From positions 86,552,001 through 86,616,000 of the forward strand of contig OZ024740.1 of assembly GCA_964016885.1 (NCBI GenBank): a stretch of DNA of 64,000 nucleotides, read 5' to 3'. Positions 1 to 64,000 of this stretch are shown piece by piece (position 1 is the stretch's first letter; each line of letters starts with the position of its first letter). Below the pieces are notes generated by a model. It did no database searches and was not told the origin of the DNA. It saw only the letters and a program-made list of their open reading frames with translations. This DNA is from Eledone cirrhosa (Eukaryota). Position numbers and translations under genes: made by a program.

Positions 1-430
1 AGCAAGGCCTGGGCGGCGTGCTACAGCTTGAGATCGGTGTGGAAGTCGGACCTTCGTAGAGACCTGAAAGTCCGCCTCTTCATTGCTGTCGTGGAGTCTG
101 TGCTGCTGTATGGGTCTGAGACTTGGACACTGACCAAGAGACTCACTCAGATGTTGGATGGGTGCTACACGAGAATGTTGAGGATGGCTCTGAACATTAA
201 TCAGTATACACTGAGGATGAAAAACTCAGAGCTGTATGGGAGCATCCCAAAAGTCAGCTCAAAGGTGACACAGAGGAGACTGAGGTTAGCTGGACATGCT
301 CACCGACATCCAGAGTTGACATTGCACTCAGTGCTCCTTTGGGAGCCCCTACATGGACACACTAGAAGCGGAAGACCAAGGTTAACGTATGTTGATGCCC
401 TAAGGACAGACACTGGTCTGTTGGAGACGC

Positions 431-431
<1 letters not shown>
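1..431 (+). mobile_element. RTE-clade (RTE-X-like) LINE, C-terminal ORF fragment, cut by (TA)n
   Basis: ORF 28-468 has ESVLLYGSETWTLT...DGCYTRMLR...RLRLAGH...GRP, typical of the RTE-group ORF C-terminus; it runs directly into (TA)n at 432. Confidence 0.8.
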
Positions 432-514
<83 letters not shown>

Positions 515-520
515 TATATA
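432..520. repeat. (TA)n microsatellite
   Basis: Directly visible, with two TTA interruptions. Confidence 0.97.
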
Positions 521-589
521 TTGTAGGGTAAAATGACAGGACGCCGGACAGGTTGTATTCCTTTAGATTTTATTACTGCAAATACTATG

Positions 590-635
<46 letters not shown>

Positions 636-1516
636 GTTTAACGTCTATATTCCACGCTTGCATGGGTTTGGACAGGAGTTTTCCCACTTGAGGCAAGAGT
701 GGTTGTCTTGCTCGCATAGGACTGTCTGGCGGGTTTTCTATGGCTGGATGCCCTTCCTAACACTAACCACATTTACAGTGTGGGTCTGGGAGGTTTTTAC
801 CGTGTTGCCTACACGGCCACATTACAGCGTGGACTGTGTTTTTGTCGTGACACCTACACAACCTCATTTGTTTCGGGCTGGATACTGTGGTACCAACATA
901 ACTTTACATTGAAAAGGCTGGTGTGGCTGGGGTGTGGGTAGTGGGACGGGGTGTATTTTGTTAGAGGTGCCTACTGACTGTAGTAGGTTTCACTTTTGTA
1001 TTTAGATAAGGCGGGTCTTCTATACTACCGTGTAGCGCCAAAGATCTCGGTCCAGTGACTTTGTCTTGGTGAGGTGTAAGTGTGTGAGGTCGGAATTTAT
1101 CAAGTCGTCCCAGGTTTTTCTGGGTCTGCCTATTCCGTGGCTACCGTCTATTTTTATTGCCCTGCACTTTTTTATACAGCTATCGTCTTTCATGCGCATC
1201 ACGTGACCTTACCAACGTAGTCTTCTCTCGAGTAAACAACATCTGATCCCTCTTATTCCTAATTTCTCCCTTAGTTCGTTTATGCTTTGCCGTTCACGTA
1301 TATTACTGTTACACATACAGCGGAACATGCAAGCTTCGTTTCTCTCCAGCCTGCGTATATCCTCTGCACACAATGCCCAGGTCTCACTGCCATGTAACAT
1401 TGCTGTTCGTATGCAGGCATCATACAGCCTGCCTTTCATTTTTAGAGAGAACCCTTTAGCGGTCAATAGTGGTATAAGCTCTCTGAACTTTTTCCATCCC
1501 GTTCTGACTCTAGCTA
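590..1516 (-). mobile_element. RTE LINE 3' fragment with (GAT)n tail
   Basis: Minus ORFs 1209-1466 and 1020-1202 (KGRLYDAC..MLHGSETW..RRLRW*GHVMRM..GRPRKTW) are joined across one stop; the 3' UTR ends GACGTTAAACGATGATGAT at ~590-645. Confidence 0.85.
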
Positions 1517-1552
<36 letters not shown>

Positions 1553-1555
<3 letters not shown>

Positions 1556-3851
1556 CAAAGGAATTGTGGTAAGGAACCAGATGGACCATAACGCACCAGA
1601 GTGCTCAATACTTAGGGTAGTAGAGTGGGAAATAGGAAAAAGTATGACCCCGACGGCAGAGCTCAAGCCGTTTCGACGGCTATTCTGGACTAAATTAGAA
1701 CTTTTAGCCTGGTGAATAAATAGCCGAACCTGTCAAGGGGGTACTTCCTTATATGGGAAGATTGTAGTTGTCAAGAGGATTAGTTAAAATTTGTTGTAAA
1801 CACAAATAAGTCTATCATGGCATTTGCTGGGAGGTAGGGGTGGCTCAACTTGCCTGTAGAACAATAGGGGAGTGAGTGGAGCGGTCAAGCGTTGAAAGTG
1901 ATATGTATACAGCAGATTCGAAGGATAGTGTATGAAGTGGAGGAGGGAGGTTATAGAATAGGTAAATAGAATGAAAGTAGGAGACAATAAAAGATAATAG
2001 AAAGAAATTAAAAGAAATATAAAATTAGATAGCGAGAAATGAATAAAAAAATTACAATGCTATCTTACAATTACAGGTTAATAAGTTGGGAATAGAAAAA
2101 ACTTGTAGAAATTACAAAACTGAAACAAAATTAAAGTGGTTTAACACATCTGCTATAAGTAGTTAGTAAAACGTAATAGGCTAAGTCTATCTTAAAATTA
2201 TAGGGGTGGGGTAACTGATTCTACAGAGGCCCGATGGGCTGCATCGGGGTAGGCGAAAGGGGAAAAGCAGAGAGGAAGAAAATAGGGGGTGGAAGGAAGT
2301 GATAAGATGAGACAGGGGGGAGAAGAAGACAAAGAGGGAAAGAAAAGAGATACAACAACCTATGTAAGCTGGGGTTTCCCCTAATTTATTCAGCAAGTTG
2401 GGGGGGTCAACCCTTGTCTACCCACCCGGGTCTTTATGGGGTTTGAGGGCGAGGTAAGTCCTACGCAATCTGTGTTTGCATGCGGTTACCAGTTCGTCTT
2501 TCTTGTTTAGGAGTTGGTCCTTCGAAAACAACATTTGTAATGTTTCCTACGAGCATAAGTTACAGGGACGGCGTCCTCCCGTGTAAGAGTTAGCTCTGAA
2601 CAGTAAGCTCCAAGTGAGACTGTAGATTATATTATTATCTTGGAGGTCCCAGATGTGGCCCGAAAGTGTAGTGGCATGTCGCCGGACCGGGTTTCAGAAA
2701 GTATGTCGGTGTTGGTAGAGCCGGGTCTTGAAGTCACACGCGGTTAATCCTATATAAGCTTTGTTGCAGGTGTCCGTCCTCACGTTGCACTGGTAGATTT
2801 CTCGGCATTTCTTCTTGAGGGGACAGGTAGATCTATCAGGACAGTTACACCTCCTGGTCGGCTCTCCACTGATGTCTAGGTTATTTCTTCCATAGGGGTT
2901 GAGTTTTTTGTTGTTTGAGGAGACGATGTTTTGTGCGAAGTTAGGTGTGGTGCTGTAGGAGAGTTTGGTGGTGTTTTTGTTGATTACGTTGTGGTAGCGG
3001 TGTTGTGGGAAGTGTTTTTCGAGGAGTCTAAAGAAGATTTTCCCGATAGGTGTTGCCACCTCGGCATTATGGGGAGGATTGAACCACGTTACGTTGCGTG
3101 AGCGGCGGTGTCACCTGCTGGTTCCGCTAAGGGAATCTGGATAAAAGAATATTTCCTCCCGGAAGCCACTCCGCTTGAGGGCCTGGTTGTAATGAGGCGC
3201 GTGTTCGTCGAATTAGCAGACAAACGAGATATGCGGAGGGAGATGTTTTTAACCAGGTTATTGGTGATGTTTCTAGGATGGTTAGAGCGGCGGTGGATGT
3301 AGTGCAGGTTGTCGTTTGGTTTCCTGTATGGGTAGTACAGATCATTTTAGAGGTTAAGGGTAACGTCCAGGAAGTTGACTCGGGTTAGGGACTTTAGTAG
3401 GGTGATTTTAAATTCCCAGTCCCGGAAGAAGTTGATTAGGTGTTTACGCACCCGGTCTGTACTACTGGGGTTGTACCCTTTGAGGGTGAGGAGCCAATCA
3501 CCCCGGTACAATCCACCGCCGAATGCAGGAAACATTTCGGTGAGTTTAAATAGTAGGAATAATCCTATAAGATCTGTGACCTCGGCCGAATCCGTCGCGC
3601 CCATACTGACGTCGAAGGGAGAATCGGGAGCTCTCTTTATCCACTTGGAGTTGTCGAAAAGTAGGACTGTCTTCCTGGCGTGGAGAATGATATTTCTTTC
3701 CTGGTCAGTGATGGGTGTGAGTGTTTCGGCAAAGTCCAAGGCGGCCGTAAGGAGCGGTAAGGTAATAGATGCATAGCAACTCTCTATGTCAAACTGGATG
3801 AATTTTGTGTCTCGTTTGTCCTCCATATTCCTGAACCATGAGATTACTTCC
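1553..3851 (-). mobile_element. Penelope-like element family A, left inverted arm (5'-truncated RT + GIY-YIG + 3' UTR), defective
   Basis: Minus ORFs 3347-3952 (FIQFDIES, DVSMGATDSAEV, VNFLDVTLNL) and 2694-3059 (CNCPDRSTCPL, IYQC..YIGLT); reverse complement of 4258-6516; starts right after (TA)n. Confidence 0.92.
1640..1746 (-). ncRNA. Type I hammerhead-like ribozyme, variant core UUGACAG, extended stem II (family A, left arm)
   Basis: Minus strand: AAGTA-C-CCCC [TTGACAG] G TT CGGCTATT..AATAGCCG TC [GAAA] CGGC..GCCG [TC] GGGG-TCA-TACTT; stems I, II and III all pair. Confidence 0.65.
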
Positions 3852-3889
3852 GACATCATGGTGCACTCCTGAACCATGAGATTACTTCC

Positions 3890-6516
3890 GACATCATGGT
3901 GCACTCGGACAAAACTGGAAACGTCTACTTCGTCAACCCTGACAGATACCACACACTGATCAGGAGCAGCCTAAACTCCACCTATAAAAAGGCTAAACAT
4001 TCAATTATCGAGGACATAAATCAAGATGGACAACAAATTACCCCCAGCCTCGGGGTCGCCGACCGTACTGAACCCCTAGACCCACGGACTACCTACTTCA
4101 CACTGAAGGACCACAAATCCGACTTCGACCGCAAACCATCCATTAGGCTTATAAACCCAACGAAGTCGGGCATAGGGAGAATCAGTAAAAAGATCGTAGA
4201 CCGAGTTATAGCAAAAGTTAAGCAAAACGTGAGACTTAGCCTATGGGTCAGCACCCAGGAAGTAATCTCATGGTTCAGGAATATGGAGGACAAACGAGAC
4301 ACAACATTCATCCAGTTTGACATAGAGAGTTACTATACAGCTATTACCTTACCGCTCCTTACGGCTGTCTTGGACTTTGCCGAAACACTCACGCTCATCA
4401 CTGACCAGGAAAGAAATATCATTCTCCACGCCAGCAAGACAGTCCTACTTTTCGACAACTCCAAGTGGATGAAGAGAGCTCCCGAATCCCTTTTCGACGT
4501 CAGTATGGGCGCGACGGATTCGGCCGAGGTCACAGATCTTATAAGATTATTCCTACTATGTAAACTCACCGAAATGTTTCCTGTATCTGGCGGTGGATTG
4601 TACTGGGATGATGGGCTCCTCACCCTCAAAGGGTGTGCTACCGGTCTATACTACCCAAGTAGTACAGACCGGGTCCGTAAACAACTAGTCAACTTCTTCC
4701 GGGACTGGGAATTTAAAATCACCCTACTAACGTCCCTAACCCGAGTCAATTTCCTGGACGTTACTCTTAACCTCGAAAATGATCTGTACTACCCATACAG
4801 GAAACCAAACAACAACCTCCACTACATCCACCGCCACTCTAACCATCCTAGAAACATCACCAATAACCTGGTTAAAAACATCTCCCTCCGCATATCTCGT
4901 TTGTCCGCTAATGAGCAGATATTCGACGAACATGCGCATCATTACAACCAGGCCCTCAAGCGGAGTGGCTTCTGGGAGGAAATATCCTTTTATCCAGCTT
5001 CCCTTAGCGGAACCAGTAAGCGACACCGCCGCTCACGCAACGTAACGTGGTTCAATCCTCCCCATAATGCCGAGTTGGCAACACCTATCGGGAAAATCTT
5101 CTTTAGACTCCTCGAAAAACACTTCCCACTACAACACCGCTACCACAACATAATCAAACACCACCAAACTCTCCTACAGCACCACACCTAACTTCGCACA
5201 AAACATCGTCTCCTCAAACAACAAAAAACTCAACCCCTATGGAAGAAATAACCTAGAGATCAGTGGAGAGCCGACCAGGACGTGTAAATGCCCTGATAGA
5301 TCTACCTGCCCCCTCAACAACAAATGCCGAGAACATAACGTGTTCTACCAGTGCAACGTGAGGACGGACACCTGCAACAAAGCTTATATAGGATTAACCG
5401 CGTGTGACTTCAAGACCCGGCTCTACCAAAACCGACATACTTTCTGAAACCCGGTCCGGCGACATGCCGTTACACTTTCGGGCCACACTTGAGACCTCCA
5501 AGATAATAATATAACCTACAATCACACTTTGAGCTTACTGTCCACAGCTAACTCTTACACGGGAGGACGCCGTCCGAGTAACTTATGCTCGGAGGAAACA
5601 TTACAAATGTTGTTTTCGAAAGACCAACTCCTAAACAAGAAAGACGAACTGGTAACCGCATGCAAACACAGATTGCGTTGGACTTACCTCGCCCTCAAAC
5701 CCCATAACGACCCGGGTGGGTAGACAAGGGCTGATCCCCCCCCCCAACTTGCCGAATATGTTAGGGGAAACCCCAGCTTACATAGGTAGTTGTATCTCTT
5801 TTCTTTTCCTCTTTGTCTTCTTCTTATCCCTGTCTCATCCTATCACTTCCTTCCACCCCCTATTTTCTTCCTCGTCTGCTTTTCCCCTTTCGCCTACCCC
5901 GACCGATGCAGCCCATCGGGCCTCTGTAGCATCAGTTCCCCACCCCTGTAATTCTAAGATAGACTTGGCCTATTACGTTTTACTAACTACTTATAGCAGA
6001 TGTGTTAAACCCCTTTAATTTTGCTTCAGTTTTGTAATTTCTACAAGTTTTTTCTATTCCCAACTTATTAACCTGTAATTGTAAGATAGCATTGTGATTT
6101 TTTTCATTCATTTCTTACTATCTAATTTTATATATTTTTTTATTTCTTTCTAGTATCTTTTATTGTCTCCTACTTTCATTCGATTTACCTATTCTATAAC
6201 CTCCCTCCTCCACTTCATACACTATCCTTAGAATCTGCTGTATACATATCACTTTTAACGCCTGACCGTTCCACTCACTCCCCTATTGTTCTACAGGCAA
6301 GTTCAGCCACCCCTACCTCCCAGCAAATGCCATGATAGACTTATTTGTGTTTACAACACATTTTAACCAATCCTCTTGACAACTACAATCTTCCCATATA
6401 AGGAAGTACCCCCTTGACAGGTTCGGCTATTTATTCACCAGGCTAAAAGTTCTAATTTAGTCCAGAAATAGCCGTCGAAACGGCTTGAGTTCTGCCGTCA
6501 GGGTCATACTTTTTCA
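3890..6516 (+). mobile_element. Penelope-like element family A (Nematis-like), right arm, 5'-truncated, defective
   Basis: ORF 3896-5191 carries PLE RT motifs (SDKTG, FDIESYY, MG, YWDD for YRDD, NFLDV, YRKP..HSNHP, WFNPP); a frameshifted GIY-YIG follows at ~5200-5720, then the 3' UTR ending at (CA)n. Clade label is inference. Confidence 0.93.
6404..6511 (+). ncRNA. Type I hammerhead-like ribozyme, variant core UUGACAG (family A, right arm)
   Basis: Same fold as 1640-1746; core 6414-6420, GAAA 6477-6480, GTC 6497-6499; the first stem I pair is a mismatch in this copy. Confidence 0.6.
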
Positions 6517-6517
6517 T

Positions 6518-6518
<1 letters not shown>

Positions 6519-6586
<68 letters not shown>
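6519..6586. repeat. (CA)n microsatellite
   Basis: Directly visible. Confidence 0.97.
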
Positions 6587-6589
<3 letters not shown>

Positions 6590-6657
6590 GTGTTGGTGTA
6601 ATGGTAGCACAGTGGTCGCGATAACCACAGATGTGGGTTCGACTCCCATGTACGTCA
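6587..6657 (+). pseudogene. tRNA-like sequence (SINE head or tRNA pseudogene)
   Basis: A box TGGTGTAATGG and B box GGTTCGACTCC; D stem GTGT/GCAC, anticodon stem GTGGT/ACCAC with 7-nt loop CGCGATA, T stem GTGGG/CCCAT; weak acceptor stem and no U33. Confidence 0.6.
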
Positions 6658-6808
6658 ATACTCATCTTTTTCCATTTATCTGAGGGTTCTAAACCCCGTT
6701 ATCAAGCTAAAATTCCTTTAGTCAAAAATACGGTGAAAGCTATATATTTTCTAATTTCAAACTCTCTCACTGTTTCAAAACATACTTACTTGATATATAT
6801 ATATATAT

Positions 6809-7560
6809 AAATAAAAGGAAAGCCCAAACAAGAGACGGTTCCCTCTTCAGTTGTCTGTTGGCGGTCTCGGACATTTCAACGCATTAAAGACAATATGTCT
6901 ATCTCCAGTGCGTCAATAACTTTTGTAAGTTATTGGGGAAGGAAAAAAGGAGAGAGAAAAAATAAATTAAACAGAAGGGAAAAAATTAAAAAACGCGCCG
7001 AACATACCGATAAAGGGGTGGAGGACACGAGGAGAAGTACATGTATGTAAATAAGCGGGAGAGAGGGAGAAAGAGACAGACAGAAGTCAAACCGGCGTCT
7101 TTCTCTCTGCTCCCTTACTACTTCCGTTTTCTTTCGTCTCTGCCTCTTTTCGCCTACTCTCGCCGAGGTTAGACTTGTTTTTCTTCGCTCTCCCTATCTT
7201 GCTGTCAATAAGGCCTCGGACTTATGTTCAACCACCGGTTTCACTTCTCTCTCTCTCTCTCTCTCCAGGTTACTTACATATATGTGCTTCTTCTAGTGAT
7301 CCCCCACTTTATCGGTATGTTGTCTGCGTTTTTTTCTTCTCTTTTTTCCCTTCTGTTTAATTTATTTTCTCACTCTCCTTTTTTCCTTTCCCAATAACTT
7401 GCAAACATTATTGACGCACTGGAGATAGACATATTGTCTTTAATGCGTTGAAATGTCCGAGACCTCCAGCAGACAATTGAAGAGGGACCTGTCCCTTGTT
7501 TGTGCTTTCCTTTTATTTCTAAATACACTTTATCAAGTAACCATACAGCCCCTTGTTCCT
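6809..7560. mobile_element. Non-coding foldback element (diverged inverted arms ~6809-7095 and ~7235-7518) flanked by (TA)n
   Basis: For example ACATTTCAACGCATTAAAGACAATATGTCTATCTCCAGTGCGTCAATAA (6871-6919) is the reverse complement of ~7409-7457; TA runs on both sides. Confidence 0.75.
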
Positions 7561-8599
7561 TATATATGTATATATATACCCACACACATATATTCACTAA
7601 CCCGGAGTTACTCGGTTAGTGAATATATTTCTATTCAATATTGTTTTAGCAGAAACCTCATACCACATTTGGTAGGTCGCATCATTATGACATTGTTGGA
7701 CAGTTGATGATACTATTTTCTACAGAGATGCGACATACCCGAATTTTTTTTATTTCATCGTGGATCTGTAAAGCCTTCATTGTGCCTTTTGTTCATTAAA
7801 TATTTCGCAGCTATCACCTGGTCTGGGATTGCAAGATTATAGTCTTCGAAATATGACGTGATTAACGGTCGCAAGATTAAGAAAGGTTATAATTAATGTG
7901 AATCTTAGTATTATACTCAGGTTTACAGAAACCATATTCATGTATAACCATATTCATGTATAACCATATTTATCTATAACCATATTATCTATAACCTATT
8001 TTTTCCATTTTCAGGTCATTCCTGGGATACCCCAATGCAATAGTCCTGGTGTTGCACTTGATGTGTTCTCTCGACGAGTAGAATGGCGTTCTCTTCATTC
8101 ATGCGTACTTTATTGATGTAATTGTTTTTAAGAGATGATACGCTATACAATGGTTTTTCTGTGTTTATCATAAACCTTCCCATTCCTTTCTTCTTCGATA
8201 GGGTCTGTTGTTATCACTTTTTTGTGAAAATCTCTGGTTGAAACCCAGATTTGTCGGATTTTAATATCTGGAGAAAGAATTTTCTCTGTAGACCAGTCAA
8301 ATATCCCAAATATTAGTATCAGTGCTGATATCGTAAATGTATTGAAATATTTTGTCTTGTAGGAGGAATGCTCAAACTGTCGTATAGTTATGTATGTACA
8401 ATATTCTTTGATCAAACAGTTTTTGTTCTTAGCATCTTTGTATGGTATATTTTCGTCAAGCCTCAGGTATTTGTAGCATTTATTTTATGGCAGGGTTAGA
8501 GATAGAGAGAAATAAAGCTAAGTCTCTGGATTATGAAAGCAGATATTTTTCTGCATTCAATTGTCATAGATGAGCATGTCTTTTGAAAAAGCTATTAAT

Positions 8600-9520
8600 A
8601 ATTGTTTCTACTTTTGCCACAAGGCCAGCAATTATCCCAGTTCATTACTGGTGCTTTATTTTATCGACCCCGTAAGGATGAAAGGCAAACTTGATCTCGG
8701 CAGGATTTGACCCCAGAACGTAAAGGGCCATATCTCTATGCCGCAAAGCATATTATTAATAATTGTCTCTACTTTAGGCACAAGGCCAGCAATTACTTAG
8801 TGCATTACTGGTACTTTATTTTATCGACCCCGTAAGGATGAAAGGCAAAGTCAACCTCGGCGGGATTTGAACTCAGATCGTAAAGGGACGTAACTATGCT
8901 GGAAAGCATGGCGTCCGACCCTCTACTGATACTGCCACAGTATTGTAAACATTTTCAGTTTAGTTATTTCATAAAGAAATTATTGGTTACATTAGCGTCT
9001 ATGGGTGTAAACTTACTATTATTATTAGTAGTAGTAGTATTGTAGGTCGGTGGATTGGCAAGATCGGTAGAGGATCGGATACCCTGCAATGACGCATGGA
9101 GTTACGGCCCTTAACATGCAGAGTTCAAATCCCACCGAGGTTAACTTTGCCTTTCATCCTTATGAAGTCGATAAAATAATGTATCGGTAATGCACTGGGG
9201 CTTGATTTAATCGACTTTTCCTTCAAAGTGCCTAAAGTAGAAATCATTGATATCATTATTGTTGTAGGGTAGTGGATTGACAGAATCGGTAGAACATCGG
9301 ACAATATGCTTAGTTGCATAGAGTTACGGCCCTTCCCATCATTTATGTTTTCTCCGTTTTTGCGAACGCCAGTAAGAATATAATTTCAGAAGAAATAAGA
9401 CAAACGTCGCCTGGAATTGAATCACGCCGGGGCTATCTTTGCCTTTCATCCTTACGGGGTCGATAAAATAAGGAACGAATAATGCACTGGGGTCGATTTA
9501 ATCGAATTTCCCCTCATCTA
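8600..9520. mobile_element. Cluster of tRNA-derived SINE copies (Meta-domain-like core): two minus, then about three plus
   Basis: Repeated core TTTGCCTTTCATCCTTACGGGGTCGATAAAATAA(A)GTACCAGTAATGCACTGG, with GTTCAAATCC B box in the head. Confidence 0.85.
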
Positions 9521-9551
9521 ATCTTAAACCATCATTATTATTATTATCATG

Positions 9552-10350
9552 TTCTTGGAGGACTCTGGGCGTTGTCGATAATCAAATAGCTAATCCTCTC
9601 CAGAGAATTTTCAATCTAGTCCCATGGATAACCTTCAGAAATCCCTGGCCTGGCAGTGCTACCGGAGAAAATTACCCGTTCGAGATAAACAGGCATGGAA
9701 GTGCCTTCAGCCAGGCCTGTCCGTGATGGCCGCAGAGTGACAAAACCCTCCTGCCCGAGCATGTGTTTATGTGAGTTTATGTCGAACACCTGCTATCACG
9801 TGTAGGGCGGAAACGGCTATCAGCAGAGTATATGGTGAAGATTGTTCTGCCAACTTCCTTGATTCGGGAAAAACAGAAGTTTTTATATGTCTGGTGTCCA
9901 TGACGAAAAAGGTTGTGTGGTGGACACGTTTGAAAGAGTTGAAGGCAAGGATTTTCTCTTCGGCTAAGACCTGATTAACTTTTTCAGGTTTCACTTGAAG
10001 AGAAAAATTAGGGTGGCGTGGGAAATGCTGCTTTCCAACCATTTTGTTGAAAGGTGTATGAGAGAGGTGAGCATGGTCTGATTGAATGGGCCTGCTCTGA
10101 GTAGGCGCCTATAAATTCGAGGAGGAAAACTTGCCCTAGCATTCAGGGTGACCGTAGATTTTTGTGGGCTTTCTCCATATGTGACCCTCGGAAGTACACC
10201 CCTAACATTGGAGAATTTATTTGTTTGAATGTTTACATATTCTTATTGCTTTTATTAAAAACAATTTTACACGCCAAAACCCACATTGTACCGACCTGCT
10301 CCGTCCTTAATGTTTTCTTAATGTGAACCCTGCATGGCTAATAATGAACT
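9552..10350 (+). mobile_element. Degenerate 3' fragment of a Tx1/L1-like LINE (related to 38597-41718)
   Basis: CAGAAATCCCTGGCCTGGCAGTGCTACCG and FICLVSMTKKVVWWTRLK match the 38844-39455 ORF; flanked by (ATT)-type repeats. Confidence 0.85.
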
Positions 10351-12054
10351 TATCATTATTGTGGTTGTTGTTATTCATTCCTCAATGTTCTAAGTATTAC
10401 TAGTGAAGGGGAGGAATAGACCCCGGCCAGCCATGGTGAAGTAGTTCTCCTATGAAAGACACTCCAGTTAAGACCATCCTGTCTTTTGTTTACTAAGGAT
10501 ACATCATCATCATCATTTTTAAGATCCCCTCCGAAATCATCACCATTTTCATGACCATCTTTAGCATCATCATCATCCCCGTCACCATAGTAATCTTCAT
10601 TGTAATCCTTCTGTTCATCATCGTCATTATCAAAATTGTGTTATAATCGCTGTCATCATCATCAGTCCTATTGTCATCCACACTACTATCTTCAGCATTA
10701 TCATTACTATCACCATCATTATCACCACCAACAACAACATCAACATCATCAACATTATGAACTTTATTTGAAACTGAATTAAGTCAACTGTGAAATTAGG
10801 AGTCTGTGTGTGTGGAGGAGGGGAATATGATTGAAGGTATTGTTTGTGTAGAATATCACATTTTTAGGTGGGAATTTGTAGCAATGGTACGAATAATTTC
10901 ATTCAAAGTTGGTAAATATCAATCATTAGCCAAGGAAACTAACCGGAACCGGAAATAGGAATAGGATGCTGTATGAGCAACAACAAAATAACACAAGGAA
11001 AGAAGGAGAGGAAGAATGAGGGGAAAAAGAAAAAGAAAGAAAAACAATTTCCGACAAAAAGAAAATGAGAATGGCAACAAATCGATTTAACTAGATCTCC
11101 ATTATAAACTTGCTGGCCACAATCCGTTCGTATCATCCGAAATACTAGTTTGACGACTCTTTCCTTCCCCTTTCTCGTCCTCTTTTACCCTCTTCCTCTT
11201 TACCCTTCATGTCCTCCCATCTTTCTATTCCCCTTCTAACACTCCTTCCCTAATTCCCTCTCTTTCACCCCTCCCTATCGCTATCTGTCTATCGTTATCG
11301 ATTGTAACATCATATATATGTTACTCCAGCTTAGTAGTAAGCAAGAATTCGTTTTCCACTTTGACAGTTCTTCCATTAAGATTGCTACTGTCTGGGAATC
11401 GGATCACCGTCTTTCTATCTTCAATACATTGGTGCAACTTATAAGTCTGATAGTTCTGCTTAGCTTTTTCCTTGCATTTCCTATAAATGCCCGCCCGCCC
11501 CGCCCGCGACCACCGCCACCAGAACCAACACAAAGCTCTGTTGGAATAGATTGTCTTACTTCCTTTCTTTCTTACTTACTTTCGTTCTTTTCACATTATC
11601 CGTAGTTCGTTCCTTTTCGAACTATGGTTCGGTCAGGCTCCATTGCTTGATAAAGAGAATAGAAATAGAGATGATTGTGGTTTTTAGTTTTGTCTATGCT
11701 TTCAAAATATGATATTCTTTCTCAACAATCAGATAATAGATTAATTGAGTGATACTGTAGCGTCATGTTTCTTCCGTAGCATTTTTGATAACCCATTTCT
11801 GCAATTTAAAGTACTTATTTATACAAGAGGAGATTAACAAAGTGAACGTAATAATGTGGTTTTAAGCTGGTAAAATAACAAATCACCTTATTAAAACATA
11901 AATTCTCATAATTCATTACTATCTTACGCATATTGAATACATGTGCGTATGTAAGTGTGGTGTGGGAGTGGAGTAGAAAACAGTCCTTAAGTCTCTTGCA
12001 CATTTATGACAAATGGTCTTAGTTCTATACACAAATGTGCCTATATATATATAC

Positions 12055-12630
12055 AGTTTTGCGATATTTGGCCGAGCCATGTCGAGCAAGAGGGTTGGAT
12101 CTTTTATTTTGACCATTGCTGGATATATACGCTTCAATGTTTATAGGCTTTATGTATTGCATTGATTTCATGACAATACGTTCCTACTGAGAATGTTTTT
12201 CCAGGATTCAGAAAGCTGTAGTGGATTAAACCGACTGCGCGCCACCAAATTGTCACCATAATGTTGTTTTTGGTGTGACGTCGGCTTTGGGAAGTGTTTA
12301 ATAGCTGCAGCTGAGTCCAACCACTGTGCTGCATGTCTTAGGTCGCTGTATAGGACCCACCTTTCATCACAAATCTCATATCACAATGTAATCAAGAAAT
12401 GGGTCGTTTTACAAGTTGTCTGTTGTCTGGTTTTCGTGTAATTCCCGATGAAACTTCCTCGCGATATTCTAGTTCAGTTCAAATGTTCAGAGATTATTCT
12501 GATGCTTTCATCTAGCTCCCCAGTAAGCATTGTATTCGAACAGTTATTTGAGGACTTGCTTATACCAAAACCTTCAATTCCTCGTTGTCAATAGCAAAAG
12601 GACGCCCGCTCCTTTTTTTATATTGTCATC
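12055..12630 (-). mobile_element. mariner transposase remnant
   Basis: Minus-strand fragments CDERWVLY, IMVTIWWRAVGLIHYSFLNPGKT and LLLDMARP (degenerate HDNARPH). Confidence 0.8.
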
Positions 12631-12674
12631 AACGATAAGACTCAGTAAGATATAACATCACAAGGAAGCCCTCG

Positions 12675-12940
12675 ATGAAATTAATGTGCAAATTAATGTG
12701 CAAATGACTGAGCTCTCCACAAACTCGTGTAGCCTTAACGTACATCACAGGAAGATTTAGCGTGACATGCGACAATTCTAGCCCTTTGAAGTACAGGTAC
12801 AATTCATTTTCGCCAGATAAGTTGACTGGAGCCATGTAACGTAAGGTGCTTTGCCCAGGTACGCCACCCGCTGCCAAGAATCGAACTCACAAGTTTACGA
12901 TCATAAGCTAAAAGCCCTAACCATAGAGCCGCGTGCCTTC
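12675..12940 (-). mobile_element. tRNA-derived SINE, second family
   Basis: Similar to 52240-52553; head carries a GAGTTCGATTC B box on the minus strand. Confidence 0.7.
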
Positions 12941-14442
12941 TTATATAGCCCACACACACACACTTGTGTATATGTATGTGTGTGTTTGTAAGTATATCTG
13001 TGTGTGAATTGAATTAGCCTAGCTATCAACTAGATCTGCGAGATCGAGTTCTGAAAAGTCTATACAATTAACTTTCTAACGATGCTACAAGAAACCAAAT
13101 CTGTGCCAAGTTCTCTGTTCAGTAGTCTGTACATCAGACTGGCCATTTAGAAAATCATTATACACGCGCTAAATAATAGTTCAGCTCGTTGAACAATAGC
13201 AGAACTAAACTGTTAATGCCATGGGTGAAATTAGTTAAATGAGTATTAGATTTTTCGTAATTTTGTTTCTTAGGATCATTTAGATATAATGGTTTCTTTT
13301 GAATCGGCGCAAGGCCAATGTTTGTCAGCAGCAAAGTTTATAATAGATTGAATTGATTGTAATAAATTACTGGGCCTTAACTTTTTTTAATTGCTACAAG
13401 TATTGCCCCAAGGAGACAGTAATGGATTTAATGTTGTAAATTATCAAGATGGCTTTCTAATATCTGTACAATCAACTTTATTTTAGCAAGCTAACGATGG
13501 GGCTCCATAATTAGCTGAAAATAGCGGCTAAATTCTATACAAATGTTACTCTATCATCTTGAAAATAGAAGAACAAGATTGCACAAGGTACTCTGTGTAT
13601 TACTATATATGCAGAATGAAAACGATGAAATGGTTGAACGTCCTTGACAATAAGGTACATCAGATTCGGTTTGAACTGTGGATAAAAAACAGGAACTAAA
13701 GCCATACCTCAAATTACGAGGACTTCTTTTAAATCTGAAAATCTTTATTATTTGGTTGTTTCCTTTTAAATAAAGAAAATGACATATTAGATAAAGTAAT
13801 TCTACATAACCTTAAAACAAGATTGGCCATGATTGAACGGGTTTGATCGTAGGTCGGTTCAATCAGGACTAGCCTATGGTTAAACAAAAACAGTGGCGTT
13901 GACAACGGCAATAACAACTACACGGAAGATTTAGGTCAGTAAAATATGTGTGTATGAGTGTGTGTGTCTGTGTGTATGTGTGTGGGTGTATATATATATA
14001 TGCGCAGACAGGATTATTTAAAGAAGCTGATAGATGACAACCCACCCCACAAAAAAGAAAAACCGTCGTAAGAAACCTGATACTTTTTACTGAAGCATCT
14101 ACATAGATATATTATATAGTGTTGATAATACATCAGTATTTTAACATTTGGTTTTGATATCTTAAACAATCCATTATTCATTGCTACGGCATGTCTTATA
14201 CATATTGGTATTTCTTAGCAAATGCTTTATTCATATGTATAAGCACACATACACACACACATACACACATACATACACACACATACACACACACTCACGC
14301 ACACATATTTATATAGATATATATATGAGTATGCAAATTAATACGCAGATTTATACATAGATACATTATAAATATATAATGTATACATGTATAAATACAA
14401 TCTATATGCGTATAAATGTGTGTAATAATACATATATATATA

Positions 14443-14522
<80 letters not shown>

Positions 14523-16287
14523 CATCTGTATTCATATGTATATTAACACACATATATATGCACACATGTTCAAACACATTTATGTAACATGCATGTGTAC
14601 ATACATATACATACATATATACTTCGCTTGATACGTATACTTGTATCTACATCGATTATTTTAAAGTGTTAATATGTGCTGCACGCATAGAGTTATCCCT
14701 ACTTACATGCATAATCTTACACTTGTATATTTATAAGTACGCACAATCAAATATTGAAATGGATAAAAGCACATACAAATATATAATGGACGTGGTCGCT
14801 CATATTGATATTCATGCACCAGAGTGTTTTTGACATAAGCTGTTTATAAATAGTCACGTGTATCTAAGCCGTTAACGAATCACATTGCAGCCCCGATAAA
14901 AGCACTCAACATACACACTACTTTGGCAATATCAATGTTCCAATGAAACCTAACCTGAATATTTTCCATACCAAATGATCTTATATTATGGAGTTATTTT
15001 GTGTATAACAGAATACAATTGTGGGAGTTTTAGCTGAAACATATTGCCCTTTCAATGTTTATCGCCTGAAAGTTGTTGGAAAACCTGAAAAATGCGTTAT
15101 ATAATATTTTATTTCGTTAGAGATTCTTCTTACTTATGTTTTCAAACCTCATGGGGTAGCTTTCTGTCTTTGGTAGATAAAATATCTTCCGGTAATATTT
15201 ATGTTAAAGTTTTTCCCAAGCCTAAAGTCTCATCTGACTGGAGCTTATCCTGATGCCATGAAGAGTTAAATGACTGAGAAATAAAGACGCCTTTCTGTTG
15301 GTACTCATGTGTTTCAGTTGAGTGAACTGGAGCAACTAAATTACAATGTTGAGTCCAACACCTTAACAACTAGCTGGAGCACAGAACTTGAATCTTGAAT
15401 AAATCAATTGTCCACACTTCAACTTATAGAAAATGTCCTGTGACAAGGAATCGTCTTTCGTAGATTTGCGTCGGACATAATGTTCTTCGAAGCTAATATT
15501 ATTTCAAGTTTCACAAAATCATTTATGTCAGTGTATTTGGGATTCTTACCTCAGTCGTATTCTCTAGCGTGAAGAGATCCGTCAGACACCAGTTTTAGTC
15601 GATTAAATAGACCTTAGTATTTCTCTGTATTTCTTTTTTTTTTTTTTCGATCACGGTATGATGACAAAGATGACATCGGTGAAATTTGAACTCAGAAACT
15701 GAAGTGACTGAAGAAAGCAATGTTTTTAAAAACTTCCAATCATCATAGGAACAATATCTTTATCTATGTCTTTTTATCTTGTGGTATGGTGTATAAATGT
15801 TTCAGTGAACCGAGTAGACAACTTTAATTTTATGCTACTTAATAGGGATGTTTTGTCTCTGAAAACTCTACCAAACACGCAAAGATATTATCCTTGAGAT
15901 CAGCAAAGCTTGTGATTCTGTTTGCCAGGAGAATATCTGTAGGTGGCTCTCCGCCATAAGTTTCATTGCAGTAATTGTTGACGTAGTTTACTTTGGTCTG
16001 TTTTCTATTGTATTGCTAGAGTTTAATGCATAAACCATTTAATGCAGTTTCTTCTACACACAGTGAAATCTTCACTGTCATATGTTCGACATAATTTCTT
16101 CATTACACACTGATCATCTCACCTAAATATACTAAATATATTGGTGCACTCTCTAAGTGAAATTAAAAACAAAACAAAACAATATTTTATATCTATGTGG
16201 AAGTAGCGGTAATGGTTTTCTTGTTATGTTCTCAGTGTAACTGCTGTGTTGAAATATCTTAGTATATTATGGCTATGTAGATTACAG

Positions 16288-16450
16288 GCGGCGAATTGCC
16301 AGGGTTGTTAGAACGTTGGATAGAATGCTTTGCAGTATTTTCCACGACTCTCCTCTGCTCTCTGAGTTCAAATCTCGCCGGGATCAACTTTGCCATTCAT
16401 CCATTTAAAGTCGAGAAAAAAGCACCAATCTAGTAGTGGAGTCGATTTAC
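16288..16450 (+). mobile_element. tRNA-derived SINE (Meta-like core), diverged
   Basis: GGCGGCGAATTGCCAG..GAGTTCAAATC..AACTTTGCCATTCATCC. Confidence 0.7.
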
Positions 16451-16963
16451 CCTCCATATCTCTTTCTTACTGATTTTCCACCTTTCTCGCTCTCTAGCTC
16501 TCTTTCTCTGGAGGAAATCTGTTGTATTCAGAGCTGGAGAAGAGATGGGCCCCACCAGAATGAGTAAAAGACGCAGTCACAGATAAACAATTGCTCCCCT
16601 TGGCTATCGGAGGTATTTAGTGGTGGCCACTCTGTTGAAAGCATTTGCTTTGTTTTCAGTATAAAATATTTTCATCTCAGCAGTTTAAAAGGCCCTCAAA
16701 CATCTCAAGGATTCTTGAGTTTTCCAGTAATAAAGCATTATGGGAAAGGGGAAGCAGAATGAGAGGGAAAACGATTTGGTATGGAAGCAGCGAACGAACG
16801 ATAAAATAAGCAGCAGTGCCAAGACAAAGTATTCTCACAGGGGAATTGAATAGAATCGAATTTTGCATTGACAATTTAAAGGAATATTACTGCAGATAGG
16901 ACAATCCCGTGTACACCTGTAAATACACGCGCACACACACACACACGCGCACACACACACACG

Positions 16964-17030
<67 letters not shown>

Positions 17031-18396
17031 ACGCACACAAGTGTATGCATTTATGTTTGAGTGTCTGCGTGTATTTAAGTAGCTCAGGAAAGAAACTTCT
17101 GCGTGAATAAACTACATTTACACCAAATAAGTAATATATTACTCCAATTTGCCATATCCAATTAAATGCTCACCTGAATTTACCAATGGTTCATGCTTAC
17201 TCATTCTTGCAAGCAAATACAAAGAAATACTAGAAGAAAAAAAAACGTGTGTGTGTTCCTGCGTTCGTGTGTGTTTGTGCGTACGTAATTTAATAAATCT
17301 ATAGAACTGGTAATGGTATTTTGCAAAGTTCTGAGTTTTAACAATATTCTGACATGATTTAATCTTGTAGCTTGCATGTTGAATAGACTTCCTCAATACT
17401 TCACCAGATACATCGCTGAGAACATTTACAGATATGGATTTTCAATCGAATGATACGTTGAGATTTTCATATCAATATTTTTACTTGGCTCCGGCTCAGG
17501 TAAGAAAAGTTCCAAGACATTAATTCTGTCTTTGACACAGTTTAATACCCCCAAACTGTAAAGTTCTCCCATAAACTATGACTGATGTTTGGAAATCTTA
17601 CAATATTTTATTTTAAGCTATTTTATACACGGTAAAAATATTCGTCTTTACCCGAGATTAGTTTTCGATCCAGTATGTTAGATATATCAGAAGATTAGTG
17701 AATATGGAACCGTAGTTAGTTCTATAACCTGCCATGTTGTTGAGACACTTTGTCTTTATGTAGTTTAATAAGGGTAAATCTACATGGCAAGATCTATATA
17801 AGATTTGTACCCCTAAGATGACTTACTTCTACCAATCCACCAAAACACTCAACAATTATTAACAGCTGTAGGTTTAATCTCTAGACCTAACACTCCTACA
17901 TTGAGAAAATTGCTTCATAATTATGTGATTCGAGTTGGACATCTTACAGTGCCATGTTGTACATGTTACCTCTCTCTTTGTGTTCTGAGATTAAATCCCG
18001 CCGTGAATGGGGGATTTAATCTGTCGCCCAGTTTAACAGCACAACCTGGCGGATTCTCTTGGTTATGTCTTGAGCCTTCTTCGTTGATTCACGGGCCAAG
18101 GGTCAGAGTTTTCCCTGTCGTGACTAACTCGTCCTTGTTTTTCAGACATAATGTACTCTTCGTCAAACTATCCAATTTGACCTACCCGTTTTATTTAAAG
18201 GCCGTTGTGTGTAATATGTCCATGGCGGTGAATTGCTGTTATTTAACCTTCGATCAGACCTAACCTAGCATACCTATGTATAATCAATAAAATTCCAGCT
18301 GTGACCATCCCATCATTTATATAAACATATCCCGATATTATGTTTTTCCTTTTATAACATTAATGTTTGGGACTAGGGCAGGTAATGGTAAAATTA

Positions 18397-18397
<1 letters not shown>

Positions 18398-18429
<32 letters not shown>

Positions 18430-18445
18430 TAGTAGTAGTAGTAGC

Positions 18446-18481
<36 letters not shown>
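18398..18481. repeat. (TAG)n microsatellite
   Basis: Directly visible. Confidence 0.95.
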
Positions 18482-18483
<2 letters not shown>

Positions 18484-19313
18484 GGGAGGGTGTTAGTGGT
18501 GGTGCTATCATATAAATCCTCCTAGCAATGCAGTTTGTATGTGATACGTTACCAACACACAGAGAATCCCTATCACCACACAGCGTCACCATCACTGACA
18601 CCATCGCGTCTATATGATTAAAGAGAAAGAGGGAAAGAGAGAGGGGGAGAAAGAGAGAGAGAGCGAGAGAGAGAACAGTTTTGCATTCTTGCTAAGACTG
18701 AACCTGCCGCCAGATACTACTGCACGATATTACCATTGTTTACATTGACACAAACACTAGTTATTAACAGTATTGATGGTCACACTCTTATTCTCTTTCT
18801 TCCGATTCCTCTCTTTGATAATCTGTCTTGACACGCACACACCTATCTCTCTCATTGCAATCTTTGCAGCCTCGGATTATAACAACAACAGCAGCAGTGA
18901 AAACAATACAAAGAACAACAACAATTATTACCACCACTAAGATGACAACAGAACAAGAGCAAGAAAAACTATTACTATGACAATGATGACAGCAAACCAA
19001 CATCTACCACGACTACTCCTATAACGATGACGACAGCAGAAATTGCCCCAACCACCAGAACAATAACGATGTGCAACAAACAACAAGACGTAGAAATATT
19101 GGAACAACTAGAAACAGTAGCGAAATCTCAAAATTGTAGCCTGCTTTATTAAAAAAATGAGAGGGCATATTAATAATTTAGTCTTTGATTTACTTTGATT
19201 ACACAACAGGATGGTTACGGCTTGAATGTCTCTGGATATGACTTCTTCATCAGGCCTGACTATAGATCAAACAACAGTATAGTCTGAGGAAATATCGATG
19301 ATAATATAAATCA

Positions 19314-20215
19314 CTAGTAGTGGTACCCTAGTAGTGGCGTTGCACGGAGTAAGGTATTTTGGAACGCGGGCTGCCAACAGACCTAATCGTGGAAAAACTG
19401 CATGTCTGGACAATATGTAAAGAAAATAAACCGAATACTCTGATGGCTGGATAATCTTTAAGATTTTTCTCAATGAAGCAGGAAAAATGCAGGTTTTCAC
19501 CTAATGAGGGCCCTAGCGCATCAAGAATATGAATTTTTTTATGTGCATAATATGCCTTTAAATTTCGGGAAAATCGGCTAGATGTAACGCCTCCAAAAAG
19601 CCCTAAGAAGCTGCAAAAATGAAGTTTTTCACCTAGGCCATAAGAAAGTTGGATTTTCTTTACTTACGGTATGAAGAAGAGACTGACTAATACATAGTTA
19701 CAATTTCAAGGAAATCGGTCTGACGTAACGCCTCAAAAAAGCCCTAAAAATCTTAAAAAACACAGTTTTTCATCTAATGCGGGCCCTAGGAGATAAAAAA
19801 AAAGTTGAATTTTTTATGTGCATAACACTCCCTGAAACATAAGTAATACACATGTAAAGTTTGAAAAAAATCGGTTGCGTACTTTTCGAGTTTTAGGGAT
19901 TCAAACTCACAGACACACACACACGCACACAGACAGACATCCTCAGGGAAGTGACGTAATGCAGACAGCCAGAATGCAGACAGATATTATAAGGGCGCGA
20001 CGTTATATGTATGTATCTATCTAAAAAGAGAAAGACTAAGAATTATCGCTAAATCGCTTAATGCGGTGCCTAGGGCATTGAAAATTTGAAATTGTCTTTT
20101 GCTCAGAACACTCCCTGAAACATAAGAATTACATGTGTAAAGTTTTAAAACAGTCGGTTGGGTGGTTCTCGAGTTTTAGGGATTCTAACTCACACACAGA
20201 CAGACAGACATCCAC
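19314..20215 (-). mobile_element. Non-autonomous Helitron-like element(s), two fused partial copies
   Basis: The CTAG 3' end and subterminal region match 22076-22110; there are (CAGA)n 5' modules at ~19930 and ~20200; 19950-20215 matches 22372-22650. Confidence 0.7.
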
Positions 20216-20832
20216 ATGGCTGTGTGGTTCTCGGTTCTATCTTATTCGGCGGAATCGTTTCCCTTTAATTATTTACGTGAATTCCAAATATTTATTTGGT
20301 GAAATTCATAATTTAAAGATTGAATTTTTAAATCATTTCTAGCCAATTAATTTATCGATCCTCTACACCTTTCCCGACCCCAAATCAGGTAACAGCATTA
20401 ACTACAGAAACTATGAAACAAAATCGGTAAAAACAATATTGATTCCTAAAAAATTCAGCTTGAAAGTTTTTCTTCGTAGCAGAAAAATATTCTTGTCACT
20501 ACCTCTGAGGTTCGGCCGAAACGTTCGGACTGACCAAGATGCTCTCATGGAATGACCACATGTGGTTTATTTTTTCAAACACAATCCCTGCAAAGAAACA
20601 ATGCAGGTATTAATAAAAACAGTTGAAATTAATATATGAAAAAATGCACAGCTCTAGCATCACTCCTTCATAGCCTATGAACCTTTCAGCTGACCCCCGT
20701 TCTGCAGATATGAATACATCATTAAAACATGAAGCTCCTTTGAGAAAAAGCCCAATATTTGTGAAGAACTAAAATGATAGCATTTTTTTTTTCATTAAAG
20801 TTGTATAAGTTCTATCAAGCACTGATGTTTAC

Positions 20833-21095
20833 AAGGGTTGACTGGAACATTCATAAGCTGACCAAGATACTCTCATAGAATGAGATTTTTCAACATAGTC
20901 CCTCTTGCGGTCCACACAATTCTTCCGTCGGCGTTGCATTAGTAAAGAAGCTTTCGCCCTGTTGGTAAAAAAGTCATCTGCAGTAGATATTATGTCATCA
21001 CTGCAATATCGGTTCCCAGCCAAGTGCTTTTTCATGTTGGAGAACAGATGATAGTCGGATGGGGCCTAATCCGGAGAATAGGGAAGGTGATTGTC
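20833..21095 (-). mobile_element. mariner transposase C-terminal remnant
   Basis: HLPYSPD*APSDYHLFSNMKKHL contains the YSPDLAP motif with a third catalytic D. Confidence 0.8.
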
Positions 21096-21600
21096 TAAGC
21101 TTGGGGCAGTAAGATAAAGGCGCTACCTCCAGAAGAATTATCCAAAACGTAGTTTACTTGCTCCATACAGAGAACATAAAACACCGAGAAAATATTTCTT
21201 TTGTTTTTGCACATCAAGCTAGAATTTATGAAAAACAAACGCAATGGGTAAAGAACAAATTAATTCAACCACTTGGGAAATAAGCTTCCTTGGATGGCAC
21301 AATTAAAGAAAGTATTTTTGCATGTCCTTAGATTAGAGCAGAAGTTCTCAAAGTAGCCGCTACCGCCCCCCGGAGAGTGGGGGTACTTTGAAAAGGCCCA
21401 GGGGGTGCTGGGGCTAAGGGGGTTTGTAGAGATAATATAATAGTATATTAAATATAAAATGGTACATATTATATATAAATATAGCAAAATAAAAAATATA
21501 TAATATTTATTTATAGATAGTATAGATGCCAAGGGCGGTGCCCCAGCATGGCCTCAGCCGGATGGCTGAAACAGGTAAAAGAGTAAAAGAGTATATATTA

Positions 21601-21985
21601 TAAATGAACTCCAGCCAAAATTAAACAGAAAACATGAGGGGAATAGCAACATCGTAACTTGTAATTAAGGACAAAATGAAGACATACAGAGACACAAAAA
21701 CCAAACTAATAAAACAAACCAGACACACACTGATAGAACAAACAAACAACAAGTAAATAAACAGATAAATATATAAATAAACAGCTCAAAAACAAGATGG
21801 TGTAGGATAGAACAAAGGAGAGACACAAAATAACAACCCAGTCAATGAGGAGGTCTCAGAATGTGTGACGAAACAGCTTTGACAATATATAAACAACCAT
21901 CCGGCTATCAAACCAACCAAACGGAAATGTTTAATAAATTGAAGTGAAAACCAACAGGTGCGTGTGTTTTTATTGGCAACACGAT
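21601..21985 (+). mobile_element. PLE family C 3' fragment with degenerate hammerhead (21841-21883)
   Basis: NELQPKLNRKHEGNSNIVTCN* matches the end of the GIY-YIG ORF 31886-32335; GTCA ATGAGGA G GTCTCA..TGTGAC GAAA CAGC TT TGAC. Confidence 0.8.
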
Positions 21986-22075
21986 CCTCCCATATATAAT
22001 AATATCTGTTTCAACACACGTTTTCAGATGAGAAATCTTGCAAAACAAATTCAAAAACGAAATTATATTATTTAC

Positions 22076-22670
22076 TAGCAGTGGTACCCGGCTTTGCACG
22101 GGATAAGGTATTGTGAAATATATAACCACCTTAGCTAAGCTTAGTATTGCCACAACCACGGCTGGCAAAGAAGTAAGAGTCTGGTGGTATGTAACTAAGC
22201 AACACTGTGGCTTAAAACGTGAGGAAGAAGTTGTGTGCACTTACCAACTGTTTGGGGAATGAGTGTGAGATTTGTCTTGAGCAAGGGTGGCAGAATAACC
22301 GGAGGCAGCAGACAGCCAGACATACAGACAGATATTATAAGGGAGCGTTCTGGACGCAGAGCGAATTGTAGAAAGTGACGTAATGCAGACAGTTAGACAT
22401 ACAGACAGATATTATAAGGGCGCGACGTTATATGTATGTATCTATCTAAAAAGAGAAAGACTAAGAATTATAGAGAGAGATCGCTAAATCGCCTAATACG
22501 GTCCCTAGGGCATTGAAAATTTGAAATTTTCTTTGCTCAGAACACTCCCTGAAACATAAGTAAGTATTACATGTGTAAAGTTTGAAAACATTCGGTTGGG
22601 TGGTTCTCTAGTTTTAGGGATTCAAACTCACACACACACAGACAGACATCCTCAGTTTTATATATATAGA
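22076..22670 (-). mobile_element. Non-autonomous Helitron-like element
   Basis: 5' end TCTATATATATAAAACTGAGGATGTCTGTCTG; 3' end CCCGTGCAAAGCCGGGTACCACTGCTAG (hairpin + CTAG) followed by T. Confidence 0.8.
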
Positions 22671-22707
22671 CTAGCAGAAAACCACTCGATTGGCGGTTTT
22701 CTGCTAG

Positions 22708-23190
22708 TCTATATATCTAAAACAGAGAATGTCTGTCTGTCTGTCAGCTCACTAAAACTTGAGAACCATCCAACCGATTGTTTTCAAACTTTAGACATGG
22801 TCCTGTGAGTGTTTTGAGCAAAAATTATTTCAAATTTTCAATGCCCTAGGGACCGCATTAGGCGATTTAGCGTTCTCTCTATATAATTCTTGGTCTTTCT
22901 TTTTAGATAGATACATAGATATAACGTTGCGCCCTTATAATATCTGTCTGTATGTCTGGCTGTCTGCATTACGTCATTATGACGCGCTCAGTGTTTGTGT
23001 GTATATATATATGTATCGTAATGCAGACAGCAAGTCAAAGCTTTTCTTCCTCTCTTCCAGCGTCTCTCTCTCTCCCTCCCGCTATCCCCCTCTTGTAGTC
23101 TGTCTCTTTCTTTCACTCTCACTCTCTCTCTACGCGTCGGACAGACAGAGAAATTGCTGGTTATATATTATAAGGAGATTATATATAAAT
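22708..23190 (+). mobile_element. Helitron-like element, 5' part of a sister subfamily
   Basis: Starts TCTATATATCTAAAACAGAGAATGTCTGTCTG; inverted homology to 22372-22670; the right boundary is uncertain. Confidence 0.7.
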
Positions 23191-26100
23191 TAACGATTTT
23201 ATCTATTATATATTATTTACAATTTGCGTGTAGGCAGGTCTCTCTGGAAATATGGGGGGGGGGGGTATTACGTTGCCGTGAGAAGGGCAGAGGCCCAAAA
23301 TGCTTGAGAAACTCTGGATTAGAAAATTAAGAGATGAGCGATTTGAATGTGCAAATTATTTGGTAAACTATTATGAAACAATTAAATTTATTAGGTTTTA
23401 CCAAGCAATGGGATGGAATGGGTTATTAAAGTTTTAATTCTTGGAATCTCGCCGGAATGGTTGGCTGCAGCAAATAAAGATGGCGAACCTTTTGAGATTT
23501 GTATGTTCAATCATAGATAGTTGATGAACAACAAGAGCCACAACAACCTCTCTCTAGCCACCGAAGGTCATCAGCCAATTTCGGGCTTTCTTCCGTGTTC
23601 TTGTCCGTCCATTACATCATCTTGCGCAACCACCTACTTCGTGTATTATATCTTTTTTACTTAAGTGTTCATTATTGGGGGAGGGGGTACGTCTAACGAA
23701 GGTATACCTGATAGATATAGGAACAGCATTGAATATCAAGTGCTTTGATAATACATAGAAATAACGCATCAAGAAATGTCTGCATTTATAGGTTTTGTTT
23801 ATCAGTTGTTAAAAATTTAAGTAAAAAGAAAGTAATATATCTTTGGGACATTAGTACTTATGTAAAATTTCATAAGTAAATGTGTGACATTATTAAATAT
23901 TAAATAATTCAAGAAATTTTATAACTAACTTCCATGTTGAAAATAGTTACGGGTAGTTTCTTATTTTGGCACAAAGCCATATATGTGTAGGCCATAGATA
24001 TCATTGATGAAATCGATGCCAGTATATGATTAAAGTTTCATTTTATCAGAACTTTACAGATGTAAGACAAATTCTGTTGCAGACAGATTTAGAATAGAGA
24101 TACGTAAAGAGACTAAACTTAATGCTGGCTTTGTCCTTCGCCCAGAACTTCTCGTGGAGTCGTAACAGCGATTTCGTGACATCACAGGATTTGTTGGGTA
24201 TTTAAATTTGGTAGCGGTTCCCACCCCTCAGCAGGTTTGATCAGGCCGATTTCTTCGAGAGCGAGCGAGAGCAAGATAAACATAAGAAAATATGAGTGCA
24301 TCAAGAAGGAGAATTGACCCCAGTATGCGAGATCAAGAGGGTAAAAGGCAAAGTTGACGCGGAGGAAATGAAATTAGAGCACAAACAGCTGGAACGAATA
24401 CCGTAAAGGATTTTACTCGATATTCTAACGGTTTTTTTGCATGTACTTCTTTAATACAATACTATAATGCATTTAACCACAGAACGCTACCATTTTTGGA
24501 GCCTCTACGTGGCTTCTCAATCTGCTAATTTTAGTAGTCAATTCTACCTTAAATCCCAGTCTACTATCTTAGAACAGGATACGTTCGATACATAGTAAAA
24601 CAATGAGACAATCTGCTTTTGTTGATGTCATTGTTATAGTTTCAGCTTCGCATGTGTTTGCCGGTCTCCAGTGAGGTTGTATATGATACGATATTTCTTT
24701 AGTATTCTTGTAAAAAGGCTTCTATTTCTGTCATAATACAGATGAAATTGGAACTCACAATGCACAAAGTCGAAATAGATACCGCTCTGCCTATTCTGCC
24801 AATTCACCGTCATATACTGGTATTTTATCAACACTCGTAAGATGACAGATAAAGTTGAACTCAGCAGAATTTAATCTAAGTTGTTAAGTCATTTAACCCG
24901 ACGTTCTAAGTCTTCTGATATTTCATCGCCTGGTACTCTGAAGGTCCACTCTATCTAGGATTAATCAACAATAACAACAACACGAATGATAAAATTTGTA
25001 GAAGCCATATGTGGTTGTTTGATAAATTAATAGTGTAGTTAAAGTAATGTTATGTTCAATGTTTGATGTTCATATATAAACATAATTTAGTTTTATGTAA
25101 AACTAGAAGGTATTCATTAGGACAGGTATAAACGGTACAAACATTCATTACACTGAGTGTTCAAAAAGCAATTGTCAATAATGCACACAAAATTTACAGT
25201 GACAAGCAACTAAAACATTTATATAAAGGATTTTAGTGGAGATTCATACAATTACGTTTGTGTTTACTGAGTCATTTGATAGTGTGGTGCAAAATAGACT
25301 TATTAACGTACGTGCTTGTACGCGATATTGCAACGTGGAATCTTATTCGACTTGAAACCAGCCTAATATTTTATGCCAGGTAAAATGTGGAAGATAAGAG
25401 AGTCAGTAACGAGTCGATGTCGGTTTTGTTAATAGATAGACGTCTCTAGTGAGGGAATCAAATGCCTAGGTTTAAAATTTACTCAAATCACGATGCTGGT
25501 GGCTATTACATAAGAACTAAAATGCGCAACTTTCAGGAACATTGGTGATTGACTGAAAGAACCCAAGTGTCTTTCAGTGTGAGACATCATATCAAAGTGT
25601 TTACTTTGATGGCTGAAAGCCAAATAAGTATGAGTTCCATTATAGACTTAGTCCAACGTCTATTTTCTGCTACAATAGTATTGATATTAGTATTTATTGT
25701 ATCACCAACGGATCAATGGTAAGTAAAATCTTTCTTGGTGGTATTTGAACATAGACGGTAAAGGACAGAAACGAATTACAGTAAAAAGACTAACTGTCCT
25801 GTTTCTATTGTATTTGTTTTTACGAGATATTAGGTCACTTTTCCTGGATGAGTATTGAACCGATTTCAAAAAATGTAATGTAAATGTAAACGGAATCAGG
25901 ATTTGAACTCAGCACTAAAAAGACAATAATGTGTTTAATCCATCATACTACTACTTAAATAATATTTAAACTTGGTTAATTTTGTTATTACACAAAGGCT
26001 TCGACTTCTGATGTTGTTCTTCTTTAGCTCCAAGACAGACTTTCTTGATCACATATATTGTAAAAAACTTTCCAGTCGTGAACATCACCTCTTTTAGTGA

Positions 26101-26389
26101 TTAGATTGAAATTTAACTACTATGTGTGCGAAGTCCCATAGACGTCCCCTCAATGCCTAGTACAACGTCTTTATGTTCTAGAATATTAAAGATGAAGGCT
26201 TCTGATTTAGGCACAAGGCTAACAATGGTGTGCAAGCATGGAAAATGGACGTAAAATGATAACCCTAACACTGTAACTGCGAACAAAAGGAAAATTCAAA
26301 CTGGTGGAAAGGGAGATAATTGAAAGGGAAATTAAATACTATACGGGCATTTTGTTCCACACACCGATTCTGCCAAACCCTCACTACTA

Positions 26390-26450
<61 letters not shown>

Positions 26451-27361
26451 CGTGTGTGTGAACTTTTGTTTGTCAACGATATATTGACGGAAAATGCAAG
26501 CCCCATTGATGGTATTACCGTTTCCCTTATTTCTAACTAACAGCCGTACCTGGGTAAGTCTGTATACATATAACCAAAATATATATAATCACATGAATTC
26601 ACTATATTTTGGAGAAATTGCTTTGTAAAAATACTAGCAATTTTAAGTTGGGCAGGATGTTGATTCACTGAGAATTGTTGTATTGGACCCATTCAAAAGA
26701 TTGTTCAATTTATGCATCGCAAAAATGCCCAGAAAATATACAAACCAACCTAAAATATAACTTTACTATTACATCTGATAAAAACTACATAGCCTATTAC
26801 CTTCACCTTGAATAGATCTATTCCTTTATAACATTTCGCTGAAGCACAAAGCTGTGGCCTACAACGTGAGACATACATACATTCAATGTTTATAAATTTC
26901 TACATTCCATTAGTACAAGGGAGTGGTATTTTGTTAATAAATAGGTAGATGTTTAATTCTATTCATTCCACTACATATTGTATTGATCTAGCATAGAAAG
27001 AAGCCGCATTGTCGATCGTGTTATAATTGGAATCCAGAGTGTGTAGATATCATACAGGGTTTCTGGAGCTATTACTTTAAGTTATTTCTTGCCAACGAAG
27101 GGACTTCTACGTAGTCAATAGATCTGCTAGAAATGGTAGCCATATTAGCTCAAATCACGTCGAATGCTTAAATGAAAAATAATCGACTCGTTAGAAAATG
27201 TAGCTCACGAAAACGCTCAAAAGACAATATGATCATGGCTAAAATATCTTTGATCATATTTCTGCTCAATCGGAGCTGCCTTGTGGGTAAATAATCACGA
27301 CGACTTGTCAAGTCTGATATCTCACCGTTTCTCGAACCCCTCTGCCTAAATATTATATGTA

Positions 27362-28790
27362 TAATTGTTTCTACTTTTGGCACAAGGCCAGCAATTACCC
27401 AGTGCATTACTGGTACTTTATTTTATCGACCCCGTAAGGATGAAAGGCAAAGTTAACCTCGGCGGGATTTGAACTCAGAATGGCGTCAAAGCATGGCGTC
27501 CGACCCTCTACCGATACTGCCATTCCACCGCCAATGACTTCTAATTTAGGTACACTTCTAATTTGGGCAGTGAAAGTCAATTAGGTCAACCCCGGTGCGT
27601 TACTAGTACTTTATTTTATCGACTCCAGAAGGATGAAATCAAAGTTGACCAAGGTGTAATTTTAAATCAGAACGTATAAAAGCAGAACAATCACCTCAAA
27701 GTATTTTGTCCGACGCACTAAATAATTATTCTTAGTCAAATCATAAGTTCAGGCATTTGAAGACGGAGCAGAGCATTGTCTAACTGCCACAGCCACCAGA
27801 GGGAAGAAATACAAAATGTTTTATATTTTATATTTCCAATTCTATCAAGGATAGAAATATTAAATTGAACACAAAATTGGCTCACTGCCGAAATATCTTT
27901 TAGGGGTGTGTGTATCTTATCCTATTATTTATTCATTTTCCTATGCCCAGAATGGTTGAAAGACAAAGCAGAATTTGAACTCCAAAAGTAGAGGAATGTT
28001 ATTAACTATTATATGGCCTTTAATTTGGCGTTCTACCGATTCCACCAATCTATCGCTCTTTTGTTACTTTATTTTATGAATCCCAGAATGATGAAATACA
28101 AAGTTGATTTCGAACTGAAAAATACATTACTAAATACCGATACTCTACCAATTTTACCAATCCACCGCTTGCACTTTGTTTCTAATGCCTGAAGGATGCT
28201 TATTTATTTCCTTTTCTAGGTCCAGAACGACAGGAAGACAATGTTAACCCCTTTCAGGATTAGAACCCAGAATGTGGTGCGATGTTATTAAATACTTAAA
28301 TGCCTTCAGTCGGGTGATCTACCAATTCTGCCAATATATCACTCTCTTGTTTGGTCAACAATTTGAAGAGAAGGGGAACGTTGAATAAATCTACCCCAAT
28401 GTGTTACTGGTACTTTATTTTATCGACTGTGAAAGGATGAAAGGCAAAGCTAACCTCCGCGAAAATTTAACTCAGAACGCAAAGGACCAAACCTCTATGC
28501 CGAAAAACATGTTGGCAGATGCTCTATCGATACTGCCAATCCACCTCGCTCTCTTGGCTGTACAAACTGTTTATAAATTTGGCACAAGGCCAGCAATTTG
28601 AAGGGAAGGGGATGTCGAATAAATCGCCTTCAGTCTGTTACTGGTGCTTTATTTTATCGAGCCTGTAAGGATAAAAAGCAGAGCTAACCTCAGCGGTCAT
28701 TTCAGCTCAAAACGTTAAGGGCCGAAACTCTATGCCGCAAACCATGTTGTTCGATGCTCTACCGATACTACCAATCCATCGTCCTTCCCT
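27362..28790 (-). mobile_element. Array of about seven same-strand tRNA-derived SINE copies at different stages of decay
   Basis: Recurrent TTTTATCGAC..GGATGAAAGGCAAAG..ATTTGAACTCAGAA..TCTACCGAT.CTGCCAAT.CACCGC modules. Confidence 0.8.
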
Positions 28791-29324
28791 TGTCTGTAAT
28801 AATAACAGTAATAACAAAAAATAATAGATGAGGTGAAAGAGTGCAACCGACGACTGATTGAGAAGAATTACAATAACAAAATAAAAGAGACAACGACAAC
28901 AACAACAACAATAGTAGCAGAAGCAACAATAAACAACATAAATAGTTACAATAAAACGATTGGGGAAAAAAAAACATGTAGCATGAACATCAGCAGCAGT
29001 CGTGGAAAATAGTAAGAGAAAAAATGTCAGCCACATCAACGTCACTAATAACAAGAACCAGTATATAACAATAACAATAACAACAGCAACATCATCAAAA
29101 CGAGCAACGCCAGTAAAAACAAGAAGCAGTAAATAACAATAACAATAACAGTTAGAAAAATAATAGAACAATTAAAAAAAGAAGTGAAAATAACAACTAA
29201 GTTGTGAGTTATTTAAAGACTTACATTAAGAGTTTTCTAAGGTTTTCTAGTAAACCAATATTTGTGTACATTTAGTAGAAAAAGTATATGTAGTAAGAGA
29301 GGGGGGGGGCGAACGAGAGAGGGG

Positions 29325-29355
<31 letters not shown>

Positions 29356-29459
29356 GGGAATATATATGCCTCTAAAAATAGAAAGATGGATAAATAAATA
29401 GATAAATGAGCATACATAGAGTTAGATGGATGAATTAGTTAGGTAGATGGATGGATGAA

Positions 29460-29730
<271 letters not shown>

Positions 29731-30341
29731 ACAGACAGGCAGAGAAAACCGAAAGAGAGAGAGAGGGATAATGGGTGGGGAAAGAGAAGATGGGAAATGA
29801 AGTAAATTAAGTAAAGAAAGACTCATTTATTTGATCAATAGGTAACTGTATTTTAGAGAGAATGTCTAATTGAATGAATCAGGTCCATATTATTCTGTCT
29901 TATCGTCTTATCGTTTATTGGTGAAAGACAACAACATCCAGAAAAGTAATAAAAGGTTGATTGGATAAAATCTACAATTCAGTTTGATGGATGGAAAAAA
30001 TATATTGGAGAATGAAATGATCTTGATTTATTGTTTTTGTTGTCTTTTGTTTTCGGTGAATAATAATACTAACTAGCAGTTTATCTCTCTCTCTTTATAT
30101 ATATATATATATATAAACAATTAAGTTAAAAATGTACATCTACATATGCATACTGAAATACTAGTGTGTATATGAATACACACACGTATACATATGTAGG
30201 TGTACCAAGTCTTTCACTGGTCGCTTTACAGTGAGCGGCCCAGCTATTCTGTATGTAAACACACAGACAAACCGGTTTTTAGAGTCATACTAGTTTTTCG
30301 GGGGAACACCTTCCCCCTATTCTCCAGAAAGCCAGACAAGG

Positions 30342-30386
30342 AATATTGAACTAGTTTCGTTGTTGTTACAACTCATCAGCAATATT
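30342..30386 (-). ncRNA. Minimal type I hammerhead ribozyme
   Basis: AATATTG CTGATGA GTTG-TAACAA-CAAC GAAA CTAG TT CAATATT: 7-bp stem I, canonical core, palindromic stem III. Confidence 0.9.
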
Positions 30387-30808
30387 TACCTATCTACCGG
30401 CCTTTCTGGAGAATTGTAAAAGCACATATCGTTATATGCTTTTTCTATGAAAATTAGTAGTGGGCAGACTAATTTGCATAGAGTGTGAGTACGCACCGGT
30501 TCAGCGGAGACGATAAAAACAAATAACGAAACGAAATTAAATTTCGTTTCGTTTGTAACTCACTTTTGTATGACTGGCGCTTAAACAATTAAGTTAAAAA
30601 TGTACATCTACATATGCATACTGAAATACTAGTGTGTATATGAATACACACACGTATACATATGTAGGTGTACCAAGTCTTTCACTGGTCGCTTTACAGT
30701 GAGCGGCCCAGCTATTCTGTATGTAAACACACAGACAAACCGGTTTTTAGAGTCATACTGGTTTTTCGGGGGAACACCTTCCCCTATTCTCCAGAAAGCC
30801 AGACAAGG

Positions 30809-30853
30809 AATATTGAACTAGTTTCGTTGTTGTTACAACTCATCAGCAATATT
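30809..30853 (-). ncRNA. Minimal type I hammerhead ribozyme (second unit)
   Basis: Identical to 30342-30386, 467 bp away. Confidence 0.9.
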
Positions 30854-31148
30854 TACCTATCTACCGGCCTTTCTGGAGAATTGTAAAAGCACATATCGTT
30901 ATATGCTTTTTCTATGAAAATTAGTAGTGGGCAGACTAATTTGCATAGAGTGTGAGTACGCACCGGTTCAGCGGAGTTACAAACGAAACGAAATTTAATT
31001 TCGTTTCGTTATTTGTTTTTATCGTCTCCGCTGAACCGGTGCGTACTCACACTCTATGCAAATTAGTCTGCCCACTACTAATTTTCATAGAAAAAGCATA
31101 TAACGATATGTGCTTTTACAATTCTCCAGAAAGGCCGGTAGATAGGTA

Positions 31149-31193
31149 AATATTGCTGATGAGTTGTAACAACAACGAAACTAGTTCAATATT
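31149..31193 (+). ncRNA. Minimal type I hammerhead ribozyme (inverted unit)
   Basis: Core CTGATGA 31156-31162, GAAA 31177-31180, predicted cleavage after GTT at 31186. Confidence 0.9.
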
Positions 31194-31510
31194 CCTTGTC
31201 TGGCTTTCTGGAGAATAGGGGGAAGGTGTTCCCCCGAAAAACCAGTATGACTCTAAAAACCGGTTTGTCTGTGTGTTTACATACAGAATAGCTGGGCCGC
31301 TCACTGTAAAGCGACCAGTGAAATACTTGGTACACCTACATATGTATACGTGTGTGTATTCATATACACACTAGTATTTCAGTATGCATATGTAGATGTA
31401 CATTTTTAACTTAATTGTTTAAGCGCCAGTCATACAAAAGTGAGTTACAAACGAAACGAAATTTAATTTCGTTTCGTTATTTGTTTTTATATATATATAT
31501 ATATATATAT

Positions 31511-32165
31511 TGTTATACTTTGGGAGAGTCATGTTTCCAATAAGAAGCACACGCACCAGTTGCTTTCACTTCAATTTATTATAATAAATTTATAAATTTC
31601 TGGTTGGTTGGTTGGTTCCACAACCAGATGATTGTTTATATATTGTCAAAGTTCTTTCGTCACACATTCTGTGACCTCTTCAGTGACTGGGGATTCTTTT
31701 CTTTGTTTTTGTGCCTCTCCTTTGTTCTGTCCTACGCCATCTTGTTTTTGTGTGTGTTTTGTGTGCTTAGTTTGCGCATGTGTTACATCCGGGTGTCTGT
31801 GTGTGTTTATATTCGTTTATTTATTTTTTTATTTACATGTTACTGGTTGTGTTGTTGGTTCTATGTGTGTGTTTTCATTTTGTCCTTAATTGTAAGTTGT
31901 GATGTTGCTGTTCCACTCATATTTTCTATTTAATTTTGGTTGGAGTTCATTTATCTTTATTGCCTCTGTGATTTGTCTAAACATTGCGTCTTTTCTGTGT
32001 GTAGATTCTATTTTTATTTCTATGTTCTCTAATTTACCCTTATGTTCTATTTTAGCATGTTGGTAGAGTACAGATGATTCTATACTATCTTGAAGGTCTC
32101 GCCAGTTTTCATTTATCCGTTCCCCTATACTACGAGCTGTCTCACCTATGTACACTATATTTTTA
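31511..32165 (-). mobile_element. PLE family C 3' fragment (GIY-YIG C-terminal half + 3' UTR)
   Basis: IVYIGETARSIGERINE..H..RQITEAIKI..LNRKYEW; the 3' end abuts (TA)n. Confidence 0.85.
31645..31687 (-). ncRNA. Minimal type I hammerhead ribozyme (family C)
   Basis: GTCA CTGAAGA G GTCACA-GAATG-TGTGAC GAAA GAAC TT TGAC. Confidence 0.8.
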
Positions 32166-32170
32166 TCTAT

Positions 32171-33950
32171 GTTCTTGTTATTGTTAGGTACATCTGACCT
32201 CAATTCTTGTGTTGGTAGTGTTGTTATTGTTGGAGTTAGCTTAAAACATTGATAATGTGGTTGAAGGAACAAGGTGGTAAAGGAACAATATAACAAAAAA
32301 ATGTCAAACTTCCCATTGGTCAGTTTTGAGAGCATTCCTCAGTCAGAAGTCTATAGAAATTCTTTCTGGGGTGAGGCTCCCTGTAGTGTTTGTGTTTGCT
32401 ATTGTTAAGTACATTTGACCTCCACCCTTATTTCGGTAGTGTTGTTGGTGTTGTTGTCAGCTTATGTCTTGCTGCTGCTGCTGACAATTTGGAAGTGTCT
32501 ACCATAGGGAACAACCCAGGCTGAGCAGACACCATGATAGCCTAGAGATTGAATGGGACACAGCTATTATAATTTGGCCAACATCTATATAACACAAACA
32601 CATTTTAATTTACTTGATTTCTGATTTTCAAACTTCAATTTTACATCTTGATTTCTCTTTATTAATTTGTTATTTGTTTTCTGTTCTCTTCACTGTATCA
32701 CCTTATATTTATTTTTAAGTTGAGATTGATTATAACACAAACACATTTTGTTTGATTATCTTATTCTTTTATTATTTTAACATCTTGTCCCTCATACCAA
32801 TCTATCCAACATATTTCTGACCTTGAGATTGGTTATAGCACACACACACTTTATCCTACTTTATTTGAATCTTCATTTTATTTTTCACTTCTCCATATTC
32901 ATTTTCATTACTTTTTCACCAATTTTTCATTTATTCTTTATTCTCTATTTATTTTTGATTTTCTGTTTTCTTCATTTATTGCCTTATGTTTTTATACATG
33001 GAAGAACCCCCCCACCCCCCCCACCACCACCACCACCACCACCACCACCACCCCTCCCCCTACCACCACCACGGGAGATGGTGGCAGGGGGGATGAAAAA
33101 ACACACACAGATACTTCTAAATTGTATGAAGAAATATAAGGCAATAAATGAAGAAAACAGAAAATAAAAAATAAATAGAGAATAAAGAATAAATGAAGCA
33201 TTGGTGAAAAAGTAATGAAAATGAATATGGAGAAGTGAAAAATAAAATGAAGATTCAAATAAAGTAGGATAAAGTGTGTGTGTGCTATAACCAATCTCAA
33301 GGTCAGAAATATGTTGGATAGATTGGTATGAGGGACAAGATGTTAAAATAATAAAAGAATAAGATAATCAAACAAAATGTGTTTGTGTTATAATCAATCT
33401 CAACTTAAAAATAAATATAAGGTGATACAGTGAAGAGAACAGAAAACAAATAACAAATTAATAAAGAGAAATCAAGATGTAAAATTGAAGTTTGAAAATC
33501 AGAAATCAAGTAGATTAAAATGTGTTTGTGTTATATAGATGTTGGCCAAATTATAATAGCTGTGTCCCATTCAATCTCTAGGCTATCATGGTGTCTGCTC
33601 AGCCTGGGTTGTTCCCTATCGCAGATACTTCTAAATTGTCAGCAGCAGCAAGACATAAGCTGACCACAACACCAACAACACTACCGAAATAAGGGTGGAG
33701 GTCAAATGTACTTAACAATAGCAAACACAAACACTACAGGGAGCCTCACCCCAGAAAGAATTTCTATAGACTTCTGACTGAGGAATGCTCTCAAAACTGA
33801 CCAATGGGAAGTTTGACATTTTTTTTGTTATTTTGTTCCTTTACAACCTTGTTCCTTCTACCACTTTATCAATTTGTTAAGCTAACTCCAAAAATAACAA
33901 CACTACCAACACAAGAATTGAAGTCAGATGTACCTAACAATAACAAGAAC
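32171..33950. repeat. Long inverted repeat, ~815-bp arms (32171-32987 / 33136-33950) with a C-rich spacer
   Basis: The arms are near-identical reverse complements; ORFs 32823+ and 33300- give almost the same peptide. Confidence 0.9.
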
Positions 33951-34212
33951 AACAACTACAGATTGGCTTGCCTCAGAACGAATTTCTATAGACTTTTGAA
34001 TAAGGAATGTTCTAACAACTGACCAATGAGAGAAGAAGAGGCCCTTTCACTCTGAAATTCGTTTGTTTGAATTCATATGATTCCAGTTCCTCAGTGAAAT
34101 AACAACCCAACCAGGAACTGGGCATATCAGAGTATTGACAAAATTATACACCTCAACAACATATGTATTTGTCTATACCACACTAATTCGGACTGCCTGA
34201 AATATATATTTA

Positions 34213-34251
<39 letters not shown>

Positions 34252-34749
34252 ATATATATATATTTTATATATATATTTTATATATATATTTTCTTGTTAC
34301 AAATTGACATTTAGTTGATGGATGAAGTGTGTAGGCACATAAAGCAATTATTTAAATATACACAAAAACACTTATACATACTCACGTATGCACACACCTA
34401 CACATCTACACACGCATAAATACATGCACACGACCATGTATGCGGATTCTGTACATCACGTATTGATAATATTGATAAATACTATTGCCCATATTTTAGT
34501 CACGTTTCCCATCCATGTACTTTAACTGGTTATTCCTTTGACATTGTGAATCAGACACCTTCCATTCAAGTCCTTTGTGTCTTTTCTCAAATAACATGGC
34601 TGGAGATGACAATAACACCTAGACCGAAAAGCAGCAACAGGAAACTTGATAGCTATTAAAGAAATGGCGAATTCAAAGAAAATGTTTATCTTATCATACC
34701 TTAACACCAATTCAGGATGGAAGCTTTATAAATGATATACATACATATG

Positions 34750-34795
34750 TACATGATGGCTGCCCCCTCGTTATCGAGTATGGCCATTGCACGAG

Positions 34796-34877
<82 letters not shown>

Positions 34878-37800
34878 ATACATATATATTAATAACACTA
34901 ATAATAATAATAACAACAATAATAATAACGACAACAACAACAATAATAATATACATATACATATATATATACACACATGCACACACAAACATATCCATAC
35001 ACACACACACACACTATAGCAACTAACAGTGCTGCGATCGAATGTGGCTTTTTAGCCCAGCCAATGATCTAAAATGTCTTGCACAGAGTCGGCAACCAAA
35101 ACATTCACTGGGAATAGCCGGCTGTGGTTGGAGTACATGTAATTTTGCATGTCGCTTGAGCCCTCCTGTTGATTTACATTCTCTACCACATGCTTGGAAA
35201 GCATGATGAGTAGCATCTCCAACAGCAGCCTGGTGGTCAACCACTGGTCTTACTTTATGACTGCGAAGATGACTTTCGAGTCCAGCTTTGCTTAGGCAGA
35301 GTCTCGCACAGACGCTGCATATCAGCACCATAGGAGGACCGTCTCCGTCTGGAAGTGCAACAGCAATACCCTTCCTCACATCCTGCTTTACTTTCTCGTA
35401 TGCGATTCGAGATGCCTCAAAGGCAACTTTTCCCTCATATACAGTCTTTCTCCATTTATTACGATCAGCAGCAATATTTTCCCATGTATCAGCAGAGATG
35501 TTAGCGTCTTTCAAAGAGGCTTTCAAGGAATACTTATACCTCTTTTTTGGTTTATGTGGCAGTCGTTTACCTTTAACTAACTCTCCATAAAAGAGTTGTT
35601 TTGGTATTCTAGAATCCTTCATCCTGGCAAGGTGACCACTCCAATGGAGTCGGTGCTTAAGCACAAGAGCTTCTATACTGTCACACATAGAGCTTTCCAA
35701 AATCTCGATATCACTGATGTGGTCCCTCCAGTGAACGCCATGGATCCGTCTGAGACACATCTGATGGAAACGCTCCAATTGCTAAAGGTGGCGTCGATAT
35801 GTGACCCAGGTCTCGCAGGCATAAAGAAGAGAAGAGAGCACACATGCCTTGTACACCTTTACCTTTGTCTTCTTGCATATATCTCGCCGACCCCAGAGTC
35901 GCCTTTCTAGCTTTCCTAATCCTAAGTGAGATTTCACTATCAAGGTTGCTGTATCGATCGACAGTGCTTCCCAGGTAGACAAACTGATCAAGCACTCCAA
36001 GTCCTTTACCATACACATAGATATTTGGTTCACTGTACTGCTTACCAGGGGCAGGTTGGTACATGACGACGGTTTTCTTGAGACTGACAGTCAATCCTAG
36101 GGCAGTGCAAGCGTCAAAAAATGCATTCAAAATGTGCTGCATATCACTCTCTGTGTGCGCTACAAGATCGCAATCATCTGCATACAAGAGGTCTCTTATG
36201 ATTGATGTAAATACTTTTGTCTTTGCAGCAAGCGCCTGATGTTAAATATGCTGCCTGAGGTTCGATATCGGATGTAAACACCATGCTCACAATTCCTGAA
36301 TGCAATACAGAAAACCATTGCAAAGTATATGGCAAATAGGGACGGTGCTGGAATATCCCCCTGTTTCACTCCATTTTACTGAGATAGACTCCGACATGTT
36401 ACCTCCGACATTAACCCAAGTCTTCATGTCGTCATGGAAAGACCTAACTAAAGCAAGGAACTTATCAGAGCAACCAAGTTTCTGGAGAACCTTCCATAAT
36501 GCATTTCTGTTAACCGTATCGAAAGCTTTTGTCAGATCGACAAAAACTGATACAGATCCAAACATTGTTCCATGCACTTCTCCTGGAGCTGTCTAGCTGA
36601 GAAGATCATATCAGTAGTGCCGCGTCCAGCACGAAAACCAGATTGACTTTCAGGAAGAACACAATCTGCAATGTGTGTCAGCAGACGGTCCAGAAGCACC
36701 CTACATAAAACTTTGCCTGCGACAGAAAGCAATTAAATACCTCTGTAGTTCCCACAATCATTCCTGTTACCCTTTCCTTTGTACAAGACCACCATTACTG
36801 CATCTCTCCAGTCCTCAGGTACGAATTCATTAGCCCATATCCTGCCAAACAAAGAGTGAAGATGTTGCAGGAGTCTCTCACCACCATATTGTAGGAGCTC
36901 AGCATGTATGCCATCCATACTTGGAGACCTTCCACTGTTCAGCTTCGAGATAGCCACTGCAACCTCCACAAGCGTCGGAGAGCTACTTTCACAGGACTTT
37001 CTGGAATGAGATTGAGGAAATCTTCATTGACGAAAGACGGCTGATTCAAAAGATCATCAAAGTGCTCTCGCCACCTTCGTAGAATTCTTTGTGAGTCACG
37101 AAGAAGTTCTTTGCCATCCTTGCTGCGAAGCGGTGTCACCGGAGAAGAAAACGGTCCATAAACCTCACGCAAGAGACTGTACAACAGCTTTGTGTTATTG
37201 GAATCTGACGCAGTTTGTATCTCACCAGCCTTCTCACTCCACCATTGATCCTTCATCTGAGAAAGACTCCGCCAAACACGTGATTTTACATCCTTGAGTT
37301 CCAATTGCAGCGTGGTTTTGCCCTCAAGTAGCGTGACAGAGCACGCGTCTTATCAGCCAACAAGTCTTCTATATGTACATCATTTTCATTAAACCAGTCC
37401 TGATGTTTTCTCTGCACCAATCCCAGAACACCTACATCATAAACCGACTTTTTAAGGGTCGGCCAATCCTCACCAAGATCTGAAGCCTGCATCTCTTCTT
37501 CCAATGTCCTCTTCACATTTTTATCCTTAAGACGAGCAGCATTCAATCTTTTGGGCAGGGCAACACCAGGAGCCCGGATTTTACGTTTAGTGATTAGTTT
37601 CATTTTTGCGCGTACCAGGCGGTGGTCCGTCCAGCACTCAGCTCCACGAAGAGCAAGAACACACTGCACATCCTGTCTGTCACGCATCCTGACTAGGACG
37701 GAGTCCAAAAGATGCCATTCCTTAGATGCAGGATGCATCCATGTGGTCTTGAATTTGTTCTTTTGTTGGAACATAGTGTTGGTAACACACAGATCCAGCT

Positions 37801-38520
37801 CCTCACACATCTGCAGCAGGAGCATACCATTGTTGTTAAACTTTCCCACCCCATGCCTTCCGATTACATTCCATGTGTTAAAATCCCTACCCACTTTAGC
37901 ATTAAAGTCACCAAGCACGATGACCTTGTCTGCCTGAGGGATATTTCTTAAAACACCTTTCAAGACACGGTAAAAGGACACTTTTTCTTCATCGACAGAA
38001 TTCATAGTTGGAGCATACACACTCACCAGGGTCGTATATCTTCCTTTGTCCAGCGGAATTCTCATGGACATAAGACGCTCACTAATCCCTACTGGGAATT
38101 ATTCTATTTTATTCACAAGAGCAGTCTTAACAGCAAATCCTACCCCAGCCTCTCTTCTGGTTCCTTCATCTCTTCCTTTCCAGATGAATGTATATTCTCC
38201 ACAAAATTCTGTAAGATGACCATCTCCAGCTAACCTCGTCTCAGATAAAGCCACGATGTCAAGATCGTAACGTCGAAGCTCCTTTGCAACAAGAGCGGTC
38301 CTTCGTTTAGGACGCTCCAAGGAATCCTTGTCAAGCAGCGTCCGTACGTTCCAGCAGCCAAGACTAAGTGCCTTGTTTGGCTCTATTACAATGGCACGAT
38401 GACGAGCGGGCCCAGGCTGTGATAACCTGGGGCCCCTGCCCTTATTGCCAATTATCTTTTTTGTTCCAGAACCTAAATTGCCAATTATCTTTTTTCTATT
38501 GTTCTGGAACATCATTAAAT
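34750..38520 (-). mobile_element. Near full-length RTE (BovB-like) LINE with APE + RT + three C2H2 fingers, frameshifted
   Basis: GCWNVRTL, VALSETR, SVYAPT, GDFNA, WTDHRLV (APE); NYRGI, QSGFR, FVDLTKAFD, YADD (RT); LLYACETW; split over about eight ORFs; 3' stem-loop at ~34755-34790. Confidence 0.93.
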
Positions 38521-38559
38521 TTTGAAAAAAAAAAAAAAAAAAGTAATAATAATAGTAAC

Positions 38560-38596
<37 letters not shown>

Positions 38597-38599
<3 letters not shown>

Positions 38600-41500
38600 T
38601 TTTCTTTATTAACCACAAGTGTTCACATAAAGTAGACATTAAGGACAGTACAGGACAATACAGGACGGTACAAATGGGCATTTCTGCGTGTAAAAAAAAC
38701 AGAGGTTGAAATAAAATAACAAAGAAAAAATTCCCCAATAGGGGGGAGACTTCCAAGGGACATTTGTGGAGAAAGCCCATTAAAAGACCACAGTGGCCCT
38801 GACTACCAGGGCAAGTGCCCTCTCCCAGTTTTCCACCTTTAATTTACAGAGAAATACTCAGAGAAGGCCCATTCATTCGGGCCATATTTGCTTCTCTCAC
38901 CCATCTTTCAACAAAATGCTGGGAAGAGAGCACTTCCCTCTCTACCCTGATTTTCCTTTTCAAATGAAATTTGAAAAAGTTAATCAGGGCATCACCGAAG
39001 AGGTAAGTGCTCGTCTTCAGCCCTTTCAAACGTGTCCACCATATTATCTCTTTCGCCATGGCCACCAGACAGATAAAAACTGCCTGCCCTTCCAGGCTAA
39101 AGGAAGGGGGCGGGGCAATCCTCACGATGGACTCAGCTGATAGCTGGATAGGTCCTACACGTGACAGCAGGTGTTCGACATAAACCCACAAGTCAGCAAT
39201 GCTCGGACACTGGACGAGTGCGTGCAGGACGGTTTCATCGCCCTGCGCGCATCTCGGACATGCCCGGCTGACGGCACCTCCATGCCTGTAGAGTTTATCC
39301 CGAACTGGCAAAGCTCCTCGGTAGCACTGCCAGGCCAGGGATTTCTGGAAGTTGTCCATAGGCCCCGGCCCGAAAGTCCTTCCGAAGAGATTGGCTAGTT
39401 GATTTTCGTCGACGCCTAGATTTTCTCCAAGTACGTCGTCGCTCTTCCCCTCCACTAATCCCCTCTAGAACGCCAAGGTGGAGTTTCCACCGATCACATT
39501 GCCCGATTGGTCGAGGGCTGTGAGCGCCTGAAGACATTCCAGTCTCCAAGCGCTCCCTCTCGGTCTTCGCTTGACCCAGGACTGCAGCTCCGTCAAGGAG
39601 ACGAGCTGGGGAAAAACGTGTCTTGCAAACGGCGACCACACCTGATCACCGTCGAGGAAGAGGTGGAGATGTCGTAGCCTGAGCGCGTGTCTGCGCATCA
39701 TCAGCCACGGCATGCCCAGCCCTCCACGTAGCGGGTGTTGACAGCAGATGGACCGCCTGACCATCGGAGCGCGTCCCTTCCACAAGAAGCGAAAGAGCAA
39801 ACGCTCCAGCGCAGTCAGGCGGGGCTTAGGACAAGGTACGACGGTCAGGCGGTAGTAGATGACGGATGCGATGTACGCATTCGCCACCTCCGCTCGACCT
39901 TTCAGGGATAGCTTCCTCTCGGCCCATTTCTGGGTGAGATAAGCCACCCTGCTCGTCACCTCGTCCCAGTTTTTGTCCGTCTGGAGGTCTGGACCGAACC
40001 AGACCCCTAGCAATTTAACCGGTCCGTCCGTCCAGCGCCCGACGACGCTGTTGGACGGCATGGACCTGCCTCTCCAGGTGCCGAGCTGCAGGCCCACTGA
40101 CTTTTCCTGGTTGATCATTGCTCCTGTCACCGCTTCGTATTCTCTTAGTGTAGTGCCGATCGCCTCGATGTGTTTGGCGTTCGACACCACTACGGTGACA
40201 TCGTCGGCATATGCTGACACGGATCTTCCGCATCCTAGTTCAGCGGGACCCCCCTCAACGTCTCCAGTTTGTGCAGTAATGGCTCGAGAGTCAATACGTA
40301 CAATAGGGACGAGAGGGGACATCCTTGGCGGACCGAGCGCATGATGTTGAACGGTTCCGAAAGGTGACCGTTCACTCTCACTACAGAGCAGATGTCGCTG
40401 TGCATGGCAGCGATCCAGCCTCTGAAGACGGGCCCAAAGCCAGCCGCCCCCAGGACTGCCGCTAGGTAACGATGGTCGACCCTATCGAAGGCTTTCGACT
40501 GATCTAAATTGATCAAAGACCCACCCGTGCCAGGTTCCCTAGCTACCCTCTCTACGATGTATCGCATGAGGTGGAGGTTGTCGTGGATGGATCTGTCGGG
40601 AATGGCGCATGTCTGTGCCTCTCCCACCAGACCACCAACGACAAGCGCCAACCTCTTTGCTAGCACCTTGGCCAAAATCTTGAACTCTGTGTTTAGCAGA
40701 GTTATGGGCCTAAAATTATCTATGTTATCCCCCTTGTTCGGATCCTTTCTCAGCAGCGCCACCGCTCCTCGGCTCACAGAGCTGGGAATTCTCCCGTTCT
40801 GTTGCCAGTTGCAGTAGACGTCCGCCAAGAGGCCTCCGAACAAGTTTGGCATTTGTACGTAAAGTTCATAGGGCAGACCATCCAAACCAGGCGATTTACC
40901 CCTTGTGCAACTAGTCATTGCATCCCGTACTTCAGCGGTTGTTATCGGCTTTTCGCAACACTCCGCCTCAGTGGCCGAAAGCCGCGGCAGTCCGTCGAGG
41001 TAGACACTAAAGTCCATCCCTCGATCCGGCCCGCCACTGCCCCCGAACAGTTGAGCGAAGTGTCACTGAAAAGCTTCACACATTTGGCCGGGATCGAGTA
41101 GCATGCGCCCGTCGTGGTCCACCAAAGACCGGATCGTGGCTTTATTGCCACGACGCGCCTCCGCCACTCGGGCCCATTGAACGGCTTTCGTCCCCTCGTG
41201 TCTGAGAGCACGCACCCTAGCTCTGACAACGCAGCCTTCGTGCTTTGCATTGAAGAATTGGTCAAGGGCCAATTTCGCCGCAAGTACGTCGGTCGCGATG
41301 CCTTTGCTAAGCGCCTCATCTAATTTTCTAACTAATTCTCCCTCTGCTCTATTTTTCGCTATTGCTAAAGTCTTACTAAACCTAATGGACTCTATTCTAA
41401 TTGCTCTTTTCAGAGCAAACCACCACTTGTTGTTGACGATGGCCCCCGTCAACGCCCGCTTAACTAGTTCGCTAATCCGGTCTCTGTAGGCCTTGCGCGC

Positions 41501-41718
41501 TGGTAAGGACGCGTTTAGCTTCCAGTAGCCGGGTCCTCGTCTATGAAGCCTATCTAAGTCAAGCACACAGATCACGAATTTGTGGTCCGTGTAGCTGACT
41601 ATCTTGAATTGTGACTATCTTGAATTGATGACCCTATGCGATTTGTCCAAGTCCACATTGGTACATTCGGGAAATCCATTCGGTACCTGTCAGACAGTTC
41701 AAAACGTCTGAGCAGGTT
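38597..41718 (-). mobile_element. Tx1/L1-clade LINE, 5'-truncated, with stops and frameshifts, flanked by (AAT)n
   Basis: GPGYWKLN, KSPGLDG, NFRPITLLN, LDQSKAFD, RQGCPLS, YADD, C-terminal CPRC..ETVLHALVQC; AATAAA just before the repeat tail. Confidence 0.92.
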
Positions 41719-41736
41719 ATAATAATAATAATAATA

Positions 41737-44272
41737 ATCAGGCGATACGAGAACAGAGTCAGTCAGTATAAACAGAACCGCATGTTCGACAACAACCAGA
41801 AGATGCTGTCTGGACAGCTTGAGGGGAAAGAAAGAGGCAACGACTTGATCCCTGGGGCGGAGCAAACTAAAACATTCTGGAGAGGAATATGGGAGCAGGA
41901 TGTTAGACATAATGTCCAGGCAGGGGAGATTGAGACAGTACAGAGGGAGATCGGTGAGCAGGCACAACAACAAACTGATTTGAGTATCACAGTTGAAACT
42001 CTTAGGGGGCAGGACAAAAAACTAACCAACTGGAAAACACCAGGCCCAGATGGTGTGCAGGGGTATTGGATTAAACATTTAACATCCCTCCACCCGAAGC
42101 TGACGGCCATGTTCAATGACTGCTTGGTGTCGGGTGAGGTGCCAGAGTGGTTGACAAAAGGTACCACAGTTCTGATAATGAAAGACCGAATCAAGGGTAA
42201 TGATGTTACCAACTATAGACCTATCACATGTCTGTCCGTAATGTGGAAACTGTTGACGAGCATTGTGTCTGAGGAAATCTACCATCACCTCCACACAAAC
42301 AACTTGTTACCGGACGAACAGAAAGGATGCCGAAAGAAGTCGCGTGGTACAAAGGACCAGTTACTTATTGATAAGATGGTAATGGGGAATTGCAGGAGGA
42401 GACACACTGATCTTGCCATGGGATGGATAGACTACAGAAAGGCATTTGACATGGTGCCTCATTCTTGGATCACCAAAAGCCTGGAGATATTCAGGGTGGC
42501 AGATAACATCAGACAGTTGCTAGGCAGGAGTATGGGGTCCTGGGAGACAGAGTTGACATCAACTGGAGTATCCTTGGGAAGCGTGAAGATCAAGAGAGGT
42601 ATCTTCCAGGGAGATAGCCTGTCCCCTCTGTTGTTTGTCCTTGCCCTGATGCCCTTGACCATTATGCTGCGAAAAGTGAGAGCAGGATACAAGTTGGGAA
42701 GGGGAGAGCTTACCATCAATCACCTCCTCTTCGTGGACGATCTTAAGCTCTTCGGGAAAAGTGAGAAGGAGTTGGATGTGCTTGTTGACACTGTCCGTAT
42801 TTTCAGCAGTGATATATGTATGCAGTTTGGTATTGGTAAATGTGGAGTCATTGTGATGAGGAGGGGTAGGTTGAGCAGAAGTAACGGGATCCAGATACCA
42901 ACAGGTGAGATGATAAAGGAAATTGACTCTGAGGAAGGATACAAGTATTTGGGCGTTCTGGAAGCTGATGGCATAAAGAACAAAAAAATGAAGGAATTGT
43001 TAAGAACTGAATACATTCGGAGAGTAAGGAGCGTATTGAAGTCACATCTGAACAGCAGAAATGCCATAAGCGCAGTAAATTCCCGAGCTGTGTCTATTAT
43101 TAGGTACAGTGCGGGAATTCTGAGATGGAATGTTGCTGAACAAAAAGAAATGGATAGGAAGACTAGGAAGCTATTGACTATCTACAACATGTTCCACAAG
43201 AGGAGTGATGTCGATAGACTCTACCTAAGGAGATCTGAGGGTGGAAGAGGTCTTATCAGCATAGAGGACTGTGTTCAGATGGAGAAAAACAACCTATACA
43301 AATACGTGACCTATAGTAAGGAGTCAATGCTCAGAACTGTACTGAAGGAGGGGACAGTAGGCCAGGGGATGTCCAAGGAGGAAATAACATCAAGGAGGAA
43401 GAGCAGCCTTAAGGGAAAATCCCTTCATAGTACTTTCTTTGAGAAAACTGAATTTAGAGATCCACAGACATGGATCTGGTTGAGAAGAGGAGACCTCAAA
43501 AAGGCTACAGAAGGAATGCTAATGGCTGCGCAGGAGCAGGCCCTCAAAACGAAGTGGTTGAAGCACCATATTTACAAGGAGGAGGCTAGCCCACTGTGCA
43601 GGATCTGTGGAGAGAGAGAGGAGACTGTGGCTCACATTGTGTCCGAGTGTAAACACCTAGCCCAGACCCACTATAAGGGCTGGAGACACGATGTGATGGG
43701 CAGGGTGATCCACTGGCACCTGTGCAAAGTAAACAATTTACCACATTCTGAGAAATGGTATGAGCATAGGCCAGAGGCGGTGATGGAGAACAATCAGGTG
43801 AAGGTGCTGGGGGATTTTAGGATACAGACGGACAAAAATCTGGAACACAATAGACCTGACCTGGTGGTTGTGGACAAAGAAAAAAGATCGTGTCTGATTG
43901 TGGATGTGGCCTGCCCGTTCGACACGAGAGTGCAAGAGAAGGAGAGGGAGAAAATTAACCGATACCAGGACCTAAAGTGGGAGGTGAAAAGGATTTGGAA
44001 CTGCCATGAAGTCAAAGTGATCCCGATTGTCATAGGCGCACTAGGGACTATCTCCAAAAGTTTCCAGGGATGGTTAAAGAAAATCGGCCCCTTCACGCTT
44101 TTTGGAACGCTTCAAAAGGCATGCTTGCTTGGAACAGCAAGAACCCTCCGATACGTCCTGAATATCTGAGGCTGCAGGTATTGGCTTGATATTCATTCCA
44201 ACGGACTTTCCAGTTAACCAACATCAATGACTGAGATTCAAGGAATAACAACAATAATAATAATAATAATAA
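41737..44272 (+). mobile_element. R4/Dong-clade LINE (RT + CCHC + restriction-like endonuclease), 5'-truncated, inserted in (TAA)n
   Basis: Flanked by (TAA)n on both sides, the known Dong target; ~75-bp 3' UTR. Confidence 0.92.
41782..44169 (+). CDS. R4/Dong-like RT-RLE polyprotein (uninterrupted but N-terminally truncated)
   Basis: 795 aa: PGPDG, NYRPITCL, IDYRKAFD, GIFQGDSLSP, FVDD, YKYLG, CRIC..H..C, RHD, RPDLVVVD..IVDVACP, EK..RY. Confidence 0.9.
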   Translation: MFDNNQKMLSGQLEGKERGNDLIPGAEQTKTFWRGIWEQDVRHNVQAGEIETVQREIGEQAQQQTDLSITVETLRGQDKKLTNWKTPGPDGVQGYWIKHLTSLHPKLTAMFNDCLVSGEVPEWLTKGTTVLIMKDRIKGNDVTNYRPITCLSVMWKLLTSIVSEEIYHHLHTNNLLPDEQKGCRKKSRGTKDQLLIDKMVMGNCRRRHTDLAMGWIDYRKAFDMVPHSWITKSLEIFRVADNIRQLLGRSMGSWETELTSTGVSLGSVKIKRGIFQGDSLSPLLFVLALMPLTIMLRKVRAGYKLGRGELTINHLLFVDDLKLFGKSEKELDVLVDTVRIFSSDICMQFGIGKCGVIVMRRGRLSRSNGIQIPTGEMIKEIDSEEGYKYLGVLEADGIKNKKMKELLRTEYIRRVRSVLKSHLNSRNAISAVNSRAVSIIRYSAGILRWNVAEQKEMDRKTRKLLTIYNMFHKRSDVDRLYLRRSEGGRGLISIEDCVQMEKNNLYKYVTYSKESMLRTVLKEGTVGQGMSKEEITSRRKSSLKGKSLHSTFFEKTEFRDPQTWIWLRRGDLKKATEGMLMAAQEQALKTKWLKHHIYKEEASPLCRICGEREETVAHIVSECKHLAQTHYKGWRHDVMGRVIHWHLCKVNNLPHSEKWYEHRPEAVMENNQVKVLGDFRIQTDKNLEHNRPDLVVVDKEKRSCLIVDVACPFDTRVQEKEREKINRYQDLKWEVKRIWNCHEVKVIPIVIGALGTISKSFQGWLKKIGPFTLFGTLQKACLLGTARTLRYVLNI

Positions 44273-44273
44273 T

Positions 44274-44600
44274 AGAGAGTGCAAGAGAAGGAGAAGGAGA
44301 AAATTAACCGATACCAGGACTTAAAGTGGGGGGTAAAAAGGATTTGGAACTGCCATGAAGTCAAAGTGGTCCCGATTGTCATAGGCGCATTGGTACTATC
44401 TCAAAAAGTTTCCAGGGAGGGTTAAAGAAAATTGGCCCCACCACGCTTTTTGGAACGCTTCAAAAGGCATGCTTGCTGGGAACAGCAAGAACCCTCCGAT
44501 ACGTCCTGAATATCTGAGGCTGCTGGTAGTGGCTTGATATTCATTTCAACAAACTTTCCAGTTAACTAACATCAATGACTGAGACTCAAAGAACAATAAT
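44274..44600 (+). mobile_element. Second R4/Dong 3' fragment in tandem
   Basis: Diverged repeat of 43926-44250 ending in (TAA)n. Confidence 0.9.
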
Positions 44601-45040
44601 AATATACTATTAATAATAATTATTAATTAATGCAATCGTGCAATGCCTGTGCATGACGAATATTTTTAAAGTGAGGAAAGACTGTGCACTGAGCCAATCC
44701 CACACTCTGAGCGACAGTAGCTATAACCTGAAAAGAAGAAAAGATCAACATCATCGGTAACTACTGAACTGCAGGTTTTATGTCGGAGTTAACCCAGTTT
44801 CCTGAGATGCCTTCTCCTCGAAGAATACCTTGACAAGGGCTAGGGGTTCTTCACTCCCAGTGGTTTAACTGCGCGATCGGGCATCCAGCCCGATTATTTC
44901 TGTCCCCGCGCGCGCGCAAAAAAAACTCACTTATTGACACTTATACGTACGACATTCACACACACGCACCCACACACATACATACGCGCGCACACAGCAA
45001 CACTCATACATACAAACAAACACACACACGCTACTCATTT

Positions 45041-45072
<32 letters not shown>

Positions 45073-45179
45073 TACCGTCATTACTGATACAAGATTACAA
45101 GATTATGTCAACTGTTGACTTTCAAGAATTTGTATAGTTGAAGCCGATCGTATTACAGTCCAGTATTATTATAATTGCT

Positions 45180-45330
45180 TTACAGCATAGAGTTATGGCT
45201 CTCCACGCTCTGAGCTTAAATCCCGCCGAGGTCAACCTTGCCTTTCATCCCCACGGAGTCAACAAAAGAGAGTACCAGTAATGCGCTGAGCCAGTCGCTG
45301 GATCCGTGCCAAAAGCAGAAAAATTATTAT
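45180..45330 (+). mobile_element. tRNA-derived SINE (Meta-like core)
   Basis: AAATCCCGCCGAGGTCAACCTTGCCTTTCATCC..GTACCAGTAATG. Confidence 0.75.
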
Positions 45331-45664
45331 TATTAAAGTTGTTTACTTAAGGCCCGGTCGCTGGTGATGGTGATGGCGGCGGTCGTGGTGGCGGTGGAAG
45401 TTGATGTTGTTGTTGTGTTGTGTGCGTGTGTGTGTGTTTTGCTATTTTTTTTTTTTGGGGGGGGGGGGGGTTATCGTTTGATGCCGCTGTTGTTGTTGTT
45501 GTAAATGTTCATTTCAATTCATTCTGAAGCTGTTGTTACTGTAAACATTAGTACCGGTGTTGTTGTTGTAGATGTTGGGGTTGAAATATGGTCGTTTGAC
45601 TGAGTGATGTACATACACACATATACATACATTTATATATATACACACACACATTCAACATATG

Positions 45665-45728
45665 TACATACATACATACATATATACATACATACATACA
45701 TACATACATACATACATACATACATACA

Positions 45729-45759
<31 letters not shown>

Positions 45760-45820
45760 GTACATACATACATACATATGTACATACACACATACATACA
45801 TAAGTACATACATACTTATA
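45665..45820. repeat. (TACA)n microsatellite
   Basis: Directly visible. Confidence 0.95.
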
Positions 45821-45861
45821 CACACACACATATATATGTGCGTGTGTGTGCGCATTTATAA

Positions 45862-47918
45862 AGCTTCCACCCTGAAGAGGTGTGTGTGCATTTCCTTTCC
45901 CTGTTCCAGGCCCCGCTGCAACACCTGTCCCCACATCACCACCTTCCAGGGTCCCAACGGCCACTCTCTCTCTGTCCGCATGCCTTCCGCTGCACCTCCT
46001 CCAACCTAGTCTACGGACTTCGCTGCACGGAGTGTAGCGCGACTTACGTCGGACAGACTGGACGTCGCCTGGCGGACAGATTTACTGAACACCTCCGGGA
46101 TATTCATCTCGGTGGTAGTTCCCCCATCGCCCGCCACTTTGGTGCCCCTGGACATTCTGCACACCACCTCACAGTCTGTGGCCTACTCCAATGCCACGGA
46201 ACACCCGCCACTCTCCTAAGGGTCGAACAACGAACCATCTTCACCCTACAGACCCACACTCCCCCCGGCCTGAACTCCCCACCCTTATTCCTTTAGCCTT
46301 CTACCGCCCCCCTCCCCCACACATATCCCCCACTAACACCACTAACACACCCCTCCTTTTCACCGCCCACCCCACAACTAACAATACTAACACCTCCACC
46401 CCACATCCGACCACCCTTCCCCAACTAACATACTAACATCCCTCCCTTCTTCTCCTCCCCCCTCTTTATCACACGCACCGGTACATATATACACGCGCTC
46501 ACACTAAACACACACCCTACTACCACCACTAACCCTCACCCCCACACATCCACCCCACCACCCCGCAACTAACATCACTAACACCCGCCGACCCCAAGCA
46601 CACGAACACACACACCCACTTACACCACCCACTCTACACGCAACTAACATCACTAACACCCCCGAACCCTACGCACACGAACACACACACCCTCTTACAC
46701 CACCCACTCTACACACCCTACCACCACTGACCCCCACTCACACCCGCATTCAACCCTTTCTCCACCTCCAGTATACTAACACCCACTAACACCCCCTTCA
46801 CCACACACACACTCATCTAAACACGCACACACACACCAGTACACTACACTCCCTCCATCGGCCCCCACACCCTTCTCTCCCCGCTCCACCCACACCCTTT
46901 CTCAAACACACACACATCCCACTAACACCTCTACTAATTCACACACACACCCTCCTCACTCCAACTTTCACACCTACCCATCCTCTCCTCTGTCCACCGC
47001 ACCTCCGCACACACTGACACACCGACTTTCTTCACTTACCATTCTACCCTACTGCTGCTATGCCTCTCTGACCACCTCCCCGCACACACAGACACACAAC
47101 CCTCCTCCTGCCTTGACCGTCTGACCACTTCCTGTTGCGCGCGCACCCCACATCTCCGCTCTTCCGACCAATCTCTTCACGGATTACACATATGTGAACC
47201 TTGATCCCGAGAATCCACCACATCCAAAGGATATTACTCAGCATTCCACCACATCCTTTTACGGAATTACATTAACGACTCACCCTCGGACATACACCCA
47301 AAAAAAAAATGTTTCCCCACACGCCACCTACATCCACAACACGCATAAACACCACACACACACGTGCGTACCACCACATATTTATACATTCAGCCTCCGG
47401 AATCCTCTCCCCCACCCCTTTATCCACACACGCACACACACTCCGACCTACACCCCACCCCACACACACCTCTTCCTGAACATGCAACCCCGTTCTTCCC
47501 CCAACTTTTACTTTCACATACACACACACACACAAGTACACCTACACACACACACCACCTTCAGCCCTCCCCACTCGGACACCCCGTCTCCCTCTCCCCA
47601 CTCCACCCGCCACCACCCCTACACGCCCCACACTCTTCCACCACCTGTTTTACTCCATGTGTATTTTTAATTTTATTTTGATCATGCCTTTATATTTAAT
47701 TTCATTTGTACCGTTTCCTCTCACCCCCTTTTTTCTATATGTCTCTCCACCACTCCCCTACACACCCTTGGAACTCTCTCTCTCCCACACACTTTTTACC
47801 TGAAGAAGGGCTTATGCCCGAAACGTCGTTCCCCACCACCACCCCATTCTCAAGAGCGTGAAACTAATAAACCTTTGTTCGTACTGCCTCTGTGTTTTGT
47901 TCCCGTTCAATTTTTTAC
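45862..47918 (+). mobile_element. PLE family D (Neptune-like) 3' fragment: Cys linker + GIY-YIG + long C/A-rich UTR + HHR
   Basis: FPCSRPRCNTCPHI then, after a frameshift, CTSSNLVYGLRCTECSATYVGQTGRRLADRFTEH..E..GLN; ends in (TA)n. Clade label is inference. Confidence 0.88.
47798..47829 (+). ncRNA. Minimal PLE-type hammerhead ribozyme
   Basis: AC CTGAAGA A GGGC-TTAT-GCCC GAAA CG TC GT; AATAAA ~40 nt downstream. Confidence 0.85.
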
Positions 47919-47965
<47 letters not shown>

Positions 47966-47981
47966 ATAATTATATATTATA

Positions 47982-48030
<49 letters not shown>

Positions 48031-48229
48031 AAATTAAGTTCAAACCAAAATCTCGATTTGGTTGGATATAGGCTAGACCGACTAAAATAAGTCAGTTCTA
48101 CTAGTGGTTTCTGAAATGCAAGAAACAATATCAATTATTTCAAAACAATGGAAGGAACAGTGTTGGAAGAATTTTAACTCCGTCTTTAGGATGAGAATTC
48201 TTTGTAATAAGAAATACTGAATATAGGAA

Positions 48230-48285
<56 letters not shown>

Positions 48286-48878
48286 GGGGGGGGGGGTTCT
48301 ATGTGTTTACTTGATACTTCAAAATCTTCATAATACTAGCAGTACGTGATATTCTTTCTCAATGGCTGTCGACTAGAACCCATCATAATATCGGTACCTG
48401 ACAATTATATTTCACCCTCCAACGATGAATATATCAGCACACGAAGATTTTACGCGAAAACAATTGGACGAATCACTGAATGTTCATAATTCATACCCAA
48501 TTGGTTTTTAAAATATCCTCCAAATATACCTTTATTTCATTCAGTTGAGGGTGTGGTGCTTCTATTTACATTTTAGAGTAACGCTCTTTCGTTATTTCAG
48601 TTTCTGTTTGAAATCTATAAAGTGTGATGAAGCAACAAAAACACTACCGTCGTCTGGTCTTCGTCTGCCGGAAACATTTCAACATGTTTGGGGTAACAGT
48701 TTATTCATGCCCCAGAAAAACACACATGCGCACACACGCACACATACACACATACACATGCATAATGTGGCAATGTCTGTTCACGAACAGACGCCACATT
48801 TTCTTCGTATTCACTCATTGACTGAATAGATTTCAAATAATAGATTAAATATGTACATACATACACTCATATAAACAC

Positions 48879-48952
<74 letters not shown>

Positions 48953-49009
48953 TTATATATATACATACATATATATATGTATATATATGTATATATATAT
49001 GTATATATC

Positions 49010-49295
49010 ATCTTGGTTAAGAGAGTGGGACTGGCTTTGTGCAGTGCCTTTGATCACAATAATAGCTTCATGGCACAGGCATTGCTTTGTATCTGGAGAT
49101 CTCTCTGCACTTGTGGTCACATAGTACCATGGGCCCAGCACTATGTGTCAATAATTGTCACAAGTGTAGTGTTCGTACCAGAGTTTTCAAGTCGCTGGCT
49201 GGACTAAAAAGTCACACTCGTTCAGCGCATCGGTAGGGGTTCTCCTACATGGATATAAAGTAGTGGCCGTACTCGAAAACGAGTTGGCAGCCACC

Positions 49296-49298
<3 letters not shown>
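49010..49298 (+). mobile_element. RTE-family 3' fragment (C2H2 finger + 3' stem-loop)
   Basis: Encodes HKCSVRTRVFKSLAGLKSHTRSAHR*, like the last finger at 35023-35100; near-identical to 61146-61388. Confidence 0.8.
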
Positions 49299-49346
<48 letters not shown>

Positions 49347-49477
49347 AAGGATTCTTCAGAGGCACACAACGAAATAAAGGATTTAATAAAGAATCCTGTA
49401 TGGGTATGAGTAAGATTTTAACATCGAAATTCATATCTCGGTGTTACAAAGTTAAATGTTTATGTTTGTGAACAAAG

Positions 49478-49522
49478 GGACGCTGTACTAGTTTCAAGCT
49501 TATTAGCTATCGTCAGCAATCC
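49478..49522 (-). ncRNA. Minimal type I hammerhead ribozyme
   Basis: GGA TTG CTGACGA TAGCTAATAAGCTT GAAA CTAG TA CAG CG TCC. Confidence 0.75.
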
Positions 49523-49743
49523 TGCCAGATTGTTGAACGTATATACTTACCTTATGCATATTAACGGCTGAGTAGCCCAATTTGCATATCGAGTGGGTTA
49601 ATCGGCCGGGTGCACCGAAAACGATAAACATACTTATATTTAAGTAACAGCCGTACTAAGAGTGGGAAATGAAATTTCGTTTCATTTTTTCCGTTTATCG
49701 TTTTAATATGCATAAGGTAAGTATATACGTTCAACAATCTGGC

Positions 49744-49800
49744 AGGAAGGTATACGTTTCTGACGATAGCTAATAAGCTTGAAACTAGTACACCGTTCCT
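49744..49800 (+). ncRNA. Hammerhead ribozyme copy with disrupted proximal stem I
   Basis: Core 49760-49766, GAAA 49781-49784, CTAGTA; only the distal AGGAA/TTCCT and GGT/ACC pairs form. Confidence 0.55.
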
Positions 49801-50024
49801 TTGTCAGTGTTGAACAAACGAGCAACGATGGTTGCTAGACACTACGGCTTAATACGGGATGTTTGTTCACAAACACACTGAGCATTATAATAAATGTTGG
49901 GTGAATCCATACGTACATATATATATGTGTGCATGTATGTATATATATATATAGATACTACTGTACGTCTGTATACATATATGTATGTGCGTGTACATAC
50001 TTATATATATATATATATATATAT

Positions 50025-50761
50025 ATACATAATCGGAGAAAGCTAATAGCGATACTCCGGCCAAATTCCAACTCACTCAACAAACATTAGGAAATACCTG
50101 AGTATATTCCTAATTAAACGTTCGGGGTGCTAACTAATTGTATTGTGTGGAAAATTGGCTGTATCAGTTCATATGAGATATATCAAATATATCTCTTCCC
50201 AGACGGACGTCTCGTTTCACTATAAGATTTCTACAAGTTGGGTGAAATTATACCAATTTATGTAGAAGCTTGTATAAGATCAACAGATACTTATTCAAGT
50301 GGGCTCTTATAATTCTTCAGTGGGTGCCCAATAATATTAATATTGATAATCAAATCAACATCAATATTTAGAGATAATCACCATCAGTGCTTGAGGGAGC
50401 TGCTAGTTTGTTAGTCCAGCAGTTCTAAAGAAAATCTCACACTGTCTCGAAAATAGGAGGAAGGAGATTATCGCCAAAAAACAATATATGCGCAGGTCAA
50501 TAAATTCTGAAAAGAATTCAAGCCACGTGCTAGAACTCAATTGGATATGAAAAAATAACCATATGTGCGCATCGCTTGATGACACACATAGATATTTTCT
50601 CGGCAAAATAACAGAATGAGATACAAGAACAAACAATCAATATTCATATAAAAAATAAACAAAGAGAGTCATACCTTATATCGGGAAAGTTCATATCTGT
50701 TGCTCCAAGAGTAAATATATAAATACATAATTGGAGAAAGCTAATAGCGATACTCCAGCCA
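50025..50761 (-). mobile_element. Retrozyme/solo-pLTR-like 698-bp unit with 39-bp terminal direct repeat, in (TA)n
   Basis: ATACATAATYGGAGAAAGCTAATAGCGATACTCCRGCCA at 50025 and 50723; internal HHR; TA runs on both sides. Confidence 0.75.
50198..50324 (-). ncRNA. Type I hammerhead with 77-nt branched insertion in stem II
   Basis: CCCA CTGAAGA ATTATAAGA [77 nt] TCTTATAGT GAAA CG-AGACGTC-CG TC TGGG. Confidence 0.8.
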
Positions 50762-50796
50762 TATATATATATATAACATATTTATTCATACATACA

Positions 50797-50848
<52 letters not shown>

Positions 50849-50888
50849 TGTATGTATGTATGAATAAATATGTTATATATATATATAA

Positions 50889-51036
50889 CGAAGGAATTGT
50901 GGTAAGGAACCATATCGACCATAACGTACCAGAGTACTCAATACTTAGTGGGTAATAGGAAAAGTATGACCCCGACGGAGTCCAGAAATAGCCGTCGAAA
51001 TGGCTTGAGCTCTGTCGTCGGGGTCATACTTTTCCT
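50889..51036. mobile_element. Miniature inverted remnant of PLE family A termini
   Basis: 50889-50978 matches 1556-1656; 50979-51036 matches 6459-6515; (TA)n on both sides. Confidence 0.85.
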
Positions 51037-51046
51037 ATATATATAT

Positions 51047-51694
51047 CTATATATATATAAAATTGTATTCCTGTTTGTTTATTTGTTTGTTCACGAACTA
51101 CTCCTATAGTTTTGGAGATAGACCCCCATAACCATATATATTCTGAAACTATATTGCCCAGGGTACATGGATAATTATATTTCATTTCAATCAAAAAGTT
51201 CCCCGGGGGCACAAACTCCCGCTGAAAACATTTTCCCTTCGATTTATATGAAATTTAAACTATAGGTAAATGACAAGATATGATGCCTATTCACAAAATT
51301 TCAACAAATTTCAATATTAAGACACCCTAATGGGTGTTAAACCCCCTATTAGAGTTTCCCAAAAGTACAAACCCCCGCTGAAAATTGTTTCCCTTCGATG
51401 TATATGAAATTTAAATCATAGTTAAATGACAAGATATGATGCCTATTCACAAAAGTTTTGAATTGATATTTTGAAAAAAATTATTTACAAGAAACAAAAT
51501 AAGAATAAGTAATTTTGATTTGATATATTACAAAAAATAATGTTTTCCAATTGTTCATGCATTACATTTTACATTGAGTAATATTGAAATGCAGAGTTTT
51601 TCTCCATAAATTATATCACTGATTTAAAATAAATCGTCATTTTCTTACCAAAAAAATGTGTGAAACGCAGCAAGGCGCGAGTAATTCGGCTACT
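51047..51694 (+). mobile_element. Non-autonomous Helitron-like element with internal ~90-bp duplication
   Basis: 5' TCTATATATATATAAAATTG..(TTTG)n; 3' GCAGCAAGGCGCGAGTAATTCGGCTAC; 51210-51300 repeats at ~51366-51455. Confidence 0.65.
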
Positions 51695-51774
51695 ATATAT
51701 ATATGATATTTGTAATATATTTTTAATATGCTTGTGTATGTATTTATATATATATATATATATATATGCATGTA

Positions 51775-51847
<73 letters not shown>
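51775..51847. repeat. (TAG)n microsatellite
   Basis: Directly visible. Confidence 0.97.
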
Positions 51848-52239
51848 CAGATGAAGTCGGAGATTGAATAATCTTAGTTCATCTCAGCGAGATATTTAAA
51901 CGCAGACAGTGCCCAGAAACAATGGGTCTCAATTGAACAAGATAGACAAAATATGGAATATTCACCACAAGTTATCTATGAGGAAATCAACATGTTTCCT
52001 TTAATATTGACCATGTCTACTGCTGTTGAATAAAAGACAGCCACACAATTTATATATAAATATACACACATACGTGTTTTTGCGTATATATACTTATGAG
52101 CATGTATATGGATACATATTTATATATATATACATATGTGTATATATGTGTATGTGTGTCTGTGTGTGCGTGTTTATATTTATACATAGAGAGAAAGAGA
52201 GAGGAAGGGAGTGAGATACATACATTTTAATTAACTTGC

Positions 52240-52553
52240 ACACCGTCGGTTGCGACGATGAATGTTCCAATTGATCCGATCAACGGAACAGCTTGCTCAT
52301 GAAATTAACGAGCAAGTGGATGAGCATTCCACAGACACGCGTAGCCTTAACGTTCTCTGGGAGATTCAGCTTGATACCGAACGTGACAAGGCTGGCCCTT
52401 CGAATTACAAGTACAACTCATTTTTGCCAGCTAAGTATACTAAAACAGCAGGAAAAATAGTGTCTTGCTCAAGGACACAACGCACCGCCGGGAATCGAAC
52501 TCAGGACAGTATGGTTGTGAACCGAATACCTTCACCACAAAGCCATGCACCTT
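52240..52553 (-). mobile_element. tRNA-derived SINE, second family
   Basis: Minus head TGGCTTTGTGG..GAGTTCGATTCCCGG then TGTGTCCTTGAGCAAGACAC; homologous to 12675-12940. Confidence 0.8.
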
Positions 52554-53801
52554 CATGCATACATGTGTACATACATGTTACATATAGATTACTAACTTTG
52601 TTGGTTTCTTGTGAAGTTTACTATAATCCTTCTGATAAATATATTCTATAAATAATAAAAACTAACTTAAACCAAATAATTACTGTTGCAAACGCAGAAA
52701 AGGTTTATATTACCTTGTAATTAGAGAATCCACATCAACGTATCTAGTATGTATATGTACGTATTCATTAAAAAAATTATTTTATCCGACCTGTAATCTT
52801 CTAAATATAGATATGCGGGTGAACAGGGTGGAGGAATCCTTTAAATGAAAAGAGCAAATTGCAAGTGCGTAAGAACTTGGAGTGCGCATCTGTTAAAGCA
52901 AATAATGAATCTTAATTTTACAAATTCATATGTATGCACACGATCACACTATGCAATATTAATTAGAATTTTATAATGCATTAATTAACCAGATAGTTTA
53001 ATGCTTTAAATATCATAGGACTAGAGGCGCCACAATGTATAATGTCTTAATCCTAATTTAAGCACAAGGCCACCAATTTAGTGTAAGGGGAAATTCAATT
53101 ATATTGAGCGCAGTATTTGATTTGTAGTTTATTTTATCAAACACGGAAAGATAACAGACAACGTTGATCTCGGTGACATTTGAAATTAGACTGTAAAAAC
53201 CCAGAACAAATGCCGCAAAGCATTTTGTCCAATGCTTTAGCAATTCTCTCAATAATTCACTACGATAAACGATCTAAATATAATGGAACTTCTTATATTG
53301 CAGCTAAATGAGAAGATTGCTTTTTTGTTTTATTTTGTGGAGCTCTGAGGTGCTATATGTGACTGATAATGCAACGACTTTTAGTTGGGTTGCAAGATTG
53401 TTATCCATAAGTCTTGCAAATAAGTGGTTCTTGCTTAAATTTAAGTGTTAGAAAAGAGTAGGTGTCAAAAAACAGAAATAAAGTTTTCGTCACGTGGTTG
53501 CTCAAATGTGGATATGTTTCAATATCTACGTTGGATTTATTATAAGATTCCAAACGAGATTAAAGTAGTAAATTTCGATATCAAAGTATTATAGGATTGT
53601 AGATGAATTAACTCAAGCTACAAGGATTCAGGAGCTTCATCTGGCATCATACGTCAAAAATAGTTTCACATAGATGTAATTCGAGTTGATGATTTGTTAA
53701 ATCTTGAAAAAAATACCTTTCAAAATGATTAAAATTATTGAAAATTCCTAAGTATACTCCATCACTTAATCTCGTTTCTGTTCTTTCAGTGTTGTAAAAT
53801 G

Positions 53802-53825
53802 TCTCTCTCTTTTTCTCTCTCTCTC

Positions 53826-53895
<70 letters not shown>
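53802..53895. repeat. (TC)n microsatellite
   Basis: Directly visible. Confidence 0.95.
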
Positions 53896-53898
<3 letters not shown>

Positions 53899-55415
53899 GT
53901 GTGTGTGTGTGCGTGTTTGTGTGTGTATGTGTGTGTTTTAATTAATGTGTGTGTTTTAATAAACAATTGCAACATAGACTCAAATTGTTGATATTGATAA
54001 AAACTATAATGTACTGACTCCAATCCTTATCATTAATAAGTCTAGACACAACCAACAAAAATAGCAAATTACGTAACCACTTTTGGTCCTCTATCTTCAT
54101 AATGGTAATTCCTTTAATATTCCTTGACATTATCACTTCATCTTTCAGTATAAAGTAATTTTTAGCCAGTGGACGTAACAATCTTAAAATAATCACATTT
54201 CACTTACTTCGAACTCCCTTAATTTATTATTAATTCTCTTCTCTGCTACTCACTCCCTTATATTTTTCATTATGGCTACCACTATCATCATTGTTTCAAT
54301 CTTAGAAAATGTCAATAACGCACTATTAATGTGTGCTCATGTTTCATCAACTATTTCTTATTCAAAATAACAAGTCTTGTCACAAATGTCACGCTGTCCG
54401 ATAACATGCAGCTAAGTTTATCATCTGTAGATGAAAATCACTTTATTGCTGATTTGACCTCAGAATAAGATTTGTATCTCCTGAATTCCTTGCATCGATT
54501 TTTAAGCAAATAATACGTTATCTCACGTATGGATGGTCAACTTCGTTTTATCATATGTGTGTGTTATTTATAGGTATTGAATGAAAGAAATTCTGAGGAT
54601 TATTGTATAAAGGATACTTGGATATTACAGAACATTTTTTTTTAATACAGTCAAGAACTTTCTTCCTTAATAAGCTAATATTCTAAAAAAAAGATCAAAC
54701 TTTCTATGGAGTTAAAATTCGTGCAAGAGCAGGATCATTCATTTTAACAAACTCGCCTTCGATGCATAGCTTAACTTTCTTTGTCATTAGCTGATTCTCC
54801 ATAACATGCATACGTTACAGGGGTATATTGCTGTTTACATAAGGAATCTTTTTTAAAATTGCTGGCTTGTAAAAAAGCCTGGGTTTATTTTAGTCTTTCT
54901 ATGCCTGATAAAGTTGTGGCGTTCAAGATTGAATTTTTTAAGTGACCGAATCTTAAAAAACCGACTTCATTTACATCAGACAAAATAATTATCTGTCCAT
55001 TTTCATCGAACTTTTGCCGGCCACATTTCTTTTTCTTTTGCTAGAATTAGCTATAGTAGAAGTAGTTATTTTTATACATATTATAATGTAAAACTAAACT
55101 GTAATGATGCAACTGACAATATCATCACCAACAACAATAGCCAAAACAGTACAAGCTGAAAGCAGTGGATTTTAGGGAGGAGGGAAAATGTTACATGAGT
55201 TTAATAAACATGTAACTACTATATATAAAAGGCAAACACAGAAATAAAAAAATAATTAATTGTTTCTACTATTGGCACAAGGCGAGCAATTACCCAGTAC
55301 ATTACTGGTACTTTATTTTATCGACCTCGTAAGGATGAAAGACAAAGTGAACCTCGGCATGTTATTGGGTTTACGCTTAGACGAAAGATAAAGAAAAGTG
55401 AGTTCAACGTATCGG

Positions 55416-55483
<68 letters not shown>

Positions 55484-55550
55484 TGTATCTCCACAGTTGT
55501 AATATGTCCAATAAATTCCTTTCGTCGCAACACTAATTCTCTTTTTTTCT

Positions 55551-55622
<72 letters not shown>

Positions 55623-55625
<3 letters not shown>

Positions 55626-56355
55626 GAACAAATAAAACAAAATAAACACAGGGAAGCAAAAATACAAAGTCTTATTAGGTTCATGCTTAGAGGAAGTGGC
55701 AGAACGTTCTACGTTTCGGACGGATGTCTTTCGTCGGGAAAGTTCAGATAGGGAGAGAATAGGTAAGTACATGAAAGTTGTTATATGAAAGTTTGGAAAG
55801 GAAAAGTACATGAAAGTTAGGAAAATATTGTTAGGTTGAGGTGGTAGGTGAATGGTCTGGTATTCGGGAGTGGAACCCCCATGTGGAGGTCAAGGTGTGC
55901 AGTGGGTGTGGTTGTGTGTGTGTGTGCCAATGCGATGAAATTTGTAAGTGTGCATTATGGCTTCAATGTGTGTGCATGTATGAAGATGTGCGTGTCTCTG
56001 AGTCTTATATTGTTGGTGTGCGCACACTGGTGTGTGTGTGTGTGTGTGTGCCTGAGAGTCCTTTGTTTTTGTGCATGTGTGTGTGCGTGAGTGTGTGTCC
56101 GTGGATGTGCAACTTTGTGAGTGTGTGCGTGTGTGCGTGGACGCGTGTATTTGACTATTGTTTCTATGTATGAGAGCGTGTGCGTTTGTGTATTTTCACG
56201 TATGTGTCGGACGAGTGACTGTGTACATGTGTCTCTATGTGTGTATTTGTGACTTTCTGTATTGTCTGTTGCAGAATAATTTTGTGTGCATGTGTGAGGG
56301 GTAAATGTGTATATGTAACTTTTTTCTATTTTTTCTATGTATGCGAGTGTCTAGG

Positions 56356-56430
<75 letters not shown>

Positions 56431-57250
56431 CGTATGTGTCGGATGAGGGTGTTGCGTATGTGTCTACAGCAGAATTACTTTGTGTGCATGTGTGCATGTG
56501 TGTATGTTTGTGCATGGGTATTCTCTGTGTGTGTATGTGCGTATGTGAATATCCATGTGTAAATCGGTGTCCAAGAGAGATGTATAGAGCTAGTGCGATT
56601 AGTGATGTATTCAGAGAGGAAGTGGTTAGGTGGTGGAGAGGAGGGAAAGGGAAGGGTGAGAGAGGTGTTGAGTCACTGAGAAGGGAAGTGGTCTGGAGGG
56701 AGGTGTGGTGGCAGTGTATGTATGATTACGTGTGTGTATTGGTGGTACATGGGTGAATGCAGTAGTAAATGAGGTTGTTAGTAGTTGGTGGGTAGGTGTG
56801 ATTGGTGGTGGAGTAGCGGCGAACGAAGGTAGTTTGACCAGTGAGGGGATTCCAGTGTATGTAGAGATTATTTGTAGTGTAAGATGGTGAGGTGGTTCGG
56901 GTGTGTTTGAGTGGTAGAGTTGCTGATTGTGGGGGTAGCCTGGGGCTAGTAGTGTTAGTGGTGGATAGTATGGTCCGTTAGTTAATTAGTTAATGCTGTT
57001 GATGGGGTTATGTGTAGGCGCATCATATGGGTTTAACTAGTAAATTGGTTGTGTAGGTATGTGTGTGTATATGTTGCTGTATAGGGGTGTGATGAGCTAA
57101 AGAAAGAGGGTGGGGAATTTAGACGATTTTCCGTCCAGGTGTGGAGAAAAAAACTTTTGTGCGCTGCTCATGTCTCAGGTGTGTGTCAGGGGCTCCGGAG
57201 CACGCAATGTGGCTGCAGACAGTAAGGTTGTGGGTGGAGTTCATCCGGCG
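55623..57250 (-). mobile_element. Diverged PLE family D-related 3' fragment with degenerate HHR (55707-55740)
   Basis: Minus HNLTVCSHIACSGAPDTHLRHEQRT resembles HHLTVCGLLQCHGTPATLLRVEQRT; C/A-rich UTR; TTC CCGACGA AA GAC-ATCC-GTC C GAAA CG TA GAA; 3' end at (TA)n. Confidence 0.78.
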
Positions 57251-57414
57251 GGTTTTCAGTTTCCACGAACAAAATTTTATCCAGGAAGTTTGGTTTGACC
57301 TGAGACTATAGTAAATGACAATTGGCCTAAATGCTGCACAGTGGGACCGAACCTAGAACATCAGGAAATTCTTAACAAATTTGCCGTGCTATGTCCATGG
57401 GTATGTGTTATATA

Positions 57415-58268
57415 CAGGGTGCATCAGTCTTTAAAGACACCTTTTTCTTGAGATTTAACTTTCTTGTTACTAATTTGTTTTGTTTAAATTTTCCGATAAA
57501 TAATACCAGACATTAAATTGACTCAACACATGAAAATGCACGCTGTAATCGTTGCCTTAAAACCACAGCATAGTGGTACAGCGATAGTTTCCTTTTTGAA
57601 AGTTAACCGATCCTTTGTCGTCAAAGTTAGAAAGGACCTGTAAGCTGCCGACGGGGAGCCAATATTAGCAGCCAAGCGCAAAACGCATGCACAATCAGAA
57701 CTGCTAAATTTGTAAAAAGAAAAAAAAAAAAAGTCTTGCCTCTTCATTTTTTTCTCAGGGTCAATGCTGATGTCTACAAAGGGGTTTTGGAGACAGTTGT
57801 GAAGTCTGGATAGACAGGGTAAGCAACGGTAGACCGTTCGTCTTCCAACAAGACTCTGCGCCCTCTCATAAGGTAAGAACGACATATGTATTGATGCATG
57901 ACAACCTCCATGGCCACGTTCTTCCATACACACGGCCTCCTAGCTCACTAGACCTCAACCCCCTGGATTATTATGTATGGGGCGCAGTTGAAAGACAGGT
58001 CAATCACCGCCATCAAAACACTATAGATTCGCTCAAGTTCGCCATTACCAACTCCAGTATTGATAGATGTCATCTGATTCGGACATGCCAGTCATTGAAG
58101 CAGTCATTGAAGCAGTCATTGAAGCTAACGGAGGATCTATTGACTAAATATCATAAATGTATTGTAAATAATATTTATACCATTGTGTATCTAATATAGC
58201 ATTTCTTTGATGTCTATGCGTCTTTTTCTAAATTCATGCAAATGTCCTAAAAAAACTGACTCACCCTG
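57415..58268 (+). mobile_element. Internally deleted Tc1/mariner-superfamily transposon with TIRs and TA flanks
   Basis: TA|CAGGGTGCATCAG...CTGACTCACCCTG|TA; motifs FQQDSAPSH and PPSSLDLNPLDYYVWG. Confidence 0.85.
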
Positions 58269-58393
58269 TATTAATGAAATTGAAAAAAGTATGGAAAATA
58301 CTAACAAGATAGTACCGTGAACTGTCTTTCAATATATACATTTTCTTTGTTGTCGGCAGTCAAAGCCTTATTTGTTGTAATTATAATTCCGAA

Positions 58394-58585
58394 GGGCGGT
58401 GGATTGGCAGTATCAGTAGAGAGTCGGACGCCATGCTTTCCAGCATAGTTACGTCCCTTTACGGTCTGTGTTCAAATCCCGCCGAGGTTAACTTTGCCTT
58501 TCATCCTTACGGGGTCGATAAAATAAAGTACCAGTAATGTACTGGGTAATTGCTGGCCTTGTGCCAAAAGTAGAAACAATTATAA
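58394..58585 (+). mobile_element. Full-length tRNA-derived SINE (Meta-like core), young
   Basis: GGCGGTGGATTGGCAG..GTTCAAATCC..GCCTTTCATCCTTACGGGGTCGATAAAATAAAGTACCAG; flanked by the direct repeat AATTATAATTCCGAA (58379, 58577). Confidence 0.88.
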
Positions 58586-59217
58586 TTCCGAACCTAATAC
58601 TAACTCTACATCCATCATCTGTTGTTAACTGTCCATCGATCTCTGCCACTAATCATAATATCCAGAGTGCTAAGTGAAAAAAACAACTCTCTCAAAATAA
58701 ACAGGAACACCTATAAAGCTGTAAATCTCATAAAAGTACGTGTCACTGTGAAAAAGACTTTAATTACCTAACTAATTAGGCATTTCCATCAGGAGCAATC
58801 CATCTCTAGAGTGTAACAAAAATAATTGAGCTCAACGTAAAGATAGCATTATTGTCAACATCTAGGGGAAGACGGCGACACAAACGTTTATGTCGACCAG
58901 AAACATACAGAGAAATTTGCTTAATTCTTTCATAACAGAGCAGCGTGAATGTTGGAAGACACATTTAAAGATATAAACAATATTAACACAGAGGAGAAGG
59001 GGTAGGGGCAGGAGGGGAGGAGTGGGAAGAGGAGAAGAAGAAGAAGAAGAAGAAGAAGAAGAAGAAGAAGAAGAAGAGGAGGGGTAGAAGGAGGAAGACG
59101 AGGAAGAGGAGGTAGAGGGGGAAGAAGGGGTAAACCCCAGGCCATCCCTCATCGAGCAGACCTAGGACTGAAAATGTTACACCCATGACCATCTCATCAT
59201 TTTTCAGCATAATGCAG

Positions 59218-59382
59218 CAGTATCGGTAGAGGGCCGGACGCCATGCATTGCAGCAGAGTTACGTCCCTTTACGGACTGGTTCAAATCCCGCCGAGGTTAA
59301 CTTTGCCTTTCATCCTGACAGGGTCGATAAAATAAAGTACCAGTAATGGACTGTCCTTGTGCCTAAAGTAGAAACGATTATT
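59218..59382 (+). mobile_element. tRNA-derived SINE (Meta-like core)
   Basis: Close copy of 58410-58585. Confidence 0.85.
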
Positions 59383-59759
59383 CATTGTGTTTTTTTTCTC
59401 TTTTTAAGTCTGTTGGGCAGAGATTAAGAAACTGTACCGCGACACTTTAGCGTGTCACTGATAATTTGATCACATTTTAAGAATATTTGGTTGTGAAATA
59501 TATTTGTGATCCGACAACTCAGCATATAATTCGATATCATACTGGTGACACATGATTTTATATATTGGTTTATATATAGGTTTTTATTAAATAATTTCCT
59601 TATCGAAAACAAAACTTAATTAACGTGTCACGAAATATTTTGTTTTTATAAAATGTGTAACCAACGTGAAGAGTTGGCATATTTCTGCTGCTGAGTGTAA
59701 TTGAAGAGAGATTTTGCTGTTATTCCTTGCAGAACTTTTCACTATTTAGAAGATCCCTG

Positions 59760-59915
59760 CTGAGTTACTGGTTAAGAAGTTCACTTCCCATTTATATAAT
59801 TCCAAGTTCGATCCCACTACACAGCATTTTGGACGAATGACTTCTGTTATAGCTTCGGCTCGACAAAATCACAGGAGTGGAAGTTGATAAGCGATAAGTG
59901 TAAGGAAGCCCGTAG
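59760..59915 (+). mobile_element. Degenerate tRNA-derived SINE, third family
   Basis: TGGTTAAGAAG..GTTCGATCCCAC head and GAAGCCCGT tail; a related minus fragment lies at ~57248-57355. Confidence 0.55.
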
Positions 59916-60462
59916 TGATATATATGTATAAATACATTCATGCACGTACATATATAATAAAACCATAGACGTTTATCGAGAAATGGCATGTGTAGCGTTG
60001 TATATATATCAATATAGTACCATCAGAAATGCAGCAGATACAAAGGATGAACAGACATCTGCAACTTTACCTTGTCAACCACCATACTGGCGTGCAATTT
60101 CGTAAATTAAAGTGATACAGCACTTGTAATGACAGTTTTTGCAATAGATTGGAGAACGATCTGTTGATAAGATGTATGTGAGACGATAATAAATAAAAGA
60201 ATGGCCAGGAAAATTTACGAGGGCTTTTCGACAAAACAGAAATAAATGCAGAAACAATTACAACTAGAAATAAGAAGAACCAACACCATAAGCCCACCAG
60301 CTGGTACATCACTAATATTTGTACAGGTGTGAGCTCTCTGAAGAGTTCGTATCTGAGGATTACATAACAGATATCATCGAATACGTATAACGGTGATTAC
60401 ATAATAAAGAGAATGTGGTGAAATTCTAGTCTACTACCTTCTACTTCATAACTATACCAACG

Positions 60463-60464
<2 letters not shown>

Positions 60465-60527
<63 letters not shown>

Positions 60528-60553
60528 CGCGCGTGTGTGTGCGTGCGCGCGTG

Positions 60554-60651
<98 letters not shown>

Positions 60652-60682
60652 TTTGTGTGTTTGTGTGTTTGTGTGTTGTGTG
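60465..60682. repeat. (GT)n/(GC)n microsatellite
   Basis: Directly visible alternating purine-pyrimidine tract. Confidence 0.97.
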
Positions 60683-60689
60683 TTAGAAT

Positions 60690-61082
60690 TAGCGCACTCG
60701 AGTCATCCACATTTGGGGCAATCACAAAGGTCAAACCAGCCAGAGCGCAATGGAAGGGCCTCACTCTGGAAAATCGCCTAGCTCATCCTGATTAACACTT
60801 GTGCCAGAGAATTGAGAGATCACAGCTCCGATACTATGGGCATGTAGTTGGAAAGCCTCTGGGAAGAATCGCTGGACAGATTTTACGGGAAAAACCAACC
60901 GGCGGGAGACCGAAGGGTGACCCTGAGCAAGATGGTGGGATAACACCCATGAGCTTGGCTGCTCTCGCTTGGGGATCCAGCTGGATTAGTTGTAGACTTG
61001 CTTCTCACAGGACTCACTTGAAGGAGTATTTGAGGACTCTGCTCCCACGACCCTCTCATGAATAAGTGGGTGAAGACGAAGA
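60690..61082 (+). mobile_element. RTE LINE 3' fragment
   Basis: RIERSQLRYYGHV...PTGGRPKG motif, frameshifted afterwards. Confidence 0.7.
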
Positions 61083-61145
61083 TATATATATATGTGTGTA
61101 TGTGTATTTATATATGTATGCATGTATGTATATATGTATGTATAT

Positions 61146-61382
61146 ATGTATGTATATATATATATACAGGCATTGCTTTATATCTGGAGATCTCTCTGCA
61201 CTTGTCGTCACATGGTACCATGGGCCCAGCACTAAGTGTCAATAATTGTCACAAGTGTAGTGTTTGTACCAGAGTTTTCAAGTCGCTGGCTGGACTAAAA
61301 AGTCACACTCGTTCAGCGCGTCGGTAGGGGTTCTCCTACATGGATATAAAGTAGTGGCCGTACTCGAAAACGAGTTGGCAGC

Positions 61383-61388
<6 letters not shown>
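61146..61388 (+). mobile_element. RTE-family 3' fragment (C2H2 finger + 3' stem-loop)
   Basis: HKCSVCTRVFKSLAGLKSHTRSARR*; flanked by (TA)n. Confidence 0.8.
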
Positions 61389-61444
<56 letters not shown>

Positions 61445-61588
61445 TATTTTCCGTTGTGTTGTAATATAAATATTACACACAGTAGATTGACAGCACACGT
61501 AGAGTTTGCTCGACGGTTCCAGTTGTAGTTCCAAAAGTAATCCGGAGAAAAATAGAAAGATTTGAATGGATACAGTTTAGTTGAAAGG

Positions 61589-61716
61589 AATTTATTGACA
61601 CGTGTTTCTATAACAGTTACATAACCTGAAAACAGCTGCAATCTACAAAGTTTTAGTTATGCAGACATTCAATATTTCAATGTTATTATTTACTGTCATT
61701 TCATCAGAATAATATT
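61589..61716 (-). ncRNA. Type I hammerhead with 74-nt branched stem II insertion (family F, left arm)
   Basis: TTATT CTGATGA A ATGACAGT [74 nt] ACTGTTAT A GAAA CACGTG TC AATAA. Confidence 0.75.
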
Positions 61717-62300
61717 ACTGAGGACCTATTTGGTTTTTATAGAGAATATTAGGAGGGAGGGGTGAAGTTGTTAGAAGAATAGTTGAGGGAGTGGTTTTTT
61801 GATAGCAGTGAGAATTTGGTGGCAGTGAGTAATTAGATTCCCATCTGTTGTTTTGACATTTTTATAGAATATATTATTGGTTATTTTTCTAAATCTATAG
61901 AAGGATTAGAGATAGTAAAGATATGCGTGGTTGGTTTTGTGTTTGCACTTAATTAACATTCAGACTTAAATTTTTCTTTCAAGTGTACGTATCCTTTCAC
62001 CCACGCATTCACACACAAATATATTTGCACACCTCTACAAAATACATATACTCACATTCACATAGTAACATGTTCATACTTACATACATATACACATGCA
62101 CACATATATATATACACACATGTATTCATGTACATACATACGCGTTCATGTGTATACATTTTCATACTCAACTTATCTTTAATTACTCACTGCCACCAAA
62201 AATTCTCACTGCTATCAAAAAACCACTCCCTCAACTATTCTTCTCACAACTTCACCCCTCCCTCCTAATATTCTCTATAAAAACCAAATAGGTCCTCAGT

Positions 62301-62428
62301 AATATTATTCTGATGAAATTACAGTAAATAATAACATTGAAATATTGAATGTCTGCATAACTAAAACTTTGTAGATAGCAGCTGTTTTCAGGTTATGTAA
62401 CTGTTATAGAAACACGTGTCAATAAATT
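62301..62428 (+). ncRNA. Type I hammerhead with 74-nt branched stem II insertion (family F, right arm)
   Basis: Core 62310-62316, GAAA 62409-62412, palindromic CACGTG, GTC 62418-62420, stem I TTATT/AATAA. Confidence 0.72.
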
Positions 62429-62611
62429 CCTTTCAACTAAACTGTATCCATTCAAATCTTTCTATTTTTCTCCGGATTACTTTTGGAACTACAACTGGAA
62501 CCGTCGAGCAAACTCTACGTGAGCTGTCAATCTACTGTGTGTAATATTTATATTACAACACAACAGAAAATACTGTATATTCACCTCCTGTAAAGTCGAG
62601 CAACCACAACA

Positions 62612-64000
62612 ATGGAAAAACACTACCTGGATATGTCACTCAAAAACATACGAACCCAAGGTAGAAAGGAATATTTATTGAGTATGATTCAAAAAACTAA
62701 TGAATTCATTCGACGTGTCAGGTGGAAAACGCTCCACTATGATAGAAGCCGTATGAACTCAACATTAGAAAGTGGTGTAAACAACAAATTCGGTTTTAGG
62801 ACGTGTAAAAACCCACCCACCAACCCACTATTAGATGCATTTGAGCAGGACCTTATGAACTTAATCCTTAAAATTAAATTCAAAGGACGCAACACCAACA
62901 ACAAATTACAGAAAGATATAAAAAAAACTACTGGACGACCTTAAAAACACCAAAGGAATTGTAGTAAAAGCGGACAAAACATCAAACTTGTATACTATGG
63001 ATTGCACTACACACAACAACTTCATTCGAAAAGAATTACATAAAAAATATAGAAAAACGAATGAAGTAACTCTTAAGCACATCAATGATGAGTCATGCGA
63101 AATAGTGAAAAATCTCGGAATCGAAGATAGGACAGGACCACTCTTACCGGCGGTACCCACCTTCAATCTTAAGGACCATAAGGTAAACTTTGATAATGAC
63201 CCTAAAATTAGATTAATCTGCCCCTCTAAATCAGATATAGGTAAAATAAGCAAATATATCTTAGATAGAATCATCCCCCAAATTAAGGCTAAGGTTAACA
63301 TTAAACTCTGGGGGAAGACCCAGGAAGCAATAAGATGGTTTAATAGCATTAGCAATAAGAATAAATCTAAGTTTATCCAGTTTGATATCGATGAATATTA
63401 CTCATCGATATCACCTGAAACTTTGAATAGAGCCATTAAGTTTGCTAAGGATAACTCTGACCTTACAAACGATGAAATTAAGATTATATTAGAAGCTAGG
63501 AAAACTATAGTCAAATTTGAGAACAGTTATTGGGTACGTAAAGATAGACCCTCTAACTTTGACATAACAATGGGCTCTAACGATTCGGCGGAAATAACTG
63601 ATATTGTGGGGTTATTTATCGCCTTTAGACTCCAGGAAAAATTCAGCAATCTCCACGGCGGAATATACCGCGACGATGTTCTCCTAGTTAAAAACCTAAA
63701 TAACCAAAAACTAGAAAAACTACGCAAAGATATAAGAAAACTACTACTCGAAATAGGACTAACTATAACATATGAATACAACCTTAAAGTAGTTAACTTC
63801 CTGGGTGTCACACTCAATTTAAACTCTGGTTTGATTAAACCGTTTCATAAATTGAATGAAAATCTCAAATACGTAAATGTTGGGTCTAACCACCCCATCT
63901 CTATAATTAAATCTATCCCTAAAAATATTTCCCTTAGAATCTCGGGTCTATCTTCTAACATACAAGTATTTAAGGAACACGCCGAGTACTACGATAACGC
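62612..64000 (+). pseudogene. PLE reverse transcriptase ORF with a single frameshift in an A-run (~62920)
   Basis: MEKHYLDMSLKNI..RRVRWK.. then, in a shifted frame read by hand, ADKTSN, LKDHK, FIQFDIDEYY, FDITMGSNDSAE, YRDD, GSNHP, open to the window end. Confidence 0.88.

What the first reader, a model, noticed from the sequence alone, without database searches (positions are those of the whole stretch)
50025..50761. 698-bp unit plus 39-bp terminal redundancy in (TA)n carrying a hammerhead
Seen: a 39-nt direct repeat (2 mismatches) brackets a stretch with no recognisable protein motif; both sides are (TA)n and an HHR lies inside. Inference: slightly more than one turn around a circular or tandem template. 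This makes it a second, larger retrozyme-like family or a solo PLE pseudo-LTR.
Basis: partly seen in the sequence, partly recalled or inferred. Interest (0 to 1): 0.7.

Follow-up and report, generated by a model that had tools for sequence, protein, structure and literature searches.

The report
Retrozyme with branched-arm hammerhead ribozyme
A 698-base non-coding repeat, found in many copies in public sequencing runs, sits in a TA microsatellite with 39 bases repeated at its ends and carries a predicted self-cutting hammerhead RNA with an unusually long branched arm that Rfam misses; it is likely a parasite copied by Penelope-like retrotransposons of the Hydra group, a known kind of element.

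Summary
Observation confirmed. The 39-nt repeat (37/39, spacing 698) brackets a non-coding unit between (TA)n tracts. A complete type I hammerhead lies on the minus strand (core 50320, GAAA 50218, predicted cut 50202|50201; 0 of 3000 shuffles match as well). Rfam misses it because helix II encloses a 77-nt insert predicted to fold as two hairpins. Laid runs show a large repeat family (1,824 and 1,505 contigs in two organisms) with head-to-tail junctions in one of them, so it is neither single-copy nor a target-site duplication. Copies look polar, not randomly permuted: one end is fixed at (TA)n, depth falls toward the other, with no step at the cut site. This fits a non-LTR retrozyme, a non-autonomous Penelope-like (PLE) derivative whose 39-nt overlap is the known PLE 'tail'. 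A Hydra-type PLE in the same window has a hammerhead with a similar 92-nt branched helix II; none of 19 hammerhead hits in 13 loci of other Hydra-like PLEs exceeds 24 nt. No sequence link to that PLE was found. Cleavage, expression and circles are untested, and a circular versus tandem template cannot be told apart. Known kind, unusual ribozyme variant.

The parts
50002..50024 (.). (TA)n tract at the fixed (RNA 3') end; inferred insertion target
   Evidence: TA-flanked loose ends at the equivalent place in 17 + 8 contigs of run X1
50025..50063 (-). 39-nt terminal repeat, left copy (RNA 3' end); predicted hairpin; inferred PLE-type tail and reverse-transcription start
   Evidence: tail concept from Craig et al. 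2021 and Frangieh et al. 2024
50052..50115 (-). 3'-terminal domain with by far the highest depth in the laid runs; includes predicted hairpin 50086-50114; candidate RT-binding region (inferred)
   Evidence: X1 203k-274k, X6 31k-57k; folds
50198..50324 (-). type I hammerhead ribozyme motif: stem I 50324-50321/50201-50198, core 50320-50314, helix II 50313-50305/50227-50219, GAAA 50218-50215, stem III, predicted cleavage between 50202 and 50201
   Evidence: searches (0 of 3000 shuffles, strict; fold 3.5 kcal/mol above the MFE), family variants
50228..50304 (-). 77-nt insert in loop II: 5-nt linker plus two predicted hairpins (50299-50269, 50267-50229)
   Evidence: fold of the helix II span, -21.8 kcal/mol; same two hairpins
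50300..50330 (-). 5-bp pairing 50330-50326 with 50304-50300: candidate stem I / loop II pseudoknot, or a competing fold
   Evidence: this helix is formed in the unconstrained MFE; a pseudoknot role is inferred, with no covariation data
50025..50722 (-). 698-nt monomer, non-coding, 34% G+C
50723..50761 (-). 39-nt terminal repeat, right copy (RNA 5' end of the insertion); its two differences from the left copy are at one hairpin base pair and are both CpG-type transitions
50762..50887 (.). right flank: (TA)n-centred fold-back of 63-nt arms, 95% complementary; may belong to this or to the adjacent PLE insertion
   Evidence: I1

Best explanation
This is one insertion of a 698-nt non-coding repeat family carrying a type I hammerhead motif, likely a non-autonomous Penelope-like element (non-LTR retrozyme) that a Hydra-type PLE protein would copy in trans by nicking (TA)n DNA and starting reverse transcription at a fixed stem-loop about 177 nt downstream of the ribozyme cut site. 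The template would be longer than one unit in effect: an uncut head-to-tail transcript, or the circle made after hammerhead cleavage and ligation. The enzyme reads through the cut site, usually stops early, and here ran one unit plus the 39-nt tail. Shown: repeat, family, hammerhead motif, head-to-tail DNA junctions in organism C, TA-flanked ends. Inferred: transcription, cleavage (probably as a dimer, given the weak near-palindromic stem III), circles, target priming, the identity of the partner. My split for the template: uncut multimer 0.5, circle 0.4, template jump 0.1.
For: Family: 1,824 (X1, organism A), 15 (X4, B) and 1,505 (X6, C) contigs and 2,392 reads (X8, A) laid at 80% or more likeness. 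Head-to-tail joints in X6 with both sides long enough to pass the 39-mer: 50715->50027 (side 100, 1 contig), 50650->50027 (side 59, 2 contigs), 50688->50029 (52), 50664->50038 (46). Fixed end: TA-flanked loose ends in 17 + 8 X1 contigs at the two equivalent tail starts. Polarity: X1 summed depth 274k at 50077-50101, mean 79k at 50102-50201, 49k at 50202-50301, 6.8k at 50527-50726; 65k vs 67k across the cut site. Ribozyme kept in the family: U.G becomes U-A in helix II in 59,256 of 60,182 depth (X1); two A-U to G.U changes keep pairing; the variable core position changes to give CUGAUGA; none of the 40 variants shown hits an invariant core base; loose ends show a short stem III before the cut in organisms A and C. 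PLE hallmarks in print: 30-40 bp tail, (TA)n insertion by Hydra, internal RT start downstream of the ribozyme. Co-resident PLE at about 61441-64000 with Hydra motifs RWK and DKT: type I hammerhead with 92-nt helix II span, whose inverted copy folds as helix plus two hairpins, palindromic loop III, end 156 nt past the cut, in (TA)n. The 19 hammerhead hits in 8 of 13 loci of other Hydra-like PLEs have spans of 12-24 nt.
Against: No significant sequence similarity to any PLE or other hammerhead element in the window: 32 of 100 shuffles scored as well for the 62-kb PLE, 3 of 100 for the 1.5-6.5-kb PLE, among four comparisons; 3' ends also unrelated. No dimer with two hammerheads was seen, and no laid piece spans the unit. 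Summed contig depth is not a copy number; the window copy's divergence rises to the right and sister families may share only the 3' end, so the gradient is confounded. X1's library type is not on record and it may be the source sample. 233 variants, 32 joints and 511 loose ends were not shown. One shown variant (50313, 3,632 of 3,706 depth in X6) breaks the first helix II pair unless its partner also changes. The hammerhead fold is not the MFE (helix II probability about 0.3, stem I 0.07 or less). The forward copy of the 62-kb PLE's helix II span folds as one long hairpin, not two. In the Xenopus tests 8 of 9 predicted retrozymes did not cleave.
Confidence: 0.7

Rival explanations
1. It is the pseudo-LTR or truncated end of an autonomous PLE whose ORF lies elsewhere in the genome, and not an independent non-autonomous unit.
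For: Hammerhead, tail and (TA)n target are all pLTR features. Depth drops about threefold near 50100-50115, where differing sequence follows in 7 X1 contigs, so some larger element may share the 3' end. Retrozymes and pLTRs are related in Xenopus.
Against: In the window the 5' tail runs straight into the unit body, and the same body-to-tail junction occurs in organisms B and C. The share of laid contigs running on into unlike sequence is 0 in X1 and 0.07 in X6. No PLE protein similarity in the unit.
Confidence: 0.15
2. It is an orphan of a satellite DNA array spread by DNA-level recombination or rolling-circle DNA, and the hammerhead is a passenger.
For: Head-to-tail junctions exist in DNA. 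Retrozyme arrays can expand as satellites. Nothing here shows an RNA.
Against: A fixed end at (TA)n, a 3'-to-5' depth gradient and a tail-sized overlap are not expected from satellite recombination; the ribozyme's pairing is kept in family variants.
Confidence: 0.08
3. Copies are inserted from a circular RNA primed at arbitrary points, so genomic copies are free circular permutations of one monomer.
For: 1.06 units; no depth step at the cut site; circles are shown for other animal retrozymes.
Against: Coverage is far from flat (more than tenfold between the ends in X1), and the TA-flanked loose ends shown for X1 fall only at the tail start (most loose ends were not shown).
Confidence: 0.07

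Closest known systems
Metazoan non-LTR retrozymes (Cervera and de la Pena 2020, PMC7229834: passages and sections 14, 17 read; Li, Clavereau and Pollet 2026, bioRxiv 10.64898/2026.07.22.740005: parts 1-3 of 5 read)
   Same: Non-coding, AT-rich unit with one type I hammerhead; solo monomers are common; 698 nt lies within the 51-972 bp family range of the 2026 preprint; proposed mobilisation by PLEs from more-than-unit templates.
   Different: Larger than the 170-400 nt invertebrate units of the 2020 paper; helix II carries a 77-nt branched insert; no array or dimer seen here; no RNA data.
Hydra-clade Penelope-like elements (Craig et al. 2021, PMC8557442 and its preprint: passages, section 11, search hits in supplement S1)
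   Same: (TA)n insertion, 30-40 bp tail, hammerhead near the end; two Hydra-type PLEs lie in this window, one with a similarly expanded helix II.
   Different: No RT or endonuclease ORF; no sequence similarity to the window's PLEs; other Hydra-like loci have helix II spans of 12-24 nt.
PLE hammerhead variants (Cervera and de la Pena 2014, PMC4209133: passages and the descriptor in its supplement)
   Same: Short helix I (4 bp), long helix II, weak palindromic helix III suited to dimer cleavage; that paper already proposes circular templates and more-than-unit insertion.
   Different: Its descriptor allows helix II of 3-7 bp and loop 2 of 3-10 nt; this motif has 9 bp and 77 nt, and A-U in place of the usual G10.1-C11.1.
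Poseidon PAc of Anolis (Frangieh et al. 2024, PMC11167929: parts 1-2 of 4 read)
   Same: Fixed internal RT start in a stem-loop downstream of the hammerhead; tail bounded by two start sites; AT-rich target; uncut RNA is the main template in vitro.
   Different: PAc is autonomous and starts 111-118 nt into its ORF; here the end is 177 nt past the cut and the RNA beyond it is TA-rich, so primer pairing is possible (inferred).

Membership tests
Type I hammerhead ribozyme | Conserved core CUGANGA, GAAA, UH in order with three helices, helix I open | tested here: met
   0 of 3000 shuffles strict, 1 of 3000 loose
Type I hammerhead ribozyme | Match to an Rfam hammerhead model | tested here: not met
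   no hammerhead hit in the unit up to E 10; the long insert is the likely reason
Type I hammerhead ribozyme | Covariation of helices across copies | tested here: inconclusive
   variants mapped: 3 of 4 helix II changes keep pairing, 1 breaks it unless compensated; copies could not be fetched for an alignment
Type I hammerhead ribozyme | Self-cleavage | not testable with these tools
   needs in vitro transcription
Metazoan non-LTR retrozyme | Non-coding unit, G+C under 45% | tested here: met
   34% G+C; no protein match
Metazoan non-LTR retrozyme | Multi-copy family | tested here: met
   1,824 and 1,505 contigs in organisms A and C, 15 in B
Metazoan non-LTR retrozyme | Tandem units, at least two hammerheads in a row | tested here: inconclusive
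   head-to-tail joints past the tail in organism C; no full dimer seen; the window holds 1.06 units
Metazoan non-LTR retrozyme | Highly self-paired RNA | tested here: inconclusive
   z -7.0, but 6 of 18 control tiles of this transposon-rich window also reach -7 or lower (8 shuffles each)
Metazoan non-LTR retrozyme | Expressed as linear and circular monomer RNA | not testable with these tools
   no RNA run was available to lay
Penelope-like element, autonomous | RT and GIY-YIG endonuclease ORF | tested here: not met
Non-autonomous PLE derivative (Hydra-type) | 30-40 bp tail at an end | tested here: met
   39-nt overlap against the published range; that it is a tail by mechanism is inferred
Non-autonomous PLE derivative (Hydra-type) | Insertion in (TA)n with a fixed 3' end | tested here: met
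   window flanks; 17 + 8 TA-flanked contigs in X1
Non-autonomous PLE derivative (Hydra-type) | 5' truncation of copies | tested here: inconclusive
   depth gradient, confounded by divergence and by summed contig depth
Non-autonomous PLE derivative (Hydra-type) | Sequence shared with the pLTR or 3' end of an autonomous partner | tested here: inconclusive
   none with the window's PLEs or with 13 other loci; the genome was not available

The most novel reading that the evidence does not exclude
A lineage of Hydra-type PLEs and their retrozyme parasites share a hammerhead class in which helix II ends in a two-hairpin junction closed by a pseudoknot to stem I. The insert is a protein-binding module that gates cleavage, and the 698-nt circle is reverse transcribed from one fixed start by the Hydra enzyme. 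Such ribozymes escape Rfam and the published descriptors, so a layer of large animal retrozymes has been missed, and this pair names a retrozyme's mobilising enzyme.
Probability: 0.25. Interest if true: 0.7.

Novelty: new variant of a known kind. Interest (0 to 1): 0.45.

Why it matters
Which enzyme mobilises animal retrozymes, and on what template, is still a proposal in the papers read. This element carries PLE footprints (tail, fixed end, TA target) together with a ribozyme shaped like that of a Hydra-type PLE in the same window, so a specific enzyme-RNA pair can be tested. Its hammerhead lies outside Rfam's models and the published descriptor limits, so surveys probably undercount such elements. 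The kind of element, its size range and the tail are already known.

Tried and rejected
No whole genome is held for this window, so copies could not be collected. No RNA holder listed. Rfam at E up to 10 found no hammerhead in the unit. A 20-nt pattern scan of metagenome contigs gave two loci sharing only 20-22 nt, chance matches. The Hydra-type profile found no relative in viral contigs. Read ends in run X8 (6 of 6 shown) fall on AATT sites, so they are taken as restriction ends of the RAD library and not used; X8 joints from the right 39-mer are not counted as head-to-tail evidence, since they may be ordinary left ends aligned to the right copy. A seven-residue IPYIGKV string on the + strand recalled a PLE motif (from memory); it is antisense to the ribozyme and unsupported by tblastn, so rejected. 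Target-site duplication rejected: the 39-mer is joined to unit sequence in other copies. Folding z-score rejected as a discriminator. Earlier-findings look-ups by sequence, place and a long word list were empty. Paper searches for a long or branched helix II and for cephalopod hammerheads listed no description of one; Lunse 2017 and Arkhipova 2017 are not held, and supplement file S2 of Craig 2021 and the supplements of the 2026 preprint were not read, so a prior report is not excluded.

Full report
Observation. The direct repeat is at 50025-50063 and 50723-50761, 37 of 39 identical, 698 apart; 200 shuffles gave at most 27 of 39. Both flanks are (TA)n. The unit is single in the window, 34% G+C, and shows no protein match (the Pfam scan also missed the window's PLE enzyme, so the tblastn with 120 PLE proteins is the better test). 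The host is an animal by its repeat content; its SINEs recall octopus to me, which is from memory and untested.

The ribozyme. Rfam finds no hammerhead in the unit. A descriptor allowing a long helix II finds one on the minus strand: stem I of 4 bp, CUGAAGA at 50320, helix II of 9 bp enclosing a 95-nt span, GAAA at 50218, a 3-bp stem III whose loop holds a 6-nt palindrome, and GUC with the cut between 50202 and 50201. One of 3000 shuffles passes loose rules and none passes rules as strict as observed. The 77 nt inside helix II fold as a 5-nt linker and two hairpins. The linker can pair with five bases just upstream of stem I. That helix is the one the unconstrained fold prefers, and the hammerhead fold lies 3.5 kcal/mol higher, so it is either a pseudoknot or a competing off state. 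The whole unit folds well (z -7.0), but so do 6 of 18 control tiles.

The family. No genome was held. Of 10 runs listed, four were laid at 80% likeness: 1,824 contigs in X1 (organism A, library type not on record), 15 in X4 (B), 1,505 in X6 (C), and 2,392 genomic reads in X8 (A). In X6, contigs pass from the right part of the unit back to its start with both sides longer than the 39-mer (50715->50027, side 100; 50650->50027, side 59, two contigs; two more with 52 and 46). The body-to-tail junction is therefore a fixed family feature and runs on head-to-tail in DNA; a loose end in organism B shows the same junction. In X1, 17 and 8 contigs show a TA run directly before the tail, as in the window. 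Summed depth in X1 falls from 274k at 50077-50101 to a mean of 79k (50102-50201), 49k (50202-50301) and 6.8k (50527-50726), and is 65k and 67k on the two sides of the cut site. The tool warns that this depth is no copy number, divergence rises to the right, and most variants, joints and loose ends were not shown, so polarity is likely, not proven. Family variants mostly respect the ribozyme: a U.G pair of helix II is U-A in 59,256 of 60,182 depth, two A-U pairs become G.U, and the variable core base changes to give CUGAUGA. One change at the first helix II pair in organism C breaks pairing unless its partner changes too. 125 of 315 X8 reads lack four bases of loop III, and loose ends in A and C show a shorter, near-palindromic stem III, the form that favours dimer cleavage. 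The two differences between the terminal repeats sit at one hairpin base pair (C-G versus U-A) and are both CpG-type transitions. Either decay after insertion from one template or two variant monomers could explain this.

Neighbours. The window holds two PLEs with Hydra-clade motifs as defined by Craig et al.: one at 1555-6518 (DKT, CxCX5C linker, GIY-YIG-like stretch) and one from about 61441 on (RWK, DKT). The second begins at (TA)n and carries a type I hammerhead with a 92-nt helix II span and a palindromic loop III, ending 156 nt past its cut site, against 177 nt here. Its inverted copy folds as helix plus two hairpins, like this unit's; its forward copy folds as one long hairpin. The first PLE has a 55-nt span. 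In 13 loci (58 kb) of other Hydra-like PLEs, fetched from prokaryote assemblies where they are probably host DNA, 19 hammerhead hits in 8 loci all have spans of 12-24 nt. The long arm thus looks local to this lineage and shared between an ORF-bearing PLE and this unit. No sequence similarity supports descent from either PLE.

Mechanism. Shown: the repeat, the motif, the family, DNA junctions, TA-flanked ends. Inferred: a minus-strand transcript; binding of a Hydra-type enzyme at the 3' hairpins; nicking of (TA)n; priming at a fixed internal site, possibly helped by the TA-rich junction; read-through of the cut site; frequent early stops; here one unit plus tail. Frangieh et al. showed fixed internal starts bounding the tail and use of uncut RNA for a Poseidon PLE. 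Cervera and de la Pena showed circles for coral, mussel and axolotl retrozymes and proposed them as templates. The lack of a depth step at the cut site argues against cleaved linear monomers as the main template but does not separate circle from multimer. That the 5' end stops exactly at the tail's edge fits the report of tails at either end but is not explained.

Comparison and novelty. It works like a non-LTR retrozyme or non-autonomous PLE. Membership is met for the motif, non-coding AT-rich unit, copy number, tail and target; it is open for dimers, cleavage, circles and a partner. The size is within the 51-972 bp range of Li et al. 2026, who also link retrozymes to pLTRs. What departs is helix II: the published descriptor allows a 3-10 nt loop and a later core search a 7-17 nt spacer, with 35-50 nt cases set apart. 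My searches listed no report of a branched helix II in such elements, but two key papers were not held and some supplements were unread. A Hydra family from Octopus bimaculoides is already listed by Craig et al.. Verdict: new variant of a known kind, interest 0.45.

Noticed in passing
window 61441-64000: Hydra-type PLE (RWK, DKT motifs; ORF frameshifted near 62920) with inverted pLTR copy and a type I hammerhead whose helix II spans 92 nt (62310+, 61707-); not found by Rfam.
   Followed up: partly
window 1555-6518: Hydra-type PLE in inverted arrangement with an atypical hammerhead core (U3-A8 type, G at position 9), 55-nt helix II span, one end in (TA)n and one in (CA)n; a copy of its end with a fold-back lies at 50888-51040, next to the unit.
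   Followed up: partly
window 30114-31490: Another retrozyme-like family: about 468-nt unit in tandem plus inverted copy, three compact hammerheads (Rfam HH9 38.6 bits, below the gathering score); its two TA-flanked ends differ by a 69-nt extension.
   Followed up: partly
window 49345-49890: Inverted element just left of the unit with two degenerate hammerhead cores (49516-, 49760+) and a 36-nt match to the 468-nt family.
   Followed up: no
window 31507-33951: GIY-YIG-like ORF fragment (31886-32338, minus) with a compact hammerhead at 31683- and an 820-bp inverted repeat: a third PLE remnant.
   Followed up: no
window 50034/50059 vs 50732/50757: The only two differences between the terminal repeats form a compensatory pair in the tail hairpin and are both CpG-type transitions.
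   Followed up: partly
L003-L015: Contigs in bacterial assemblies that encode Hydra-like PLE reverse transcriptases, 8 of 13 with hammerheads; probably host animal DNA binned into those assemblies.
   Followed up: partly
window 49075-49344 and 61166-61435: Two 97% identical copies of a 270-bp repeat end ending in (TA)n; each tract is followed by a hammerhead-bearing element, suggesting nested insertion into microsatellite tails.
   Followed up: no

Follow-up and report, generated by a model that had tools for sequence, protein, structure and literature searches.

Two repeat families in a 64,000-nucleotide stretch of Eledone cirrhosa DNA (the window) carry what are probably type I hammerheads of Penelope-like elements (PLEs) with a folded domain II of 92 to 95 nt, self-cleaving after GUC as dimers paired through stem III. 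Judged from sequence, families A and B appear to be structural variants of known PLE hammerheads, with about 90 bases in domain II against about 15. The cores, the GAAA...GUC segments and stem I that an earlier note placed in this DNA were confirmed, with 95 nt between the core halves in family A and 92 nt in family B. The short palindromic stem III also held in both families, as did the unrelatedness of their sequences, which show no significant similarity (best E 0.11). The note's larger picture, two unrelated families sharing one two-hairpin module, gave way to a different one: domain II sizes and shapes are graded across the genome, and A and B form the long end of this series, which has branched-plus-pseudoknot and rod types.

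A descriptor scan of 800 kb of evenly spaced genome sequence returned 44 hammerhead motifs, compared with 0 in reversed sequence and 0 to 1 in each of 10 shuffles. Exact patterns matched the genome 3,233 times for family A and 3,570 times for family B (3' pattern), with 0 matches in the controls. Thus, the reversed, shuffled and pattern controls reject a chance origin of the motifs. Spacers between core halves in the 800-kb sample ranged from 12 to 115 nt and exceeded 17 nt in 29 of the 44 motifs. If this sample is representative, the spacers of about two-thirds of the genome's hammerhead motifs lie beyond the 7 to 17 nt of one published core search.

The expectation that short-spacer descriptors would miss these motifs was borne out, and motifs with the largest spacers escape Rfam as well. 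No hammerhead family of Rfam clan CL00010 matched A or B at gathering score, and none was among the 101 matches at E ≤ 10 in positions 49900 to 62700; as a control, three motifs with a 14-nt spacer matched Hammerhead_HH9 (E 1.4e-6). Claims of hammerhead-less PLE clades and counts of invertebrate ribozymes would need to be redone with long-spacer models. A covariance model of family A, run on the window and the 800 kb, recovered A-type copies alone, 4 of them strong and 1 decayed; family B and the rod families went undetected. A search for diverged family B relatives with another stem III gave 20 matches against 43 in its control, and its B-like matches were single-change or truncated copies. 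Table 1 lists the features of both loci.

Table 1. Layout of the hammerhead loci and their host elements in the window.
Feature	Position	Strand
Family A element: ~700-nt non-coding repeat unit, short terminal direct repeat, (TA)n on flanks	50028..50760	-
Family A leader strand, predicted pseudoknot	50326..50330	-
Family A stem I 5' strand and core CUGAAGA (core 50320-50314)	50314..50324	-
Family A stem II 5' strand	50305..50313	-
Family A loop strand, predicted pseudoknot	50300..50304	-
Family A inserted hairpin 1: sequence-variable, covarying	50269..50299	-
Family A inserted hairpin 2: outer stem of 7 bp unchanged in 10/10 rows, loop variable	50229..50267	-
Family A stem II 3' strand	50219..50227	-
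Family A GAAA, palindromic stem III, GUC (GAAA...GUC 50218-50202), stem I 3' strand	50198..50218	-
Family A predicted cut	50202/50201	-
Family B inverted copy of ~800-nt pseudo-LTR	61386..62181	-
Family B hammerhead motif, inverted copy (core 61707-61701)	61592..61712	-
Family B partial pseudo-LTR, upstream of ORF	62180..62580	+
Family B hammerhead motif: core CUGAUGA 62310-62316, domain II 62317-62408	62305..62425	+
Family B GAAA, stem III and GUC: GAAACACGUGUC	62409..62420	+
Family B predicted cut	191 nt upstream of ATG	+
Family B 68-nt GT...AG stretch, weak intron candidate	62324..62391	+
Hydra-type PLE reverse transcriptase ORF, frameshifted in window copy	62612..64000	+

Family A has a complete type I hammerhead core, with stem I CCCA/UGGG and the palindrome GACGUC in stem III. 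In both families, CUGANGA, GAAA and UH follow one another in the C-G-S order of type I. The proposed stem II of 8 to 9 bp was found in A (9 bp); the + copy of B departs from it, with 7 pairs, one U-U mismatch and an A-A opposition adjoining the core. The two-hairpin insert likewise stood in A, where covariation accompanies it, once the pairing GCTTG/CAAGT had been corrected to CUUG/CAAG plus AUAAG/CUUAU in hairpin 1. At the 10.1-11.1 position next to the core, the window copy has A-U and 8 of the 10 aligned rows have U-U, which matches published Hydra-clade motifs (PMC8557442 File S2); natural hammerheads with U-U at this position have been reported.

In the ten-row alignment of family A, 92.5% of cells are paired, and 7 of the 44 pairs changed on both sides (four in hairpin 1 and one each in stems I, II and III). 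None of 500 shuffles reached this covariation score, a count that is not a probability because the rows are related and hand-picked. The covariation anticipated in stems I and II was present in A, at one pair each, and lacking in B, where 0 of 35 pairs changed on both sides among rows about 90% identical. Between A and A2/A3, the ribozyme region and the 3' flank are equally conserved, at 73 to 74% each. Identity among five subfamilies is 43% in the leader, 58% in the hairpin 2 loop, 65% in hairpin 1 and 94% in the hairpin 2 stems; the outer stem of hairpin 2 is invariant, so it offers no covariation to prove pairing there. Across subfamilies, the core varies at N7 and N17 only, and the stem III palindromes differ while their strands remain self-complementary.

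A core this restricted among drifting neighbors, together with stem III changes that preserve the palindrome, argues against the motifs being inactive relics, that is, hammerhead halves pushed apart and kept as structured RNA for packaging or priming. We regard that reading as highly improbable, even with the A-A adjoining the core in young B copies, the weak cleavage of minimal PLE hammerheads (PMC4209133) and the example of Naiad PLEs, which thrive without canonical motifs (PMC8557442).

The suggestion that the insert forms a tertiary contact agrees with family A, where a leader-loop pseudoknot of 4 to 5 bp is predicted and conserved across subfamilies, and not with family B, where no contact between leader and loop was found (best complement 3 bp). 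Among the ten A rows, no pseudoknot pair changed on both sides, and the fifth pair fails in 5. Leader-loop complements of at least 5 bp occurred in 11 of 20 motifs versus 22 of 364 cross-family pairs, in windows picked after the sequences had been seen. When the whole A motif was folded without crossing pairs, stem II had a probability of 0.3 in A and 0.0 in A2 and A3, because the leader-loop helix competes with it.

This competition, with a leader-loop helix that can form ahead of stem II, is one basis for reading domain II as a regulatory or protein-docking module. In such a scheme, the RNA would be cut only once a host factor or the RT/EN protein of the element had bound to it, with hairpin 2 of family A as one candidate site, and had resolved the fold competition. 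The 94% identity of the hairpin 2 stems against 65% in hairpin 1 fits such a module, although this invariance may stem from recent ancestry. The Anolis PLE hammerhead offers a precedent, as it cleaves only with PLE protein (PMC11167929). However, domains of many different sizes and shapes are found among successful families, which suggests tolerance, and we consider a docking module unlikely. It is also doubtful that family A represents a naturally occurring allosteric hammerhead whose pseudoknotted multi-hairpin domain II docks the PLE RT/EN at the invariant hairpin and switches dimeric cleavage on. Family A would in that case top a modular series with 0, 1 or 2 hairpins behind the pseudoknot strand, a series that would also explain the "missing" hammerheads of other PLE clades.

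Family B has a complete type I core with stem I UUAUU/AAUAA and a palindromic stem III. The pair adjoining its core is A-A in 3 of 10 rows, the intact-ORF subfamily among them, and A-U in 7. The two families had been thought to share one architecture, but the predicted fold of B is one long irregular rod. Each of the two hairpins proposed for it has a pairing probability of 0.01, and the two-hairpin fold is 2.2 kcal/mol less favorable than the single rod; the second hairpin loses its C-G pair in 4 of the 10 copies.

Another reading makes the B insert a spliceosomal intron of 68 nt; once spliced out, it would leave behind a regular long-stem PLE hammerhead whose loop has 4 nt. The stretch has GT and pyrimidine-rich AG ends, its excision leaves a clean hairpin, and the AG is retained in 9 of 10 rows. 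Its GT, however, belongs to stem II, and the donor reads GTAAAT in 3 rows and GTTGAT or GTTGAA in the other 7, lacking the -1 G and the +5 G; with no conserved donor consensus, the insert is a weak intron candidate. Older copies do vary at the would-be loop, variation that the rod fold also explains. PLEs have introns, one of which overlaps the D. virilis hammerhead (PMC4209133), and PLE copies often keep them; no intron-less genomic copy was found, against 3,570 hits for the 3' pattern. In family A, the candidate donor is missing from A2. A look-up of RNA records for positions 62200 to 62900 returned none. Four contig runs of unrecorded kind over a B locus contained no joint across the candidate intron; their depth is 3'-biased and resembles that of genomic DNA, which makes them uninformative on splicing or expression. 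On this evidence, an intron is very unlikely.

Family B is assigned to the Hydra-type PLEs from its protein motifs and (TA)n target. Its hammerhead lies in the pseudo-LTR, and the motifs flank intact ORFs of 785 to 798 aa as direct repeats at a distance of 3,587 nt. RWK, DKT and CxCX5C motifs occur in the protein, along with a C-terminal endonuclease, which the ORF reaches beyond the window end; these features and the target are shared with Hydra-clade PLEs (Craig et al. 2021, PMC8557442, section 11, File S2). Pfam found 0 families in three frames of the ORF. Only family B has the location described for dimeric PLE hammerheads, in pseudo-LTRs around an RT-EN ORF. The family A unit has no ORF of its own, its longest stop-free frame being 77 codons. 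Of the 10 distinct loci with the 5' end present, 6 have another unit ahead of it, at spacings of 700, 730 and 989 nt. No autonomous partner was identified for it, as neighboring Hydra-type ORFs vary from locus to locus.

Returning to the folded hammerhead as our preferred reading, we propose dimer-type cleavage because the palindromic stem III is stable only as a dimer (in the window copies, -14.7 kcal/mol for A and -10.3 kcal/mol for B, versus 0 as a hairpin in each). If consecutive copies were cut, RNA of unit length (about 0.7 to 1.0 kb for A-type repeats and 3.6 kb for B) would be set free and would serve the PLE reverse transcriptase as template. Hammerheads tolerate inserts at the distal end of stem II, as is known from aptazyme engineering, and the extra sequence here would project from that end. 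The A pseudoknot would stand in for the usual loop I-loop II contact, with both inserted hairpins hanging from the same junction, while domain II of B would be a plain extended helix. Domain II would have grown several times in separate families rather than as one shared module. Counting against this explanation, one PLE hammerhead was dispensable for insertion in vitro (PMC11167929).

The minimal and dimeric PLE hammerheads of Cervera and de la Pena (2014, PMC4209133) share with ours the type I order, a 4 to 5 bp stem I, a long stem II, a tiny palindromic stem III, a pseudo-LTR location and thousands of dispersed copies. The domain II described here differs in its length and internal structure and in lacking the G10.1-C11.1 pair, and family A adds a predicted pseudoknot. 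In the Hydra rows of PMC8557442 File S2, loop 2 has 3 to 10 nt, and the longest in that file has 34 nt (PLE-X1_sMoe); the 3.6-kb B unit also exceeds the "generally <3 kb" given for that clade. The same paper's "HHR_half_core" label for Naiads, with spacers of 35 to 50 nt, anticipates long spacers without giving a structure. A search of its supplement for six stem III motifs and two from family B found none, though line breaks may hide matches. Long stem II variants may already appear in Lunse et al. (2017), the closest work on PLE hammerhead variants, or in the Terminon paper.

A helix between loop II and the stem I side is known from pseudoknotted hammerheads of all three types (Perreault et al. 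2011, PMC3088659); here the predicted pseudoknot comes with one or two extra loop II hairpins, a dimer-type stem III and a eukaryotic repeat. Family A also resembles non-LTR retrozymes (PMC7229834; bioRxiv 10.64898/2026.07.22.740005) in being non-coding, in having a single type I motif in each unit and in its head-to-tail repeats. Its units are longer (700 to 990 nt against about 300 nt) and its tandems mostly partial.

Together, the families make up a natural series (short loop, rod, pseudoknot with one hairpin, pseudoknot with two) suited to testing tertiary stabilization of PLE hammerheads and possible protein gating of their cleavage. A large insertion is also present in the discontinuous Clec2 hammerhead, a type III motif interrupted in loop I. 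The Clec2 ribozyme halves are likewise split, by an insertion of several hundred nt, in an mRNA 3' UTR (as described in PMC6765202).

The three motifs that the earlier note had read as hammerheads all lie where it placed them (Table), and the two families to which they belong share no significant sequence similarity, as it had also claimed. Family A is a non-coding repeat, and family B is a Hydra-type Penelope-like element (PLE) that carries the motif in its pseudo-LTR. With existing Rfam models, a further point raised in the note, 0 hammerheads were found across the whole window at the gathering score, and none stood among the 101 matches at E ≤ 10 between 49900 and 62700; neither family was matched, whereas three short-spacer motifs of the same genome, used as controls, matched Hammerhead_HH9 (E 1.4e-6).

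Earlier publications already cover PLE hammerheads and describe a long stem II, a palindromic stem III, and pseudoknot contacts. The difference lies in domain II, the stretch between the two core halves, which spans 92–95 nt in families A and B, in contrast to loops of 3–10 nt in the Hydra-clade rows of PMC8557442 File S2, where the longest entry in the table is 34 nt. The core search in that study allowed 7–17 nt, and eight “half cores” of 35–50 nt were flagged without structure. In the excerpts returned by our literature search, a branched domain II of ~90 nt was not reported, and descriptors or alignments in supplements may hold long variants. The oversized domain II of families A and B is a real feature and a new structural variant.

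Table. Positions of hammerhead motifs and other features in the window
Feature	Position	Strand	Details
Family A stem I and core	core 50320-50314	-	CCCA/UGGG; CUGAAGA
Family A domain II		-	95 nt between CUGAAGA and GAAA; closed by 9-bp stem II
Family A GAAA, stem III, and GUC	GUC 50204-50202	-	GAAA, then stem III with palindrome GACGUC, then GUC
Family B motif	62305-62425	+	stem I UUAUU/AAUAA, CUGAUGA, 92-nt domain, then GAAACACGUGUC
Family B motif, inverted copy	61592-61712	-	
S-G-C-order hammerhead repeat	6836-6903	-	non-circular block order
S-G-C-order repeat, second copy	~7425-7490	+	
Large near-perfect inverted repeats	1683-6467; 30114-31490; 32170-33951		possibly other PLE inverted insertions
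Transposon-like frames	35023-44169; 45862-46296; 57771-58199		presumably several LINE-like RT/endonuclease frames, a GIY-YIG-like fragment, and a transposase-like fragment
845-aa LINE-like RT/endonuclease frame	41632-44169		one of the frames in the row above, presumably LINE-like
tRNA-like sequence	6587-6657	+	probably a SINE head
U1 snRNA-like match	60680-60815	-	sub-threshold, E 3.3e-7

For family A, we chose 10 natural copies by hand from 76 distinct sequences, with sister subfamilies included, and aligned them against a structure specified by the analyst. Paired cells made up 92.5% of this alignment, against 34–50% in slid controls. Both partners had changed in 7 of 44 pairs (one each in stems I, II, and III, four in hairpin 1), and the covariation score was reached by 0 of 500 shuffles, a count that is not a probability because the rows are related. 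The covariation in stems I and II that the earlier note had proposed as a check is present in family A, with one double change in each stem, and was not seen in family B, where 0 of 35 pairs were changed on both sides in 10 rows that are ~90% alike. In the family A core, N7 and N17 are the only variable positions; that the motifs are inactive relics seems to us highly improbable. Among five subfamilies, identity was 65% in hairpin 1, 94% in the stems of hairpin 2, 58% in its loop, and 43% in the leader immediately before stem I. On the other side, a comparison of A with its sister subfamilies A2/A3 showed conservation in the ribozyme region to be no higher than in the 3′ flank. The stem III strands differ between subfamilies and keep their self-complementarity; in the window copy, this stem is stable as a dimer (−14.7 kcal/mol), not as a hairpin.

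The family A leader also complements the strand immediately following stem II, with four pairs nearly invariant and a fifth failing in 5 of 10 rows; no double changes were seen in this helix in the 10 rows. Against this arrangement, stem II reached probabilities of 0.3 or 0.0 in nested folds of whole family A-type motifs, since the leader-loop helix competes with it. On balance, we think it probable that both families carry functional dimeric type I hammerheads which tolerate extra sequence and that, in family A, the predicted pseudoknot serves as the contact between stems I and II. By inference from PMC4209133 and PMC6765202, such ribozymes would cleave tandem precursors and so supply RNA of unit length to be reverse transcribed, and the additional domain II sequence would be accommodated at the distal end of stem II. 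A protein-gated switch, for which the Anolis motif that requires its protein offers a precedent (PMC11167929), is an unlikely reading of the domain.

The family A unit measures ~700 nt, with a short terminal repeat, (TA)n on its flanks, and no reading frame above 77 codons. Among 10 distinct loci extending to the 5′ end of the unit, 6 are preceded by the 3′ end of another unit, and same-strand spacings of 700, 730, and 989 nt were found at three family A-type loci. Based on these non-coding, often tandem units, we infer a retrozyme-like, non-autonomous PLE derivative; an autonomous partner was not found among nearby Hydra-type ORFs. A 22-nt pattern had 3,233 exact matches (control, 0).

In family B, domain II is best modelled as a single irregular rod (z −2.3 and −3.5), which the alignment fold also returns. 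The two hairpins described in the earlier note did not hold up as a pair, having a probability of 0.01 at a cost of 2.2 kcal/mol, and 4 of 10 copies lack one pair of the second; the first fits the variants (49/50 cells paired), as do the rod helices (49/50, 59/60, and 76/80). Because the copies are so alike and no pair has changed on both sides, the single rod is a prediction only. The pair adjoining the core is A-U in 7 of 10 rows and A-A in 3, stem III of the window copy is stable as a dimer (−10.3 kcal/mol) and not as a hairpin, and no leader-loop complement was found. A candidate intron, a 68-nt GT...AG stretch, lies within the insert, and its removal would leave an ordinary hairpin. Its putative donor is poor, with a different sequence in 7 of 10 rows and a GT that is part of stem II, and an exact pattern search yielded 0 intron-less copies, which makes an intron very unlikely.

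The family B motif sits inside a ~800-nt terminal module, of which the window holds one inverted copy and, upstream of the RT ORF, a partial copy in direct orientation. The protein carries RWK, DKT, and CxCX5C motifs and a C-terminal endonuclease, read against PMC8557442, which defines Hydra-clade PLEs by these features; a Pfam search of the RT ORF matched no family. The window copy of the ORF is frameshifted, and other copies have open frames of 785–798 aa. Intact ORFs lie between two directly oriented copies of the hammerhead motif, spaced 3,587 nt apart. In the window copy, the predicted cut site precedes the ATG by 191 nt. A 21-nt pattern had 3,570 exact matches (control, 0). Just beyond the window end, ~120 nt after the ORF stop (locus L061, ~4045-4100), is a second hammerhead-like motif. 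Nearly all of its 21 aligned copies have CUGAUGA and a 4-bp stem I and lack the G of position 12, so that an earlier ribozyme has likely decayed here.

One descriptor, applied to 800 kb of the genome sampled at even intervals in 80 stretches of 10 kb, returned 44 hammerhead motifs, some of them repeats within one element; reversed sequence gave 0 and each of ten shuffles 0–1. Spacers measured 12–15 nt (14 motifs), 25–36 nt (14), 46–50 nt (11), and 96–115 nt (4), and one of 65 nt was an artefact across two short motifs. Two shapes recur: rods (spacers of 26–46 nt, family B, and one 101–115 nt family) and a second shape in which a loop strand and then one hairpin (46–53 nt) or two (family A) come after stem II. 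Given these graded sizes and two shapes, families A and B are the long end of the genome's spacer series and have no common module; the shared two-hairpin architecture suggested earlier gives way to this series. In the second shape, the loop strand is complementary to the leader: a leader-loop match of at least 5 bp occurred in 11 of 20 motifs vs 22 of 364 cross-family pairs, with windows picked post hoc and families partly related; in one family, a double change in this helix was read by eye (L162 vs L231).

The 101–115 nt family, a third large one, folds as a bulged rod (loci L011, L145, L181, L199, L203, L205, and L286), and its stem II differs strongly between subfamilies with pairing kept. 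Tandem hammerhead repeats with ~528-nt units and a 49–50 nt domain occur at L198 (6637-7763), and two short motifs lie 53 nt apart at L168 (7762-7853).

The separate S-G-C-order repeat also occurs at loci L303-L332 and L131; an exact search with a 16-nt pattern gave 295 matches (control, 0). Of 17 parsed loci (of 30), 11 have a fully paired stem III, which comes in at least four covarying versions; stem I has 6 bp, stem II apparently only 1–2 bp, N7 and N17 are variable, and an extra upstream helix seems to covary. In block order, the repeat resembles the non-circular permutation of PMC10085705, which that paper reports from metatranscriptome, metagenome, and RefSeq searches. In the PMC8557442 supplement, the record just before Naiad_Ovul has, by eye, an apparent GAAAC before CUGAUGA at its 3′ end, with stems I and III matching. 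This record seems to have the S-G-C order, which, if true, could explain the “missing” Naiad hammerheads.
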